Origin: Candidatus Bathyarchaeota archaeon
GTDB lineage: Archaea; Thermoproteota; Bathyarchaeia; 40CM-2-53-6
NCBI GenBank assembly: GCA_963726255.1
Contig: CAVSBL010000002.1
Coordinates: 1,024,001-1,088,000 of the forward strand
Direction: 5' to 3'
Length of the DNA stretch: 64,000 bases
Positions 1 through 64,000 of this stretch are shown one piece after another; the stretch's first letter is position 1; each line of letters opens with the position of its first letter. Under the pieces are notes generated by a model. It saw only the letters and a list, made by a program, of their open reading frames with translations, was not told the origin of the DNA and searched no databases. The position numbers and the translations under genes are program-made.

Positions 1-1
1 G

Positions 2-936
2 GGAATTCTCGTCGAAGAAGTTGCCCGCGCAGGCTGGCAAATTCCGCTCAGTGACATAATGGGTGAGATTCTGTCTTTGCATGGCCCGGAACAGCTGAAG
101 AGAGAGTGGCTGCCGGCCATGGCGAAAGGTGAGAGAATGCTTGGAATCGCGAACACGGAACCGTCCGCGGGTCGGACGCTGCCGCCATCACAACCCGTGC
201 AGTTCGAAAGGGGGACAACTACGTGTTGAATGGTGAAAAACAGTACATAACCGGAGTAAACGAATGCGGAGCTTACTGCGTGCTCGCTAAGACCGACCAA
301 GAGGGCGGGGCTAAGGGAGTTAGCATGTTCTTCGTTGAGATGGACAGGCCGGGCATCGAAAGGTACAACCTTGACGCGCTCGGCTGGAAGTTGTTCTCCT
401 TCGGAGGTTTCGTGCTAAAGGACGTAACTGTCCCCGTAGGGAACCTGATTGGTGAGGAGGGCAAAGGTTTCTATTATGTAATGGAAACTTTTGACCTAAT
501 GCGATCCCTGATCGCGGTTTGGTGCATCGGCATGGCCGAAGCAGCAATAGACGAAAACATCGAGTACGTGAAGCAACGAACAGCTTTCGGGCGACCTATC
601 GGGAAATATGAATCAGTGCAATCGCGTATTGTCGAAGGTTACACGAGACTTGAGGCTGCCAAGCTGCTTTGTTACAAAACCCTTTGGACCAAGGACAAGG
701 GCGAGAAGATTACGAAACAGTCAGCCATGATTAAGTGGTATGTGCCACAACTCTGCTTCGAAATAGTGAACGACTGCCTAACAAACCGCGGAGCATTGGG
801 CTACACAACAGAAAGCCTAGATGAATATAGGTTGAGAGAAATACGTGGGGCCATGATAGGCGACGGCACGACAGACATTAACAAAATCGTTGTGGCCCGC
901 GAGCTGCTAGGTAAAGAGTTTCTCCCCTACCGCTGA
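2..936 (+). CDS. Acyl-CoA dehydrogenase, 5'-truncated by the window edge, with an apparent 1-bp frameshift near 169-171
   Basis: Frame 2 reads ...LGIANTEPSAG. The ORF-track frame continues SDAAAITTRAVRKGDNYVLNGEKQYIT...RTAFGRPIG...IGDGTTDINK, which are typical ACAD motifs. The join needs one extra G in GCGGGTCG. Confidence 0.9.
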
Positions 937-982
937 GGCAGGGCCATTGCCCCAGGACCGCAGCTAGGGGAAACCTGGATTC

Positions 983-1237
983 CTATTTGCCTTCGCTAAC
1001 GATAGTAGTCAGGGTAGATCGAATCTTGTCGAGCCTGCGGACTTTCCATGTTATGACTTCTTTCAGGCGATCCATAGAATCTGTTTCAATCTTTGCCACT
1101 ATGTCGTAGACGCCGTATACGAAATAGGACTCCTTAACCTCCGGAACTTGGCGCAGGTCCTTCAAAATTTCATTCTCTGAACCAGCGTCAATATTCATAA
1201 AGACGAAAGCCTTCGGCAATGCCTTAAACCTCACCAA
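983..1237 (-). CDS. Lrp/AsnC ligand-binding (RAM) domain-only protein
   Basis: KAFVFMN...VYGVYDIVAKIE...IRSTLTTIV pattern; 84 aa, no HTH. Confidence 0.85.
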   Translation of the reverse strand: MVRFKALPKAFVFMNIDAGSENEILKDLRQVPEVKESYFVYGVYDIVAKIETDSMDRLKEVITWKVRRLDKIRSTLTTIVSEGK

Positions 1238-1295
1238 AGATAGTGCCGATGAGCATTATGAGATTATCCCTAGGCGTACCACAGGCGGGTTTGGG

Positions 1296-2189
1296 GTGAC
1301 AAATACGTCAGCCCAGCCCCAGCTACTGATTCAACGGATAGAGGAGTTGACCAGGGAACGTTCTTCAACCGACCGGAGGATGGGTTACATTTGGATGCTC
1401 GTGCCGGCCCTGCCGATTGTGGCGGGAATCGGCCTCGCGGTTGGATTCATCGGAATCATGGCCTCAGTGCTCTCGAGAGTTGGCAGCCTTCAGCAACCAC
1501 AAACCGCCCTCTCCTCGGTAATGGGGGAGATTCTTGCGTTGTACGGCTTCGCAATTGCCTCATTTTACCTCGTACTGGCGATAGGAGCTTTCGCCGTTTA
1601 CTATATGATTGAAAGGAGGAACGGCCATTCCAGAAGACAGCAACAGCTCTTTTCGACCCTTCAAAAGTACCTAGCCTCAAAATCAGGCCCTACTGCGGAC
1701 GATAATGTCTTTCGCCTTCAACAATTGACTGAAGAATCGATGTTCGAGGAGCGCGATAGGCCAGCAGGTCTATGGGCGGTACTCTACGTCTTCGTCAACC
1801 CAATCGTCGGCTTGATCGTGGCGTACAACCTCACTCAGGACTTGCGCAAACACGAGGAACTACAATCCAACTACCAAACAACCCTACTGAGCGCACTTAG
1901 TGAAAGTGGCGTAGCGCCCCTAACCCTTCCTCCCTCCAGGCTTCACAAGAGGGACCCGATGCTGTTAATCATATTGACAGCGATTACGGGCGGCATTTTC
2001 TGGATTTATTGGTTCTACACACTGTTGAAAGATTACAATGAACATTTCCAAGACCAAGCACAGTTCGAAGACCAGATTCTTACCCTGTTGACGCCTCAGC
2101 CAAAGGCTGGGAATTGCGGAAGTTGCGGCGGCGCGGTGCCTGAAAACGCAAAATTCTGCCCTCATTGTGGAAGACAACAAACGAGGTAG
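1296..2189 (+). CDS. Membrane protein with DUF4234-like segments and a C-terminal zinc ribbon
   Basis: LLIILTAITGGIFWIYWFY...DYNEH; C-terminal CGSCG...KFCPHCG. Confidence 0.7.
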   Translation: MTNTSAQPQLLIQRIEELTRERSSTDRRMGYIWMLVPALPIVAGIGLAVGFIGIMASVLSRVGSLQQPQTALSSVMGEILALYGFAIASFYLVLAIGAFAVYYMIERRNGHSRRQQQLFSTLQKYLASKSGPTADDNVFRLQQLTEESMFEERDRPAGLWAVLYVFVNPIVGLIVAYNLTQDLRKHEELQSNYQTTLLSALSESGVAPLTLPPSRLHKRDPMLLIILTAITGGIFWIYWFYTLLKDYNEHFQDQAQFEDQILTLLTPQPKAGNCGSCGGAVPENAKFCPHCGRQQTR

Positions 2190-2830
2190 TGGCTTCATTG
2201 CGGCTTACCTCTGCCATGCGCATTGCACTTGTTCGAAACAAACTGTTGATCACCGTAATCGCGATCACGTTCTTCTCCATAATCATCATATCAGCTGTAG
2301 TTGCTTACGCCGTTCTATTGACATCTCCTGACCTCATGAAGGTCATAGAAGATTTCGTTGGAACAACTAGGACTTATGCGGCGATACCGCCCCCTTTCAC
2401 GAAAAACCTGTACTTTTTCATTTTCCTGAACAACATAGGGCACTTCTGGAACCCGGCCAGAATCTGGGCCTGGGTGCCTTTCATTGGGGCGTTTAGTTTG
2501 GGTTATGAGCTGCTGTTAAATGCGATTACGATAGGTGCAGTTGCTTCCTTTGTCAGCATCACGAAAGGAGCAGCCTACACGATTGCTGGCCTGACACCAC
2601 ATGGGGTTTTTGAAATTCCTGCGTTCGTACTGGAGTTTGCTGGACTAGCGCGGTGGCATGTTGCGACTACTCGTGCGTTATACGGAAAATTAGGCGGCCG
2701 GGGTGTCGACCGGCCGCTTCTAGTCGAGGGAGTGAAGGATGCGCTGATGCTGTCGTTGATGTCAGTAGCTCTGTTCGCCATAGCCGCGTACTTCGAAACC
2801 TACGTAACGCCACGCTTCTTAGGCCTCTAA
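2165..2830 (+). CDS. SpoIIM-family (DUF95) membrane protein
   Basis: IFLNN and PHGVFEIPA motifs, C-terminal AAYFETYVTP; start may be downstream (about 2216). Confidence 0.8.
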   Translation: MWKTTNEVVASLRLTSAMRIALVRNKLLITVIAITFFSIIIISAVVAYAVLLTSPDLMKVIEDFVGTTRTYAAIPPPFTKNLYFFIFLNNIGHFWNPARIWAWVPFIGAFSLGYELLLNAITIGAVASFVSITKGAAYTIAGLTPHGVFEIPAFVLEFAGLARWHVATTRALYGKLGGRGVDRPLLVEGVKDALMLSLMSVALFAIAAYFETYVTPRFLGL

Positions 2831-2841
2831 CCAAGCTCGCC

Positions 2842-3585
2842 CTACGCGAACTCGTAGGCTACTTGCACCGTGACCGTAACCCGCAACGTGCCCGGCTGGA
2901 TTGGCGTCGCTTGTGACGAAGCGCTGAGGCGCTCGTAGGTTGGCTGGAAGTTGTAGCCCGGTGTGACAGATATCGGGCCGACGATGCTGACCCCTAGGCC
3001 CGAAGCCATCGCACGCGCCTGGCCGTCTGCATCCTGAATTGCCTGTCCCAGTGCCTGTTTCTGTAACGTCGCGAGCGTCGCGGTGGAGAACGTGAACATG
3101 ATTCCTTGAACTACATTCGCTCCAGCAGAGACGGCTGCATCTATCGCTTTGCCCACCAAACTAAAGTCCTGTAAGGTCACTTGGATTGTGTTCACCGCGG
3201 CATATCCGACGATTTTGGATGGCATAGTCTGATCAGGATTGTTCTGGTAAACCGGCGATAGTGTATAGGACACCGTTTCAATCGAATTCTTGTCGATCCC
3301 AATACCGCCCAAGACTGCGATGACCTTCGTCATCGTGGCCGCGTTGTCGCCAGCCGCTTGTGTTGCAGAATCGGCCTGTGTTTGAACCGCTAGTACCAGA
3401 ACTGCCCGATCGGGAGGTGCCGTCACGGTACCAACGCCGGTAACTTGGATCGTTTTAGGAGCGGGTTGTTGTGCCGTCGTCTGAATGGCCGGAGGTCGAA
3501 TGACGGCTATGGCGCTGATGAGGACTATTGCCACCATTGCGACGGCGGCCAGATAGTAGATCCTTCTATTTGCAATCTCACTCAT
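2842..3585 (-). CDS. SIMPL/DUF541-family protein
   Basis: N-terminal TM helix, TIQVTGVGTV..PDRA, IDAAVSAGAN, PIQPGT..VTVTVQVAYE; start trimmed from the ORF-track 3669. Confidence 0.85.
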   Translation of the reverse strand: MSEIANRRIYYLAAVAMVAIVLISAIAVIRPPAIQTTAQQPAPKTIQVTGVGTVTAPPDRAVLVLAVQTQADSATQAAGDNAATMTKVIAVLGGIGIDKNSIETVSYTLSPVYQNNPDQTMPSKIVGYAAVNTIQVTLQDFSLVGKAIDAAVSAGANVVQGIMFTFSTATLATLQKQALGQAIQDADGQARAMASGLGVSIVGPISVTPGYNFQPTYERLSASSQATPIQPGTLRVTVTVQVAYEFA

Positions 3586-3825
3586 CCATTGCACCTCCTT
3601 TCCTCTGAACTCAGCTCCCTCATGGAGCTCTCCCTGCATTAATCCCGCGCTTTTGAACAGGGCGTTCACGGATTAGAACACATGATGCCTGCCCTCGCCG
3701 ATATCTCGCCTTTAATGAACAGATTCGTGGTGAATAAGCGGCCAATGTATGCTGCTTTCTTTGGAGTTTAGGGTTGAAATCTTATCTTGGCGCCGGCAAG
3801 CTAGGCCCTAATTCCGTGACCAGCT

Positions 3826-4257
3826 TTGTTCAAGGTGTTCATAACGACACGGGTAATAGCCCGGATTGCGCGGGACGTCAACAGACCCGTCGAGCGGATC
3901 GGCTTGCTCATGGGTGCCTTAGAGGACCAAGCCCTTTGGGTCAATGACACCATACCCGGAGGAAATGAAACGAGCGAAGTTTCGTGTGTCTTTCCTCCCC
4001 AGCGCCTTGCACAGGTTGCCAATGATATCGTTGAAGGAAAAATAGAAGGTCGAATCCTGGGGTGGTATCACTCCCATCCTGGCCACGGCTTGTTCTTGTC
4101 ACAGACTGACCTTGACACGCATATGGGGTTCTACCAGTTTTCCCCCTACGCTTTATCACTGGTTGTCGAGCCGAGTACCGGTGAATTTGGTGTTTGGATT
4201 TATGAGAACGGCCTGGGCGTAGTGCAGCTCCCGGTAAGCTACATACACATCATTTGA
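3826..4257 (+). CDS. JAB/MPN+ (JAMM) metalloprotease
   Basis: E..GLLMG and GWYHSHPGHGLFLSQTD JAMM motif. Confidence 0.88.
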   Translation: MFKVFITTRVIARIARDVNRPVERIGLLMGALEDQALWVNDTIPGGNETSEVSCVFPPQRLAQVANDIVEGKIEGRILGWYHSHPGHGLFLSQTDLDTHMGFYQFSPYALSLVVEPSTGEFGVWIYENGLGVVQLPVSYIHII

Positions 4258-4879
4258 CCTTTCCAGTCCCCAACCTTATGCCTTCGCGAATTAGGATCCG
4301 CTGTATCTTTCGCGCTGAGGCAACCCTTGAGAAACGCAGTTTGCTGTTTGTCCCGGTCCAAAGGTCTGCCAACAAAGCTGCTGGGTAACCCTTGCGTCGA
4401 TATTGAATTACTTGTAAAAGTATGTCTATCCTGTCAGCGGCGCGGACAATCTTAGCTTCAAGGGTCCGCTCCGCGTCAAATTCCTTCTGGAGAGCCAAGT
4501 AACTTCGGCGGAGGGTTGGCTCTTCCAAGCCCTCCGTAATATGTTTCCATGCTGCATGCTCTAACTGGGCTTTAATGGCCTCCCCCCTCTCTCCAAGATA
4601 CACTAGGTATTCTTTGCTTATGTCGAAGGTCAGGGATTCAGACAGATCATGTAGAATCGCCAGTCGCAGTACGCGCTCGACGTTCACATGTTTTCCACCC
4701 TGTACTTCCAGGTCGGCTATGACGAGCGAGAGCGCGCAGGTTGAGAATGAGTGATCGGCAACCGATTCAATGTCCTGGAATGACACGCCGTGGCTGATCC
4801 AGCCGCTTCTTGGAATCAGCTTCATTCTGGCCAAGTTCAAAAGGAATCCGATCATGCTTTCCGCCATCGGCCTAGCCAC
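4250..4879 (-). CDS. HD-domain 5'-deoxynucleotidase-like hydrolase (YfbR/HDDC2 family)
   Basis: KLIPRSGW, ESVADHS, LHDLSE, AADRID. Confidence 0.88.
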   Translation of the reverse strand: MARPMAESMIGFLLNLARMKLIPRSGWISHGVSFQDIESVADHSFSTCALSLVIADLEVQGGKHVNVERVLRLAILHDLSESLTFDISKEYLVYLGERGEAIKAQLEHAAWKHITEGLEEPTLRRSYLALQKEFDAERTLEAKIVRAADRIDILLQVIQYRRKGYPAALLADLWTGTNSKLRFSRVASARKIQRILIREGIRLGTGKVK

Positions 4880-4949
4880 TTACCCAAATGACAACAATAG
4901 TTATGGCTTTGAGCCTTTGTTTTCCTCGCCCAGCCACAGGTTGCCCTCA

Positions 4950-5687
4950 ATGAAGCGCAGCGTCCTACTAATCCTAATTATCGTCCTTTCAACGGCGGGC
5001 GTATTCTGGGCAACATCATTCAAGACTACAACAATCTATCCGGATAAGCACAATTACAGCTGGCAATGCTTCCCGTTGGCCAATAACGGTTTCTCGAATA
5101 ATTTTGAGATCACCTCATACTACAAGTGCCCCTTCAACATGAGGGGGTGGATAGAATTCAACATCAGTTCGATTCCGTCGGATGCCTGGATCATTTCGGC
5201 ACAGTTACGCTTGCGGTTGTGGACCAAGGGCGACCCAAGCCTGGGCACTACGGATTCAACGGGCAGAATCTACGGGGTATACCGCCTTACCAAGCCGTGG
5301 ACTCAGACCAGCATTAACTGGACCAATCAACCCAACTTCACCGACGAGCACCACGCCACAGCCCCAGTTCCACCAGGCGAAGGGGGATGGTATGGCCCGC
5401 TACTATGGATGAGTTGGGACATCACCGACATAATGAAAGACTGGAGGTCCGGCGTAAGCAACTACGGATTCGTGGTCAAAGACACTCGCGAGTACGCCAC
5501 CAACTTCTATACAACGCAATTTTTCACAAACGACCAAGTTCCCAACGAAAACTACTACCCCCGACTCGTAGTAACCTACGTATCCCCATTGAACCTCGCA
5601 ATTTTCGGCGGCGTACTGCTCGCTGAAGGGTTCTTAATCACCGTCATGTACCGATTGAGAATTGGCGGCTCGAAGATTCGGGAGTGA
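4950..5687 (+). CDS. Secreted/membrane-anchored DNRLRE (CBM96-like) domain protein
   Basis: Signal-like MKRSVLLILII; IEFNISSIPSDAWIISAQLRL, W...INWTNQP, WDITDIMKDW, NYGF, PRLVVTY; C-terminal TM. Confidence 0.7.
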   Translation: MKRSVLLILIIVLSTAGVFWATSFKTTTIYPDKHNYSWQCFPLANNGFSNNFEITSYYKCPFNMRGWIEFNISSIPSDAWIISAQLRLRLWTKGDPSLGTTDSTGRIYGVYRLTKPWTQTSINWTNQPNFTDEHHATAPVPPGEGGWYGPLLWMSWDITDIMKDWRSGVSNYGFVVKDTREYATNFYTTQFFTNDQVPNENYYPRLVVTYVSPLNLAIFGGVLLAEGFLITVMYRLRIGGSKIRE

Positions 5688-6694
5688 CGCAAACCATGGG
5701 AACACTAGCGGAAGGTGCAAGAAATGCCGTTGAAGTTTGCATGTCAGTGAAGAAGGGGGAACATGTGCTGATCCTAACGGACCACGCGACATTGGAAGTG
5801 GCCAAAGCCATCGCCGACGCGGCCGAGAAAACGTCAAGAGGAAACGTAAAGCTCCTGATTCTCGAGAATTATACGGAACGCCCTGCGAAGGAATTGCCGA
5901 AACAAATACTTGAGCTGGTTCCTTGGGCGAACGTTACGTACTATGCAGCTGAAAGTCAAAAGGGGGAGCTTTCAGTTAGGGGCCCGTTCATTCGGACAGC
6001 GATAAAATACGCTAGACACGCGCATATGCCTAGCATCACGAGAGAACTCATGGAAACTGGCATGTGTGCTGATTACGGAAAGATCTCTGAGCTAACAAAG
6101 AATGTTGAGCAGGTTGTGAAGGGTTGCAAGAAAGCTAAGGTAGTCAACAAGGCAGGAACTCAACTCAATGTTGAATTCAACCCGTCATGGAGGTGGAGGG
6201 TGTCCGACGGCCTCTTCCCTAAGAAAGGAATGTGGGGAAATCTACCGGACGGAGAAATATTCACTGCGGCCTTCAAAGCGAATGGCAAGATGGTCATCGA
6301 CGAACTAGGGGATTGGTTTAGCCCCAAGTATGGTGTCCTCTCAAAAACGCCTGTCACATTGCAAGTGAATAACTCACGCGCCGACCTCAATTCAATTACA
6401 TGCGCAAACGAACAAGTGTTGCGAGAATTCAAGGAATATCTCAGCCAAGACCCTAACGGAACACGGTTAGGAGAATTCGCGATAGGAACGAACATATTCT
6501 TAGAACGATTGACTGGCAATCTGCTGCAGGATGAAAAATTCCCATCAGTTCACTGCGCCTTCGGCAACCCCTACCCAGAAGAAACAGGCGCGGATTGGAG
6601 TGCGAGTACTCATGTTGATGGCATTATGCTGAAGTGTAGCATTTGGATTGACGACAAGCGGATAATGGAAGAGGGAAAACACCTGGTCGGTTGA
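5684..6694 (+). CDS. Thermophilic metalloprotease / aminopeptidase (M29-like)
   Basis: NLPDGEIFTA, LGEFAIGTN, QDEK...HCAFGNP, HVD. Confidence 0.88.
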   Translation: MTQTMGTLAEGARNAVEVCMSVKKGEHVLILTDHATLEVAKAIADAAEKTSRGNVKLLILENYTERPAKELPKQILELVPWANVTYYAAESQKGELSVRGPFIRTAIKYARHAHMPSITRELMETGMCADYGKISELTKNVEQVVKGCKKAKVVNKAGTQLNVEFNPSWRWRVSDGLFPKKGMWGNLPDGEIFTAAFKANGKMVIDELGDWFSPKYGVLSKTPVTLQVNNSRADLNSITCANEQVLREFKEYLSQDPNGTRLGEFAIGTNIFLERLTGNLLQDEKFPSVHCAFGNPYPEETGADWSASTHVDGIMLKCSIWIDDKRIMEEGKHLVG

Positions 6695-6776
6695 CCCGAC
6701 AGGCCAACTGCTATTAACGAAAGCAATAAGTACGAACTTTTGATATGACAGCGCCCCTTCGTTAGAGGAAACTAAA

Positions 6777-8567
6777 TTGTCAGGCTTCAAGCCCGGAAGA
6801 ATTGAAAGAGTAGCCGGGCCAGTCGTCGTCGCTTCAGACATGCTTGGGTCCCACATGTACGAACTTGTCAAAGTGGGCAACTCAGGCCTTATCGGTGAAA
6901 TCATCAGAGTCCAGGCTAACACGGCCACGATTCAGGTCTACGAAGAGACTACGGGAATCAAACCGGGTGAGGTCGTTGAACGTACTGGCAACCCCCTCTC
7001 AGTTGAACTCGGACCGGGTTTGGTGAACCAATTTTTTGACGGGACTCAAAGGCCTCTCCCCGTCCTTTTAGAGAAAGGCGGCGCTTTCATTCGGAAGGGC
7101 ATAACTGCACCAGCGCTTGACCGAAAGAAGAAATGGGATTTCACGCCGGGTATGAAGAAAGGAGAGAAAGTCACCGGCGGGGATGTACTCGGCGAAGTTC
7201 CAGAAACAGTGCTGGTCAAGCACAGGATTCTGGTCCCCCCGAGCGTAAATGGAACTCTCAAGTCAATTGTCCCGAACGGGGCTTACACGCTGGAAGATAC
7301 AATCGCCGAGGTTGAAACTGGCCATGGTACAGTCAAGCTATACTTGATGCATTCGTGGCCAGTCCGTATACCGCGCCCCACCCGCGAAAAAGTTCCCTCG
7401 GACACACCCCTCATAACAGGCCAGCGAATAATTGACTTCTTCTTCCCAATCGCCAAAGGTGGGACGGCGGCAATTCCAGGAGACTTCGGGACGGGTAAGA
7501 CCATAACGCAACACCAATTGGCCAAATGGGCTGACGCTGAAGTGATCGTTTACGTGGGCTGCGGTGAACGCGGAAATGAGATGACTGAGGTTCTCGAAAC
7601 GTTCCCCGAACTCAAGGACCCGCGATCTGGTAAACCCTTGATGGAGCGTACTATCCTTGTTGCCAACACTTCTAACATGCCCATCGCTGCCCGCGAGGCC
7701 AGCATGTACACTGGTGTAACCCTGGCCGAGTATTTTCGAGATATGGGCTATGACGTGGCTTTGATGGCTGACTCTACCTCACGGTGGGCCGAGGCCCTGC
7801 GAGAAGTCTCCGGCCGACTTGAGGAGATGCCTGGCGAAGAGGGGTACCCAGCCTATTTGGCGTCAAGATTGGCTCAGATCTATGAAAGGGCAGGTAGGGT
7901 CAAAGTGATTGGTAACGACCCTAACAAGCTTGGATCCGTTTCCGTGGTAGGTGCCGTGTCGCCGTCCGGAGGCGACTTCTCAGAACCTGTGACTCAGAAC
8001 ACGCTAAGGATTGTGAAGGTATTCTGGGCGCTGAGCAAACCACTAGCTGAGCGAAGACACTTCCCAGCAATTGACTGGTTAACCAGCTACTCCCTGTACT
8101 TGGAGTCCCTAGAAGACTGGTACCGGACAAGAATTGGTCCGGAATGGTCCTCCCTTCGCAAGGAAGGCATGGCGCTCCTGCAGCGCGATGAGGAACTTCG
8201 GGAGATTGTAATGCTCGTAGGCCCCGATGCACTCTCCGAGAGCCAACGAGTGGTACTGGAAGCGGCGCGCATGATCAAGGAAGACTTCCTAATTCAGAGC
8301 GCCCTACACCCAGTTGACAGCTACTGCTCGCCTGAGAAGACATTCCGCCTGATGTCGCTTATCATGAAGTTCTACGAGAAAATGAAGGAGTCCACGGAGA
8401 AGGAAGTCCCACTCCAGCGGGCCCTAGAGGTGCCGACTAAAGAAGAGATTGCGAGGGCCAAGATCCAACCATCCGAGACCTTCGACGCATTTGCCAAAGA
8501 ATTGTCAACCAGGATTGACCAAGAGTTCGAAAAGCTAACCAAAGAAATTGTTGAAGTCGCCAAATGA
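6777..8567 (+). CDS. atpA: A/V-type ATP synthase subunit A
   Basis: GDFGTGKT P-loop, GCGERGNEM, NTSNMPIAAREAS, LEEMPGEEGYPAYL. Confidence 0.97.
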   Translation: MSGFKPGRIERVAGPVVVASDMLGSHMYELVKVGNSGLIGEIIRVQANTATIQVYEETTGIKPGEVVERTGNPLSVELGPGLVNQFFDGTQRPLPVLLEKGGAFIRKGITAPALDRKKKWDFTPGMKKGEKVTGGDVLGEVPETVLVKHRILVPPSVNGTLKSIVPNGAYTLEDTIAEVETGHGTVKLYLMHSWPVRIPRPTREKVPSDTPLITGQRIIDFFFPIAKGGTAAIPGDFGTGKTITQHQLAKWADAEVIVYVGCGERGNEMTEVLETFPELKDPRSGKPLMERTILVANTSNMPIAAREASMYTGVTLAEYFRDMGYDVALMADSTSRWAEALREVSGRLEEMPGEEGYPAYLASRLAQIYERAGRVKVIGNDPNKLGSVSVVGAVSPSGGDFSEPVTQNTLRIVKVFWALSKPLAERRHFPAIDWLTSYSLYLESLEDWYRTRIGPEWSSLRKEGMALLQRDEELREIVMLVGPDALSESQRVVLEAARMIKEDFLIQSALHPVDSYCSPEKTFRLMSLIMKFYEKMKESTEKEVPLQRALEVPTKEEIARAKIQPSETFDAFAKELSTRIDQEFEKLTKEIVEVAK

Positions 8568-8577
8568 GGGTACAGGT

Positions 8578-9977
8578 ATGTCTGTTGTTGTCCGCGAATA
8601 TTCCACCATCAATGAGATCTCGGGCCCCCTCCTCTTTGTTCAGAACGTGAAAGGTGTCGGCTTCGGCGAACTGGTCAGAATTCGCACCCCCACAGGCGAG
8701 GAAAGACGCGGCCAAGTTCTCGAAGTCCGCAGTGACTTGGCGGTTGTTCAAGTCTTCGAAGGCACCTCTGGACTAGACATATCTTCCACAAGCGTCCGCT
8801 TCCTGGGAGAAACAGTCAAGCTACCCGTTTCCAGCGACCTCCTCGGTAGAATCTTCGACGGGAGCGGCAACCCGATAGACGGCGGCCCACGAATCATTCC
8901 AGAGGATTACTGGGACGTCCACGGCGCGCCCATCAACCCTTACGCAAGAACATACCCCGCGAATTCATCCAGACCGGCATATCGGCCATAGACGGCATGA
9001 ACACCCTCGTCCGAGGGCAAAAGCTCCCACTATTTTCCGGCGCCGGACTCCCCCACAACCGCGTTGCCGCTCAGGTCGCACGTCAAGCAAGGGTTCGAGG
9101 CACGGGGGAACCATTCTCAACCGTTTTCGCGGCAATCGGGATCACAGCAGATGAAGCAAGATTCTTCAAAGAAGACTTCGAAAAGCAAGGCGCGCTTGAA
9201 CACGTCACCATGTTCGTCAACCTAGCAGACGACCCGGCAATTGAAAGAATTCTCACCCCGCGTATGGCATTGACGGCGGCAGAGTATTTCGCGTTCAAAC
9301 TGGACATGCATGTACTCGTTATCCTAACTGACTTGACGAACTATGCTGAAGCCCTTCGGGAAATCTCAGCAGCCCGCGAAGAGGTCCCCGGAAGGAGAGG
9401 GTACCCGGGCTACCTTTACACGGACCTTTCCACGATCTACGAACGCGCCGGAAGAATTCGCAACGCGAAAGGGTCGATAACTCAACTGCCCATTCTGACC
9501 ATGCCGCATGACGATATCACGCACCCAATCCCGAACCTCACAGGATACATTACCGAAGGCCAATTGATCGTGGACAGAGGTTTGCATAGAAAAGGCATCT
9601 ATCCACCAATCGATGTGTCTCCATCCCTTTCCCGGCTTATGCGTGAAGGCATTGGAAAGGAAAGGACACGACAGGACCACAGGGAAGTTTCCGACCAATT
9701 GTACTACGCGTACGCTGAAGGCAGAGCCTTCAGAGACCTAGTGGCCGTGGTAGGAGAAGAAGCACTTTCGGCTAGGGATAAAATATACTTGAAGTTCGCT
9801 GACGACTTTGAGCGACGCTTCATAGGGCAAGGAGAATATGAGAACCGCGACATTGAGAAAACACTCGACATAGGATGGAGCCTGCTGGCTGAGCTGCCGG
9901 AAAATGAACTGAAACGTATTGACCCCGCGACGATCAAACAATTCCATCCGAAATACCGCAGCGGGATAGGAAAGTAA
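8578..9977 (+). CDS. atpB: A/V-type ATP synthase subunit B, with a 1-bp frameshift in the C-run at 8955-8958
   Basis: Two ORF-track ORFs join as [10 protein letters not shown]|[28 protein letters not shown] if one C is added; [14 protein letters not shown] present. Confidence 0.95.
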
Positions 9978-10640
9978 ATGCCCGAGCTAATAACCGGCGT
10001 CCACCCAACCCGAATGGAACTGCTCACGCTACGTAAGAGACGCAAAATTGCAGAAAGAGGCCGCGACCTTCTCAGAGAGAAACTCGACGCCCTCATGATC
10101 GAATTCTTCCAATTCGTCCGCGAAATTGCCACCCTAAAAACCAAAGCGCAGAACCTGCTGGCCGAATCCTACGACAATTTCGTTGCCGCACAAATGGCCA
10201 TGGGATACACAAAACTTCAACAAACCTCCATTGGCGTTGAGGACAGGTTTACAATAGAAACAAAGACGAGAAATGTGATTGGCGTTACGATACCATACAT
10301 CCAGGTGAACGTTAAGCCGCTCAGCGGGTTCCCGTACAACGTTTATGATACCTCAATAAGGCTTGATGAAGCCACATTGAAGATGGCTGAAGCCATCAAA
10401 GCGATCGCGGAGCTTTCGAGTGCTGAAGCTGCAGTGAAGAAGCTGGCTGAAGCGATTGCGTCCACGAAAAGACGTGTCAATTCATTAGAGTACGTGATAA
10501 TACCACGAATGCTTGGCACAATACGCTATATCGAAATGCACCTGGAGGAAGCGGAACGTGAAGACTTCTTCAGGTTGAAACGGATAAAGAGCAGAATGGC
10601 GAAGGTTGAAGTTATCGACGCGCCTCTGCTCGCGCCTTAG
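9978..10640 (+). CDS. atpD: A/V-type ATP synthase subunit D
   Basis: PTRMELL, LLREKLDAL, TKRRVNSLEYVIIP, EREDFFRLK. Confidence 0.96.
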   Translation: MPELITGVHPTRMELLTLRKRRKIAERGRDLLREKLDALMIEFFQFVREIATLKTKAQNLLAESYDNFVAAQMAMGYTKLQQTSIGVEDRFTIETKTRNVIGVTIPYIQVNVKPLSGFPYNVYDTSIRLDEATLKMAEAIKAIAELSSAEAAVKKLAEAIASTKRRVNSLEYVIIPRMLGTIRYIEMHLEEAEREDFFRLKRIKSRMAKVEVIDAPLLAP

Positions 10641-11026
10641 TTCGACGACTGTTGGCCCTTAAGAGTCAATATAGCTTTGGCTAGGTCGCCGCCAGCTTCT
10701 GCAAGGGCCTTCCTCGCTTCTTCCACCGGCCTACCGGTTTGCTGAGCCACTAGCTGAACGTCCGAGTCAAGAGGAACATTTTCGGTTGGCGCACTAGTAA
10801 CCGCCTCTGAGACTCGACCACCCGCAATCTGGTACATGGCTTGGCCTTGCACGGTCACGAGGGTTACGCTGGGTTCCTCTATCACAATATCCTTTCCAGC
10901 AGTCTTTATGATAACTTGAGAAACACCTAGAATCTCGTCCACCTTCATTCCCATCTTCTGCATCATGCGCATTGCATCGCGCCCGGTCGGGACGCCACGA
11001 GCTGCTCTCAAAGCCCTAGCTGCCAA
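10637..11026 (-). CDS. nac: Archaeal nascent polypeptide-associated complex protein
   Basis: RMMQKMGM, MYQIAG, C-terminal UBA-like DVQLVAQQTG...GDLAKAIL. Confidence 0.92.
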   Translation of the reverse strand: MAARALRAARGVPTGRDAMRMMQKMGMKVDEILGVSQVIIKTAGKDIVIEEPSVTLVTVQGQAMYQIAGGRVSEAVTSAPTENVPLDSDVQLVAQQTGRPVEEARKALAEAGGDLAKAILTLKGQQSSN

Positions 11027-11334
11027 TTTCTCTCAACCTTCTTTCGAATCTTCACGTAGGCCGCCCTTATTCCCTTACCGCTTTTCCGGGGGTCACGAAA
11101 GTCAAGGTGGCACATCATTCAGCAGCTATGCGGATGACGCCTGTTTGAAGTTGTAGGTCAATAATCCTGCACAAGAGAGAGATGAGAAATTCTTGCGCGT
11201 TGCTTGGAAAATTCGCAGACACTTATATAGACGCAGTAGAGTACGCCACAGAAATTGCGACGTGTTACAATCATGGTGACTCCGCATTCATCGAAGGATG
11301 CTATAGCTCTTTGAGTTGGCATAGAGATTCACGG

Positions 11335-14187
11335 ATGCTTCTTTTGGCCGCTGTACTTGTTCTGGCAACAATTTCACCGCTAGCCCAGACTGTAGGCGCC
11401 ACATTCTTTTTTGACCCACTGGTCACGCTTCACTGGAAGGCCGACCCTGGCCTCCGTAGCTTCCTGGCCGAGCATTCAACTAAAAGCCAGGAGCAGGTGA
11501 GGGTTCTAATTGTCTTCTCCGATGTGCCGTCATCAAGTCAGATACGGGAGCTCACTGGGTTATCTACGTTGGAAACCTTCACAGGCCATGTGGCAACCAT
11601 TCATCTGCCGCTCAGTCGACTTTCCCAAGTTGCTTCCCTCGACTTTGTCAACCACCTCTCGCATCCAAGGCAATTGAGTGCGCGTTTGGATAGGAGCGTC
11701 CCAGATTTACTCGTAGATACAGTTTGGGACACTGTCCGAGACGCGAGCGGAAACTCAGTGAATGGGACAGGCGTTGTCGTAGGAATCGTAGATACGGGAA
11801 TCGATCTTGCCCATAGAGATTTCTTCTTCGAGAACGGAACGAGTAAGATCCTCTACGTTTGGGACCAATCTGTCTCAGGCAAAACTCCCGAAGGTTTCGA
11901 TTACGGTAACGAGTGCACTCGAATTGATATCGGTGCAGGAAGATGCGGTGAGATCGACGGTGAAACAAATCCCTTATTGGGTGCAGACTCAACGGGACAC
12001 GGAACTGCAGTCGCGGCTGTGGCCGCAAGCTCTGGACAATCAGGTAGGTTCTTTGAAAGCTGTCTCCGATACGATGGAGCGGCGTGGGAAAACGACACAA
12101 GACAGTGCCAAGATTCCAATAGTTCCTTTGCTTTGATGGCTGCTACGTCGGACTACCTTTACTTGGGAAGCCTCTATAGATTTAACCGAGCATTCTTCGA
12201 TATCCAAACCGCCGGTGAGTATGGAAGTGCTTTGTGGGAGTACTCTCAAGGTTCCGGTTCGTGGGGCTCTCTTGAGGTCGAGTCAAACCAGACCTCAGGG
12301 TTTACGCGAAGCGGAACTATCTTCTTCACACCACCTAGCAATTGGAAGACGGACGCACTCGGTGGCAGCGCAAGTCAGTACTGGATTCGCGTGAAGGCTG
12401 CCAACATAGAGCGACCCGCCATTGTCGGTCACGTCCAAATCAGTCCGCCATACAAAGGAGTTGCACCAGGGGCGTTCATTATTGTTGTCAAGCTTAGTGA
12501 CGGAAGTGACGATCGTATCCTGGATGGAATAAACTATGTCGCTAGAAGAGCTAGACAACTAGACCTCCCATTTGTAATTAACGACAGCACAGGAGACAGC
12601 CTCGGATCTCATGACGGGACAGAACCCTTGGAGATTGCATTCACGGACCTAGCCGCTGATGGCATACCAATTGTGGTCGCGGCCGGGAACTCTAGGAATG
12701 CGCACCTACATGTCAGTGGTAAGTTATCGCCAGGCCAGGCCGTGAGTGTGCAGTGGTATGCTGCCGAGACAGGAAACCAGTACGTAGACTTGTGGTACCC
12801 AGTTACAGATGTTATCGGGATTACGGTTAGGTCGCCTGATGGCACTAACGTTTCAGGCCCAACGCCAGATTCCGGGGTCAACACACGAAGTGGAAATGTC
12901 ATAATAACTCCCGACGAGCGCCCAACAGGTAAAGAATGGTGGGTCAACATCACCAGCGCAAATCCTCTTCGTTGGACTTTCACATTGACGGCGATAAGCG
13001 TTGAGGACGGTAAGTGGAATGCCTGGACAGAACCTGGCCAGTTTGCCAATCCGCAGGGGCCCGCTGCTAGTCTCTACAGAATTGACCCATCTGACACAAT
13101 CGACTACCCAGGCAATTCGAGAGGCGCCATAGCAGTGGGGAGCTATGTGACAAGAGACTTGTGGAGGTCTGGATGCGATAGCTGCATTGATTACACAAGC
13201 TCCATTGGCATTCGCGGTATCTGGAAGTTTCATGGCGAGACATCTGTAGTGGTGGGGAACGTAACTTTCGACTCGGGAATGGGCCCCACAAGAGACGGCA
13301 GAATGAAGCCAGAGATTACTGCACCAGGTGCGAACATAATCGCTGCAAGAGCTTTCAACCGACCGCAGTTATTCTCGGACCCCGACAATTACCACCAAGT
13401 GTGGCGCGGAACGAGTTTCTCGGCGGCGCATCTTACGGGTGTCATAGCCCTAATGCTTCAAATGAACCATTACCTCAGCCCGAATGAAATCAAGACCATT
13501 CTAGCCGAGACTGGAAGAGAGGACCGATTCACTGGCCCAATAGACAAGGAGATTGGCTCACCGCTGTGGGGTTGGGGAAAAGCGAATGCGTTAAACTCAA
13601 CCCTTGACGCCATGGAGCTTTACGCGGTCGGGGTGGAAATCGATTCGGTAGGGTTACCCTTGGCGACGAACCTGACGCGCGACGGAGAAAAGGTCGCAAC
13701 CGTTACACTTAACCAAACACGGACCGTTGTTCTTGAGTTTCAACGTGGCGGAAACCACACAGTATCACTATCCCCCTATCTTACGGCGCAACCAGGAACC
13801 CGTTACGTGTTGGAGGAGCTCCCGTGGACTTTCTCCTCTGGTGGGGTGAGGAGGTTCCACTACAAACTGCAATTCTACTTGCAGGTAACATCCGAGTATG
13901 GCTATGCAACAGGCACCGGCTGGTACGATGCAAATTCAACGGCCGTAGCGAGTGTGATACCCAAAGTAATACAGGGGCATGAATTTCACGGATGGATAGG
14001 TTCGGTAAGTTCAGGCTCGGAAGCGGTTGAGGTGAAAATGGATTCAAGCAAAGTCTTGATCGCAACGTGGGGGCCAGCATCTGTGCAATCCATGGCGAAC
14101 ATATTGGGGTTAGCCATGGCGATCGCCATTTCGGTTGTGATCGCCCTTCTTGTTCGATATAGATACCTAAAACGAACTTCTAGGTGA
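11335..14187 (+). CDS. Membrane-anchored S8 (subtilisin/CspA-like) serine peptidase
   Basis: Catalytic triad IVDTGID, TGHGTAVA, GTSFSAAH; AAGN oxyanion motif; KPEITAPG; WGWGK; C-terminal TM. Start uncertain (ORF is open from 11182). Confidence 0.9.
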   Translation: MLLLAAVLVLATISPLAQTVGATFFFDPLVTLHWKADPGLRSFLAEHSTKSQEQVRVLIVFSDVPSSSQIRELTGLSTLETFTGHVATIHLPLSRLSQVASLDFVNHLSHPRQLSARLDRSVPDLLVDTVWDTVRDASGNSVNGTGVVVGIVDTGIDLAHRDFFFENGTSKILYVWDQSVSGKTPEGFDYGNECTRIDIGAGRCGEIDGETNPLLGADSTGHGTAVAAVAASSGQSGRFFESCLRYDGAAWENDTRQCQDSNSSFALMAATSDYLYLGSLYRFNRAFFDIQTAGEYGSALWEYSQGSGSWGSLEVESNQTSGFTRSGTIFFTPPSNWKTDALGGSASQYWIRVKAANIERPAIVGHVQISPPYKGVAPGAFIIVVKLSDGSDDRILDGINYVARRARQLDLPFVINDSTGDSLGSHDGTEPLEIAFTDLAADGIPIVVAAGNSRNAHLHVSGKLSPGQAVSVQWYAAETGNQYVDLWYPVTDVIGITVRSPDGTNVSGPTPDSGVNTRSGNVIITPDERPTGKEWWVNITSANPLRWTFTLTAISVEDGKWNAWTEPGQFANPQGPAASLYRIDPSDTIDYPGNSRGAIAVGSYVTRDLWRSGCDSCIDYTSSIGIRGIWKFHGETSVVVGNVTFDSGMGPTRDGRMKPEITAPGANIIAARAFNRPQLFSDPDNYHQVWRGTSFSAAHLTGVIALMLQMNHYLSPNEIKTILAETGREDRFTGPIDKEIGSPLWGWGKANALNSTLDAMELYAVGVEIDSVGLPLATNLTRDGEKVATVTLNQTRTVVLEFQRGGNHTVSLSPYLTAQPGTRYVLEELPWTFSSGGVRRFHYKLQFYLQVTSEYGYATGTGWYDANSTAVASVIPKVIQGHEFHGWIGSVSSGSEAVEVKMDSSKVLIATWGPASVQSMANILGLAMAIAISVVIALLVRYRYLKRTSR

Positions 14188-14190
14188 TGG

Positions 14191-14757
14191 TTAGCTATCT
14201 GTCCGGCGGTTTCCCGAGACCTCTTCCACTCCCTTGCGCAGCTTTACGGCAACTCCCCTCTTGAAATGCATCATGTCATGGCCACTCAGGACAGCCCTTC
14301 CGACGCCCACTAAGCCTCCACGCTCGTCAGTGACAATAGCCTCTTCCGCTGGTCTAAGGTTGGAATCAGCTTGCACAACATGTTTTGCGAAAACATCTCC
14401 CCCGCCCCGAACAACGTCGGCCACGTCAGCTTGGATCATTACGAGGTTTGGGGGATTTTTAACTCTCGATAGGAGGAGACTTGCGCCATCAGGTGTCAGT
14501 GCCAAATAGCCGTCCCTTGGCCGCAACGTCGCGATTAGACGGTTGTCTCTGTAGATATACCGAATTCTTCCAGTTCGCCTCGAGCATTCGACGAGGACCC
14601 GCTTATTGAAAAGCGCCGGACCTACTCCCGCTCCGAATTGGTAATTCGCTACGCCCACCAATTTGCGAAGTTGAGCTAGAGTCGGACGGTCCATTTCCAT
14701 CAAGTACTCAATACTCGAACAAGCCAATTTAAATTTCCAGTTCGCCAAGAACTGCAT
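14191..14757 (-). CDS. PUA-domain protein (archaeosine TGT C-terminal-like)
   Basis: ANYQFG, LIATLRPRDG, DVFAKHV, GVAVKLR. Confidence 0.85.
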   Translation of the reverse strand: MQFLANWKFKLACSSIEYLMEMDRPTLAQLRKLVGVANYQFGAGVGPALFNKRVLVECSRRTGRIRYIYRDNRLIATLRPRDGYLALTPDGASLLLSRVKNPPNLVMIQADVADVVRGGGDVFAKHVVQADSNLRPAEEAIVTDERGGLVGVGRAVLSGHDMMHFKRGVAVKLRKGVEEVSGNRRTDS

Positions 14758-14771
14758 AGGGTGCGGGGCTC

Positions 14772-15284
14772 TTGAACTGCGATATTTGCGGGAGAGAGAT
14801 TATGGGCCCAGCTTTCAGGGTACGCGTTGAAGGAGCAAAGATGCTCGTTTGCGGTACGTGCCAACATCTAGGCAAACCGTACCATGATGAAACACCGGCT
14901 CCAATTCGACAACGCGTGCCTGGTGCACTCCGAATGCCTAAGGCCACTCACCAAAGGGCCCCCGAATTGCCTAGAGGAATGGAAGAGTCGGAGGTTGCTG
15001 ACGATTACTCGACGCTCGTTCGCCGCCATCGCATGAAGATGGGATTGTCCCAAGAGGAACTTGCCAAGCGAGTGAAGGAGAAGCTGTCCGTTATCCAGAA
15101 GATAGAGACAGGGAAAATGGCCCCTGACACAAAGTTGTGCAGAGAGTTGGAGCATGAGTTGAGAATTAAGTTACTTGTTCCACGCCAGGAGACAGCTGTT
15201 CCGAAGATGGCCGCTCCTGCGGAGGTGACTCTAGGCGATATCATTAGGATTAAGGGCAAACTGAAGCCTAGTGATGGCGCTTAG
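14772..15284 (+). CDS. mbf1: Archaeal multiprotein bridging factor 1
   Basis: CDICG...VCGTC zinc ribbon, HTH LSQEELA...IQKIETG, C-terminal TLGD. Confidence 0.92.
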   Translation: MNCDICGREIMGPAFRVRVEGAKMLVCGTCQHLGKPYHDETPAPIRQRVPGALRMPKATHQRAPELPRGMEESEVADDYSTLVRRHRMKMGLSQEELAKRVKEKLSVIQKIETGKMAPDTKLCRELEHELRIKLLVPRQETAVPKMAAPAEVTLGDIIRIKGKLKPSDGA

Positions 15285-15835
15285 TTCCTTACAACATTCT
15301 TTCCGTGGGCAGTGGGGACGATTTGAATTCTTGCGTTTTGGTAGGTTCCCTCAAGGCGAGTGTGCTTAAACAACCAGTCCAGGAATATGCCTAGGGCGCT
15401 TACCTCGCTGATGGGTTGATTGGTTACGGCGACATTCCAGTCTGCCAAGCCATAGATCTCGCCAGGAACCTTCTCAGCTCCGACTATGACCAGTTTATCA
15501 GCGTCAGAACGCCTTATGCTAGCCACAACCTTGGGCAAGGGCAGCCCGTATGCGGTTAAATGTATGATTTTCCCGCCGCCTCGCTTCCATTCATTCACGG
15601 TTGAGCGCCAGGGCTTCCCGGCCTCGATTGTGAAGTTACCCCCGAATTCTTGGACGACCCGGTTTACTCTTTCGACGAGCTCCCGGTCCTGTACATCGGC
15701 GATGTACACGCCATCCGCACCTAAGGCGCGAGCGGTCAAACACACGTGAGTCGTTACGCGGCTGTCTCTAGGGATTCTATGGCCTATTCGGAGAACGACC
15801 ACTCGAGATTTGCGCCGTGACCTCTTCATTGCCAT
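15281..15835 (-). CDS. trm56: tRNA (cytidine-56-2'-O)-methyltransferase
   Basis: LRIGHR..RDSRVTTHV.LTARALGA, HLTAYG, VGAEKVP, NQPISEV. Confidence 0.93.
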   Translation of the reverse strand: MAMKRSRRKSRVVVLRIGHRIPRDSRVTTHVCLTARALGADGVYIADVQDRELVERVNRVVQEFGGNFTIEAGKPWRSTVNEWKRGGGKIIHLTAYGLPLPKVVASIRRSDADKLVIVGAEKVPGEIYGLADWNVAVTNQPISEVSALGIFLDWLFKHTRLEGTYQNARIQIVPTAHGKNVVRN

Positions 15836-15846
15836 TTCGACCCGGC

Positions 15847-16035
15847 TTACCGAGTCTTAACGATCAGGTATATCCCAGCTAGGAAGATTATCGATCCGAG
15901 CACTTCGATTATGCCCACCTTGAAGTAAAGTGCCGCTGGGGTCCCGCCCTGCGTGACGGATGTCGAGCCCGCTATATCCATCATCGAGCCTACGAAGAAC
16001 AGGATAAAACCCAAAGTTGCTACCGTTTCCTTCAT
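15847..16035 (-). CDS. Small two-TM membrane protein
   Basis: 62 aa ORF with two hydrophobic helices, co-oriented with trm56. Confidence 0.6.
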   Translation of the reverse strand: MKETVATLGFILFFVGSMMDIAGSTSVTQGGTPAALYFKVGIIEVLGSIIFLAGIYLIVKTR

Positions 16036-16164
16036 CTTCGATGGCCCGCGAACGCTAAAACTAAGTTCGTATAAAAAGTTGCCCGCCTCCGAGGAGGCTC
16101 ACAACAAAGAGTTAATGCGAAGTAAAACGGTAGAATCATAGACGTTCACCCGGCGGTCAGCACA

Positions 16165-16689
16165 TTGTCGATCTTGGACGAGGAACTCATAAAGGTGGCG
16201 AACCTCTTCGGGGGGGAAGAAGCCGTCACAGTTGTTAACAGCCTAAAAGCAATCAGCGAGGGAACTGACGAAACAATAACAAACGACTGCAAGACCCGTT
16301 TCAATAAGGAAGTCAGGCTTAACACGGTTAGAAAGATTCTCTACAAGCTCTACGACCACGGCCTAGTTTCATGCACTCGCGTCAGAGACGATAAGACGGG
16401 ATGGTTCATATTCTATTGGAGATTGCAGCCTGACCAATTAGACGCATTCATCCGAAGCCGGAAGAGACGGGCGATGGATAAATTGAAACAAAGGCTTGAC
16501 TTCGAACGAAACCACACCTTCTTCATATGCAAGACGGATGCCGACGTCCGAGTTACCTTCGAAGAGGCGATGGAAACCTCCTTCAAGTGCAGTAAATGTG
16601 GGAATCAGTTGGAAAGCTCTGAGAATGCGGACATGATAACCGTCCTAGAGTCCAAGATCGAAAGGCTGGAGGCCGAACTCAGCAGATAA
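16165..16689 (+). CDS. tfe: Transcription factor E (TFIIE-alpha homologue)
   Basis: LNTVRKILYKLY, RDDKTGWFIFYW, FEEAMETSFKCSKCG. Confidence 0.95.
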   Translation: MSILDEELIKVANLFGGEEAVTVVNSLKAISEGTDETITNDCKTRFNKEVRLNTVRKILYKLYDHGLVSCTRVRDDKTGWFIFYWRLQPDQLDAFIRSRKRRAMDKLKQRLDFERNHTFFICKTDADVRVTFEEAMETSFKCSKCGNQLESSENADMITVLESKIERLEAELSR

Positions 16690-16704
16690 GAAACGCTGAG
16701 CCAA

Positions 16705-17472
16705 ATGAAGATTACAATACTCCAAAGACCAGGCCACCACACATCGAGAGACTTCAGTTCGAGCCTGGAGAGCACACTCCACTCTCTGAAAGGCGACTTA
16801 GGCGCGTCGTTCAAACTTGATGGATTCTCACAGAAGGGCTGGGCAAGAATAGACATCCAAGGCGAAGACTCCGAAATTGCCAAACAACTTTTGATCCGTG
16901 ACCTAGGCCAGGCCCAAACTGACCTATTGGACGTAGAAGCGCAAGGAGTTTACGAAGGCATCATTAGCAGCGGGCTTAACGATAACTTGGAAGTGGACAT
17001 TGGAATAGAATCACCGACAGCAGTAAACGTCAAAATCGGACTCGAGGCCTTGCGCGCTCAACTGGCGGATGGAAAACCCCTACGAATCAACGAAATCATT
17101 CGTGAATATTGCCTCATACCTGGCAGTCGGGCAGCGGTTCGGATAACGCGGCTTGAACAAGGAAAACATTCCGTTGGGGGCTGGCTTGCAGACTCCCAAA
17201 TTGAACGCCTCGCAGGCTGGATAGGAACACGCTTAGACCGCATCCAAATCTCCGACTCCTATCGGCGCGAAGTCGAGTATGCGATAAGAAAAGCGAACCT
17301 TGAGAGGGACATCGTGTCCGTAGAACCTATCACGTTGACTGCGCAATCCGTTGTATGCAAGCTCGGTACCGACGCAGTCGGCCTGATTCCGAAACTCGGT
17401 TCAGTACTCAGGGAACGCGAATTGAACCCCTTCATTCCGAAACGGATCATAACCCGATGCCGCCCATGGTAA
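16705..17472 (+). CDS. DUF2110-family archaeal protein
   Basis: Conserved position after tfe; GEDSE, CKLGTDAVGLIPKLG. Confidence 0.8.
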   Translation: MKITILQRPGHHTSRDFSSSLESTLHSLKGDLGASFKLDGFSQKGWARIDIQGEDSEIAKQLLIRDLGQAQTDLLDVEAQGVYEGIISSGLNDNLEVDIGIESPTAVNVKIGLEALRAQLADGKPLRINEIIREYCLIPGSRAAVRITRLEQGKHSVGGWLADSQIERLAGWIGTRLDRIQISDSYRREVEYAIRKANLERDIVSVEPITLTAQSVVCKLGTDAVGLIPKLGSVLRERELNPFIPKRIITRCRPW

Positions 17473-17478
17473 GCGAAG

Positions 17479-18267
17479 ATGAGTTCAGAAGTTTGGCGGC
17501 TGCTGGATTGCAGCCATGATTCGGTGTTCGAGAACCTTGCTATCGAAGAAGCACTGGCTCGGAGTGCGGGCTCGAAGAACTTCAGACCGACAATCCGCCT
17601 CTGGGTCAATCCCCAGAGCGTGATTCTCGGACGTTTTCAAAATCCTTCAGCCGAAGTCAACACGTTGCTCTGTCAACAAAATGGCATTCCGCTCGCAAGA
17701 CGTTTTACAGGTGGAGGTGCAGTGTTCCATGACGAAGGAAACCTTAACTTCACACTCGTTGCCCAACCTGAAATTGGAACTAGCCTGACTAAACTTAACG
17801 AAACTTCTTCCGCCATCATTCTCGAAGCCCTTCGCGGCCTAGGTTTGAAGGGGAGCCTTCTCCCGCCAAATTCAATCGTAGTTGGGGAGAAGAAGGTGTC
17901 GGGGGCTGCTGGAGCGTTGGGCAAAGGATTTGCGCTTTGGCATAGCTCAATCTTAGTTTCCACGAACATCAGCCTCCTAGAATTGGTTCTCGCGCCGAGC
18001 AGGGAAACTAACGAAACACGCTACGTGCACAGTCGATGGCATGCCGTAACCAATCTTCAGAACGCCTCAGGCCACTCGGTGAGGGTCAACGACGTCAAGT
18101 CCGAGCTCATCAAATCTGCACAAAAGATTCTACGTGTCAACCTTCGGGCAGATCGGCTACGCGAGGACGAAGAAAGACTGTTTAGAAGTTTATACACTCG
18201 GAAATATTCCTTGCCCGACTGGAACCAGAACGGTAAGTACAGAGAAATTCGAGAAGGGCCAGAGTGA
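17479..18267 (+). CDS. lplA: Lipoate-protein ligase A family
   Basis: NLAIEEA, RRFTGGGAVFHDEGNLN, KKVSG. Confidence 0.9.
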   Translation: MSSEVWRLLDCSHDSVFENLAIEEALARSAGSKNFRPTIRLWVNPQSVILGRFQNPSAEVNTLLCQQNGIPLARRFTGGGAVFHDEGNLNFTLVAQPEIGTSLTKLNETSSAIILEALRGLGLKGSLLPPNSIVVGEKKVSGAAGALGKGFALWHSSILVSTNISLLELVLAPSRETNETRYVHSRWHAVTNLQNASGHSVRVNDVKSELIKSAQKILRVNLRADRLREDEERLFRSLYTRKYSLPDWNQNGKYREIREGPE

Positions 18268-18268
18268 T

Positions 18269-18508
18269 TTACACAACTATCGCTGTGTGAGTGCGTTCAA
18301 CGCCCTTCACGGATTGGACCTTTCTTATCACCAGTTCAGACAGGGTCGTCATATCTTTCATTTCCAAGTATGCGATGACATCGTAAAGGCCGGTCACCGC
18401 GTGAACCATTTTCACACCACGAACCTTCGCGATTGCTCTTGCCACTGACCGTGAACGTCCTAGCTCTGCCTGAACCAATACGAATGCCTTCACAACCATG
18501 GAAAACAC
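18269..18508 (-). CDS. Lrp/AsnC ligand-binding domain-only protein
   Basis: KAFVLV...AVTGLYDVI...GVERTHTAIV. Confidence 0.88.
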   Translation of the reverse strand: MFSMVVKAFVLVQAELGRSRSVARAIAKVRGVKMVHAVTGLYDVIAYLEMKDMTTLSELVIRKVQSVKGVERTHTAIVV

Positions 18509-18628
18509 AACTCCGAGCAGGTGCTAAGGCCTACTTAAAAGGAATTGAGGGCGTCGCTACGCGTACTACAGTTCGAACAAGGGATTGAATCTCAGTAAAC
18601 CCCAAATAGGGACGGCCCGTTTTGCTAA

Positions 18629-19772
18629 GTGATTGGAATGCGAGAAGGTTACTTACCTAAGTTCGCGGTTGCAGTTCTTATTTTGGCCGCTGTCGCAATC
18701 ATATTGTCGGGGCAGGCTGGTCACGTGGCAGCTACTACGAGTAGTACGCCGCAAAACTACTGCAATAGTTACGGTTACTACGATACGAGCTACTATTACT
18801 GGTACCCGTATTCTTACTACTACAGCTACGGCTACCCCTATGATTGCTATTACAACAACTACGGTTACTACTACGGTTACCCGTACTATTACTACGGATA
18901 CTCTTACTATAACCAGCCCTCGAATTATCAATTAACCGTCGCGACTGACCCAGCGAACATTGCGACTGTAACTGGCGGCGGAACGTTCTCCCAAGGAAGC
19001 TCCGCATCATTCTCAGTGACGCAGACTATTGTGCAATCCTCCTCGAATACTCGGTACGTTTTCTCCCATTGGAGTGGAGACTATTCAGGCGTCGGAAGCA
19101 GCGGCACAATAACCATGAATGGGGCGAGGAAAGTTACCGCAGTTTACCAATTGCAATATTATCTGAACGTAAACGCGCAACAGAACGCGCCGGTACCCGA
19201 AGGCACTGGATGGTACAATGCAGGCGACACGGCCACGTTGACGAGCGGAAGCCAGATGATCGGCGATAGCTCGAGCAGACTCGTCTTCCAAGGCTGGAGC
19301 GTTGACGGCGGGAGCACCCAGAGCGGGTCCTCCTTCTCGGTGAAAATGGACGCACCCCACAGCGTGTCCACCCAATACAAGCAGCAGTATTACCTCCAAG
19401 TTCTAACCGACCAAGGTGCCCCCTACGGGGCCGGATGGTATGACGCTGGCAGCACAGCCCAGATCTATGTATCGACCCCCGTCAGCACATCATACGGCGT
19501 CAGCATCATCTTCAACGGCTGGCAGGGTGATATCCAATCCAACAGCCAATCGACAACCGTACAAATGGACAAGCCCAAAACCGCCATCGCGCTCTTGGCG
19601 CACCGATTCCACGGTCCTCTACCTAACAATCGCCATAGGAGTAATCGCGGTTCTCGTCGCTGCGGCAATCATCGCATTTTCCGCGGCCGCGCGAAAACGC
19701 AACTCATCTCATCCAGCACCATCGAGGCCTACATCCACCTCAGAGAACCATACCAGGAAAAAAGCCGATTAA
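18629..19772 (+). CDS. Surface protein: signal peptide, Tyr-rich tract, repeated beta-domains (QYYL.V...G.GWY), C-terminal TM anchor; 1-bp frameshift near 19590
   Basis: ORF 18629 reads to PKTAIA; ORF 19416..19772 continues SWRTDSTVLYLTIAIGVIAVLVAAAIIAF followed by a basic tail. Confidence 0.8.
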
Positions 19773-19861
19773 CGGCGCAAAATAGAACGCGCACTGTTCG
19801 GTTCGCACTGCAAGCTCTAATACCTCTTCGTTTCTTGCACGGCCGTTGAGAGGCCTTAGGT

Positions 19862-21016
19862 TTGAATGTGCCAGAGGTAAGACAACAAATCCCCCTTCTC
19901 ACCAACAACGTCTACCTCGACAACGCGGGAGCAGGCCCGCCACCGGTCAGCGTGCACGCCGCAATGCAATCATTTCTGGCCGAATGGAGGGACTACGGCG
20001 AGAAATGGGAAGCCTGGCTCCTGGAAATCGTAAGGGCACGCGAACTGTTCGCCAGCCTCATCAATGCCACTTTGGACGAGGTTGCTTGCGTTCCGAATGT
20101 TTCATCCGGCTTAGCAGCCATCGGAAACGCCCTCCCCTTACAGCGAGGCCAGAACATAGTTGTCAGCGAACTGAACTTTCCCACAAATGTCTACATCTGG
20201 CACGCCATGAAGCGAAAAGGCCTGCTTTCTGAAGTTAGGGTCCTAAAAGCAGAGAACGGGCAAATTCCGATATCGGAATTCGAGAGGGCAATCGATGACC
20301 AAACTGTAGCGGTTTCGCTCGATTATGTTTCATGGATAAACGGTTGCAGAGAGGATGTGCGGGCCATCACCCAGATTGCTCACTCCCACGGTGCACTAAT
20401 GCTAGTCGACGCGTTTCATGCTATCGGCGTTATTCCCGTAGACGCCCGGAAGCTTGGCGTTGATGTGTTGGCCTGCGGGACGTACAAGTGGTTGATGGGC
20501 CCACATGGGACCGCATTTCTCTACGTAAGCCGCGAAGCTTTAGATCAGCTTGACCCTGGAATTGTGGGATGGCACGGCATCTCCGACTCGGTCGTCGCTA
20601 GGGTTCGTTCCAAACAGGAAACCTTCGGACGACCCTTTGACCTTGCTGGCGTTGCACCAGCGAAGGATGCAACGCGGTTTGAATGGGGAACATGGTCAGT
20701 CATCAGCGTCGTTGGCGCAAGGGCCGCGTTAGAATTCACCCTGAAATATGCCCCGGAGGAACGCGAGCCTCTGGTTGAACGGCTAAACGAGCGACTTGTC
20801 GACGGCTTGAGGAGGATAGGAAAGCGAATCACGTCCCCGCTGGAGAAAGGGCGCCGGAGCGGGATCGTCACATTCCAAGTCGATGATGCGGCACAGGTTT
20901 CGAGGAACCTTCAGCAAGCGCACGTGGTGGTCGCACCCAGAGTGAACACGTTACGGGTTTCACCGCACTTTTACAACACAAACAACGAGATAGACACGCT
21001 GCTCGAGAAGCTTTGA
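19862..21016 (+). CDS. Class V PLP-dependent aminotransferase / cysteine desulfurase-like protein
   Basis: YLDNAG, LVDAFH, GTYKWLMGPHG, LRVSPHFYN. Confidence 0.9.
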   Translation: MNVPEVRQQIPLLTNNVYLDNAGAGPPPVSVHAAMQSFLAEWRDYGEKWEAWLLEIVRARELFASLINATLDEVACVPNVSSGLAAIGNALPLQRGQNIVVSELNFPTNVYIWHAMKRKGLLSEVRVLKAENGQIPISEFERAIDDQTVAVSLDYVSWINGCREDVRAITQIAHSHGALMLVDAFHAIGVIPVDARKLGVDVLACGTYKWLMGPHGTAFLYVSREALDQLDPGIVGWHGISDSVVARVRSKQETFGRPFDLAGVAPAKDATRFEWGTWSVISVVGARAALEFTLKYAPEEREPLVERLNERLVDGLRRIGKRITSPLEKGRRSGIVTFQVDDAAQVSRNLQQAHVVVAPRVNTLRVSPHFYNTNNEIDTLLEKL

Positions 21017-21031
21017 CGCGAAGGAAACGAA

Positions 21032-21226
21032 CTAGTTACCTTTGACACGGGTCATGAATTTCTCAGGAACGCCTGGCCGGTGCCTCTCACAATAATACTC
21101 GACCTTGCCAAACATTTCGACCTCCCAGTCAGCTTCCCTGCCGCATAACGGTAGGTTGCATGCTGGCTTGGTTTCCGAATTCTGTGCCATGGTTGTGCTC
21201 AAAGCCCGTTCGGAACCCTGAAACAC
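21032..21226 (-). CDS. Small putative zinc-binding protein
   Basis: CNLPLC...YYCERH; likely start about 21190. Confidence 0.5.
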   Translation of the reverse strand: MFQGSERALSTTMAQNSETKPACNLPLCGREADWEVEMFGKVEYYCERHRPGVPEKFMTRVKGN

Positions 21227-21272
21227 GAGGTTTTTCTAAGCTCTTTCGGTTCCCCGTATTCCGAGTGCACGA

Positions 21273-22049
21273 ATGGTGACAGCAATGAAAGCGCTTCAGG
21301 TTAACAATGTGATGAAAAGTTTCGGCGGACTAATGGCGGTCAAAGGCGTCAGCTTTGATGTCGATAGCGGCCAAGTTCTCGGATTGCTAGGACCAAACGG
21401 GTCCGGCAAGTCCACGTTGATGAAAATCATAGTCGGGATCATGAAGCCGGACTCTGGCAGCATTTTGGTTCAGGGGGTGAATGTTGCCGAAGACCCCATC
21501 ACAGTCAAGAGAATGGTGGGTTTCGTGCCTGAGAGCCCTAGGCTGTATGAGTTTCTCACCGGGAACGAGTACCTTGACTTCGTTGCGGACGTCCACGGAC
21601 TCGAGGCGAGCGTCAAGCAGGAACGTATCACGGAATTCTTGAAGGCCTTGGACTTGGAGGGTAGAGAAAACGAGTTGATTCATGGCTACTCACAGGGCAT
21701 GAAACAGAAACTAGCAATCATAGCCGGCCTCCTGCACCGCCCCCAAATTCTAGTACTCGATGAACCCCTTAACGCCTTAGACCCTCGTAGCGCCCGCATA
21801 ACAAAAGACCTAATCCACAAACTTAGGGACGACGGCATCCCAACCATTTTCAGTACGCATGTTCTTGAGATTGCCGATGCCATTTGCGACCGAATCGTAA
21901 TCATGTATGACGGCAAGGTTCTGGAAGAAGGAACCTCAACGGAACTGAGGGCAAAAGGAGGGACATCAGGCTCAACACTCGAAGAAGTCTTCCTGAAGCT
22001 AACCGGAACCTCGGATACTCGGGAAATTGTAGAGGCACTGACCCGATGA
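21273..22049 (+). CDS. ABC transporter ATP-binding protein
   Basis: GPNGSGKS, YSQGMKQK, LDEP, STH. Confidence 0.95.
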   Translation: MVTAMKALQVNNVMKSFGGLMAVKGVSFDVDSGQVLGLLGPNGSGKSTLMKIIVGIMKPDSGSILVQGVNVAEDPITVKRMVGFVPESPRLYEFLTGNEYLDFVADVHGLEASVKQERITEFLKALDLEGRENELIHGYSQGMKQKLAIIAGLLHRPQILVLDEPLNALDPRSARITKDLIHKLRDDGIPTIFSTHVLEIADAICDRIVIMYDGKVLEEGTSTELRAKGGTSGSTLEEVFLKLTGTSDTREIVEALTR

Positions 22050-23674
22050 AAATCAGGACGGTATACAAGCTTGCCCTAGTCCTGACGCGCTCCCAAATCC
22101 GGGGAACTCAACGAAACAAAACTTTGGCACGCATCTTTGGCGAACCACGCACAATCATAATCGTAGATTTAGTCCTGCTGATTGCCCTGGGCGTCGCGGG
22201 TTATTCGCTGCTTTTGAGGGGCCCCCCATTCCTTGGCGAGACGATAGCCGGTATGGAGGCGAGCGCCTTAGCCGGGGTACCGGTCGGCATCGCTTCTGCG
22301 GTTATCCTTTTCGGAGTGCTCTATGAAATTAGCCAACCAATTCAGTCCCAAAGTACGGATGTCGTGAACTGGCTTCCAATCTCACCGACGGAGTACGTTG
22401 CAGGCTCCATACTATCCGAATCCTACATTTACTCATTCATGCTCAGCCTATCTCTGGGCCTCTTACTTGGGCCAGCATTAATTTTCGGGATGGGGCAAGT
22501 GTGGCTCGCGGCAGCCTTAATGGCGACTCTCGCCCTAGCGATTGGATCTTGCGTCGTTGAAGTTCTCGACGCGTTAACAAATCGAATCTCCTCGAGTTTC
22601 TACAAGAAGAGCGGACGGTCCGGTATGTTCGTCCGCCTCGTTCTGACCATAATAATATTGGTCTTCGTCCAATTGCTCTTCAGCGGACAGATAATCGGCT
22701 ATCTTCTGCAGAGCGTAATTCAAACAGTTAGGCTTGCGTGGTTTGTTCCCTTAGTGTGGCCTTCCGTTGCTGTGTTGGGCGCTTCCCAAGGGAACGGCTA
22801 CACATTCCTCGCATTCGCGAGCCTAAGCGTCGTCTTCACGCTAGCTTTGTTTGAAGTTGCAACAAACTTCCGCGCAAGGTTCTGGGTGCCTGTTCCCGTT
22901 GCGATCAGGCTCTCTGCTCAGACCTACCATGCCCCCCGCATACGCTTGCAGGTACCTTGGATTGGGCTTGGTGAATCAGCCATTCTCCGGAAAGACCTGC
23001 GTTCGCTGACGAGGAGAAGGGAGATGGCCAGGTTCTTAGCGATTCCTTTCGTCCTAGCTGTCTCCCTGGGCCTTTCATTCTTCCCCCTGGGGAGCGAGTC
23101 GATTGCTGACGCCCCTGGACTGTTGGTGACCGTTCCCATCTACTTGTTTCCCGTAGCGATTTTCGTCGGCCTCCTCTCAATGACCAGCATAGGCCAAGAG
23201 GGATACGCAGTGTGGAACCTGTACGCGGCGCCCATAAAACCAAGTAACCTACTGCGGGCGAAAATGCTGTTTGCCGCAGCCCTGGGCCTGCTATTCGTCG
23301 TGGGCCTGTTGGCCGTGTTCAGCCTAGTGCTGAAATCTCTCGTGACTTATTTCTGGGTTCTTCTTGCGCTCGGAATCGCAGTTGTATTTGAGGAGTCAGC
23401 GATCGGAATTTGTTTTGGGGCTCGATTTCCCGACTTTCGCGAAATGGTTCGAAGCAGGTACGTCAGTGTTTGGGGATCACTCCTAGGCATGCTGGTAGGG
23501 ATTAGTTCGGCAATGCTGACCGCTTCACCGATCATAATCTCGGTCCTGCGATACCACCTGATTCTACCTCAACTCGCCGCTCTCAGCTTCATATTTGCGT
23601 TTGCGGTGTTCGTTGTTGCATCCAAGCTCGCAAACGGTCAAATCAAGCTATTACTTCAGAACATTCGAACCTGA
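22046..23674 (+). CDS. ABC-2-type exporter permease
   Basis: Multi-TM protein overlapping the ATPase stop; two internal repeats (WLPISP / AAPIKP). Confidence 0.82.
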   Translation: MKIRTVYKLALVLTRSQIRGTQRNKTLARIFGEPRTIIIVDLVLLIALGVAGYSLLLRGPPFLGETIAGMEASALAGVPVGIASAVILFGVLYEISQPIQSQSTDVVNWLPISPTEYVAGSILSESYIYSFMLSLSLGLLLGPALIFGMGQVWLAAALMATLALAIGSCVVEVLDALTNRISSSFYKKSGRSGMFVRLVLTIIILVFVQLLFSGQIIGYLLQSVIQTVRLAWFVPLVWPSVAVLGASQGNGYTFLAFASLSVVFTLALFEVATNFRARFWVPVPVAIRLSAQTYHAPRIRLQVPWIGLGESAILRKDLRSLTRRREMARFLAIPFVLAVSLGLSFFPLGSESIADAPGLLVTVPIYLFPVAIFVGLLSMTSIGQEGYAVWNLYAAPIKPSNLLRAKMLFAAALGLLFVVGLLAVFSLVLKSLVTYFWVLLALGIAVVFEESAIGICFGARFPDFREMVRSRYVSVWGSLLGMLVGISSAMLTASPIIISVLRYHLILPQLAALSFIFAFAVFVVASKLANGQIKLLLQNIRT

Positions 23675-23687
23675 ACACGAGATCGTA

Positions 23688-23704
23688 TGGTGGGCCGGAC
23701 CGGA
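23688..23704 (-). repeat. 17-bp direct repeat of the tRNA-Val 3' end (att-like)
   Basis: TGGTGGGCCGGACCGGA identical to 29752-29768. Confidence 0.85.
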
Positions 23705-23760
23705 CTCACCCCTGCGCTGGGTCACGAAGATTCTACGACTGGACCGGAAAAAGTAAGGCC

Positions 23761-24429
23761 TCAGACCCAATCGAAGGTTAACCCAGCGAAAGCCACAAGC
23801 CCCATCCGAATGATCCGGCCCAGGAAGACCGATACAAGAAACAACCAGAGGGGTATCCCAAGTGCTCCAGCCAACAAGCCTGCAACATCGAATGCCGGGT
23901 TAGGAGGCGCTGATACTGCAAAAAGCACTAAGGCCGCCCTCCAAGGTTGGCGCATCTGCCTTTCAATCCAACCGCTAGCCCTAGTTTCTTTGACAGCTCT
24001 GTGGCTTGACCGCCCAACAAAATAGGCGACAGATTCACCAATCGCTGACCCAGCTGCCGCGGCTACGATCACTCCCCAGACGTTCAATGCTTGGGCTAGG
24101 CGGGCAATGACTGGATAGTATGGGACCGGTACGATGACAGTGGCATTCGCGAATGCCGCAACAACGAACGCTCCAACATACCCTAACCGTCCAAGGTGCG
24201 AGATAACTTCCGGAGGCAAGAGAACGTAGACTATTACATTCAGAACCAAGGCGACGAATCCGATTAGCAAAGGCAGTAACCAGCGGCGCCACCTCTTCCC
24301 CCTAACCTTTTGAGAGGGACCGGTGGCCGAAGAGCAAAACCCTACGATTGACTTCCTACCTATGAGCGAGTAACGCCAAAAAAAGTATGGCCGCTTCTCA
24401 ATAATCTTCACATCACCACTACAATTCAT
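23761..24429 (-). CDS. VTT/DedA (SNARE-associated) family membrane protein
   Basis: NATVIVPVP, GSAIGESVAYFVGR, PNPAFDVAGLLAG; true start probably downstream of the ORF-track start. Confidence 0.82.
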   Translation of the reverse strand: MNCSGDVKIIEKRPYFFWRYSLIGRKSIVGFCSSATGPSQKVRGKRWRRWLLPLLIGFVALVLNVIVYVLLPPEVISHLGRLGYVGAFVVAAFANATVIVPVPYYPVIARLAQALNVWGVIVAAAAGSAIGESVAYFVGRSSHRAVKETRASGWIERQMRQPWRAALVLFAVSAPPNPAFDVAGLLAGALGIPLWLFLVSVFLGRIIRMGLVAFAGLTFDWV

Positions 24430-24623
24430 AATATGAGAATTTCAAGGAAGAGAACGCCCAGAATGTATACCAGAAACGAAATGATGTCACCAAAGTACTT
24501 CCACATCTTGCCGAAGCGATGAGCTGACCACAGGACGACGAACAGCCAAAACATGATAGCGACAGCAACCCATGCTTCAGATCCCTGAGCTGGAATGGGG
24601 GTCTGCAACGCAATCTGTGACAC
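24426..24623 (-). CDS. Small two-TM membrane protein
   Basis: 65 aa hydrophobic ORF. Confidence 0.5.
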   Translation of the reverse strand: MSQIALQTPIPAQGSEAWVAVAIMFWLFVVLWSAHRFGKMWKYFGDIISFLVYILGVLFLEILIL

Positions 24624-25022
24624 TCGCTCTCACGTCGCTGTGAATGATAAATTGATAGATTTAGATTATCTCATCAGTTTTCAGTCAGTGCAGCAATGAT
24701 TCTATTCTGAACTTGACCTAGCCTACTGCTAGGATATGGCAGACGGACAAGGTGGGGGTCCCCATCTCCGTCCATGTCTGAGGTTGAGGCGCAAGTTCGC
24801 TCATTGATGCCTCAGAGGTTAACCCATGACCCTTATGAGAGTTCGGCGAACACGAAGAGGCTGCTCCCCGACTTTGACTTGTTTTGGCGGGGAAGATTCA
24901 TCATCGGTTTGCGGGACTGTTCGCAACCTGATTGGCATGTGCGTTAAGCTGGATGTTCTCTATTCGAATATAGAGGGTATATGCCGTAATCTTAAGAGAA
25001 ATCTCAACCTCAACTTCCGCGT

Positions 25023-25349
25023 TTGAGAATGCCTTACCTGGTTCTGAACTACAGCAGGTGTGACGGAAATGGTGCGTGTGTAAGCAGTTGCCCTAGCTCG
25101 GTCTTTGAACTGTCGAGCAACGGGCGATGGTGCAAGCCCACAGACACTTCTGTGAAGAACAGTATAGCGCTCGAAAGCTTCTATGAACGCATCCTATCGT
25201 CAGACAGGCTAGTCAACTTAGCTATCCGGTACCATGTACCAGACTGCTATCTTTGCTGGCAATGCATCGGCGCCTGCCCAAACAAAGCCATCGATGTCGA
25301 GTATGATGACTTGGATATTCGAGAACATCTTCTGACAGTAAGCGGTTGA
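25023..25349 (+). CDS. 4Fe-4S dicluster ferredoxin with an internal insert
   Basis: CDGNGACVSSCP and CYLCWQCIGACP. Confidence 0.8.
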   Translation: MRMPYLVLNYSRCDGNGACVSSCPSSVFELSSNGRWCKPTDTSVKNSIALESFYERILSSDRLVNLAIRYHVPDCYLCWQCIGACPNKAIDVEYDDLDIREHLLTVSG

Positions 25350-25374
25350 CCATTCCAGAATAGGGTATGTCCAC

Positions 25375-26985
25375 TTGAAGGGCGACAGGATAACGCAGCA
25401 CCCCGTGGTTACGTTTGACCGCGGAAGCAGAGTCATATTCTATTTCGAAGACAAACCAATCGAGGCTTACGGTAACGAGACAGTTGCGGCTGCACTCTAC
25501 GCAAACGGATTGCGGATATTCAGTCGCAGCATGAAGTACCACCGCCCAAGGGGTTTCTTCTGCGCCATTGGGCGTTGTTCGGCCTGCATGATGACCGTGG
25601 ACAATGTCCCAAACGTCCGGACCTGCATGGTTAACGTGAAGGAAGGAATGCGCGTCACGCGGCAAAGCGGCTTTCCCAATGCCGACCACGACTTGCTGTC
25701 TGTCATGGACAAGTTGGGATTTTACTTCTCCTTGGCCTCCGGCTTCTACCACAGAAAATTGATCCGCCCTGCCTTTCTAAGGCAAACTTACCTCAAGATC
25801 CTCACCAAGTTTGTGGGACTAGGGCGTCTCCCGGCAAAGGAATTGACTAGCAAAGCGGAGAACTCGAAACTCTCGATGGAGACAGATGTTGTCATAATCG
25901 GAGGAGGCCCCGCCGGCCTAACCGCCGCTCTCGAAGCTGGGAAGAGGTGCCCGAATGTGGTCTTGATTGATGATAAGAGGATGCTTGGAGGACAGCTTGT
26001 CAAACAGACGCACCGGTTCTTCGGCGACGCACGACACTACGCAGGTGTCAGGGGAATCCGGATCGCGGAAAGGTTGACAAAACAGATTCGCGAATTGCCG
26101 AACGTTACAACCTTTCTCGATTCTGACGTATTCGGTATCTACGATAGACACATCGTCGCGGCTGCGCTAGAAAATCGCTTACTTAAGATCCGCGGCAAGA
26201 AGATCATCATTGCGACCGGAGCATACGAAAGAACACTAGTCTTCGAGAACAATGACCTTCCGGGAGTTTACGGAGCCGGCGGTGTCCAAACGCTGATGAA
26301 CACCTATGGAATCAAGCCAGGCACAAGAGCACTTGTTGTTGGAACGGGGAACGTTGGCCTCATTCTCTCATACCAGCTGCTCCAAGCTGGCGTGAACGTT
26401 GTGGCCATGGTGGAAGCTCTCCCCCGGATAGGTGGATACTTGGTTCACGCCGCCAAGGTTCGGCGTCAAGGCGTCGAAATCCTGACCTCGCACACAGTTA
26501 TCAAGGCATTAGGGCGAGGCAAGGTTCAGGGCGCTATCATAGCGAAGATCGACAACTCTTTCAACCCAATTCCGGGGACCGAGCGGAAAGTCGACTGTGA
26601 TTTCATCTGTATCGCAGTCGGACTAACGCCCACCTACGAGCACGCGTCCCAAGCAGGTGCACAACTGCAGTTCGTGCCAGAACTTGGTGGATTCGTGGCT
26701 CGTAGAACGAAGTTCATGGAAGTCGCCGATGGAGTCTACGTTGCCGGTGACGTTTCAGGAATCGAGGAAGCGACGACCGCAATGCTCGAAGGGCAGATCG
26801 TTGGTCTCCACGCGGCCCTCACCTTGGGATATGGGCTTCCAAGCGACGAAGAGAAACTGGAGGCCTGGATCAAGCAGCTCAACGACGAACGTTCAGGGCC
26901 TTTCGGCGAAAAGATCCGCCGGGGGCTGCAGAAGGTCATGTTACCAGAGGATATGAAGCTTGGAGTCAAAGCAACAGTATCTTAG
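25375..26985 (+). CDS. Sarcosine oxidase / dye-linked proline dehydrogenase alpha-like subunit
   Basis: YHRPRGFFCAIGRCSAC..VRTC 2Fe-2S motif, GGGPAG, ATGAYER, NNDLPGV. Confidence 0.9.
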   Translation: MKGDRITQHPVVTFDRGSRVIFYFEDKPIEAYGNETVAAALYANGLRIFSRSMKYHRPRGFFCAIGRCSACMMTVDNVPNVRTCMVNVKEGMRVTRQSGFPNADHDLLSVMDKLGFYFSLASGFYHRKLIRPAFLRQTYLKILTKFVGLGRLPAKELTSKAENSKLSMETDVVIIGGGPAGLTAALEAGKRCPNVVLIDDKRMLGGQLVKQTHRFFGDARHYAGVRGIRIAERLTKQIRELPNVTTFLDSDVFGIYDRHIVAAALENRLLKIRGKKIIIATGAYERTLVFENNDLPGVYGAGGVQTLMNTYGIKPGTRALVVGTGNVGLILSYQLLQAGVNVVAMVEALPRIGGYLVHAAKVRRQGVEILTSHTVIKALGRGKVQGAIIAKIDNSFNPIPGTERKVDCDFICIAVGLTPTYEHASQAGAQLQFVPELGGFVARRTKFMEVADGVYVAGDVSGIEEATTAMLEGQIVGLHAALTLGYGLPSDEEKLEAWIKQLNDERSGPFGEKIRRGLQKVMLPEDMKLGVKATVS

Positions 26986-27466
26986 CGACGGGATCATCAG
27001 GCTCGAAGACCTGTTGCCTTCGGGGTCTGTTCCTCCTGCAAAACGGCTAAGGGATAAACGGCCTGCAGCAATGATTGAATGCATCGAGGAGATTCCATGC
27101 AATTCATGCGCCATCGCCTGCAAACTTGGCGCCATACAGATGGCAACAGTCAACGACATACCGAAAGTCGATTATGACAAATGTACAGGTTGCATGGCCT
27201 GCGTCATGGTGTGCCCAGGCTTAGCAGTCTTTCTTCTGAGGGCTGCGAACGGAGTCGGGTACGTCACGTTACCGTACGAGTTCCTACCAATTCCGAAAGT
27301 CGGAGAACAAGTAAAAACCCTCAGCCGCGAAGGGACTGTTCTTGGCAAAAGCAGAGTAGCACGAGTCCTACCTCCTGAACGCAACGACGGGACGGCTTTG
27401 GTCACAATAGAGGTTCCGGAGGATTGGCTCTTCGAAGCGAGGGCGATCAAGGTAGAGGGATCATGA
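26960..27466 (+). CDS. 4Fe-4S subunit (PDH gamma-like)
   Basis: ECIEEIPCNSCAIAC, CTGCMACVMVCPGLA, PYEFLP. Confidence 0.88.
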   Translation: MESKQQYLSDGIIRLEDLLPSGSVPPAKRLRDKRPAAMIECIEEIPCNSCAIACKLGAIQMATVNDIPKVDYDKCTGCMACVMVCPGLAVFLLRAANGVGYVTLPYEFLPIPKVGEQVKTLSREGTVLGKSRVARVLPPERNDGTALVTIEVPEDWLFEARAIKVEGS

Positions 27467-27744
27467 TGGGAAAGAAGTTCGTCTGCTACTGTGAAGATCT
27501 AACAGAAGAGGACGTGCTGAAAGCCATACGCCTAGGCTACAACGACATCGAAGTTCTCAAGAGGTATACAGGATTCTCCACCGGCCCATGCCAAGGCAAA
27601 ACATGCCTGCTCCAAGTCCTGAGATTGCTCGCCGCAGAGAAGAAACTGAAGCCGTCTGACCAACACATGACCACTCAAAGGCCACTAATCGACCCAGTGC
27701 GACTTGGTGTATTAGCTGGAGACAAGATGAAGTGCACGTCGTAA
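27463..27744 (+). CDS. BFD-like (2Fe-2S) small subunit (PDH delta-like)
   Basis: CYCEDLT, LKRYT..TGPCQGKTC, TQRP. Confidence 0.88.
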   Translation: MMGKKFVCYCEDLTEEDVLKAIRLGYNDIEVLKRYTGFSTGPCQGKTCLLQVLRLLAAEKKLKPSDQHMTTQRPLIDPVRLGVLAGDKMKCTS

Positions 27745-28849
27745 TTGTCGGCGCGGGGATACTTGGTCTAAGCATTGCGTACAACCTGGCCAAGCGCGGC
27801 GCCGACGTTACCGTTCTCGAGAGACGGTACCCGGGAAGTGGAATCAGCGTAAGAGCGCTCGGAGCGGTCCACACCCAATGGGGGAATGAACACGACATCA
27901 ATCTTGCTAAGAAGAACCGAGAGATCACGGACCGCCTTTCATCTGACCTCAACTTCAACATTCTATTTCGACGTGACGGATATCTCATGCTTGCGAGTGA
28001 CAAAGAGAGACTGGCCGAGCTTGATCGGAATGCGGACCTGCAACGCTCACTAGGAGTTGACACAACGGTTCTCTCACCTGAAGAGATTCAAGACCGCTAC
28101 CCATTCCTGGATACCTCCTCGATCGTAGGCGGCACTCTCTCAAAGGGCGACGGCTCTATGCATCCGTTCTCGGTTGTGAATGGCCTTTGGAGCGGTTTAG
28201 AAGAGAGGCAAGGCAAAGTAGTCAGGCCGACAACCGTGAAAGCGCTTCATGTCAATGGGGACCGAATATCTTCAGCCGAGACTGATCACGATACCTACAA
28301 GGCAGATGCCTATGTCGTGGCTGCAGGGACTGGATCTCGGGAAATCCTTCGAACAATCAGACTTGACGTGCCCACCCGACTTGTGAAGCATGAGATGCTT
28401 GCAACTGAACCTCTAAGGTTCTTCCTGAAACCCATGATCCAATCGTACCGCGAAGGGATCGCCATCGCACAAAGCCTCCGCGGGAAATACTGTGCCAACT
28501 TCCGACAAGAGGAGAGAAAATTCTGAACGATAACTCATCTACCTTGGAATTCTTAGAGGAGGCTGCAACAGAGCTCGTTCACTTGATACCAACTCTTCGG
28601 GAAGTCAAGGTCTTGAGGCCATGGGCAGGATTGGTTGAGACAACGCGCGACTTTGACCCTGTCACGGGGAGGTTCGTGTACAAAAACCTCTGGGTGGCTT
28701 TTGCAGATTCAGGCAAGGGTGTAATGTTCGCCCCAGCTATCGGAGAGATGATGGCTGAGGAGATTCTCTCCGGAAAATCCAACCCAGACTTAGTACCTTA
28801 CTCGCCAGTCAGACTCCTCTCGCAGCCAAGCATGTTTCGGCACCACTAG
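27732..28849 (+). CDS. FAD-dependent oxidoreductase beta subunit (DadA/SoxB-like); 1-bp frameshift at the G-run 28482-28484
   Basis: VIVGAGILG...; adding one G joins QSLRG|EILCQLP...EFLEEAA...LRPWAG...KGVMFAPAIG. Confidence 0.88.
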
Positions 28850-29057
28850 ACCCACACGAAAACTACGGTTCAAATTGCGTTGCACCTTCGCAGCCTAACC
28901 ATCTTGGAGACAGCGTGGATTAGGTTATGAATTGTAGAGGTACTTTGTCTCCCTATGTTGCGTGGGGCTGGGTAAGTTCGAAATCATACAGAGAAAATCC
29001 CGCACCTACCGTGCTTGACTGCGATTATCTAGGCGGAGTGGGTTTGCTGAAAGTCAG

Positions 29058-29258
29058 CTATTTGCGTGTCCCGAACCAATATCCTACGGAGAGAGTTACG
29101 AGACTGTCGAAGAAAATCGGGCTGGCGTAGTCATGTGTTTGGTATCGCACTACGAAATCAAACACTATGAGAAGCACAGTTATTGCTCCAACCCAAGATG
29201 TTGTCACGATACTTTGCCAAAATCCCGGTTGGGCGGCTTTGGGTTTAGGTTTAGGCAA
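29058..29258 (-). CDS. Small two-TM hypothetical protein
   Basis: 66 aa; basic N-terminus, two hydrophobic helices ending VGYWFG. Confidence 0.5.
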   Translation of the reverse strand: MPKPKPKAAQPGFWQSIVTTSWVGAITVLLIVFDFVVRYQTHDYASPIFFDSLVTLSVGYWFGTRK

Positions 29259-29426
29259 ATTTTATCATCATAAAGTTCGTAATGCACCGTTAATAGGAGT
29301 TTCCGTATTTTCACCGATAGCTAGGTCGGACAAGAACCGCCCTTTATGCGCCTGCTCTCAGCCAAATAGCAACCTACTTTTCCACCTGCGAGCAGAGCCT
29401 AAGAAACTTGGGTAAGGGGCAGCCAA

Positions 29427-29699
29427 ATGAAGAACGCTGACTATGCTATATACATAACAACCAAGCATGGACGAACTTGGAGATACATCAAAGAGGGCAA
29501 CGATTGGACGCAGACCGCGCCAACGGGAATAGTAAGACGACTTAGTGCCGAGCGAGTGTTATCGCATATTTTACCGCCACTTGCATCAGACCAGCCTTGG
29601 CTCAGTGTAAGAGTAGAACGCTCTAAGTGGGGAAATAGAAAATTAGCTAACACTCGATCGTGTCTTCGTGAGCCTTGGAAGAAAAGGAGTCAAGCGTAA
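29427..29699 (+). CDS. Hypothetical protein
   Basis: 90 aa ATG-started ORF with protein-like composition; no recognised family. Confidence 0.5.
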   Translation: MKNADYAIYITTKHGRTWRYIKEGNDWTQTAPTGIVRRLSAERVLSHILPPLASDQPWLSVRVERSKWGNRKLANTRSCLREPWKKRSQA

Positions 29700-29751
29700 G
29701 CGGAGTGGAGAGCGCCGGCTTAGAATGAGGGATGGTCGCGGGTTCGTCATG

Positions 29752-29849
29752 TGGTGGGCCGGACCGGATTTGAACCGGCGACCTTTGCCGTGTAAGGGCA
29801 ACGTTCAGGCCAGACCGTACGTCTTCTAACCAGGCTGAACTACCGGCCC
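29752..29849 (-). tRNA. tRNA-Val(TAC) with encoded CCA and a 20-nt intron at 22/23 (29806-29825)
   Basis: Spliced form folds as GGGCCGG/CCGGCCC, GTTC/GAAC, TTGCC-CTTACAC-GGCAA, GCCGG-TTCAAAT-CCGGT, ACCA. Confidence 0.95.
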
Positions 29850-29996
29850 ACTTGTTCCGAGAACGTTCCTTGGGCCGTATAATTTGCCTTATTGAAGTTT
29901 CTCATGAACCGCCTTGCCCCAATGTTGAATGCGAGGTGAACCAGCAACCCGCACCGCAAGGCATCGCGAGCCATTAAGTTCTAAGTTTGAAACCGG

Positions 29997-30971
29997 TTGA
30001 AGGAACCATTTTATACGGTCCCGGAGGTAGACCGGCGGGGACCGTACGTGGTAGTGAAGGAACACGTTGTCTACGTGGACGGGGAATGGCACCCGAAATC
30101 TCGTGCGTCAGTTTCCGTTTTCGACCACGGCTTGCTGTACGGTGACGGCGTATTCGAAGGCATCCGAGCATACAACGGAGTCATCTTCCAGTTCAAGGAA
30201 CACCTAGAACGCCTTTACAGTTCCGCAAAATCGATCAGACTCCAAATCCCGCTTCCCCCAGAAGACATGACGCGGGCAGTAGTTGAGACCATCAAAAGAA
30301 ACGGCCTGAAAGACGCCTACATACGTTTGGTTGTCACGAGAGGCGTTGGCGACCTAGGCGTAGATCCGAGGAAGTGCCGAAAGGCTTCGGTAATAATCAT
30401 AACAGAGTACGCGGACCCAGCGTTCGGCGCGATTGCGAAACAGAGGGGAATTTCAGTCATCATCTCGTCGGTTCGACGCGACGCAGTCGACGCCACTACC
30501 CATGAAATAAAATCGCTAAACTATCTGAACAGCGTTCTGGCTAAACTTGAAGCCGTCGATGCTGGCGCAGACGACGCCCTGATGCTAGATCGGAACGGGT
30601 TCGTATCCGAAGCCACGACAACGAACCTCTTCATTGCGAAGAAGGGCGAAATATTCACACCCCCCTCAACTGCCGCCATCCTCTCAGGCGTTACGAGGAA
30701 ACGGATCATCAAGCTGGCAAGAGAATTAGATTACCGGGTCGTCGAGAAAGGGCTTACACCCTACGACGTAACGAACGCTGACGAAGCGTTCCTAACAGGA
30801 ACGTTGTCCGAAGTTGTCCCGCTCGTGAAGGTGAGGGGCATAGAAATCGCCGACGGGAAAGTGGGACCCATAACAAGGAAGATTATGGAAGCATTCGTGA
30901 AAATACGGGCAGATCCCAAGGACGGCCTACCAATTTACCAAGAAACCGAACGAATCATGGCCCGCCGATAG
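29997..30971 (+). CDS. ilvE: Branched-chain amino acid aminotransferase
   Basis: DHGLLYGDGVFEGIRAY, YIRLVVTRG, IKSLNYLN, ILSGVTR, DEAFLTGT. Confidence 0.95.
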   Translation: MKEPFYTVPEVDRRGPYVVVKEHVVYVDGEWHPKSRASVSVFDHGLLYGDGVFEGIRAYNGVIFQFKEHLERLYSSAKSIRLQIPLPPEDMTRAVVETIKRNGLKDAYIRLVVTRGVGDLGVDPRKCRKASVIIITEYADPAFGAIAKQRGISVIISSVRRDAVDATTHEIKSLNYLNSVLAKLEAVDAGADDALMLDRNGFVSEATTTNLFIAKKGEIFTPPSTAAILSGVTRKRIIKLARELDYRVVEKGLTPYDVTNADEAFLTGTLSEVVPLVKVRGIEIADGKVGPITRKIMEAFVKIRADPKDGLPIYQETERIMARR

Positions 30972-31038
30972 GAACAAACCACAGAAGCAACCCTCAGCCG
31001 TTCTTAGCGACGACGCAACACCAGTTCCATTAGGCGCT

Positions 31039-31088
31039 GGTTCTGTTAAGTTGACGGTTCATCGGTTCTGCTAGAGTTACTCAGAACC
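31039..31088. mobile_element. 50-bp IS6-type remnant/mini element
   Basis: Ends GGTTCTG...CAGAACC are inverted; left flank TAGGCGCT (31031-38), right flank TAGGCGC (31089-95). Confidence 0.6.
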
Positions 31089-31182
31089 TAGGCGCGGCTT
31101 TGTTGCGTCCTTGGGACACGAGCAAGGGCGTTGCAAAGTGGGACATGGCTTAATGCGGCACTTAAATCCCTATCGGGAGTGA

Positions 31183-32061
31183 ATGTTAGGCATGAAAATC
31201 CGAGATTGGGTAAAGCGGATTTTGTACTCGATACCCACCGCGATAATCACCCTCGCATCGCTGAACGAGTTGCTGGCGCGAACTCCTCAATTGCCGAGTG
31301 GAGTAACATTGTATAATTTAGCTCTTGTTGCCCTAGTGGGTGTTTTTGCATTTCCTCTTTGGATTGCCTACCAGCTAGGCATTTGGCGAAACAAGAAACG
31401 CTCAGGCACTGTGCTCAAGGGGAGTCCGCCACCTGAAGCGCCTAAGTATGCACTTCCTGAACATCCGACACGAATTAGAGTCGAGAAAAAGGTCTTTGAA
31501 AATCAAGATGTGTACATTGATGGTCACAGTTGGATAGATTGTAAATTCATAAAGTGCAACATAATCGCGGAACGAGGCGATTTCGACCTTGTCTCCAACT
31601 CATTTGATGGCTGTCGGCTGTCAGTTAAAGGTCCAGCGGAAGGCATCATCAGACTGGCAAAAGGCTTCTTCCCCGAGCTTCCTGTCATAGAGCCTACCAT
31701 CAGAGCGAAACCCGACCTTCCGCCAAAAACGGAGCCGAACCTAACATATCTGAAGTTAGGATTCCAAGCCGCAGTGAGACAGAATTTGCGTGAAATAGAG
31801 TCAAAGCTCAGCTTCGAACACCCAAAGCCGATTCATTTTAAGTCTTGGAACGAGACAGAATCGGACATGAAGAAGCAACTAATTGACAACGAGAATGTTT
31901 ACGAGATTGTAGAGAAAATTGCGGCCGTATTGAATGAATGGAATAATGACTTAGATAGAGCCTCTCTCTTAATGCTCGAACCTGATTCGAAGATATTCCT
32001 GTACATTCAAAGCTGCAAGAAGTACTATGCAAAGTTGACAGAGATCGGTTTTCTGAGTTAG
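31183..32061 (+). CDS. Cargo membrane protein: two N-terminal TMs, short beta-rich domain, helical C-terminus
   Basis: 292 aa ORF inside element B; no recognised family. Confidence 0.7.
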   Translation: MLGMKIRDWVKRILYSIPTAIITLASLNELLARTPQLPSGVTLYNLALVALVGVFAFPLWIAYQLGIWRNKKRSGTVLKGSPPPEAPKYALPEHPTRIRVEKKVFENQDVYIDGHSWIDCKFIKCNIIAERGDFDLVSNSFDGCRLSVKGPAEGIIRLAKGFFPELPVIEPTIRAKPDLPPKTEPNLTYLKLGFQAAVRQNLREIESKLSFEHPKPIHFKSWNETESDMKKQLIDNENVYEIVEKIAAVLNEWNNDLDRASLLMLEPDSKIFLYIQSCKKYYAKLTEIGFLS

Positions 32062-32204
32062 GGGGTATCTTTCCCCTTGAAGTACTCGCCTAGTACGGCT
32101 CTTACCGCTTCAGGTATGGATTCTAGCTTACGGGCTTTTCGTTCTTGGTCCAGTGCTTTTGCCATGTCAGATGACATGGCTACCATTATTTTGTTGATTG
32201 CCAA
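32058..32204 (-). CDS. Small ribbon-helix-helix (CopG-like) protein, 48 aa, absent from the ORF track
   Basis: Hand translation: MAINKIMVAMSSDMAKALDQERKARKLESIPEAVRAVLGEYFKGKDTP. Confidence 0.65.
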   Translation of the reverse strand: MAINKIMVAMSSDMAKALDQERKARKLESIPEAVRAVLGEYFKGKDTP

Positions 32205-32239
32205 GTTGGACTCGCTACCATTGTATAGCGATATCAACC

Positions 32240-32442
32240 GTCACGGGCGAGAGTCTCCGCAACGTGCAGAAGTTCTTACGGTTGCAAGGTGTCGAAGTTC
32301 ATTACACGACTATTCATCGTTGGATTCAGAAGTATATGAAAATCATGGGTCGATACTTGGCAAATGCAACCGCAAGTTGGCAACACTTGGAGAGCTGATG
32401 AACTATTCCTCAAAGTCAGAGGCGACAAGAATAGGAACTGAT
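32240..32442 (+). pseudogene. IS6-family transposase N-terminal fragment
   Basis: GESLRNVQKFLRLQGVEVHYTTIHRWIQKY, then after a frameshift GNTWRADELFLKVRG (first catalytic Asp), then stop. Confidence 0.85.
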
Positions 32443-32448
32443 TGAATT

Positions 32449-33012
32449 TTGACAACAGTGCTTGATTTTTTCCTAGAACTCGCAGCGGTTTTTCTCGGTG
32501 TATTGGGAGCCTTTGAGTTGGATAACTATCGTGAAACAAAGGCTGAGGACAAAGAGCGTGTAAGACTTTTGGGATTGATTAGTCGCGAAGTTGATTCAAA
32601 CAATGGCATACTCATTGGCATGTCGCGAGAGGAGGATGCTGCTTTTGGCGTTCCTAACGCTCGACCGATGCGAAATATCTGGGATGGAATTACCAGTAAG
32701 CTTGCTATTCTGAGAAACGATGAACTACTTGAAGAGGCGACTATGCTATATTGGGATTTGGCTAATCTTGATGGAATGCTGGACATCTATCGAGATTATG
32801 CTGGCCGATACCAATACGCGAGTTCAGAAGAAAAAGTGAGGTTGGGACCTATCCTATTTATCCATCGTACTCATTATGTAGACTACATTAAGAACGAAGC
32901 TCTCCCCCAGATCACTATAGTGCGAAAGCTCATTGATGCGGAACTTTGGCGTGAAAAGAGTAATCGTGTCCCGAAAAGCAACACTGAGGGCGAGAAAACG
33001 GCTGTCCAATAG
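32449..33012 (+). CDS. Cargo protein: N-terminal TM plus helical domain
   Basis: 187 aa; AVFLGVLGAF...RLLGLISREVDSN; stop codon abuts the IS6-like end. Confidence 0.75.
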   Translation: MTTVLDFFLELAAVFLGVLGAFELDNYRETKAEDKERVRLLGLISREVDSNNGILIGMSREEDAAFGVPNARPMRNIWDGITSKLAILRNDELLEEATMLYWDLANLDGMLDIYRDYAGRYQYASSEEKVRLGPILFIHRTHYVDYIKNEALPQITIVRKLIDAELWREKSNRVPKSNTEGEKTAVQ

Positions 33013-33128
33013 ATGCAACAGAACCCTAGGGGGATTGGGAGGCCTGTCCCGAACCTGCAAAAGCACCCTAGGCGCTAAGAATTTATACCGGGTTGTTACT
33101 TGAGGTAACAAAATAGGATGCATCAAAC

Positions 33129-34011
33129 ATGGTGTGGACATTCATCAAAACAACCCTCCTAATCGGGTTTCTAACGGGTATCCTCTTCGTAATCGCATAC
33201 CTGTTAGGCCTCTCGCCGATCCTTGCACTTGGCTTCGCCGCATTCATGAACCTCATAATCTATTGGTTCAGCGACAAGTTCGTCCTACGTATGGGCGGCG
33301 CCAAGCTCGTAACCGAAGAAGAGGCGCCCCGTGTATGCGGCCCTGAGGAGGCTTACGGCGGAAACTGGAACCGCGATGCCAAAGGTCGCGCTGGTGAACA
33401 GCCCAATCCCGAACGCATTCGCAACCGGACGCAGCCCTAACAACGCTACGGTTGCCGTTCACACAAGTCTGCTTAGCATCGTGAACGACGAAGAACTGGA
33501 AGCCGTGCTCGCACATGAGTTGACGCATGTTAGGAACTGGGACATGTTGACCACCACGATTGTGGCGACGGTTGCAGGCGCGATCACCTACCTCGCCCAA
33601 TGGGGATGGCTCTTCGGCGGCGTTTACGGATATTCCGGAGGTAGCCGGGACCGACAACAAGGAAACATCATCGGGCTCCTCCTCATGATGATTCTCGCCC
33701 CAATCGCCGCAATGCTGGTACAGCTTGCGGTCTCAAGGACCCGTGAGTACTCAGCTGATGAGGGCGGCGCCAAGATATCAGGTAACCCAATGGCGTTGGC
33801 TAGCGCACTCGAGAAAATAGATACCTATGCGAAGCAAAGGCCTACCCGTAGCAAGACGAACACCGCAATGTCTTCCCTCTACATAATCAACCCGTTCCAT
33901 GGTTCGTTCGTGGCCGAACTTTTCTCAACCCACCCTTCAACTGAGAAGCGCATCGCCCGACTAGAACAGATAGCTGAAAGGATGGGTACCGGGCGCTACT
34001 ACCCACGCTAG
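33129..34011 (+). CDS. htpX: Zinc metalloprotease HtpX (1-bp frameshift near 33333)
   Basis: KTTLL...YWFSDKFVL then PNAFATGR, AHELTH, SRTREYSAD, FSTHP. Confidence 0.95.
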
Positions 34012-34152
34012 ACGCAAGGGCAACTGTATGTCACCCCTCCCCACACAGAATTACACGACACGGCTCTGCTAACTTGAATGGGGGGTAGCTGCGGATTTTG
34101 TAAATGTTAACTTCTGGGGGGTCATCGACGAATGAGTCTGGTAACTTGTAGC

Positions 34153-34782
34153 TCAAGCCACCAGTGATTCCGAAGGAGCTGGAATTTCTATCTCCGGAAG
34201 AGTGCTCTTAAGCGAAAGTCGGATATGATTTGGAAGGCTCTCAATGGCATCTTTAGCACGTTTCAGCAACGGACACGATCCATCTATGATTGTCTTATCG
34301 AACTCAATTACACGGTCTTTGTAGTCCGAAAGTGAAATGCTCGTTGTTCTGAACAACTCCCGACCCTCCAAATTGGAGTTCATCATCGCCATATTGGTGT
34401 ATAACAGAATCCACACCTTGAGATTCTCTTGTGTAACGTACTTGAGGAGGTTTTCGGCCTTTGCTAAAGTCCATCCGTCCATTGAAAGACGAGGCGGGGT
34501 GGTGACATACATCTTTCCCTCATCTGAAATAGCAATCTCATCCTGCATCATCTTTTGAATTGTGTCAACGCGTAGGAGATTTTCCGCGGTCTCTATTGCG
34601 AGCAGGGTTAGAATGCGATCCTTCTGCCGCTTCTCCCGTTGCCAACCCTTGTATGAATCCCAAGCAGCAAAAAGAAGAAAGCCAATCAATGCACCGATAA
34701 ATGCACCAAGTAGCGCGTAGAATGCCTCGGGAGTCAAGCCATAGATTACTGTCGTATGGGTCGCATTTTGAAGAATATACAA
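34153..34782 (-). CDS. Cargo protein: N-terminal TM plus helical domain
   Basis: ALLGAFIGALIGF...RILTLLAIETAEN...PRLSMDGW. Confidence 0.75.
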   Translation of the reverse strand: MYILQNATHTTVIYGLTPEAFYALLGAFIGALIGFLLFAAWDSYKGWQREKRQKDRILTLLAIETAENLLRVDTIQKMMQDEIAISDEGKMYVTTPPRLSMDGWTLAKAENLLKYVTQENLKVWILLYTNMAMMNSNLEGRELFRTTSISLSDYKDRVIEFDKTIIDGSCPLLKRAKDAIESLPNHIRLSLKSTLPEIEIPAPSESLVA

Positions 34783-34814
34783 GATTCAGCGGGAATTCTT
34801 TGAAGCTTTCCTTA

Positions 34815-35360
34815 TTATTGTTTCTTGAGTGGCGGGGGCTTCTTAAGTAGTTCAAGGAGCTTTGGTTTAAGCTGGAAAAGTTCGTTGGTAATCAGCTGAT
34901 GAACTTCATCAATCTTGGCAATCATCGGCTCACTAACAGTTGTTCGTTCATCATAAGGAACGCTTGTCATTTCTGATTCGTAATAATGAATCCAATTATT
35001 CTTCTCGTGCATGTGTGAATAGAGTTTCCTCAATTCGATTTGCAAGTTCTCTTCCAGAAGCGCTGTTAAACCCTCATGCCGGAATCGCTTGTAAGCGTCC
35101 ATCTCAAGCGGTAGCCACTTATCGACGGACTGGTGTTGCTGGTTCTGTTCAACTTCCCCCAACAGGTCAGTAAGACACTGTTTCCAAAGTCGTTCCTCTT
35201 GCTGAGCGCCGCGTCTATCTTCGTCAGCTTTTTGCATTCTCCACGAATAGCGTGTGGTCAACCATGATCCAAAGAATCCGAGCACTGAACCAATAACGAG
35301 GAAAACAATTGCTCCTAAATTACTTACAAGCCAACCCATTACGTGATCCGCTAACGCCAA
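34815..35360 (-). CDS. Cargo protein: N-terminal TM plus helical domain
   Basis: VIGSVLGFFGSW...LTDLLGEVEQN...LPLEMDAY. Confidence 0.75.
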   Translation of the reverse strand: MALADHVMGWLVSNLGAIVFLVIGSVLGFFGSWLTTRYSWRMQKADEDRRGAQQEERLWKQCLTDLLGEVEQNQQHQSVDKWLPLEMDAYKRFRHEGLTALLEENLQIELRKLYSHMHEKNNWIHYYESEMTSVPYDERTTVSEPMIAKIDEVHQLITNELFQLKPKLLELLKKPPPLKKQ

Positions 35361-35372
35361 AGAATTCTCGAC

Positions 35373-35906
35373 TCAGGTGTGCTTGTGTAAGGTTGTTTGC
35401 TGCAACAGCCGTTGTTTCTTCCTTTCCGTGTCAGCTTTAGACGGTTTCCTGAACGTCACATTAACAGCGACTACCGCAGCGGGATAGTCAATCTTCCGAC
35501 CTTGTAATAGGTATGCTATTGTAAAGATTTGAATACGTGGGTACTTCTTTCCACTTAACTCACTGGCGACATAAAATCCAGCTGATGCTGCCTCAGTTTT
35601 CGTGGGAGTTGTCGGAGCTTCAAGGGTGATGAATGCGTCTATCGCAGCCTTTTCTCTTTCCACAACGCCTCGTAGGTCGCGAACTTGGGACACACCAACA
35701 CCGCCAGACTTGACTGAGAACACTATCTGGTCAACGGTGACTGTCTTAGTATCAAGCAAAAAGTAGAGACGGCCGTCGATTCCCTTGTCGGCTCCTTTCT
35801 TTATCTGACCAGTCGGCCTTGCGCCGACGAGTCCGAGAGCCCAACATTGGAACTGATACTCATCTTGTTTCGCTAACGCTTCCGCGTCTGGTAGAGATGT
35901 TGGTCG
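35373..35906 (-). pseudogene. Mrr-like restriction endonuclease C-terminal domain, 5'-truncated (usually fused to a DNA methyltransferase)
   Basis: YQFQCWA, KKGADKGIDG, SVKSG..VRDLRGVVERE, FITLE, YPRIQI; residues upstream of about 35906 are antisense transposase. Confidence 0.75.
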
Positions 35907-36382
35907 AACAGTGGCGGATGCACGAGCAGCATTCAAAGAAGCAAAAGCTGTAGCCAAGACAGACGCACGCCTTCTACTGACTGATGCACGCCTTCTACTG
36001 ACTGATGCACGCCTTCTACTGACTGATGCACGCCTTCTACTGACTGATGGCTTGCTCTCTTATGGTCCAGCAGCGGAAAAGGAATTTCCAAATGCGGTAC
36101 ACGTTTCAGGGATTGGCATTCAGGGACGGATGAACAATAATCGCATGGAACGCTACCACGGCACATTCAAGGAACGCAGCAAGGTCATCCGAGCAATAAA
36201 GAAACCAGACTCCTTTCGTTGAAGGTCAACGAATCCAATACGACTACCTACGCCCACACACAGCCCTAGACGGCGGAACTCCCGCACAAGCCGCTGGAAT
36301 CGAACTAGGCATAACAGGGAACAAGTGGGAATCTCTCATCAAGAAAGCTGCCAAAAACCCGACTCAAAAAGCGAAACCTTAA
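35902..36382 (+). pseudogene. IS6-family transposase C-terminal fragment
   Basis: DARAAFKEA, LLTDGLLSY, NNNRMERYHGTFKER, frameshift, then YDYLRPHTALDGGTPAQAAGI. Confidence 0.88.
35962..36045 (+). repeat. 4 x 21-bp tandem repeat GA(C/T)GCACGCCTTCTACTGACT
   Basis: Units start at 35962, 35983, 36004 and 36025; encodes (DARLLLT)x4. Confidence 0.97.
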
Positions 36383-36429
36383 CCATCCACGCTCATAATC
36401 CATTAATCTCAATTTCTTGGATAGATTTG

Positions 36430-37071
36430 ATGAGAAACATGTCTAATAGGAAAACCGCGGAGCTTACGCTACATGTCAATCTTAAGCCTACAACTGCGTT
36501 GCCGTCGAAAGCCCTAACGGCTTTTTGGCGGAAAGTGCTAGATGTAGACTTTAGAAGTGCGATTGGCAGACCGAAAACGGATCACGTAAGTAGCGGCTCA
36601 ACCGGTGAATCACATGTCCTATACACTTTCGGAACTATACAGATCGCTCTCTACAGTCGTGGGGATGCGACTATTGAGGATGAGGAATTCGTACCTGGCC
36701 ATAGCGCGATGATTCAACGAATTGTGAATGCGATACTTCAAACGATTGCTCAAGCCGCGAACAAGCGTGTTTACATGCAGGTAGATGCCTACTTGGAAGC
36801 TGTCCTATTAAGAAAAGCTATTGGACAATTTCTACTTCGAAATGTGCGGTTTAGTCCGACAACACGATTCATCAAGCTCTTCGCACCCGCCAAAATCGTA
36901 AGCTTTATGCTCAAAATTTCGAATAATTTGAGCATAGCCTTTGTCGCACCAAACCACTTGGACTTCATTTACCTCGACAGGATTTCAATGGGAACGAACC
37001 GAAAGGCATTTGTTTCTAAGTTGGTGGGAACAGGCATGAAACACCTGAAATCTCTGGATAGGCGAGTATGA
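36430..37071 (+). CDS. Hypothetical cargo protein
   Basis: Long ORF; start trimmed to after the transposase stop. Confidence 0.65.
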   Translation: MRNMSNRKTAELTLHVNLKPTTALPSKALTAFWRKVLDVDFRSAIGRPKTDHVSSGSTGESHVLYTFGTIQIALYSRGDATIEDEEFVPGHSAMIQRIVNAILQTIAQAANKRVYMQVDAYLEAVLLRKAIGQFLLRNVRFSPTTRFIKLFAPAKIVSFMLKISNNLSIAFVAPNHLDFIYLDRISMGTNRKAFVSKLVGTGMKHLKSLDRRV

Positions 37072-37448
37072 TGCGCTCTAGTCAGATTCATTCGGCTTTC
37101 ATCAATCGTTTGACAGGGTCTTTCCCTGATAGTCTTGATCATTTCTACCCAGATGCACGGCGCATTTTTCCCGACCTACCCATTAGAGTTCACGTTGCAA
37201 CGGCCGTTACTCTCGAAGAAAGGCTCGTTAGGCACTTGAGGATGAGTTGGAAAAATGAACGAAACACTTTCGGTTTCGATATTGTCGATGAGGATTACTC
37301 GGCAGTGGAATCTTACCTCCGTCGAGCTTTCAAAAACAAAGCTTCGATGTACGTAAGTGATGTGGCTGATGCATTGGGACTAGAATATGCTATCGTTCGA
37401 GAGATTATCGCTCAAATGATTAAACAAGGGAAGTTGAAAACGAAGTGA
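37068..37448 (+). CDS. Cargo protein with C-terminal winged-HTH-like segment
   Basis: MYVSDVADALGLEYAIVREIIAQMIKQGKL; ATGA overlap with the upstream gene. Confidence 0.65.
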   Translation: MMRSSQIHSAFINRLTGSFPDSLDHFYPDARRIFPDLPIRVHVATAVTLEERLVRHLRMSWKNERNTFGFDIVDEDYSAVESYLRRAFKNKASMYVSDVADALGLEYAIVREIIAQMIKQGKLKTK

Positions 37449-37651
37449 GCGAACTTACCTATCACGACAAACAGAACGACGCCATTAAGGGTGATAAGAT
37501 AATTCTTGAGGCACGAAAGATCAAGCTTTCCACAAAGCCGATCAAAGGAAGCCACGCTCACAAAGCCCAACACGCAGAGGGTCGACACAACGCCATTGCA
37601 TGGGTAGATATTGAAATTTACCCAACTGGGCAATTCAAACTAGAGGGTTGA
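37445..37651 (+). CDS. Small hypothetical cargo protein, possibly truncated by the IR
   Basis: GTGA overlap; stop TGA lies inside the inner IR. Confidence 0.5.
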   Translation: MSELTYHDKQNDAIKGDKIILEARKIKLSTKPIKGSHAHKAQHAEGRHNAIAWVDIEIYPTGQFKLEG

Positions 37652-37840
37652 CCCCCCCGAAGTTACCGATACCTTAAGCCCCCAGATTAGTTACCAGAAC
37701 TCACGACACCCCCCACCAGGGGGGTCCCCCGTTGAGTGAGAGGGTGGATCCACCCATCTTGGGGTGGAGCCAAACGGTGCCAAACGAGGGTAACTCTCGC
37801 CTCATTTTACGCCTCTATCCCCTAACCCGAAGCGTTCCGA

Positions 37841-38539
37841 TTACCCTTCGAGAACAGCCACCGCTCGAACAGGTGAAGTCGGGCCGTTCACACTGAGTGG
37901 AAAGGCAATGAGCCGAAACCTCGACTCCTGAACTTTATTCAAGTTGCGAAGGTTTTCCAAAACTAGAATTCCCGCATGCATCAATATTGAACGTGCCGGT
38001 AATTCCTTGCTGCCCTCCGCGTCCAGGCTGGGGGTGTCAATCGCAACGAGCGATGGTCGTTTGAATTCAAGAAATTCTGCACCATTCACACTCAGGTAAG
38101 CGTGTTGCGCAATGGCCGTGGTGCGCGCGGAATCACCCCAGCCGGTATGAAGAACAACAGCCTCACCCTCGCGCAACGCCAACCCTGCACTCTCTTCCGC
38201 GCCCTCCAAGTCTTCGTCATCGATCGGTTCCCCATCCTTCTTGCTCGTCAGGTCCAGAAGCACCGCTTGTACCATGAAGGAATCTAAAGCGAATCGGTCA
38301 AGTTTCTTCCCGTTACGGATGAGGTACGCAGGAGCTTCAATGTGCGTACCCGCATGGGTATCCTGCAAGACGGTTTCGAGAGGCAACTCGGTAGTGAGGT
38401 CTAGAAGTTTCAAAATGCAATCCTCTGGCTTACCTAGCGCCTTACTGTTCCAAGCAATCATTAAAGCGCTCCCACCAATAGAGCATGGAAAACCGATACG
38501 GCGGTTGATGACATGGCGACAACTGTGCCCCCGGGACAA
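37841..38539 (-). CDS. Cyclase / kynurenine formamidase family protein
   Basis: THAGTHIEAP, LHTGW, IDTPSLD, LENL, SPVRAVA; true start probably downstream. Confidence 0.82.
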   Translation of the reverse strand: MSRGHSCRHVINRRIGFPCSIGGSALMIAWNSKALGKPEDCILKLLDLTTELPLETVLQDTHAGTHIEAPAYLIRNGKKLDRFALDSFMVQAVLLDLTSKKDGEPIDDEDLEGAEESAGLALREGEAVVLHTGWGDSARTTAIAQHAYLSVNGAEFLEFKRPSLVAIDTPSLDAEGSKELPARSILMHAGILVLENLRNLNKVQESRFRLIAFPLSVNGPTSPVRAVAVLEG

Positions 38540-39121
38540 ACTTTCGCGAAACGGTGGGCAATCTACGCAGCCCTTGGTGTTCCAGAAATCGAACTTGAAA
38601 CGTGGCGCTTGTCCACGAAGGGGCTTGTCGAGAAAGAGCTGAGCCTCAGCTTCGATGATTTGCAGAAGCTACCCCAAGTTAAACTTACGAGGGATTTCAG
38701 TTGCGTCACTTCGTGGGGCATAAGGGACGTTGTTTGGGAAGGCGTCGCCTTCCGCGACCTCGCAAAGCTAACGGGAGCCAAGCCCGAGGCGAAGTGGGTG
38801 ATGTTCCACTGTGCGGACGGTTACACTGCACCTGTCCCACTTGAGGATGCAATGGTCGAAGACTCTCTGATCACTTTCAAGATGAATGGCAAACCAATCC
38901 CAACCCAGCAAGGTTTCCCTGCGCGCCCGTTCATTCCACACCTTTACGGATGGAAGAGCGCAAAATGGCTAACAGGCGTCGAATTCATGCGTGAATATCG
39001 AGACGGATACTGGGAAGAGTATCAGTATCATGAGCGTGGAAACATATGGAACGAAGAGCGCTTCAAAGGGCAAGGCGGAAAACATGTTCGGCATCGTGGG
39101 CTTGGAACTCTGCCAATCTAA
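38513..39121 (+). CDS. Sulfite oxidase-like molybdopterin oxidoreductase
   Basis: DFSCVTSW, GFPARP, LYGWKSAKWL, GYWE...HERG. Confidence 0.9.
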   Translation: MATTVPPGQTFAKRWAIYAALGVPEIELETWRLSTKGLVEKELSLSFDDLQKLPQVKLTRDFSCVTSWGIRDVVWEGVAFRDLAKLTGAKPEAKWVMFHCADGYTAPVPLEDAMVEDSLITFKMNGKPIPTQQGFPARPFIPHLYGWKSAKWLTGVEFMREYRDGYWEEYQYHERGNIWNEERFKGQGGKHVRHRGLGTLPI

Positions 39122-39201
39122 CTCCTGTGGCCTGCAGGGTGAATCTGAACCGCCAAACGCTTTTATGAATCGCCCTGACTCCAAATCGCAGGCGAACGTC
39201 A

Positions 39202-39588
39202 ATGGCTGACAGTGTTGTACACTTTGAGATTCCCGTGGATGAAATGGAGCGCGCGCAGAGGTTTTTCAAAGAAACCTTTGGTTGGTCGATAAACGCCATG
39301 CCGGAAATGGGCTACGCGATACTCGGAACCGCTCCGACGGACGCCGAGGGACGGCCCACTGAAACGGGCGCGATAAACGGTGGCATGCTCGAACGGCAGG
39401 AGCCTGTCAAGCACCCTGTGGTGACAATCAACGTCGCGAGCATCGACGACGCTGAGAAGCGCATACAGAAGAACGGTGGCAAAATGATCAGGAAGAAGAT
39501 GGCGGTGGGAGACATGGGCTTCGCCGCATACTTCCGAGATACAGAAGGAAACGTACTCGGCCTCTGGGAAAACGCAAAGGCGCAGTAG
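39202..39588 (+). CDS. VOC/glyoxalase family protein
   Basis: VVHFEIP, GAINGG, YFRDTEGNVLGLWE. Confidence 0.92.
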   Translation: MADSVVHFEIPVDEMERAQRFFKETFGWSINAMPEMGYAILGTAPTDAEGRPTETGAINGGMLERQEPVKHPVVTINVASIDDAEKRIQKNGGKMIRKKMAVGDMGFAAYFRDTEGNVLGLWENAKAQ

Positions 39589-40073
39589 TGTTTGGTTTGG
39601 CCGAGTCGCTCACTTCTGAACTGAAGAAGGCGTTGCTCGGCTGGTTCTACCCCGCAAGGTACAACCTAGAGAGATGGGCGTACGCCCTGCAACGTATCTC
39701 AGGCATTGCCGTGACGGGCTATTTTTTGGCGCATATTGTGGAAACCGGAAACGTTGTTGGCGGCCTGAGTGTTTGGAGTGTTCCGTCATTTGATGTGGCC
39801 CGGGATGTTTGGACAGCAACCTTCCTTTTCTTGGAGAACCCTGTCTTCGACATCGGCCTTGTTGTCATCGGCTTCATGCTTGCATACCACACCATAAACG
39901 GGATCAGGCTCACCCTGACCGAGTTCGGATTACTCCAAGGCCGGCCGGCCAGGCCCGACTTCCCGTACGAACCCAAGTCCTTCACAAAATCGCAGAGAGC
40001 ATTGTTTTGGTTGAGCATACTTTTCGCGGCCGCGACAGCCGTGTACGCCCTAAATCTTTTCTTCGGGGTTTGA
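39588..40073 (+). CDS. sdhC: Succinate dehydrogenase cytochrome b subunit C
   Basis: ERWAYALQRISG...LAHI...YHTINGIRL. Confidence 0.82.
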   Translation: MFGLAESLTSELKKALLGWFYPARYNLERWAYALQRISGIAVTGYFLAHIVETGNVVGGLSVWSVPSFDVARDVWTATFLFLENPVFDIGLVVIGFMLAYHTINGIRLTLTEFGLLQGRPARPDFPYEPKSFTKSQRALFWLSILFAAATAVYALNLFFGV

Positions 40074-40076
40074 GGA

Positions 40077-40433
40077 ATGAAAGAATCCACCAGGATGCTT
40101 CTTCACTACATAACAGGGCTCGGCATAGTTGTTGCAGGCGGCCTACACCTCTTCACAGTATTCTTGACCGGACCGTACCTTCAGAACCTTGCATTCAGCG
40201 GCGGGGCCTATTCAGTTATCGAGGTTTACCGGAATTTGATGCTTGCCGTCACCTTGGAGCTGCTACTGATCTTCGTAGATTACCATGCCCTGAACGGAAT
40301 CCGAGTAATTCTGATTGAATTCCACCAAGGCCAGAAATGGGAAAGGGGCGTTTCGTGGATTCTGGCGGTCGCTGGAATTCTCTTGCTCGTTTACGGAACT
40401 AGAACAATCCTGATTGCCAACGCACTCGCCTGA
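40077..40433 (+). CDS. sdhD: Succinate dehydrogenase membrane anchor subunit D
   Basis: LLHYITG...LH...YHALNGIRVILIE; follows sdhC. Confidence 0.78.
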   Translation: MKESTRMLLHYITGLGIVVAGGLHLFTVFLTGPYLQNLAFSGGAYSVIEVYRNLMLAVTLELLLIFVDYHALNGIRVILIEFHQGQKWERGVSWILAVAGILLLVYGTRTILIANALA

Positions 40434-41163
40434 AGAACCCCAATTGGACAACATTGCACTCGAAGCTGAGAGGAAACGAGCCGAACAAATCCTCAGCATA
40501 CTTCGTGCAAGCCTAGAGATACGCGAAGAAGACTTTGCCACGCTAACCGTAGCGCGTGAAACGAAGGATCCATTCCAAATCCTTATCGTAACAGTTCTCA
40601 CGCAGAACTGCACTGATGTCGCCGCGCTCCGAGCATTCAGAAACCTTGACCGACAAGTTGGCGTAACCGTGGCTAAGCTAGCTCAGGCAAACGTCCGTAC
40701 CATAGAGAAGGCAATCCATGTTGCAGGCTTACACAAGCAGAAGGCACGGGGAATAAAGCAGCTTGCCAAGATTATTGCTGAACGATATTCTGGAAATATC
40801 ACGGCTGCATTGAAAGGCCCGTTTGAAGATGTGCGTGCCGAGCTTCAAGAGTTGCCCAGAGTTGGGCCTAAGACGGCCGATGTTCTATTAGGAGTTCTAG
40901 GCTGGCCGACAATTTCAGTCGACACCCACGTTTACCGCGTTTCGAAACGGCTCGGCTTGGCCCCAAGAAAGGGTGGGGAGGAGAAGGTTAGAGGGGCGTT
41001 GATGCCGTTGTTCCGTGAAGAGGATTCGCGCATGGTCCCGCTATATTTCATGGCGCTTGGAAGGCAAATCTGTCGGGCTCGAAAGCCACTCTGCCCAGTA
41101 TGTCCTGTAAGCGAGCTATGCCCCTACCCCAACAAGACAACTTATCAGCAACGGGTTAGGTGA
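40414..41163 (+). CDS. nth: Endonuclease III (HhH-GPD, 4Fe-4S)
   Basis: LPRVGPKTAD, VDTHVYR, CRARKPLCPVCPVSELC. Confidence 0.92.
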   Translation: MPTHSPEEPQLDNIALEAERKRAEQILSILRASLEIREEDFATLTVARETKDPFQILIVTVLTQNCTDVAALRAFRNLDRQVGVTVAKLAQANVRTIEKAIHVAGLHKQKARGIKQLAKIIAERYSGNITAALKGPFEDVRAELQELPRVGPKTADVLLGVLGWPTISVDTHVYRVSKRLGLAPRKGGEEKVRGALMPLFREEDSRMVPLYFMALGRQICRARKPLCPVCPVSELCPYPNKTTYQQRVR

Positions 41164-41207
41164 AGCACGTCCCCTTCCTTTCTGCCTAATTTCACAGAAA
41201 ACGCGTA

Positions 41208-42743
41208 TTATTCTGGGGGAATTTCCTTGAAAGCAAACGATATGTTCAAACCCTCATTCCGAAGCCTGACCTTCGTAATCACGTATAGCACAGCGCCCAA
41301 CACAAACGTAACCGCAATGTATCCATAGGCTAAGGCATTGCCGCCCCAAATGCGGGGGTACGCCAAGAACTCGTAAGTCAGATAGGCGAAGACTAGGGAT
41401 TGCAGTACCCCGGCGACTGCAAGGAGAACCTTGGAACCTCCCCTTTCCTTCTTTACGGCATAGATAATTGCAGCAACTCCAACGAACGCAAAATAAATCA
41501 TCGACGCCATCACGGCACCGTAAAGGGAAGAAATCGTCCCATAGAGAAAAGCCGCGAGACCGATTAGGACGACCGTTACTGCGAGGTCGAGTATGTGCGC
41601 AACGACTGGTGAACCGTATTTCGGGCTAACGTAGGCTAACTTAGATGGAAGATACCGGTCGAAGGCTTGTGCAAGCATGTACCTGGAGATTGTAATTATG
41701 CCGAATGCCAAAATCGCAACCGTCAGCACTATCCAACCTATTCCGATTATCAAAGCCTGCAGGTAATTCGAAGAGACGCCTATGGCCAACGTCCAGAAAT
41801 TGAAAGAGTAGTTGTTCACGAGCGTTGGGTTTGAGAGAGCTGCGGTCGTGAACTGAAATCCTCCAACATAATACATCGATGCGTAGGGAATGGTTACTAC
41901 AAGGAAAGCCAGCAGGAGAGAAATTGGCACGCTCCACTTCGATGCTTTTTGTTTCAACTCGGAACCCACTGATGGTGCGGCGTTAAACCACGGATAAGTA
42001 AAGAGAGCAAAGTAGGGCATCATCAACAACGTTGAGTTAAGATCGAACGTGGGCCCGGAATAAGAACGAGCAAGCGAGGCGTATGTGGTCTGCGGAATAT
42101 TCAGCTTGTCAATGTAATTCTCTACGCCTGCTGGCCCTGCAATAATCATTGTGACTACGGCAACGGCCACCGAAAACATGCCAATAATCCAGCACGTTGA
42201 AATTAACTTGAATCCGAGCCTCGGCTTCAGTATATTGATTGCAACCAAAATTAGCACCAGACCGGACGCCAATAGGAACTGTGAGAATGGAGCCGAACCT
42301 GGGATGTTGCCGGGCAATGCGAGTCCCAGCATGCTTGAGTAACCAAGGGAAAGCCCGACAGAACCTACAGCGAACACAGCGGACAAAGCGATGAGCGCCA
42401 GATACGGCATTGTTTCAAGTGTGATGCCAGTTAGCGTTATCGTGCTACCGAGAAAACCGCCAAGCGACCTGGAGAGCCACACATAATCTCCTCCAGTCCT
42501 AGAGACTCGACTCGACAACATGGTGTAGACAATCATTTGGGGAACTGCCAATAGGGCGGCGATCGCCGACCCGAAAACTAGGTTAACGCCTGAAACGGTC
42601 GGAAGCGCAAGCATCGTAAACCCAACCAGCGCCAGCGCAGCACCTACCGACATGTAACTAACGTTGATCGCAATCGCGTCGAGCAACGAAACTTTCTTCG
42701 TTAGCCCAGTTGCATCTCGAAGGAAGATCTTAGAAGACGCCAA
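41208..42743 (-). CDS. APC-family amino acid permease
   Basis: FLRDATGL, RTGGDYVWLSR, AFDRYLP, FKEIPPE. Confidence 0.9.
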   Translation of the reverse strand: MASSKIFLRDATGLTKKVSLLDAIAINVSYMSVGAALALVGFTMLALPTVSGVNLVFGSAIAALLAVPQMIVYTMLSSRVSRTGGDYVWLSRSLGGFLGSTITLTGITLETMPYLALIALSAVFAVGSVGLSLGYSSMLGLALPGNIPGSAPFSQFLLASGLVLILVAINILKPRLGFKLISTCWIIGMFSVAVAVVTMIIAGPAGVENYIDKLNIPQTTYASLARSYSGPTFDLNSTLLMMPYFALFTYPWFNAAPSVGSELKQKASKWSVPISLLLAFLVVTIPYASMYYVGGFQFTTAALSNPTLVNNYSFNFWTLAIGVSSNYLQALIIGIGWIVLTVAILAFGIITISRYMLAQAFDRYLPSKLAYVSPKYGSPVVAHILDLAVTVVLIGLAAFLYGTISSLYGAVMASMIYFAFVGVAAIIYAVKKERGGSKVLLAVAGVLQSLVFAYLTYEFLAYPRIWGGNALAYGYIAVTFVLGAVLYVITKVRLRNEGLNISFAFKEIPPE

Positions 42744-43031
42744 TTCAGGTTAACCCGTCTAGTTTGGTTGGGCCAGGCGCATACGCATCTGCATTACACA
42801 TAAAAACACAGAGGATTTTGTCACCACCCACAACCACCGAAGGCTAGCGGCCTTGAACGTAGCAGTTATTCATTTCTGACTAACCACTACGTTACTAGAC
42901 ACGGCGCCTCAATCCCGTAACCAGGGATAGGTCGGCTGCCAGCCGATGTCTTCGCCGAAAACAAATAAGACGTAGCCAAGCTAACCATAACAACAAACCT
43001 AGATTCGAAGCCTCTTTGCCCGTGAATTGGA

Positions 43032-43970
43032 TTGGTCAAAACAGTTGTCATTGGAGCGATAAACTGGGACATCAACCTCTTCATCGACAACTTTCCTCGA
43101 GGAGGCGAAGAGGTAGTCGTTCGCCGGATTGCTCGCGTCCCAGGAGGGAAAGCAGGTAACACCGCCGTTGCAGCCGCAAGACTGCTGGGGCGTAACCAAG
43201 CTGCTATACTTGGTGCACTGGGGAAGGATGCGGTTGCGTCCGACCAGGTGAGAATCTTCCAAGACGAAGGTGTCAACGTATCAGGCCTAAAATTCAGTGA
43301 GAACGCCGAGTCGGGACAAGCATACATCGTCATCGACGCGAAGGGAGAAAATATCATCTATACTCACGTTGGCGCAAACGCCAAAATCAACCCGGATGAC
43401 CTAGACGATCCGACACGCCATGCACTAGTCGCGGAATCATCAGTCATCACAATAATGGACCCCCCCTTCGATACCGGTCTGAAGCTGGCTAGGGATGCAC
43501 GGGAACTTGGCAAAGTTATCGTGTTGGACCCGGGAGTAAAATCTAGAATGGGCGTCAAAGGTTCCGAGGAGATTCTGCGGAACGTCGATTACGTGGTAGC
43601 GAACGAATCTGAAGTGGCACTTTTGACCGGCACGAAGGATCGGAGTGCAGCCGTACGGAAACTGATGAAGATTAACGGCGAACTTAGAATCGTCGCCAAG
43701 TTAGGGGTAAAGGGTTCGATCATGTACACTGGCAAGCGGCAAATGGTTTCTCATGCCCTAGACTTGAAGTCGCTTGGGATGAAGGTGGTGAACACTGTGG
43801 GGTGCGGCGACGCATTCCTCGGCGCCTTTGTATCCGCATTGTCTGAGGGCCGAAGCGAACTCGAGGCTTTGAATTGGGGAAACGCGGCAGGCGGGATCAA
43901 AGCAACACGCGCGGAAACGCGCGGGGGCCCAAACCGCGAGACTCTATTGAAATTCCTCGCTTCGATTTAG
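43032..43970 (+). CDS. PfkB/ribokinase family sugar kinase
   Basis: GGKAGN, ANESE, NTVGCGDAF. Confidence 0.92.
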   Translation: MVKTVVIGAINWDINLFIDNFPRGGEEVVVRRIARVPGGKAGNTAVAAARLLGRNQAAILGALGKDAVASDQVRIFQDEGVNVSGLKFSENAESGQAYIVIDAKGENIIYTHVGANAKINPDDLDDPTRHALVAESSVITIMDPPFDTGLKLARDARELGKVIVLDPGVKSRMGVKGSEEILRNVDYVVANESEVALLTGTKDRSAAVRKLMKINGELRIVAKLGVKGSIMYTGKRQMVSHALDLKSLGMKVVNTVGCGDAFLGAFVSALSEGRSELEALNWGNAAGGIKATRAETRGGPNRETLLKFLASI

Positions 43971-44776
43971 TTTATGGAACCTAAGGCATCGACGACGTCT
44001 CTCAGCGAACTAATTCTGCGATCCGGCTGAATGTCAGAATCCGGAACCCGCCTGTCAGACCTTGACAGCGCTAATAACGAACCCGGTTGCTGCCTGAAGC
44101 CCTCCGGAACTGGGTAATCCAAGAGTATGGCCTTCATCCCCGCCTTCTTAGCACCCCAAGCATCAGCCTCAGGGTCATCGCCAATATGCACGATCTTGGA
44201 TGGTTCTGTTCCGAGTTCGATTGCCGCCTTCTCAAATATCAGCCCGTCTGGTTTCCTTGACCCTACTTCGTCGGAGAAAACAGTTGAACTGAAGAAACCC
44301 AATACACCATATTTCCTAAGCAGCTCCCGCAGGGCCGTACCCGGGCTTCGCCCCGTATTGCTGACCAAACCAATCTTTCGGACTCGGTCACGCACTTCTT
44401 GCAGGGTTGCGGCGGCGTCGCCCTCAAGCTCCGGAGGAGAGGCATATATTGGGTCAACATAAGCGCGCTCGAGCTTTCCAGCCGTCTGTGAATCCATCCG
44501 AAAATCGGCCAGGCCCGCAGCGCCAATAATCAACCGAATCTGTTCCGCTATCGGGAGCTCCTTGTTGTTGCGCCAAATTGATTGAAACAGGGAAGCGCTC
44601 TGCTCGTAACCCCTCTCTAGGTCCCCTAACGAAATCTTGACGCCTAAATCAGAGAGTACCTTGTAGATCCCTTCGTACCTCATCCTATTCCTTGCATCGT
44701 CTAGTTCCGGTTTGTCGATGAAGAGCGTTCCCCAAAGGTCGAAGGTAACGCAAATGTCTCTCTTGTAACTCGTCAC
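43967..44776 (-). CDS. HAD-superfamily hydrolase
   Basis: FDLWGTL, VSNT, RKPD, HIGDD. Confidence 0.9.
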   Translation of the reverse strand: MTSYKRDICVTFDLWGTLFIDKPELDDARNRMRYEGIYKVLSDLGVKISLGDLERGYEQSASLFQSIWRNNKELPIAEQIRLIIGAAGLADFRMDSQTAGKLERAYVDPIYASPPELEGDAAATLQEVRDRVRKIGLVSNTGRSPGTALRELLRKYGVLGFFSSTVFSDEVGSRKPDGLIFEKAAIELGTEPSKIVHIGDDPEADAWGAKKAGMKAILLDYPVPEGFRQQPGSLLALSRSDRRVPDSDIQPDRRISSLRDVVDALGSIN

Positions 44777-45666
44777 TTCATTCCGGCCTTTCGTATTTCG
44801 CTGGCTATCAACGGGGCAACGCTCACCCGGCTTATCGGGCTTGGAACGGTGTCCGTCCCAAACACACTGGTTACTCCAGCCTTCTGTATCTTCTCAAGCG
44901 CGCCGTTTGCTAAGATTGGATGTGTGCACGCAACAGCGACCTTATTCGCTCCTTGCGACATCAATATCCTTACGGCTTCTACGATCGTTCCTCCAGTACT
45001 AATTATGTCATCAACGATCAGGACGTCTCGCCCCTTGGCGCTCGACCTCCTAGGACGCACTTCCACCTGTGCATCTCCAAGCCGCTTCTTCTCGAAGACG
45101 TCGTAATCAGTCTCCAACCTTTCAGCGGCGATTTTTGCCCACTGCTCAGCCTCTGCGTCGGGACCGATCACTAGGGGCTTCTTGAGCTCGCCCGTCTTCC
45201 TAACGTAGTCCGCTAACAGAGGCATCGCGGATAGGTTATGGGAAGGGATTTTGAATATCTCTGAAGATTTCAGAACCCGATGCTGATGCATGTCGATGGT
45301 GTAAATCTCGTCTGTCCCTACGCTCTCCATGAGTTTGCTGACGGTTTTGAAGCTCAGCGCCTCGCCAGGTTTGAACCGTTCATCCTGCCTCGCATAAGCG
45401 AAGTATGGTATGAAAGCGGTTACCTTCTTAGCTCCGAGATCCTTCAGTGCATCAACGAGAAGGAGATATTCAAACACTAATTCGTCAGGTGTATGATGTA
45501 TTGATTGAATAACTGCAAGGTTCTCGTTCTTGACATCGTCGAGTACGCGAAGGTATTTTTCCCCGTCCGGAAAACGCCGGACTTCCAATGCTCCTGCTTT
45601 CAGATGTAGTTCCTGTGCGACCTTCGAAGCTAGCGCCTCAGACGACGAGCCGCCAATTACTATCAA
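44773..45666 (-). CDS. prs: Ribose-phosphate pyrophosphokinase
   Basis: FPDGE, PYFAYARQD, IVDDIISTGGT. Confidence 0.96.
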   Translation of the reverse strand: MIVIGGSSSEALASKVAQELHLKAGALEVRRFPDGEKYLRVLDDVKNENLAVIQSIHHTPDELVFEYLLLVDALKDLGAKKVTAFIPYFAYARQDERFKPGEALSFKTVSKLMESVGTDEIYTIDMHQHRVLKSSEIFKIPSHNLSAMPLLADYVRKTGELKKPLVIGPDAEAEQWAKIAAERLETDYDVFEKKRLGDAQVEVRPRRSSAKGRDVLIVDDIISTGGTIVEAVRILMSQGANKVAVACTHPILANGALEKIQKAGVTSVFGTDTVPSPISRVSVAPLIASEIRKAGMK

Positions 45667-45736
45667 CCTGCAAAACCACGGCCTGACCCGTATTGGGTGC
45701 CCAAATAAAACTTGTTTGAGATGACCATCAGCCTTT

Positions 45737-46393
45737 CTAAGCGTCGATTGCGTCGATAACCTCTTGAAAGTCGGTTATTTCCCTGTGTGGAACGTTTCCC
45801 TTTCGGCACGCCTCAGCTAACTTGGAACCTTTGATTGCGAATGAGAAATCAGCTTCTCTCGCCGCCGGGAAATCGCCTAACCCATCACCTATGTAGAAAA
45901 CTCTGTTGCCCTGTTCCTTGTGGTGCTTAACAAAGTCATCTTTGAAGTTAATTGATCCCTTGCCGAACAATCTGGGCATAGCCACTTCGTAACCTTTGCC
46001 GGTGAATTTCGATTTCGGGGCGTATATTTCCATGAAATTTAACCAATCGTCGCGACCTAGGAAATGACGAATACAAAACTCAAGCCCGCCGCTAACAATG
46101 ATGAGCGGTAAACGTTGTTTCTTGCAGTACTCGATCAGCCTTTCGAAGTTTGGCCTGAGAACCGCAACTTTGTCCAACTCGTCCAATATCACCTTCTCCG
46201 GAGCCGTGATCATAGCAAACTCGCTTCGCAGAGACTCTTCGAAGCTAATTTCACCGGCTTCAAATTGCTCCTCGATTCGCTTCCAACTGGGATCTGCGAA
46301 AAGCTGCAGTGCGAATTCGGCGGTGTCGATGGTGACAATTGTCTCGTCGAAATCGCTCATGACGACCGCCTTACTGGACTGCATCCGAATCAT
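45737..46393 (-). CDS. MtnX-like HAD-IB phosphatase
   Basis: SDFDETI, VSGG, YIGDGLGD. Confidence 0.85.
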   Translation of the reverse strand: MIRMQSSKAVVMSDFDETIVTIDTAEFALQLFADPSWKRIEEQFEAGEISFEESLRSEFAMITAPEKVILDELDKVAVLRPNFERLIEYCKKQRLPLIIVSGGLEFCIRHFLGRDDWLNFMEIYAPKSKFTGKGYEVAMPRLFGKGSINFKDDFVKHHKEQGNRVFYIGDGLGDFPAAREADFSFAIKGSKLAEACRKGNVPHREITDFQEVIDAIDA

Positions 46394-46469
46394 CTAACTT
46401 CTAGAGCAACTTCGCCCGGAACCGGTCGTAGGATGATTAAGGATGGTTTAAAGCGTTCCACTTGCGAGC

Positions 46470-46718
46470 TTGCCCAGAACCCAATTGCGAACGCGAGCTC
46501 TAGTTGCCTTAGCGCTGATGGCGTTAGGGGTCGTGCTCATTGCGTTTGCAATCGTATCGGTACTAATTCGATCGGCCCCCTTCGCGAACGTTCCCATTCT
46601 GGCTGCAGCAGGGGCTCTCCTACTCGTCATCGGCGTGTTACTACTGATAACGGAGCTTATGGAAAATTGGCTCACCAAAGGCCAGACTGCTTTGGTTGAC
46701 GGCCTTCAAGCTGGGTAG
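46470..46718 (+). CDS. Small two-TM membrane protein
   Basis: 82 aa hydrophobic ORF upstream of the IMPase gene. Confidence 0.55.
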   Translation: MPRTQLRTRALVALALMALGVVLIAFAIVSVLIRSAPFANVPILAAAGALLLVIGVLLLITELMENWLTKGQTALVDGLQAG

Positions 46719-46730
46719 CCGCGTCCACTC

Positions 46731-47549
46731 GTGGTGATGAATACTTTGAACATTGGACCCGAAGAATTGCTCGATGTCGCCACCGCGAGCGCCGAGGAAG
46801 CTGGAAAGAAACTTCTAAAGCTGTTTCAAGGCTCGAAAAGGCTGTCCGTTAAGCGGAAGTATGATTATCCAGGTAGCCTCGTCACGAACGCGGACATAGA
46901 AGCTGAAAGAATCATTCTGGGGAAGATTAGGCGAAGTCGAATCAAATCCACTGTGAATTCGGAGGAAGCAGGTACCGTAAGCTACGGGTCACGCGACATC
47001 GTCTGGGCCTTGGACCCACTTGATGGGACACTGAACTATGTGAAGCGAATTCCATACTTTGCAGTCTCAATCGGCGTACTAGTGAAAGGCGAACCCGTGG
47101 CCGGCGCGATATACAACCCTGTCTTGGACGAGATGCACACCGCATGTCGCGGAGGAGGGGCCCACTTGAACGGAAAACGAATTCATGTCTCCAACGCCGG
47201 ATCGCTCAGCAATTCGTCGCTCATTTTTGAGTGGTGGGAGGAGGAACCAGCGATACCAGACCCACTGGCACTGGAAAAGCAACTCTACCATTTTACGCGA
47301 AGGCTGCGATCGCCAGGAAGCGTTGCGTTGAACTTGTGTTCTGTGGCTTCCGGTCGATTCGATGGTCTCGTTACAGTTTTCAGAAAATCCCCCATATACG
47401 AAACTGCGGCGGGTTGCGTGATCCTTGAAGAAGCTAAAGGCCGAATAACTAACTCGTCAGGCGGAAGCTGGAAGCATTTCTCTTGTTCCATATTAGCGGG
47501 TGGCCCAAGAGTCCAGAGGCAGCTTCTATCCTTAGTTCGAAGGCGGTAA
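46731..47549 (+). CDS. suhB: Inositol monophosphatase family protein
   Basis: SEE, LDPLDGTLNY, GRFDG. Confidence 0.88.
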   Translation: MVMNTLNIGPEELLDVATASAEEAGKKLLKLFQGSKRLSVKRKYDYPGSLVTNADIEAERIILGKIRRSRIKSTVNSEEAGTVSYGSRDIVWALDPLDGTLNYVKRIPYFAVSIGVLVKGEPVAGAIYNPVLDEMHTACRGGGAHLNGKRIHVSNAGSLSNSSLIFEWWEEEPAIPDPLALEKQLYHFTRRLRSPGSVALNLCSVASGRFDGLVTVFRKSPIYETAAGCVILEEAKGRITNSSGGSWKHFSCSILAGGPRVQRQLLSLVRRR

Positions 47550-47561
47550 ACCAAGCTAGAA

Positions 47562-48653
47562 TTAGAGGCCTTCACGGGCGAGCTCGTTCATGAGTTCGCG
47601 TTGCCGAGAAGTCAGTTTCGTAGGCGTCTTTACCTGGACCATTACGAGTTCATCTCCTCTGCCATTTTCACGAAGGCTGGGCATTCCTTTCTTGCGTAGG
47701 CGGAAGATGGCTCCACTTTGGGTGCCAGGGGGCACGACAATTTTCGCCAGTCCATCCAAAGTGGGAACTTCGAGTTCACCGCCCAGAACCGCTTTGGAAA
47801 GGCTCAAACCGATATTGCAAACGAGGTCGTTTCTCTGTCTTTTGAAGACCTCGTGCGGCCTCACATCAACGACAACGTATAGATCTCCCCTTTGCCCACC
47901 ACCATCGGCCGTGTCTCCCTCGCCACGTAAGACCAATTGGGAACCTGTATCAACGCCAGGGGGAATTCTTATGCTGATTCGCCTGTGGCGTTCAACGATC
48001 CCTGCACCTCGGCAGACATTGCAGGGTTTCTCAATTATCGTTCCTCTGCCACGACATTTGCGACAGGGCTCGATTCGTGCAAAATGCATGAACCCTCTCG
48101 TTTGGACATGTTGAATTTGGCCTGTGCCCCCGCAGTCTGGGCATTTCTTCGGTGAAGTCCCTGGGCTCGCACCTGTCCCGCCGCATTCTGAACACCGTTC
48201 CCTCCTGGGAACCTCAATCTCAGTGGCAAGCCCAGAGTACGCTTGCTCAAGCGATATCTCTAGATCGTACCGTAGGTCTTCGCCCCTCGTCGGGCGGCGT
48301 GGCCCGCGCCCCCCAAAGAAGACATCAAAGATTGATTCAAAGCCACCAGCACCACCAGCACCGAAACCCATGTCCCTGAATATCTCGTCGAAGTTTACGC
48401 CGCGGAATATGTCCTCTGTAGAGTATTGTGAATCGATTCCAGCATGTCCCAGACGGTCGTATTGCGCTCGCTTATCGTCATCTGAAAGAATAGCGTAGGC
48501 TTCGGTTATCTCCTTGAATTTCTCCTCAGCGCCGGGTTCCTTGTTTCGGTCAGGATGGTATTTCAGGGCGAGTTTTCTGTATTCATTCTTCATTTGTTCC
48601 TTAGTGGCGTTCCGCGGCACGCCGAGTACATCGTAGTAGTCACGCTTCGACAA
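47562..48653 (-). CDS. dnaJ: Chaperone DnaJ
   Basis: HPD J-domain, G/F region, four CxxCxGxG repeats. Confidence 0.97.
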
Positions 48654-48677
48654 TGCTGGTCGGCCGCGGTCTCATTG

Positions 48678-50549
48678 CTACTTCTTGTCGTCAACTACCT
48701 TGTAATCAACGTCTACCGGCTGGGTCTTGTTGTCAGTTTTCGGGGCTGATTCCGATGAGCCGCTTGAAGCTGCTTGCTGCTGAGCGACGTGTTGGTAAGC
48801 TGCAGTTCCAATGTCCTGCATGATTTTCTGAAGTGCTTCGAACTTCTGTTTAATCACGTTAACGTCCTTGCCTGCCATGGCCTGTCGAAGCTCCGCTGTA
48901 CTCTTTGTGACCTGTTCAGACTGCTCCTTTGAGATCTTACCGGCGAGTTCCTTCGTCAGCCGCTCAGCGCTGTAGATTAGGTTGTCAGCCGAATTTCGAA
49001 GCTCCGCCTCTTCCTTGCGCTTCTGATCTTCAGCCGAGAATTGATCCGCCTGTTTAACCATCTTCTCAATTTCGCCTTTCGAGAGTTTTGTGGAGGCGGT
49101 TATGGTGATCTTCTGCTCTTTGTTAGTAGCCAAGTCTTTCGCGGTCACGTTCAGGATGCCGTTTGCGTCTATGTCAAATGTGACTTCGATTTGTGGTACT
49201 CCCCGAGGTGCCGGTGGAATTCCTGTCAGGTTGAACATGCCTAGTGAGACGTTGTCGCCTGCCATGGGCCTTTCACCTTGGAGAACATGGACTGTGACCG
49301 TCGTCTGAAAGTCGGCCGCCGTTGAGAAAATTTGGCTTCGCTTCGTCGGAATAGTAGTATTTCGTTCAATTATCTTCGTAGCAACGGCGCCAAGAGTCTC
49401 AACGCCAAGAGACAGCGGAGTAACGTCGAGGAGCAAAAGGTCGCGAACTTCCCCACCGATTACGCCCGCTTGAATAGCGGCCCCCGTGGCGACGCACTCC
49501 ATGGGGTCGACCCCGCTCTCTGCTTCTTTGCCCATGTAATCTTGTACGAATTTTCGAACGATGGGCATCCGGGTCGGTCCACCGACTAGGATGATTTTGT
49601 CGACATCTTTGGGGGTAAGCTTGGCGTCTTGAATAGCCCGTTCCGTGGGGCCTCGGCAACGGTCGATCGTTGGTCGAACAATCTCCTCTAGTTTGGCCCG
49701 AGTTAGGGTCATTGTGAGATGTTTTGGGCCCGCCGCGTCGGCTGAGATGAATGGAAGGTTAATGTCCGTCGTCAGGACGGTGGAGAGTTCGATTTTGGCC
49801 TTTTCAGCCGCTTCGCGAACCCTTTGGCTCGCGACCTTGTCGTTACGTAGGTCTATTCCTGTGTTCGCCTTGAATTCCCCTGCTATGTAGTCTAGGAGGG
49901 AGTTGTCCATGTCGGTTCCCCCGAGCTGAGTATCGCCGCTAGTTGACAGAACCTCAAAGACTGGTGGTGCCTTGGGATCGGGCTTACCTACGTCCATCAT
50001 GGTTACGTCCAAGGTTCCGCCTCCCAGGTCGAAGACCATTATCTTGAGTTCCTTTTCCACCCGGTCAAGGCCATAGGCTAGCGATGCGGCAGTTGGTTCG
50101 TTGATTATTCTAACAACCTCAAGACCCGCGATTGCGCCTGCGTCCTTTGTCGCCTGACGTTGGTTGTCATTGAAATAGGCAGGGACGGTGATCACGGCTT
50201 TCTGGACGGTATCACCCAAGAAGGCTTCCGCGTCGCGTTTGATTTTCTGAAGTATGAAGGCGGAAATCTGCTGCGGCGTGTATTCTTTGCCGAAAATGTT
50301 GACCTTATAGTCAGTACCCATCTTGCGTTTGATTGCTTGAACCGTACCCTCCGGATTCGAGACGGCCTGGCGCCTAGCTGGTTCGCCTACGAGCAGCTGC
50401 CCGTCTTTGGTGAAGGCTACGTACGAAGGAAATGCCTTGCCGCCCACTGACGTCCCTTCAGCGCTAGGGATAATGGTGGGGCGTCCGGCAATGACGGCTG
50501 CTGCAGCAGAATTGCTAGTTCCAAGGTCTATTCCGATAATCTTAGGCAA
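48678..50549 (-). CDS. dnaK: Chaperone DnaK
   Basis: [36 protein letters not shown]. Confidence 0.98.
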
Positions 50550-50619
50550 CGATTGCTCTCCCAGTAGTTACTTAACGTAACAAGGTACTAGGGATGGGTT
50601 CAAAAACCTTATGGGGCAA

Positions 50620-51228
50620 TTAATTCGCGCTCTCGTCTTCCAGCGACCCCTCTTCGGAACCCTTTCGCTTACTGACAACGACTAGGCTTGGCCTAATCAC
50701 CTTGTTATTTAATGAGTAACCCTTGCGGACTTCTTCTACAACCATGTTCTCGGGTTTTTCGTCACTCTCCATGTAGCCCACAACTTCGTGCAGCTCTGTG
50801 TCCAGAGGTTGCCCAATGGCGGGAATTTCCTTTAAGCCCTCACTAGTCAAGACTTCAGTTAATTGCTGCTGTAACATCTTCAGCCCTACCGCAATTTCAT
50901 CTGGGGGTAACGTGTTGCTTTCATGAACCATCTGTTCGGCCTGTTGGAGCGCATCTAGAATCGGCAGTAACTTAACCAGTAACCCCTCGGATGCTTGTTT
51001 TGTTGCGGTGTCAACCTGACGCTGTGAGATCTTCTGGAGATTCTCCATGTCCGCCTGTAGCCGTTGCAACCGGTCAAAGTAGTCCGCTGCCTTCCTCTCG
51101 CTCTCCTCTTTCTCCTTGGCCACTTCACCCAGCTGCCTACGGACTTCATCCAGCTGTTTGCGTGTATCTTGGATGGACTGGGGTTTGTCGCTCTTGGCCA
51201 ATGGTTCTTTCCTCGGATCGATTGGCAA
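50620..51228 (-). CDS. grpE: Nucleotide exchange factor GrpE
   Basis: RLQADMEN, LLPILD, KGYSL..VIRPSLVVV. Confidence 0.95.
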   Translation of the reverse strand: MPIDPRKEPLAKSDKPQSIQDTRKQLDEVRRQLGEVAKEKEESERKAADYFDRLQRLQADMENLQKISQRQVDTATKQASEGLLVKLLPILDALQQAEQMVHESNTLPPDEIAVGLKMLQQQLTEVLTSEGLKEIPAIGQPLDTELHEVVGYMESDEKPENMVVEEVRKGYSLNNKVIRPSLVVVSKRKGSEEGSLEDESAN

Positions 51229-51298
51229 CTAGCGGACCACTGTAGAGAGGTTGAAACCACACCAGGCAGTTCTTAAGCATGTTTTTCCGCGACGGAAA

Positions 51299-51934
51299 TC
51301 ACGAAAGGCTCTGCGCGCCAAGAACGGTACTGTCCTTCAACCTGTCAAATGCATATTGTGGCACGTAGGTTCCGACTGAAATAGTCTCATCATGCGTCCT
51401 ATGGAAGTATTGGTGGGCAATCAAAGTCTCAGTCTTAGAAATGCCTTGCACACCCTCGAATTGATTTACGGCAGTTTCAAGAATCTGGCCAACGTTCTTG
51501 CTATGCAGAATCGTGAGCAGGTCCCAGTCACCTGGAATTATATGTCCCTCTACAACGTGTTCCAGCTGCTTCAATTGGGACAAAACATCGGGCAGCGACC
51601 CCTGCGCGCGTAGCAGAGAAATCGCCAAGGCGTCATTCTCGTTAACAATGTACTCTTTCGTGAATCCTTCGAAGGGTATGTGAGTGCTCGTCGCCTTAAT
51701 TCCGGGCATATTACGTATTTGAGAAACCGACTTGTACAGATCCGCGCGATCGTAATGCGCTACTCGCACCAGAAGATCGTACCTGCCGATTAGAAGCGCC
51801 CCTTCATCGACTTGGCTGATTTCCCTCACGGCTTTAACAACATCAGCTATCTGTCCGCGTTCAATGACTGCTAGAATGTAAGAGCAACTCTTCAAAGTCG
51901 AACTCATAGCTGACCCTCCGAAATCTGTTAGCAC
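51299..51934 (-). CDS. Tandem Lrp/AsnC ligand-binding domain protein
   Basis: Two repeats: GRYDLL...ATST and GDWDLL...KTET. Confidence 0.75.
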   Translation of the reverse strand: MLTDFGGSAMSSTLKSCSYILAVIERGQIADVVKAVREISQVDEGALLIGRYDLLVRVAHYDRADLYKSVSQIRNMPGIKATSTHIPFEGFTKEYIVNENDALAISLLRAQGSLPDVLSQLKQLEHVVEGHIIPGDWDLLTILHSKNVGQILETAVNQFEGVQGISKTETLIAHQYFHRTHDETISVGTYVPQYAFDRLKDSTVLGAQSLS

Positions 51935-51993
51935 GGTAGCGAAGCCTCGTACTTAAATCCGTATAATGTTAGTCCGCTCAGTTTATCGGGGCG

Positions 51994-52467
51994 TTGAGAA
52001 TGAAGTGGGTGACTCGCGAGAATGCAAAGGTCGATAGGATTGCTTGCCCATGGTTGATCACGCACTTTGTAGATGCGAATGCTGAGTTTCTATTCGTCCA
52101 GAAAGAAAGAGTGCAAGAGGTTGCTAAGGCGGAGGGTGCGGTTCCATTTGACGCACCTGGCGTGGAACTAACTCACTATCAGGAAAATGGGAAGACGTTC
52201 GTCAGCTTCGACGCCATCATAAAGAAGTACCGGATTAAAGACGAGGCTTTAGGAGAAATGGCGCGAATTGTTCGAGGCGCTGACGCACATATCCCGGACG
52301 CACCGCCAGAATCGGCGGGCCTTGAAGCTGCAGCAATCGGCTTCAGGGAACTCACGAGAAAAGACTTCGAAAACCTGAAGCTTCAATTCCCGCTATACGA
52401 TGCGTTGTACAAATATTGCCAGCTGAAAGCACAGAAGGGCTTAGGGTTGGAGCACGCAGTCCCGTAG
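51994..52467 (+). CDS. Chromate resistance ChrB C-terminal domain protein
   Basis: MKWVTRE..VDRIACPWLI, VRGAD, LYDALY. Confidence 0.88.
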   Translation: MRMKWVTRENAKVDRIACPWLITHFVDANAEFLFVQKERVQEVAKAEGAVPFDAPGVELTHYQENGKTFVSFDAIIKKYRIKDEALGEMARIVRGADAHIPDAPPESAGLEAAAIGFRELTRKDFENLKLQFPLYDALYKYCQLKAQKGLGLEHAVP

Positions 52468-52703
52468 TTGGCCCATGGCCTGTTCATCTACGAGTTTCCG
52501 AGGCCAAGCACAACATAGGAAAGTAGGCCAAATTCGAAGTAAGCCGAAGTAGCCTCATGTCCTGTGTGAATGTATTGGGCAGCATACACATTCAATGAAC
52601 TAGTGTATGACATCCATCTCGGCCTTAATTCGCATGCGAGAGACTCATATTCCGGTTTTTCCATACTATTGGGTTTTGAATTCAGTGGGGGCGTTGAGAC
52701 GAC

Positions 52704-54827
52704 TTGGCAGCTCCGGAGCCTAAGGCAAAACGGGTCAGGTTACGACAGGTCCTAGTCGAGCCCTCCTTGGTTATACAACCCCAAGTTCACATGCCCCAAC
52801 CTAGTTTCGGATCGCTAACGGAGATTACGCCGTTCAAGGGCGGATTCTTTCACCATCCGCTTACACTAAACCCCAAAGTCGCTAAGGAAACCTACCGCCA
52901 AGCCGGCTTAAGGCTAAAGTACTCCCCTCGCGCCCTGAAACTCATTCGTGAACACCGTGCCGTACTCTTCGAATATGACAAAGACGGCATCGTATGGGTC
53001 AAGCCAGTGAAGGGCGATTCACTAAGAGAAATTCTCGACGACCGAACCTTCAAGACATACGCCATCTGGAGCCCCTATTATGACGCTTACCGCCTTCGGC
53101 AAGCTGGGTCAGTAAGGTTCGCTAAGCGCGCATTCGAAGAGGATGATGTGCGCGTTGAACTCAAGAACTTCCCTGAGAGCGAAATTCAACTACAGGCTAT
53201 TCGGGCTCCGCGAAAGGTCAACGTAACACTTTACCCTTTTCAACGGAAAGCGGTGGATTTCATTCTAAGGAACGATGGTCGGACCTGCCTCTTTGATGAA
53301 ATGGGGCTCGGCAAAACTATCACGGCCACGACAGCCCTCTTGGGGCTTGTCAGGGAGAGAAAGGCGTCCAGAGCCATCATCGTCGCGCCGAACGCTGTGA
53401 TCGAACAATGGCGTGGTGAGTTGGTTGAGAAATTCAAGCTTGAACCAACCTTAGTCTCATCTAAGCGCACATTGAATGAGCGTATGATGCTCTACGATGA
53501 TCCACTCATCGTGATGAACTATGAACTACTCAGAACGGACGTGGAGTTGATACTTCAGAAGAACTTCGACACCTTGATCTTAGATGAGGTCACCCGAGTC
53601 AAGAACTGGGATACGCAAACGAGCGAAGCGGCGAAGAAACTCATCGTCAGAAACGTTATCGCCTTGACCGGCACCCCCCTCGAAAACCATCTGGGGGAGC
53701 TCTACAACATTGTCAGTATCGTGAAACCTGGCTTCTTCGGCCGCTATAACGAAGACTTTCTCGCCAGATTTACGCTCAAACTTTCTGGTCAAGGGTGGCA
53801 GGGTTCCAGGCCCATCGTCAACCCGGAAACACTCCCCGAGCTAAGAAGAGAGCTACGAACGATATCTATTCGAAGAACGAAGAACCAAGTCCTGAAACAA
53901 TTGCCCGCGCTCACGGTTCAGTACGTGTACACGGAACCGGCGAAAAACCAGAAGATGATTTACGATATACTCCAAGAAAGCCTGGGCGAGACGGTTCTCG
54001 AAGAGTTCGCCTATAGCGAAAGCAACAAAGCCGGTCCGAACCCATTCACGGCCAACCGTATCAGGCTCTACACGCTCCTACGCGAAGCGTGCGCAGACAT
54101 AAGCATGATAGCTGGCTACCTTCGGCGCAAGCAGCGCGAAAACACCGAGGACGCGCAGTCCCTCCGGGAGTCGCCCATCTTCAGGAAATTAATCAGGGCA
54201 CTAGCAGACCTCGAACCGGAGAATGCGAAGCTAGTCGAACTGAAGGAGCTAGTGAACGACCTGACTGAACAAGGGCACAAATTAGTGGTTTTCTCACAAT
54301 TTGTCGCGGTCGTTAACCTGATTCAGGAAGAACTATCCAACCAAGGTGTTCCAACTCTCGTTTACCATGGACAACTTTCCGACGACGTCCGAACATTGCA
54401 TCTGAAACAGTTCGTGGAACAATCCGAGTACCGCATCCTAGCCAGCACAGATGCGGGGCAATTCGGTTTAAACCTGCAAGCCGCAGATGTCGTGGTTAAC
54501 TACGACTTGCCCTGGAACCCAGCACGGTTACAACAACGCATTGCCCGCCTGCACCGAATCGGTCAGACCAACAAGGTTCTCGCAGTAAACTTTGTTGTGA
54601 AAGGCACGGTCGAAGAACATGTCCGTGACGTGTTGGAACGAAAACGAAAACTGTTCAGGGACGTGACGGTCAGTGAAATATCGGAGAGCGAAGATTTGTC
54701 GCTTGAGGAATTGAGGGAGGTTTTCGGATTTGATATGCATAGGCTGGCGGAAACGATACGCGAACGTTATGGGTTACGTGTGGAAAGCTCAGGCGGGAAT
54801 CGTCTTCCTGAGAAACACCGAGAGTGA
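52704..54827 (+). CDS. SNF2-family helicase/translocase
   Basis: LYPFQ, DEMGLGKT, LDE...KN, LTGTPLEN, VFSQF, GLNLQ, DLPWNP, QRIARLHRIGQ. Confidence 0.93.
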   Translation: MAAPEPKAKRVRLRQVLVEPSLVIQPQVHMPQPSFGSLTEITPFKGGFFHHPLTLNPKVAKETYRQAGLRLKYSPRALKLIREHRAVLFEYDKDGIVWVKPVKGDSLREILDDRTFKTYAIWSPYYDAYRLRQAGSVRFAKRAFEEDDVRVELKNFPESEIQLQAIRAPRKVNVTLYPFQRKAVDFILRNDGRTCLFDEMGLGKTITATTALLGLVRERKASRAIIVAPNAVIEQWRGELVEKFKLEPTLVSSKRTLNERMMLYDDPLIVMNYELLRTDVELILQKNFDTLILDEVTRVKNWDTQTSEAAKKLIVRNVIALTGTPLENHLGELYNIVSIVKPGFFGRYNEDFLARFTLKLSGQGWQGSRPIVNPETLPELRRELRTISIRRTKNQVLKQLPALTVQYVYTEPAKNQKMIYDILQESLGETVLEEFAYSESNKAGPNPFTANRIRLYTLLREACADISMIAGYLRRKQRENTEDAQSLRESPIFRKLIRALADLEPENAKLVELKELVNDLTEQGHKLVVFSQFVAVVNLIQEELSNQGVPTLVYHGQLSDDVRTLHLKQFVEQSEYRILASTDAGQFGLNLQAADVVVNYDLPWNPARLQQRIARLHRIGQTNKVLAVNFVVKGTVEEHVRDVLERKRKLFRDVTVSEISESEDLSLEELREVFGFDMHRLAETIRERYGLRVESSGGNRLPEKHRE

Positions 54828-55150
54828 CACGGGAGAAGTTTCACTCATCTCTCAGGCGTATTAGGAGTGGGGTTGCTAAGGTTGGATTGACGGAAGTGGA
54901 AACCTTCTGCGAAGCATGCAGCCCACCTAGAATTCCCAGATACGAAGGCCGAAAGCTCGTGTTGGAACACGCTGGCTGTAACTGCAAATGCCCTGACACC
55001 GTCTTCGAACCTCGCGGACCAAGGTGCCCTCGGTGCGATCATCTCGTTAAGATCGAGCTCACGGATCGATGGGACGACCCCTTTATCTGGATGGACCCAA
55101 AAACCCACAGCCCCGTCAAGCTCGACGCAGTGAAACCACTGGCCGAGTAG
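54824..55150 (+). CDS. Small Cys-rich (putative zinc-binding) protein
   Basis: CEAC, HAGCNCKC, CPRC; GTGA overlap with SNF2. Confidence 0.65.
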   Translation: MTREKFHSSLRRIRSGVAKVGLTEVETFCEACSPPRIPRYEGRKLVLEHAGCNCKCPDTVFEPRGPRCPRCDHLVKIELTDRWDDPFIWMDPKTHSPVKLDAVKPLAE

Positions 55151-55229
55151 ATCTTCTCGTCTCAATCCATGTTGCCTGTTGATTGCCTTGAGTTAGGGCG
55201 CTTTGAGAGGTCGGACACATCACCCCAGC

Positions 55230-55273
55230 TGGCACCACCCGACTATGCTTGGAGCCATTTGGCACCACCCGAC
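55230..55273. repeat. 14-bp direct repeat TGGCACCACCCGAC at 30-bp spacing
   Basis: Copies at 55230-43 and 55260-73. Confidence 0.8.
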
Positions 55274-55334
55274 AAGTGCTGGGACCACTAGGAAGTCAGT
55301 AAAGTAATTAGCCTACGCTCTTCCGAAGACCCGC

Positions 55335-57737
55335 TTGATCCCTTTGCCTTCTGAACTACCAACCACTAGCTTGCGCTGGACCTGCGACCCCAAGATTATC
55401 GGAGCAAAATCCACGGAGGAAATCAAGCCTCTCGATGTGTTAGTTGGCCAACCACGAGCTTACGAAGCACTGAGATTTGGCTTCAGCATCAAAGAACACG
55501 GCTTCAACATTTTCGCGGCCGGCCCACAAGCAACTGGCAAGACAACCACTACAACCGACTTCCTAGAGGACATCGCGAAGAAATTGCCCACCCCCTACGA
55601 CTGGTGCTATGTTCACAATTTCGAGGATGACTATCAACCCAAGGCACTACGCTGCCCCCCCGGGCTTGGAAAGCAGCTCAAACAGGACATGCGTGAAATG
55701 ATTCAAGCCGCACGCCTCGCAATTTCACAATTATTCGAAGGGGACGACTACGCTGCGAAGCGCGATGAGATGTCCCGGAAACTGAACAAGCGGAGACAAG
55801 AGGTGATTACACAGATGGGCCAGGTTGCAGAAAGCGCAGGATTCGCGATGCAACTCACAGCCCTGGGCATCTCCTTAGTCCCAGTCGTGAAAGGCCACCC
55901 GTTGTCGGAAGAGGAGTTCCTATCGCTGCCCAAAGAAAGCCAGCAGAAATTTGCTGAGCAGCGTGAAACAATGAAAGAGAAACTTCAGCCCCTCATGAGA
56001 GAACTTCGAGATCTCGAATTGAAAGCACACGATGAAATGGCCAAATTCGACAAAGATGTAACCCTGTACGCTATCGAACGTCTAATGTCAAGCCTACTCG
56101 AGAAGTATAAGCAAGATAAGGGAATCACAGATTTTCTGCACGAGATTCAGACACACATAGTGGAGGACTTGGACAGGTCCTTCAGAGGACGGCGAGGAGA
56201 CAAGAAAGAAACAGATCAAGACGCCTCGGCGGACGATTTGGCCTTCCGAGTTTATGATGTTAACGTTATCGCTGACAATTCAGGAGTGCAAGGCGCCCCC
56301 ATTGTCGTAGAAAGCAACCCCACCTATGATAATGTGCTCGGCCGAATAGAGAAGGAAAGCCAGCTCGGAACTCTGACAACCGATTTCACACTGATTCGAG
56401 GCGGCTCCTTACACGAGGCAAATGGCGGATTCCTAATAATCCGTGCAGAACAGATCCTTCGCGACCTGAACGTCTACGAGGGTTTGAAACGCACGCTTAA
56501 GGCCGGGGAGATTGTCATCGAAGATCTACCACAGAGGGTAGGATACGCGAGTGTAAAGAGCCTGGCCCCCCAGCCGATACCCTTGGATGTGAAGGTCGTC
56601 CTGATCGGCGATTCTTCCACGTACCAACTACTCTTCGCTTACGACCCTGAATTCCGTGAACTCTTCAAGGTGAAAGCAGATTTCGATTCAACCATGGAAA
56701 AAATTGATAGCAATCTCAAAAACTATGCAGGGTTCTTCACGACTCTGGTGGTAAACGAGAATCTGAAACACCTCGACGCATCAGCCCTAGCTCGACTTCT
56801 AGAGCACAGTTCACGGCTTGCTGAAGACCAGACCAAGCTGTCAACCCAATTTGGCCTCGTGGCGGATGTTGTGCGTGAAGCACATTTCTATGCCTCGCAG
56901 GAAAATGCGAAGTACATAACGGCATCGCATGTTGAGAAGGCGATTGAGGCCAAGGTCTATCGTTCAAACCTGGTGCAGGATAAGATCAAGGAATACATTC
57001 AGCGAAATGTGATTTTCATCTCAACCGATGGAGCCGCGGTTGGTCAGATTAACGGGTTGTCAGTTCTGAGCGTGGGCGACTTTTCGTTCGGCGCCCCGTC
57101 ACGCATAACCGTTGCAGTCGGGCTCGGAAAGGAGGGGTTGATAGATGTTCAAAGAGAAGTCCACATGAGCGGCCCGATACATGGGAAAGGGATTATGATC
57201 ATTGCTGGATATTTGGCCTCAAAGTTCGCTTACGATAAGCCCCTGACTCTGTCAGCCAGAATAGTTTTCGAACAGAACTATGAAGGAGTTGAAGGAGATA
57301 GTGCATCGAGCACAGAACTATACGCCTTGCTCTCCGCACTTTCCGGCGCCCCGATCAAACAGAACTTCGCAGTAACCGGTTCAGTAAACCAGAATGGCGA
57401 CGTGCAGCCAATTGGAGGAGCTAACGAGAAAATTGAAGGCTACTACGAAATCTGTAAGGCGAGAGGCCTGAACGGGCAGCACAGCGTAATCATTCCGGCA
57501 AGCAACGTTCAGAACCTCATGTTGAAGCAGGAGGTGGTCGACGCCGTGAAGGTAGGGAAGTTTCACATTTACCCTGTCAAAACCATTGAGGAAGGTATTG
57601 AAGTCTTGACCGGCGTCCCAGCTGGAAAGCGGCTGCCGAACGGGGGCTACGAGGAGGACTCTATCTACGGGCGAGTGGACAAGCGGTTACGGGAGATGGC
57701 GGAGACAGTCAAACGTTTCCAAGCGTTCGCCGCGTAA
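55335..57737 (+). CDS. Lon-like protease (LonC/YcbZ type)
   Basis: GQPRA, GPQATGKT, GSLHEANGGFL, GQINGL, GDSASS...NEKIEG Ser-Lys dyad. Confidence 0.9.
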   Translation: MIPLPSELPTTSLRWTCDPKIIGAKSTEEIKPLDVLVGQPRAYEALRFGFSIKEHGFNIFAAGPQATGKTTTTTDFLEDIAKKLPTPYDWCYVHNFEDDYQPKALRCPPGLGKQLKQDMREMIQAARLAISQLFEGDDYAAKRDEMSRKLNKRRQEVITQMGQVAESAGFAMQLTALGISLVPVVKGHPLSEEEFLSLPKESQQKFAEQRETMKEKLQPLMRELRDLELKAHDEMAKFDKDVTLYAIERLMSSLLEKYKQDKGITDFLHEIQTHIVEDLDRSFRGRRGDKKETDQDASADDLAFRVYDVNVIADNSGVQGAPIVVESNPTYDNVLGRIEKESQLGTLTTDFTLIRGGSLHEANGGFLIIRAEQILRDLNVYEGLKRTLKAGEIVIEDLPQRVGYASVKSLAPQPIPLDVKVVLIGDSSTYQLLFAYDPEFRELFKVKADFDSTMEKIDSNLKNYAGFFTTLVVNENLKHLDASALARLLEHSSRLAEDQTKLSTQFGLVADVVREAHFYASQENAKYITASHVEKAIEAKVYRSNLVQDKIKEYIQRNVIFISTDGAAVGQINGLSVLSVGDFSFGAPSRITVAVGLGKEGLIDVQREVHMSGPIHGKGIMIIAGYLASKFAYDKPLTLSARIVFEQNYEGVEGDSASSTELYALLSALSGAPIKQNFAVTGSVNQNGDVQPIGGANEKIEGYYEICKARGLNGQHSVIIPASNVQNLMLKQEVVDAVKVGKFHIYPVKTIEEGIEVLTGVPAGKRLPNGGYEEDSIYGRVDKRLREMAETVKRFQAFAA

Positions 57738-57749
57738 GTGGAGCCTTGT

Positions 57750-58880
57750 TCACTCTAATACGTGGATGTTCTTCTTCGCGCACATGTCTTTCAGGATCTT
57801 TGGCCAGACAGTGACGCTAACTTCGCCCAAGTGCGCCTTCTTCAGTAGGAGCATGTAGGTTCGTGATTGCCCTATACCGCCCCCTATGCTGAGCGGCAGC
57901 TCGTTGTTTACGATGCCTCGGTGGTAGGGGAACTTCAGGAAATCCAACTGCCCGGTGATTTCCAGTTGCTTCTTGAGAGAGCTGGCGTTGACGCGGATGC
58001 CCATGGAGGTTAGTTCATGGCGGCGCCGTGTCACCGGATTCCAGACCAGAATGTCGCCGTTGAGGCCGTGCATTGTCCTACCGTCTTCGGACTTTGTTTC
58101 CGTAACCCAATCGTCGTAGTCGGCCGCCCTCATCTCATGTGGGTACCCATCCTTGAGTACCCAACCAATTCCAATTATGAAAATAGCTGGATACTTTTGG
58201 AGTATCGCTGTCTCACGCGCCTTGCGAGGCATGTCCGGGTACTTGTCGAGGATGTCTTCGGCGTGGAGAAAAGTGATTTCGTCTGGCAGGCTGGGATATT
58301 TCGAGGTTTGTAGCTGAGGAAAGAGCTTTTGCGCGTGGGTTTCAGCGCCTTTAAGGACCTTCCAAATTTTCCGAACGGTTTCCTTTAGGTAATCCAAGTT
58401 CCGCTGGTCTTCAGTTACCACTTTCTCCCAATCCCACTGGTCCACGTAGGCGCTATGGTCGTGGTCCAAGAAGTAGTCCTTGCGAACCGCACGCATGTCG
58501 GTGCAAATTCCTTCACCGACTCGAAGGCCGAATTGTCTCAACGCGACTCGTTTCCATTTAGTCGCAGCCTGCACTACTTGCGCATCGATCGGGTTCTTGT
58601 TATAATCGTTGGATATGTGAAATTGGATTGGGGTACGTGAGCCGTCTCGGTCGAGTAGGTCGTTGACTCCGCTTTCGGCGTCAACAATCAGCGGCACCTG
58701 TACCATCATTAGGTTGAGTTCTTTGCACAGGTTCTCCTCAATGTAGCCCTTGACAGCGAAGATAGCCTTCTGCGTGTCTTGCGGCGTCAGAAGGGAACTG
58801 TAATCACTTGGGAGAACCTTCTCAAGCTCATCATAACTACCGATGCCCGGCCCAGCCAAGTCCGCCTTCTTGCTAGACAT
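57750..58880 (-). CDS. asnA: Aspartate-ammonia ligase
   Basis: HSAYVDQWDWE, RAADYDDW, LNGDI, SMGIRV, SIGGGIGQSR; start trimmed to MSSKKADL. Confidence 0.93.
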   Translation of the reverse strand: MSSKKADLAGPGIGSYDELEKVLPSDYSSLLTPQDTQKAIFAVKGYIEENLCKELNLMMVQVPLIVDAESGVNDLLDRDGSRTPIQFHISNDYNKNPIDAQVVQAATKWKRVALRQFGLRVGEGICTDMRAVRKDYFLDHDHSAYVDQWDWEKVVTEDQRNLDYLKETVRKIWKVLKGAETHAQKLFPQLQTSKYPSLPDEITFLHAEDILDKYPDMPRKARETAILQKYPAIFIIGIGWVLKDGYPHEMRAADYDDWVTETKSEDGRTMHGLNGDILVWNPVTRRRHELTSMGIRVNASSLKKQLEITGQLDFLKFPYHRGIVNNELPLSIGGGIGQSRTYMLLLKKAHLGEVSVTVWPKILKDMCAKKNIHVLE

Positions 58881-59078
58881 TGCTCTCTTCGCTTTGGGAA
58901 AGAAAGTGTCCTTATTACGCATGCTTCTGCTTTCCACGACTGGCAAAATGGAAATTCACTTGTCAGGAGTGTGACACACCCAAACGTTGGGTGGGCACAC
59001 CCTACGTCGAAGCAGCTCCTAGCCTGTCACACGCGAAACAAGAGTAAGGTGTACTCGAGTCCTGCCCTCGTCTCCCGA

Positions 59079-60704
59079 TCATCTTGATGATCCAGTGACA
59101 GCCTTGGCTGTCATCGATGGTTTGTGAGGGGCATAGAAGATGCTGAGGACTGCCTTGAAGCCTACTGTTCGTATGATGTTTACTGAGAAGACGGCGTAAC
59201 CTGAGGCCAGGATGACTGCTCCGACGAGGGCTGCATTCATGTATGGTTCGAACGGCCCAAGGCCGTTTATGTAGAGCATCCTTCTTAGCATGCCCGCTAC
59301 TCCAGCGAGCCCCATGCTTAGACCCATCACAAGACCGCCAATCGTCCACAGAATCAGTTGCACATCCGCGAGACGTTCATTGAGTTGCTTACCTGTCAGC
59401 ATCGGGAACAGTGCATAGATGGCTGCAAAGATCGTGAGACCCAGGCCGATTAGGAGTTGTACATGTGCGTGAATTCCCACGATCCATTGAGTGTTATGGA
59501 AATATCGGTTAACCGCATAATTGGCTTGTATTATCCCAGCTGTACCGCCTATACCGTAACCCATGATGGAGACAAGAACATACTTCAGCGGAGCCGTGTA
59601 CTTGACCGGCCACGCCAACCACAGCGTCATTAGCACCGCGAATATTGTCAATCCCATTGTAACTAGTTCCCCCCATGTTACAATTTGACCCTCAACGAGA
59701 AGGCCCAGGGGTTGAGGCGTGTCAGCCATCATATGATGACCCCAAACTCCCATTGAGACCAAGAGATCTGCGAGAATCACTGACCTTACAACGTTCTCAC
59801 CGTATAGCTTCCGATTCAAGAGCAACGGAACTATGAGATACCATGTCGCGGCAGTGAACATCAGAACGTTCCCGTCGGCAATCATATCCAAACCCCACCA
59901 AAACACGTTCTTGTAGACCAGAGGATCAATCAGCGTTGGACTGAGAGCCATTGAGGGAACGAGATAGGCAATTCCGTAGATTGATAGTAGAACGCCCACT
60001 CCTCCCATGACCACTGCATTGATTGTAGTGTCAACACAGCCCCTGAATACGCCCACAACGAATACTGGAAAGGTGAAGACCTTACTTGTGTAGTCCGGCA
60101 CTCCACGAATCTTAGCTCTGAGCTTGTCTACGTTGAAAGCTGTGACAATCAATTCCCTAGCCACGAAGGCCGGCTTGGGCTGAGAGCTGACTTTCGGACG
60201 TAGTGGGAGAAAGATTGTTGCGAACATGTTGAAGAAGAACGCTAAGACGGCTGCGAAGATTAGGATCATACCTACCCCAAACGGAAGAATGCTTACGGGA
60301 TTCCACCCTACGGTTTTAACCGCGACGGGAAGCGGCCAATAGAGAGTGTAAAGCGGAGCATAATGCGTGATGAAAGTAGTTGTCCAAACCGTCATTACGC
60401 CCACGGTCATTAGAAGAAAGGAAGCGTTCGCAGTCTTCCTGCTGTAAATATCACGACCCAACACGTACGGAACAAGGAAGTAGAATGCCCCCATCACCGC
60501 CATGTAAGCGAACCCATAAATCAAGACGAACGGGTGCGCGGTCAACATGGCATAGAAATGTTGCGGGTCCAATCCTAGCAGGGGAAGGTCTATGTTATCA
60601 ACCCGACCTCGCATCATAACGCCTTCTATTCCACCAAGGCCTAGGAAAAGCAGAGAAACGACCACGAACCTTAGCGAGAGGATCTTCCGTTCATCCTCGT
60701 TCAA
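59079..60704 (-). CDS. Heme-copper oxidase superfamily subunit I, gNOR-like
   Basis: TAHP, WGHH and IHAH ligands present; helix VI reads FWWGLDMIADG instead of FWxxGHPxVY. Confidence 0.8.
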   Translation of the reverse strand: MNEDERKILSLRFVVVSLLFLGLGGIEGVMMRGRVDNIDLPLLGLDPQHFYAMLTAHPFVLIYGFAYMAVMGAFYFLVPYVLGRDIYSRKTANASFLLMTVGVMTVWTTTFITHYAPLYTLYWPLPVAVKTVGWNPVSILPFGVGMILIFAAVLAFFFNMFATIFLPLRPKVSSQPKPAFVARELIVTAFNVDKLRAKIRGVPDYTSKVFTFPVFVVGVFRGCVDTTINAVVMGGVGVLLSIYGIAYLVPSMALSPTLIDPLVYKNVFWWGLDMIADGNVLMFTAATWYLIVPLLLNRKLYGENVVRSVILADLLVSMGVWGHHMMADTPQPLGLLVEGQIVTWGELVTMGLTIFAVLMTLWLAWPVKYTAPLKYVLVSIMGYGIGGTAGIIQANYAVNRYFHNTQWIVGIHAHVQLLIGLGLTIFAAIYALFPMLTGKQLNERLADVQLILWTIGGLVMGLSMGLAGVAGMLRRMLYINGLGPFEPYMNAALVGAVILASGYAVFSVNIIRTVGFKAVLSIFYAPHKPSMTAKAVTGSSR

Positions 60705-60707
60705 AGC

Positions 60708-61289
60708 TTAACCCTCCACCTGGATAGCGTTTGGAACATACATCAACGGGTTTTGCGGACCACTGTACTCCGTTGACCGAACGTCATAGAATCCCGGCTC
60801 GTCGAAAACCCACCTCAGAGTATTCTTGTAGGGTTCTGGAACGACCTGCATTTGAAAAACCATAGTCCCATCCTTCCTAAAGACGCCGAACCCGTACGTC
60901 ACGTCATGGGAAACCACAACGAACTCAACGACCTTCCCAACGGGAATTGTGACCGGTTGCTGCGGCATGACGAAATGGTAATTGTCAACTTGAATAGTGA
61001 CCGTCATGACCGGAGTCGACTGCACCCATAACCCGTAGTCCGCGGAAGGGATCAGCGGAGAGAGCGTAACAAGGTTCCCCAGCAGAACCACAGCGAGGAG
61101 AAAGTACAGCCAATTGCGTTCACTCCCATGCATCCCACGATTAACATCAATCTCACGTGACCCTGCCTTCGAATCCGCATCGTGCCTCTTTGGTGCCTTT
61201 CGACTATAGACATAGAAGACTGAAACGAACGAAATAATTACGGCAATAAGCACGAGGTAGAAAATCTCAAAGGCATATTGCATGATCAA
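60708..61289 (-). CDS. Heme-copper oxidase subunit II, cupredoxin-like, lacking CuA ligands
   Basis: SHDVTYGFG, MQVVP, RSTEYSGPQNPLM. Confidence 0.8.
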   Translation of the reverse strand: MIMQYAFEIFYLVLIAVIISFVSVFYVYSRKAPKRHDADSKAGSREIDVNRGMHGSERNWLYFLLAVVLLGNLVTLSPLIPSADYGLWVQSTPVMTVTIQVDNYHFVMPQQPVTIPVGKVVEFVVVSHDVTYGFGVFRKDGTMVFQMQVVPEPYKNTLRWVFDEPGFYDVRSTEYSGPQNPLMYVPNAIQVEG

Positions 61290-61476
61290 GGGCTATCGCC
61301 TTAAGAGCACCCAATAATCTGTGCCTGGAGCTGTTTGGCTTTTGGTCCTTACAGTAAAGACTCGTCACTACCAATTTCATTTGCCTTGGGCTACGGAACA
61401 AAGCATTTACAGACCCACGTCTTCTGAGTTTCAGTCAATAGCACGAAAACGTAGGACAGAGGAGAGACGACCGAAA

Positions 61477-61854
61477 TTGCCCCAAGAATCTGAATTGAGG
61501 ATCGGCTCCGTTGTTATTGATTGCATCAATTTCGACGAGATGTTGGCGTTCTGGCAGGAGGCGCTCCATTACGTTCCGAGAGAACCAGCTGAGGGCGGCT
61601 GGGTAGTTCTTCGGGACCCTGCTGGAAGAAACACGAATGTGTCTTTGAACCAGGTTTCAGTTTCAGAAAAACTCATGGGCAGAAACTGGCTACACTTCGA
61701 CCTCTACACCAACGACCAGAAGGGCGAGGTAGAGCGGCTGCTCAGGATAGGAGCTGCACGCCATCCGCAGACCTATGAACCTGATGATGATTTCATTGTC
61801 CTAGAAGACCCCGATGGCAACCTCTTCTGCGTGGTCGACATAAGCAAGCGTTGA
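61477..61854 (+). CDS. VOC/glyoxalase-like protein
   Basis: SVVIDC...FWQEAL, NWLHFDL, VLEDPDGNLFCV; start trimmed. Confidence 0.88.
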   Translation: MPQESELRIGSVVIDCINFDEMLAFWQEALHYVPREPAEGGWVVLRDPAGRNTNVSLNQVSVSEKLMGRNWLHFDLYTNDQKGEVERLLRIGAARHPQTYEPDDDFIVLEDPDGNLFCVVDISKR

Positions 61855-61942
61855 CATTCTTAGATGCTCAGAAGCTCTTTTTCAAGGGTTCGAAAGCCTT
61901 CCAAAACCCAATCCTTGACGACAACTACAGCCAAATCCAGCC

Positions 61943-62899
61943 CTACTGAACTGTGAGGCTTCTGCCATTATGCTTCAGTGCCCGGAGCGCAAGATACGTG
62001 ATCATTTTCGATGGTTGCCCAGGCTTCTCTAGGTAGGGGTACCGGTTGTTTCCGTTCAGATTCCACCTACCATCTCGCCTTCGAGCGGAGATCAGCATGG
62101 AGAAAGCTTCCTGCATCCGATTGTCCGAGCCGTAACCCAGGCTGGTCATGAAATCTAAGCCGACAAGGTAGTCGTAGATGTAGTGCCAAGGATAATGGAG
62201 GGTCATCCAAGTTCGAGATGGCCGCCCCTCATGAATCAGCCGCCGCTTCAGAAAGAACCCGGCACCTCGTTCAATCGCCCTTCGAACGCGCGGGCTTCGC
62301 TCGTTCACAGGGACTTCCGCGAAGGCGCTCATGGCCTCCCATCCATCGATCGTCCCTCTCGGGCGCCCGAAACAATCCCAGCCCCCATCGGGCAACTGCT
62401 CATTCACCAGCCAGTTGATCGCGGACTGAACCCGTTCGTCTTTCAGGTAGCCAAACCGGATTAGCGACCGGACCATATTTCCGGTCATGCACAAGTGGCC
62501 TCTCCCCTTGTGGAGGGGATGGGACACAACGCCGCCGGAATATCCACCATCCTTCGCGAGGTGTAAGTCAAACCATAACTCTGTCGCGTTTGCGATTCTT
62601 TCATCTTTCCGGGTGAGGCCGAGGTCGGCCAGGACTTGCAGCTGCCAAATTGTTGACCTAAACTTCGGTCGATAGCACGTTTTCTTTGTGGCCCACCAGG
62701 TTTTCTCCCTCTGAAGGGAGAGAATGCGCGCGGCCCAACCCTTTTTCGGAATGGCTGATTGAAGCTCGGACAAAGTGCGTTTGCTGGGTCGAGGTCCCAA
62801 CAGGTCTCTCGCTGTAAGGTATCTAATTGAGGGTTCAGTAGACTCAAGCAACCAATCAATAACGCTACCACGGGACACTGTTTCAACCAATTGGCTCAC
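61943..62899 (-). CDS. Prenyltransferase/squalene-cyclase-repeat-like alpha/alpha barrel protein
   Basis: WLL...PSIRY, QLPDGGWDC, YDYLVGL, PSKMIT. Confidence 0.72.
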   Translation of the reverse strand: MSQLVETVSRGSVIDWLLESTEPSIRYLTARDLLGPRPSKRTLSELQSAIPKKGWAARILSLQREKTWWATKKTCYRPKFRSTIWQLQVLADLGLTRKDERIANATELWFDLHLAKDGGYSGGVVSHPLHKGRGHLCMTGNMVRSLIRFGYLKDERVQSAINWLVNEQLPDGGWDCFGRPRGTIDGWEAMSAFAEVPVNERSPRVRRAIERGAGFFLKRRLIHEGRPSRTWMTLHYPWHYIYDYLVGLDFMTSLGYGSDNRMQEAFSMLISARRRDGRWNLNGNNRYPYLEKPGQPSKMITYLALRALKHNGRSLTVQ

Positions 62900-62981
62900 C
62901 GGACTGCGGATTTGAGACTGCTATCCTAAAATAAGTGTGGATTAATGCGGCCCCACGCCAAAACGTTTCGAAGCCTCGAAT

Positions 62982-62998
62982 TGGTGGGCCCGGAGGGA
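62982..62998 (-). repeat. 17-bp direct repeat of a tRNA 3' end (att-like)
   Basis: TGGTGGGCCCGGAGGGA identical to 63971-63987. Confidence 0.85.
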
Positions 62999-63261
62999 CC
63001 CGCTGTCCGCGTGAGGGTGGTGGAACCCGTTTTTCTCCACCATTCATGTCTCGTCGAGGCGCACTACGTCCCCGTCGCGCTTGAGTTTTGCGCGTCGCTT
63101 CTTCACACTGTCGGACAATGTTGAGTTCAAATTGCGCTGCTCGCACCAGCTGACCCACACAAAGTAAACCGTCAGAAGCTTGACTCGTAACCAGTTGGAG
63201 ACTTCGTTGAGTAGGTTTTTTCTTCTGGCAAAATGTTAAATCTTTTGAAACAGCACGGAGA

Positions 63262-63531
63262 TTGGAGGTGTATCGATTGATTGTCATCACTCTGGCCAAG
63301 TTCAGGAGAAAACCGTCGAAAGAAGATGTTCCGAAGCTGCCGCAGTACGTTCAAGGAGTGGGTGGTAAGGTTCTATCTGCATATTGGACGTTAGGGCGAT
63401 ACGACGCCGTCGTAACCATTGAAGCTGCAGATGAGAAAGCCGCCTTGAAGGCGCTATTGCAATTTGGAGATTTCGTTGCGACGGAAACGTTAGTTGCAAT
63501 TCCGCGTGATGAAGCGGCAAAATTGCTGTAG
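63262..63531 (+). CDS. GYD-domain protein
   Basis: GGKV..AYWTLGRYDAV, TETLVA. Confidence 0.88.
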   Translation: MEVYRLIVITLAKFRRKPSKEDVPKLPQYVQGVGGKVLSAYWTLGRYDAVVTIEAADEKAALKALLQFGDFVATETLVAIPRDEAAKLL

Positions 63532-63628
63532 CCGGTATGCTTCGCGGTACGGGAAGCTGCCTGGAAGTTATCTTCTCCATTTTTCATGTTGGGCCTCCGT
63601 TGAGCTTGGAGGTTTCTGGTTGTTACGC

Positions 63629-63760
63629 AGAGAACACGCACTCCGGCGGCTCGTCCGGACCGCTATTGCCTACAACCGTTCCAAGTTGAAGGGCAAGGAA
63701 GCCCCCGGACCGGCCAAGAAGCCGTCCCGTCCCTCGGCGCGAGGGAAGAAGGGGCCCTGA
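63629..63760 (+). pseudogene. Possible C-terminal fragment of a DUF1801-like gene
   Basis: ALRRLVRTAIAYN followed by a basic tail; GC-rich; no credible 5' part. Confidence 0.35.
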
Positions 63761-63970
63761 GGGACACGTCCGCTGCGACGGTCTAGTGCCGCAATATGGC
63801 ATGCAAAGAGCTCGCATGAGACAGACATGTCAAGGGACGACGAGAAGAAGATGGCAAAGCCTGCGTAGAAGACTTATTTCAATTACTTTGGAAAAGTTCT
63901 TTCAATGCAGATCGGCAAGTAGTTTCCGCCGTCTCAAGGCGTGCAAAAAGTGGCATCGAACCCGACGATA

Positions 63971-64000
63971 TGGTGGGCCCGGAGGGATTTGAGCCCACGA
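63971..64000 (-). tRNA. 3' part of a tRNA or tRNA-derived att copy, cut by the window edge
   Basis: Minus strand TCGTGGG-CTCAAAT-CCCTC-CGGGCCC-ACCA; T-loop starts CTC rather than TTC and the T-stem has a T:T mismatch. Confidence 0.6.

Follow-up and report, generated by a model that had tools for sequence, protein, structure and literature searches.

Results

Inserted elements on both sides of htpX

The window (the whole 64,000-nucleotide stretch analysed, from a sediment archaeon) carries inserted DNA in the spacers that separate htpX from ilvE and from a cyclase gene, as seen in Table 1. An earlier note on this DNA had reported exact 8-bp duplications, a decayed IS6-like transposase and AT-richer inserts at both loci, and all three were confirmed. 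The duplications adjoin the inverted-repeat tips at 31096, 33067, 34062 and 37701, the transposase remnants matched an intact copy in tblastn (E 1.8e-16 and 9.9e-16), and the G+C content of the inserts is 0.42-0.47 compared to 0.51-0.58 in ilvE, htpX and the cyclase gene. The inserts are the decayed remains of four transposons with passenger genes that belong to an archaeal IS6-like family. None of the four has a working transposase and, therefore, they are immobile unless driven in trans.

Table 1. Features of the two loci beside htpX, by position in the window
Feature	Position	Strand	Remarks
Reiterated target octamer, copy 1, TAGGCGCT	31031-31038		Left of 50-bp remnant
IS6-like element, 50-bp internal-deletion remnant	31039-31088	+	Both tips kept
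Octamer copy 2, CTAGGCGC	31088-31095		First base is last base of 50-bp remnant
Decayed passenger-carrying element, 1930 bp (~1.9 kb)	31096-33025	+	
1930-bp element, left end	31096-31149		Two-part
1930-bp element, cargo ORF, 292 aa	31183-32061		Function unknown; Pfam: no match
1930-bp element, transposase remnant	32243-32426		tblastn; aa 155-216 of intact 377-aa copy
1930-bp element, cargo ORF, 187 aa	32449-33012		Function unknown; Pfam: no match
1930-bp element, right end	32966-33025		Two-part
Octamer copy 3, degenerate, CTAGGGGG	33026-33033		6/8; directly 3' of true right end of 1930-bp element
Third element, 34-nt remnant	33034-33067	-	Right end only
Octamer copy 4, CTAGGCGC	33068-33075		Promoter-nearest
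htpX core promoter	33082-33109	+	
htpX TATA-like octamer	33082-33089		6 nt after octamer copy 4
Palindrome GTTAC-N5-GTAAC	33095-33109		In htpX core promoter
htpX (Peptidase_M48)	33129-34011	+	ATG at 33129; heat-shock protease gene
Target duplication, left copy, CACGACAC	34054-34061		
Decayed passenger-carrying element, 3640 bp	34062-37701	+	Second subfamily
3640-bp element, ends	34062-34124 and 37649-37701		Two-part
3640-bp element, ORFs	34153-34782, 34815-35360, 35373-35957	-	35373-35957 is Mrr_cat
3640-bp element, 21-nt tandem repeat	35958-36050		
3640-bp element, transposase C-terminal remnant	36046-36358		tblastn; aa 266-375 of intact 377-aa copy
3640-bp element, ORFs	36433-37071, 37068-37448, 37445-37651	+	
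Target duplication, right copy, CACGACAC	37702-37709		

The left locus is a three-element array, stacked head to tail immediately upstream of the htpX core promoter. The tip of the distal 50-bp remnant matches reference ends at 21/24 positions, and the remnant is colinear with ~36 nt at the start and ~14 nt at the end of an intact 3588-bp element (L050:2859-6446) in genome G033. There, the intact element lies at the same site with the same end type and CAGGCGCT on either side; the octamer and the htpX TATA box come immediately after it, the second element being absent. Compared to the intact element L061:6306-8520, the 1930-bp element is 93% identical over 54 nt at its left end, 83% over 35 nt at its right end and 84-85% in its transposase blocks, with ~500 bp lost between the blocks. 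The promoter-side remnant matches reference ends at 18/24 positions. This remnant and 8 bp (42 nt) are missing from the contigs of the strains of sequencing runs X4 and X5, which otherwise carry the 1930-bp element and have the octamer intact at the copy-3 position. A 2-bp gap at 33329 splits the htpX gene of the window; both bases are present in 4/4 sequencing runs compared, X1 included.

The right locus is a single off-promoter insertion in the htpX-cyclase gene spacer, and an intact 4929-bp relative of its element with similar ends was found in L054. The earlier note had the duplicated target overlapping an older end at both loci. This stood on the left, where the duplication takes in the last C of the 50-bp element and G033 backs that element, and failed on the right. 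The candidate older end beside the right duplication matches reference ends at 16/24 positions, a threshold that does not discriminate since thousands of such matches occur in shuffled DNA. The score of its best local alignment to ends of the 3640-bp element's subfamily was reached by 993/2000 shuffles and, thus, it was set aside as noise. Among the additional ends that the note had placed nearby, the one at 33044-33067 belongs to the third-element remnant, and several are the built-in second repeats of two-part ends. Nested elements behind the inner end-like repeats of the 3640-bp element were also rejected, since no matching 8-mers adjoin the inner pair and the second motif is also present in intact relatives.

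A family of passenger-carrying elements

The intact transposase has ~377 aa with a SWIM-like zinc finger, a 4-Cys zinc finger, an HTH and a DDE_Tnp_IS240 core. Intact relatives scored 61.7 and 59.9 bits with PF13610 (cut-off 27), the window remnants only 18 bits; with NCBIfam transpos_IS6 (NF033587, cut-off 125), intact relatives scored 125.2 and 134.7 bits and the L061 copy 106.1. No match to the transposase was found among PDB sequences with phmmer. The 8-bp duplication typical of IS6 was seen at both window inserts and, exact and together with inverted repeats, in 68 relatives, 24 from genomes of the same genus and 44 from other archaea. These validated elements measure 2031-6159 bp (2-6 kb), outside the IS6 description of ~700-900 bp with a single ORF (PMC7986276), and their transposase gene lies at a median of 1219 bp from the left end. 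The inverted ends are two-part, with the same two motifs per end in intact relatives. The GG start and G at position 7 of IS6 ends were found at tips 31039, 31096, 33025 and 34062 and in most relatives; the exceptions are tip 37701, which starts AG, and tip 33067, which has T at position 7.

Passengers were present in 68/68 validated copies from several archaeal phyla. The passenger-gene transposons that the earlier note proposed are, thus, the rule in the family, and with non-transposition genes between inverted repeats its members fit the definition of passenger-carrying IS (tIS). The 102 non-transposase ORFs (at least 70 aa) of 29 elements fell into 91 clusters. Pfam reported 15 families for 63 cargo ORFs, with single matches including NYN, SET, ArsR-type HTH, V4R and Mrr_cat. 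PADLOC gave 11 families, each matched by 1/63 ORFs and, therefore, the cargo does not amount to a defence island. No single family was formed by the ORFs positioned upstream of the transposase gene (5 pairs at E<=0.01 compared to 2 with a reversed decoy). No paralogues of cargo ORFs were found in their own genome by tblastn, and the 292-aa ORF and the Mrr-like ORF are almost without relatives in 22 same-genus genomes. A search of Rfam over 30900-38000, with E up to 1, found nothing.

Alleles, register and polarity

The earlier note had named two outcomes as fatal to its reading: no excess of end-adjacent insertions, and relatives without empty or alternative alleles. Neither was seen, and end-adjacent insertions were in large excess. 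The left locus is empty in G015, G011, G001 and G018, with empty ilvE-htpX spacers of 128-268 bp, and in the first three the htpX promoter carries no element at all. The right locus is empty in G014 and G015 and in the X4 and X5 strains, which come from two other studies. The X4 and X5 contigs jump from 34036 to 37719 with 15 letters between, and the 19 nt left of the 3640-bp element, octamer included, are missing in empty alleles. As to which member reached htpX first, G033 has the distal remnant in common with the window, and the X4 and X5 strains have the other two members without the 34-nt promoter-side remnant.

Facing tips were exactly 8 bp apart in 28/34 and 17/18 close pairs in two counts (together 45/52), although these and the counts below are not independent, since several loci are orthologous or duplicated between the same-genus set and that of other archaea. 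Array neighbours are different elements, each with two ends, and one 8-bp repeat lies between them. The same octamer recurs along one array; it is specific to that array and equals the octamer beside the local TATA box. Such a box ends 21/30 arrays, at the same distance from the duplication as in single elements; a few arrays (L085, L068) lack a TATA box at an extreme that could be resolved. Eighteen anchored arrays have a second member, and compared to it the promoter-side member retains clearly more of the transposase in 13 arrays, a similar amount in 4 and less in 1. Intact members are over-represented in this sample, since it was collected around full-length transposase genes. Signs of inversion, in the form of identical inverted twins and of an octamer that occurs both ways round, were seen in L032 and L043. 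One of the two 100% identical L032 copies sits mid-array between two ends, 7.6 kb from TATA; the twins bracket two other elements, a hint of the replicative intramolecular transposition of the IS6 family.

Insertion beside TATA boxes

Flanks were read outward from the duplication and scanned for a TTTATATA-like octamer, a TATA consensus not derived from these genomes; at least 6/8 matches were found at offset 5 in 13/37 flanks of the genus and 21/65 of other archaea, compared to 0-2 flanks at each of offsets 8-24. The most frequent target is not an older end but 8 bp upstream of a TATA box, at a distance of 5 nt. Spacer positions 2-3 are AA in 32/43 promoters without selection for AA, and ORFs begin 20-64 nt past TATA (one at 128 nt). 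The downstream genes are those for thermosome, Hsp20, HtpX, CDC48, RadA, SufB, SufS and ribosomal proteins S17e, S24e and P1. Four independent insertions in four genomes lie at the thermosome promoter, 2, 3, 3 and 5 nt from TATA. About 1/3 to 1/2 of the sites are away from TATA, the window's 3640-bp element among them.

Some observations count against recognition of the promoter edge. The thermosome scatter is 2-5 nt, whereas the register within arrays is almost always exact and might need a resident end as a ruler. The mid-array L032 twin, the TATA-less L085 and L068 arrays and the off-TATA sites are further points against it.

Discussion

The stacking of elements is probably due to repeated promoter-edge targeting. 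From the positions of the insertions, we infer that the feature recognised would be the edge of the promoter, not a resident end, and that it may be read as DNA or through bound TBP/TFB. The transposase would set a staggered cut at the upstream edge of the BRE, on 8 bp that lie ~5 nt upstream of the TATA box. As the duplication would rebuild this edge, the promoter would survive and stay a target. The next element, of any subfamily, would strike the same 8 bp, giving arrays that grow on the promoter side with one reiterated octamer between members, and older members would then decay through internal deletion.

Another possible explanation is the one offered in the earlier note, in which the transposase binds an end in place and inserts in the 8 bp beside its tip, so that older ends are safe havens that seed arrays. 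We consider this unlikely. The 8-bp gap in arrays is steadier than the scatter at the thermosome promoter, as binding to an end would have it, but the polarity of the arrays is not predicted by symmetrical end targeting and 21/30 arrays are anchored at TATA. The window itself contains both a second insertion whose duplication includes one base of the resident tip and a right element with no supported neighbouring end. The L032 twin, which sits mid-array, fits a resident end as target, as does the GGTAACGT subfamily, whose favoured octamer TTACGTAA has 7/8 bases of the end's own positions 3-10; however, many single elements lie at TATA distance where no neighbouring end is present. Also, the first insertion leaves the promoter-side octamer and everything downstream unchanged and, thus, the position could be used again without any end.

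It is very improbable that insertion is random and persists just upstream of promoters because only there it is harmless in a gene-dense genome; the genomes are compact and no anchored insertion disrupts the downstream gene or its promoter, but selection cannot yield a single-offset peak or an exact 8-bp register, and spacers such as the empty ilvE-htpX ones have many other neutral positions. We give just as little credence to arrays that were built elsewhere or by recombination and arrived as blocks, by unit transposition of outer ends or as IS26-like translocatable units that join at a copy held in common: the composite 31096-33067 has an exact octamer on either side, L032 and L043 carry inversion signatures and the empty right alleles lack 19 nt with the octamer, yet array neighbours differ and have a local octamer rather than a shared copy between them, that octamer is array-specific and the same as beside the local TATA, and the htpX arrays of sister strains differ by single members.

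The promoter-edge reading sets these elements beside several known systems. With the IS6/IS26 family (bacterial IS26 and IS257 and the archaeal ISfinder members) they share a DDE transposase matching PF13610 and transpos_IS6, 8-bp duplications and ends that start with GG and mostly have G at position 7. An IS6 review gives ~800 bp, short simple repeats, 700-750 bp for archaeal members and one passenger-carrying member, ISDsp3 (PMC7986276). In contrast, the archaeal elements studied here are 2-6 kb long, always have passengers and two-part ends, and favour a precise promoter-edge target, and their transposase has ~140 extra N-terminal residues with two zinc fingers. One passage in the literature argues that archaeal IS6 members are only distant relatives and states that no experiments exist for them (PMC6807381). 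Insertion of IS26 beside a resident copy is favoured and builds up cargo arrays, as described in the IS6 review (PMC7986276), and this the translocatable units of IS26 share with our arrays. However, targeted conservative insertion of IS26 involves identical IS26 partners, leaves one shared copy and makes no new duplication, whereas the neighbours here are different complete elements with a reiterated 8-bp duplication between them, so the arrays are not of the IS26 type.

Ty3 and Ty1 at Pol III genes, TRE5-A, Tf1 and P elements at Hsp70 promoters also make safe-haven insertions at a fixed distance from the transcription start region in gene-dense genomes, and the elements studied here likewise have hot spots at chaperone promoters. 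The eukaryotic ones, however, are retroelements or P elements that follow TFIIIB, Pol III or open chromatin, whereas here a prokaryotic DDE transposon is at work and its link to TBP/TFB is putative. The earlier note's integron analogy holds for the polar stacking of units at one fixed site by a promoter, with the newest unit nearest the promoter. It breaks down in that each unit brings its own DDE transposase and ends and has transposon ends and duplications as its boundaries, transcription from the anchoring promoter runs away from the array, and the 15 Pfam families that the 63 cargo ORFs gave include none of the tyrosine-recombinase integrase that defines integrons with attI/attC. IS30 targets its own repeats, IS4321/IS5075 target Tn21-family repeats and Tn7 targets attTn7; in all of these, as here, the choice of target depends on a defined sequence feature and insertion is harmless. 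Tn7 shows target immunity. To our knowledge, none of them makes in-register arrays of different elements separated by a duplication.

Promoter-edge targeting would be a clear case of safe-haven insertion by a prokaryotic DDE transposon, with a testable link between the transposase and archaeal TBP/TFB promoter architecture. It would explain the variable hot-spot spacers upstream of chaperone and ribosomal-protein genes in these genomes, and a transposase inserting at a fixed TATA distance could serve as a tool in archaeal genetics. A passage in a 2019 survey of thaumarchaeal mobile elements states that passenger-carrying DNA transposons were not detected in archaea (PMC6563490), in contrast to the passengers in every validated copy here. 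We found no report in the literature of archaeal IS6-like elements that direct their insertion to TATA boxes or form in-register arrays, and the supplementary IS tables of PMC6563490 and PMC11529989 may list family members. A bolder and more doubtful proposal is that the family, widespread in archaea, reads the transcription pre-initiation site, docking via its extra zinc fingers on TBP/TFB at BRE-TATA or on that DNA itself, and integrates at single-base distance from TATA. It might then be a prokaryotic counterpart of Ty3-type targeting, and its promoter-anchored, polar arrays could shuttle hundreds of unrelated passengers among Bathyarchaeia, ammonia-oxidising archaea, methanogens, Thermoplasmata and Asgard archaea. 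The genome encodes 4 TBP and 2 TFB genes.

Elements of the family and their passengers

The transposase remnants on both sides of htpX (see the table) were located by tblastn with an intact 377-aa transposase, encoded elsewhere in the same genome (contig C2:1272038-1273168), as the query. Its domains are DDE_Tnp_IS240 (61.7 bits), a 4-Cys finger and a SWIM finger that is borderline at 19.5 bits (cut-off 19.6), and the protein barely reaches the NCBIfam IS6 model (125.2 against a cut-off of 125). Elements with an intact transposase include C2:1269861-1274553 in the same genome and L075:7886-12032. Relatives at no more than 81% identity were found in public genomes titled Bathyarchaeia or Bathyarchaeota, and further ones under the titles Nitrosopumilus, Nitrosocosmicus, Nitrososphaeraceae, Methanoregula, Thermoplasmata and Atabeyarchaeia. 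Elements were validated by an exact 8-bp repeat flanking inverted repeats, sought around full-length transposase genes. In same-genus genomes, 42 full-length hits yielded 24 elements; in other archaea, 72 hits yielded 44. All results are computational, the loci were picked around full-length transposase genes, and some are orthologous or occur in both sets (e.g., L049/L099 and L027/L125).

Validated elements were 2031-6159 bp long. Since the transposase gene is only 1.1 kb and the left end lies a median of 1219 bp from it, passenger DNA is the rule. The 102 non-transposase ORFs of at least 70 aa in 29 elements formed 91 blastp clusters, and a Pfam search of the 63 ORFs of at least 110 aa returned 15 families with one ORF each, including NYN, SET, ArsR-type HTH, V4R and Mrr_cat. 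In the lineage to which the window's left element belongs, ends and transposase block were 77-93% identical, and the slot between end and block held ORFs of 239, 285, 292 and 362 aa that were at best faintly similar. In contrast, an IS6 review describes elements of about 800 bp with one passenger-carrying member, as well as IS26 arrays that form without duplications (PMC7986276). Archaeal IS6 members appear as distant, untested relatives in PMC6807381, and PMC6563490 says of passenger-carrying transposons that none had been detected in archaea. Aloposons, which integrate at tRNA genes (PMC8813620), are unrelated.

Both ends are two-part, with a tip motif that is repeated about 30 nt further in. 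Several of the extra ends that the earlier note counted at the htpX loci are this inner motif, which is also seen in intact relatives. Two short elements of the window's own genome, C2:896495-897017 (523 bp) and C2:48214-49479 (1266 bp), lack a transposase. Their ends are of the family type, and each is flanked by an exact 8-bp duplication (TGGAGGCA and TGCAGTTC). Transposase fragments in genus loci L027-L066 were strongly 3'-biased: of 52, 39 extended to the C-terminus (at least aa 365), and a single one began no later than aa 30. The bias may come from polar deletion, or from the C-terminal part being easier to detect.

Elements stack in a fixed register

Tips were sought as 24-mers that begin with GG and agree with one of the validated ends at 19 or more of the 24 positions. 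The window's own contig gave 19 tips compared to 5 after shuffling, and 15 compared to 0 when at least 20 matches were required; the loci from other archaea (0.80 Mb) gave 184 compared to 4. Facing tip pairs within 200 bp were exactly 8 bp apart in 28 of 34 cases in the own contig and genus loci (2.89 Mb), the remaining distances being 10, 72, 73, 74, 80 and 82 bp, and in 17 of 18 cases in the other archaea. Adjacent array members were usually different elements, and the spacer octamer was constant along one array and different between arrays. In L043, the array octamer occurs in both orientations.

Most arrays are anchored at TATA boxes

Flanks were read outward from the duplication and scored for an octamer resembling TTTATATA, which we take to be the TATA consensus, in at least 6 of 8 positions. 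Another end began 41 of the 143 non-redundant flanks. Among the others, offset 5 held a TATA-like octamer in 13 of 37 genus flanks and in 21 of 65 from other archaea, compared to 0-2 flanks at each of offsets 8-24; a peak at offset 3 results from the 2-nt periodicity of the TATA motif. Spacer positions 2-3 were AA in 32 of 43 promoter clusters, a BRE-like feature that played no part in choosing the clusters. ORFs started 20-64 nt past the TATA box (one at 128 nt) and included thermosome (in Bathyarchaeia and one Thermoplasmata genome), Hsp20, HtpX, CDC48, RadA, SufB, SufS and ribosomal proteins S17e, S24e and P1, among others. Within the window's own genome, elements or their remnants are present at all four of the thermosome, hsp20, htpX and S17e promoters. 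A literature search, which left supplements aside, returned no description of archaeal IS6-like elements with TATA-directed insertion or with arrays in register.

Of 30 distinct arrays, 21 terminate at a TATA box beside the array's own octamer. A second member was present in 18 of 20 TATA-anchored arrays. In 13 of these, the promoter-side member clearly retained more of its transposase than its neighbor did; in 4 the two were about equal, and in 1 the promoter-side member had less. Stacking is thus probably the result of repeated targeting of the promoter edge, which accounts for single elements sitting at TATA boxes, for arrays being anchored and polar and for the octamer being reiterated; each insertion leaves the promoter-side octamer and all downstream sequence unaltered. 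Recognition of a resident end is unlikely to be the main cause, but some role for it is favored by the near-perfect register of arrays compared to the 2-5 nt scatter of independent insertions at the thermosome promoter, the identical twin in mid-array in L032 and the few arrays without a visible TATA box. Selection alone and block transfer are both highly improbable sources of such anchored, polar arrays. The L032 twins (5794-8437 and 13458-16101) are 2644-bp copies, 100% identical and inverted, that bracket two other elements, an arrangement that replicative intramolecular inversion would be expected to produce.

Family searches indicated four TBP and two TFB genes in the window's own genome, with two matches per open frame. 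This is above the minimal archaeal set, and the gene number bears on any model of promoter-guided insertion. The TATA boxes of htpX and of hsp20 (L144, C2:1167917) are closely followed by a palindrome, GTTAC-N5-GTAAC, and the thermosome promoter (L044, L049, L061 and L062) has TTTAC-N5-GTAAC. Exact matches numbered 8 in the genome and 1-5 in shuffles, and the pentamers recur in the ends of the GGTAACGTTAC subfamily. The palindrome may be a heat-shock operator.

The two loci beside htpX

Features of the ilvE-htpX-cyclase region
Feature	Position in window	Strand	Remark
ilvE (Aminotran_4)	3' end 30971
Left octamer	31031-31038
First member, remnant	31039-31088		50 bp; colinear with first ~36 and last ~14 nt of the G033 element
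Left octamer	31088-31095		CTAGGCGC
Second member	31096-33025		1930-bp element
Transposase remnant	32243-32426		aa 155-216
Degenerate octamer copy	33026-33033		6/8 match
Third element, right-end remnant	33034-33067		34 nt, then exact octamer
Left octamer	33068-33075		CTAGGCGC
TATA-like octamer	33082-33089		TTTATACC, preceded by TAAGAA
Palindrome	33095-33109
htpX (Peptidase_M48)	33129-34011
Right octamer	34054-34061		CACGACAC
Right element	34062-37701
21-nt unit, ~4.5 copies	35958-36050
Transposase remnant	36046-36358		aa 266-375
Right octamer	37702-37709		CACGACAC
~100-nt repeat	37739-37837
Cyclase gene	37841-38539	minus

The window corresponds to C2:1024001-1088000. The two inserts had a G+C content of 0.42-0.47 compared to 0.51-0.58 in the genes, and the exact 8-bp repeats that the earlier note reported at each locus were recovered. 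The left insert is a three-member array in which the octamer occurs four times. Relative G033 (htpX 95% identical) has an intact 3588-bp element between ilvE and htpX (L050:2859-6446). CAGGCGCT flanks this element, and AAGAA and the TATA box of htpX come immediately after; just 50 bp of it are left in the window. The duplication of the second member takes in the last base of that remnant, so the proposed overlap with an older tip holds here. The cognate right end of the second member was placed at 33025 because this position corresponds to the end of its intact relative L061. Strains from two other studies (Logan contigs of runs X4 and X5) have both the 50-bp remnant and the second member (1.9 kb, including the 292-aa ORF) and lack exactly 42 nt, the 34-nt remnant plus one octamer. 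This array fits the polarity, with the distal member, common to G033, being the oldest and the promoter-side remnant absent in X4 and X5. The htpX promoter is empty in four relatives (G015, G011, G001 and G018), and in G002 it carries a 9-kb array with a different octamer.

The htpX frame is split at 33329 by a 2-bp gap relative to G033. Both bases were present in contigs of all four runs examined, including the probable source run X1. The frameshift probably reflects misassembly or a minor variant.

The right element is a member of a second subfamily. At the DNA level, its transposase remnant shares 77-80% identity with the copies in L053 and L054, and an intact 4929-bp relative with similar ends lies in L054. 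It is absent from G014 and G015, and contigs of X4 and X5 join 34036 to 37719 with 15 letters between. G033 and a strain in X2 have a different element of about 640 bp, with the duplication CCACCAGG, about 10 bp away from this site. No TATA box was found on either flank of the right element, and the older end that had been suggested beside its duplication did not find support. Within 34037-34061, the 19 nt next to the element on its left, including the octamer, are missing from all empty or alternative alleles (L050, X4 and X5); either the pre-insertion site in the window's lineage was unlike these alleles or donor flank arrived with the element. The 21-nt units at the 5' edge of the transposase remnant derive from a stretch of the transposase gene. 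The ~100-nt repeat at 37739-37837 is present on C2 in 9 more copies, which are 85-91% identical, and same-genus genomes contain dozens. It had no match in Rfam and might represent a MITE or an unknown RNA gene.
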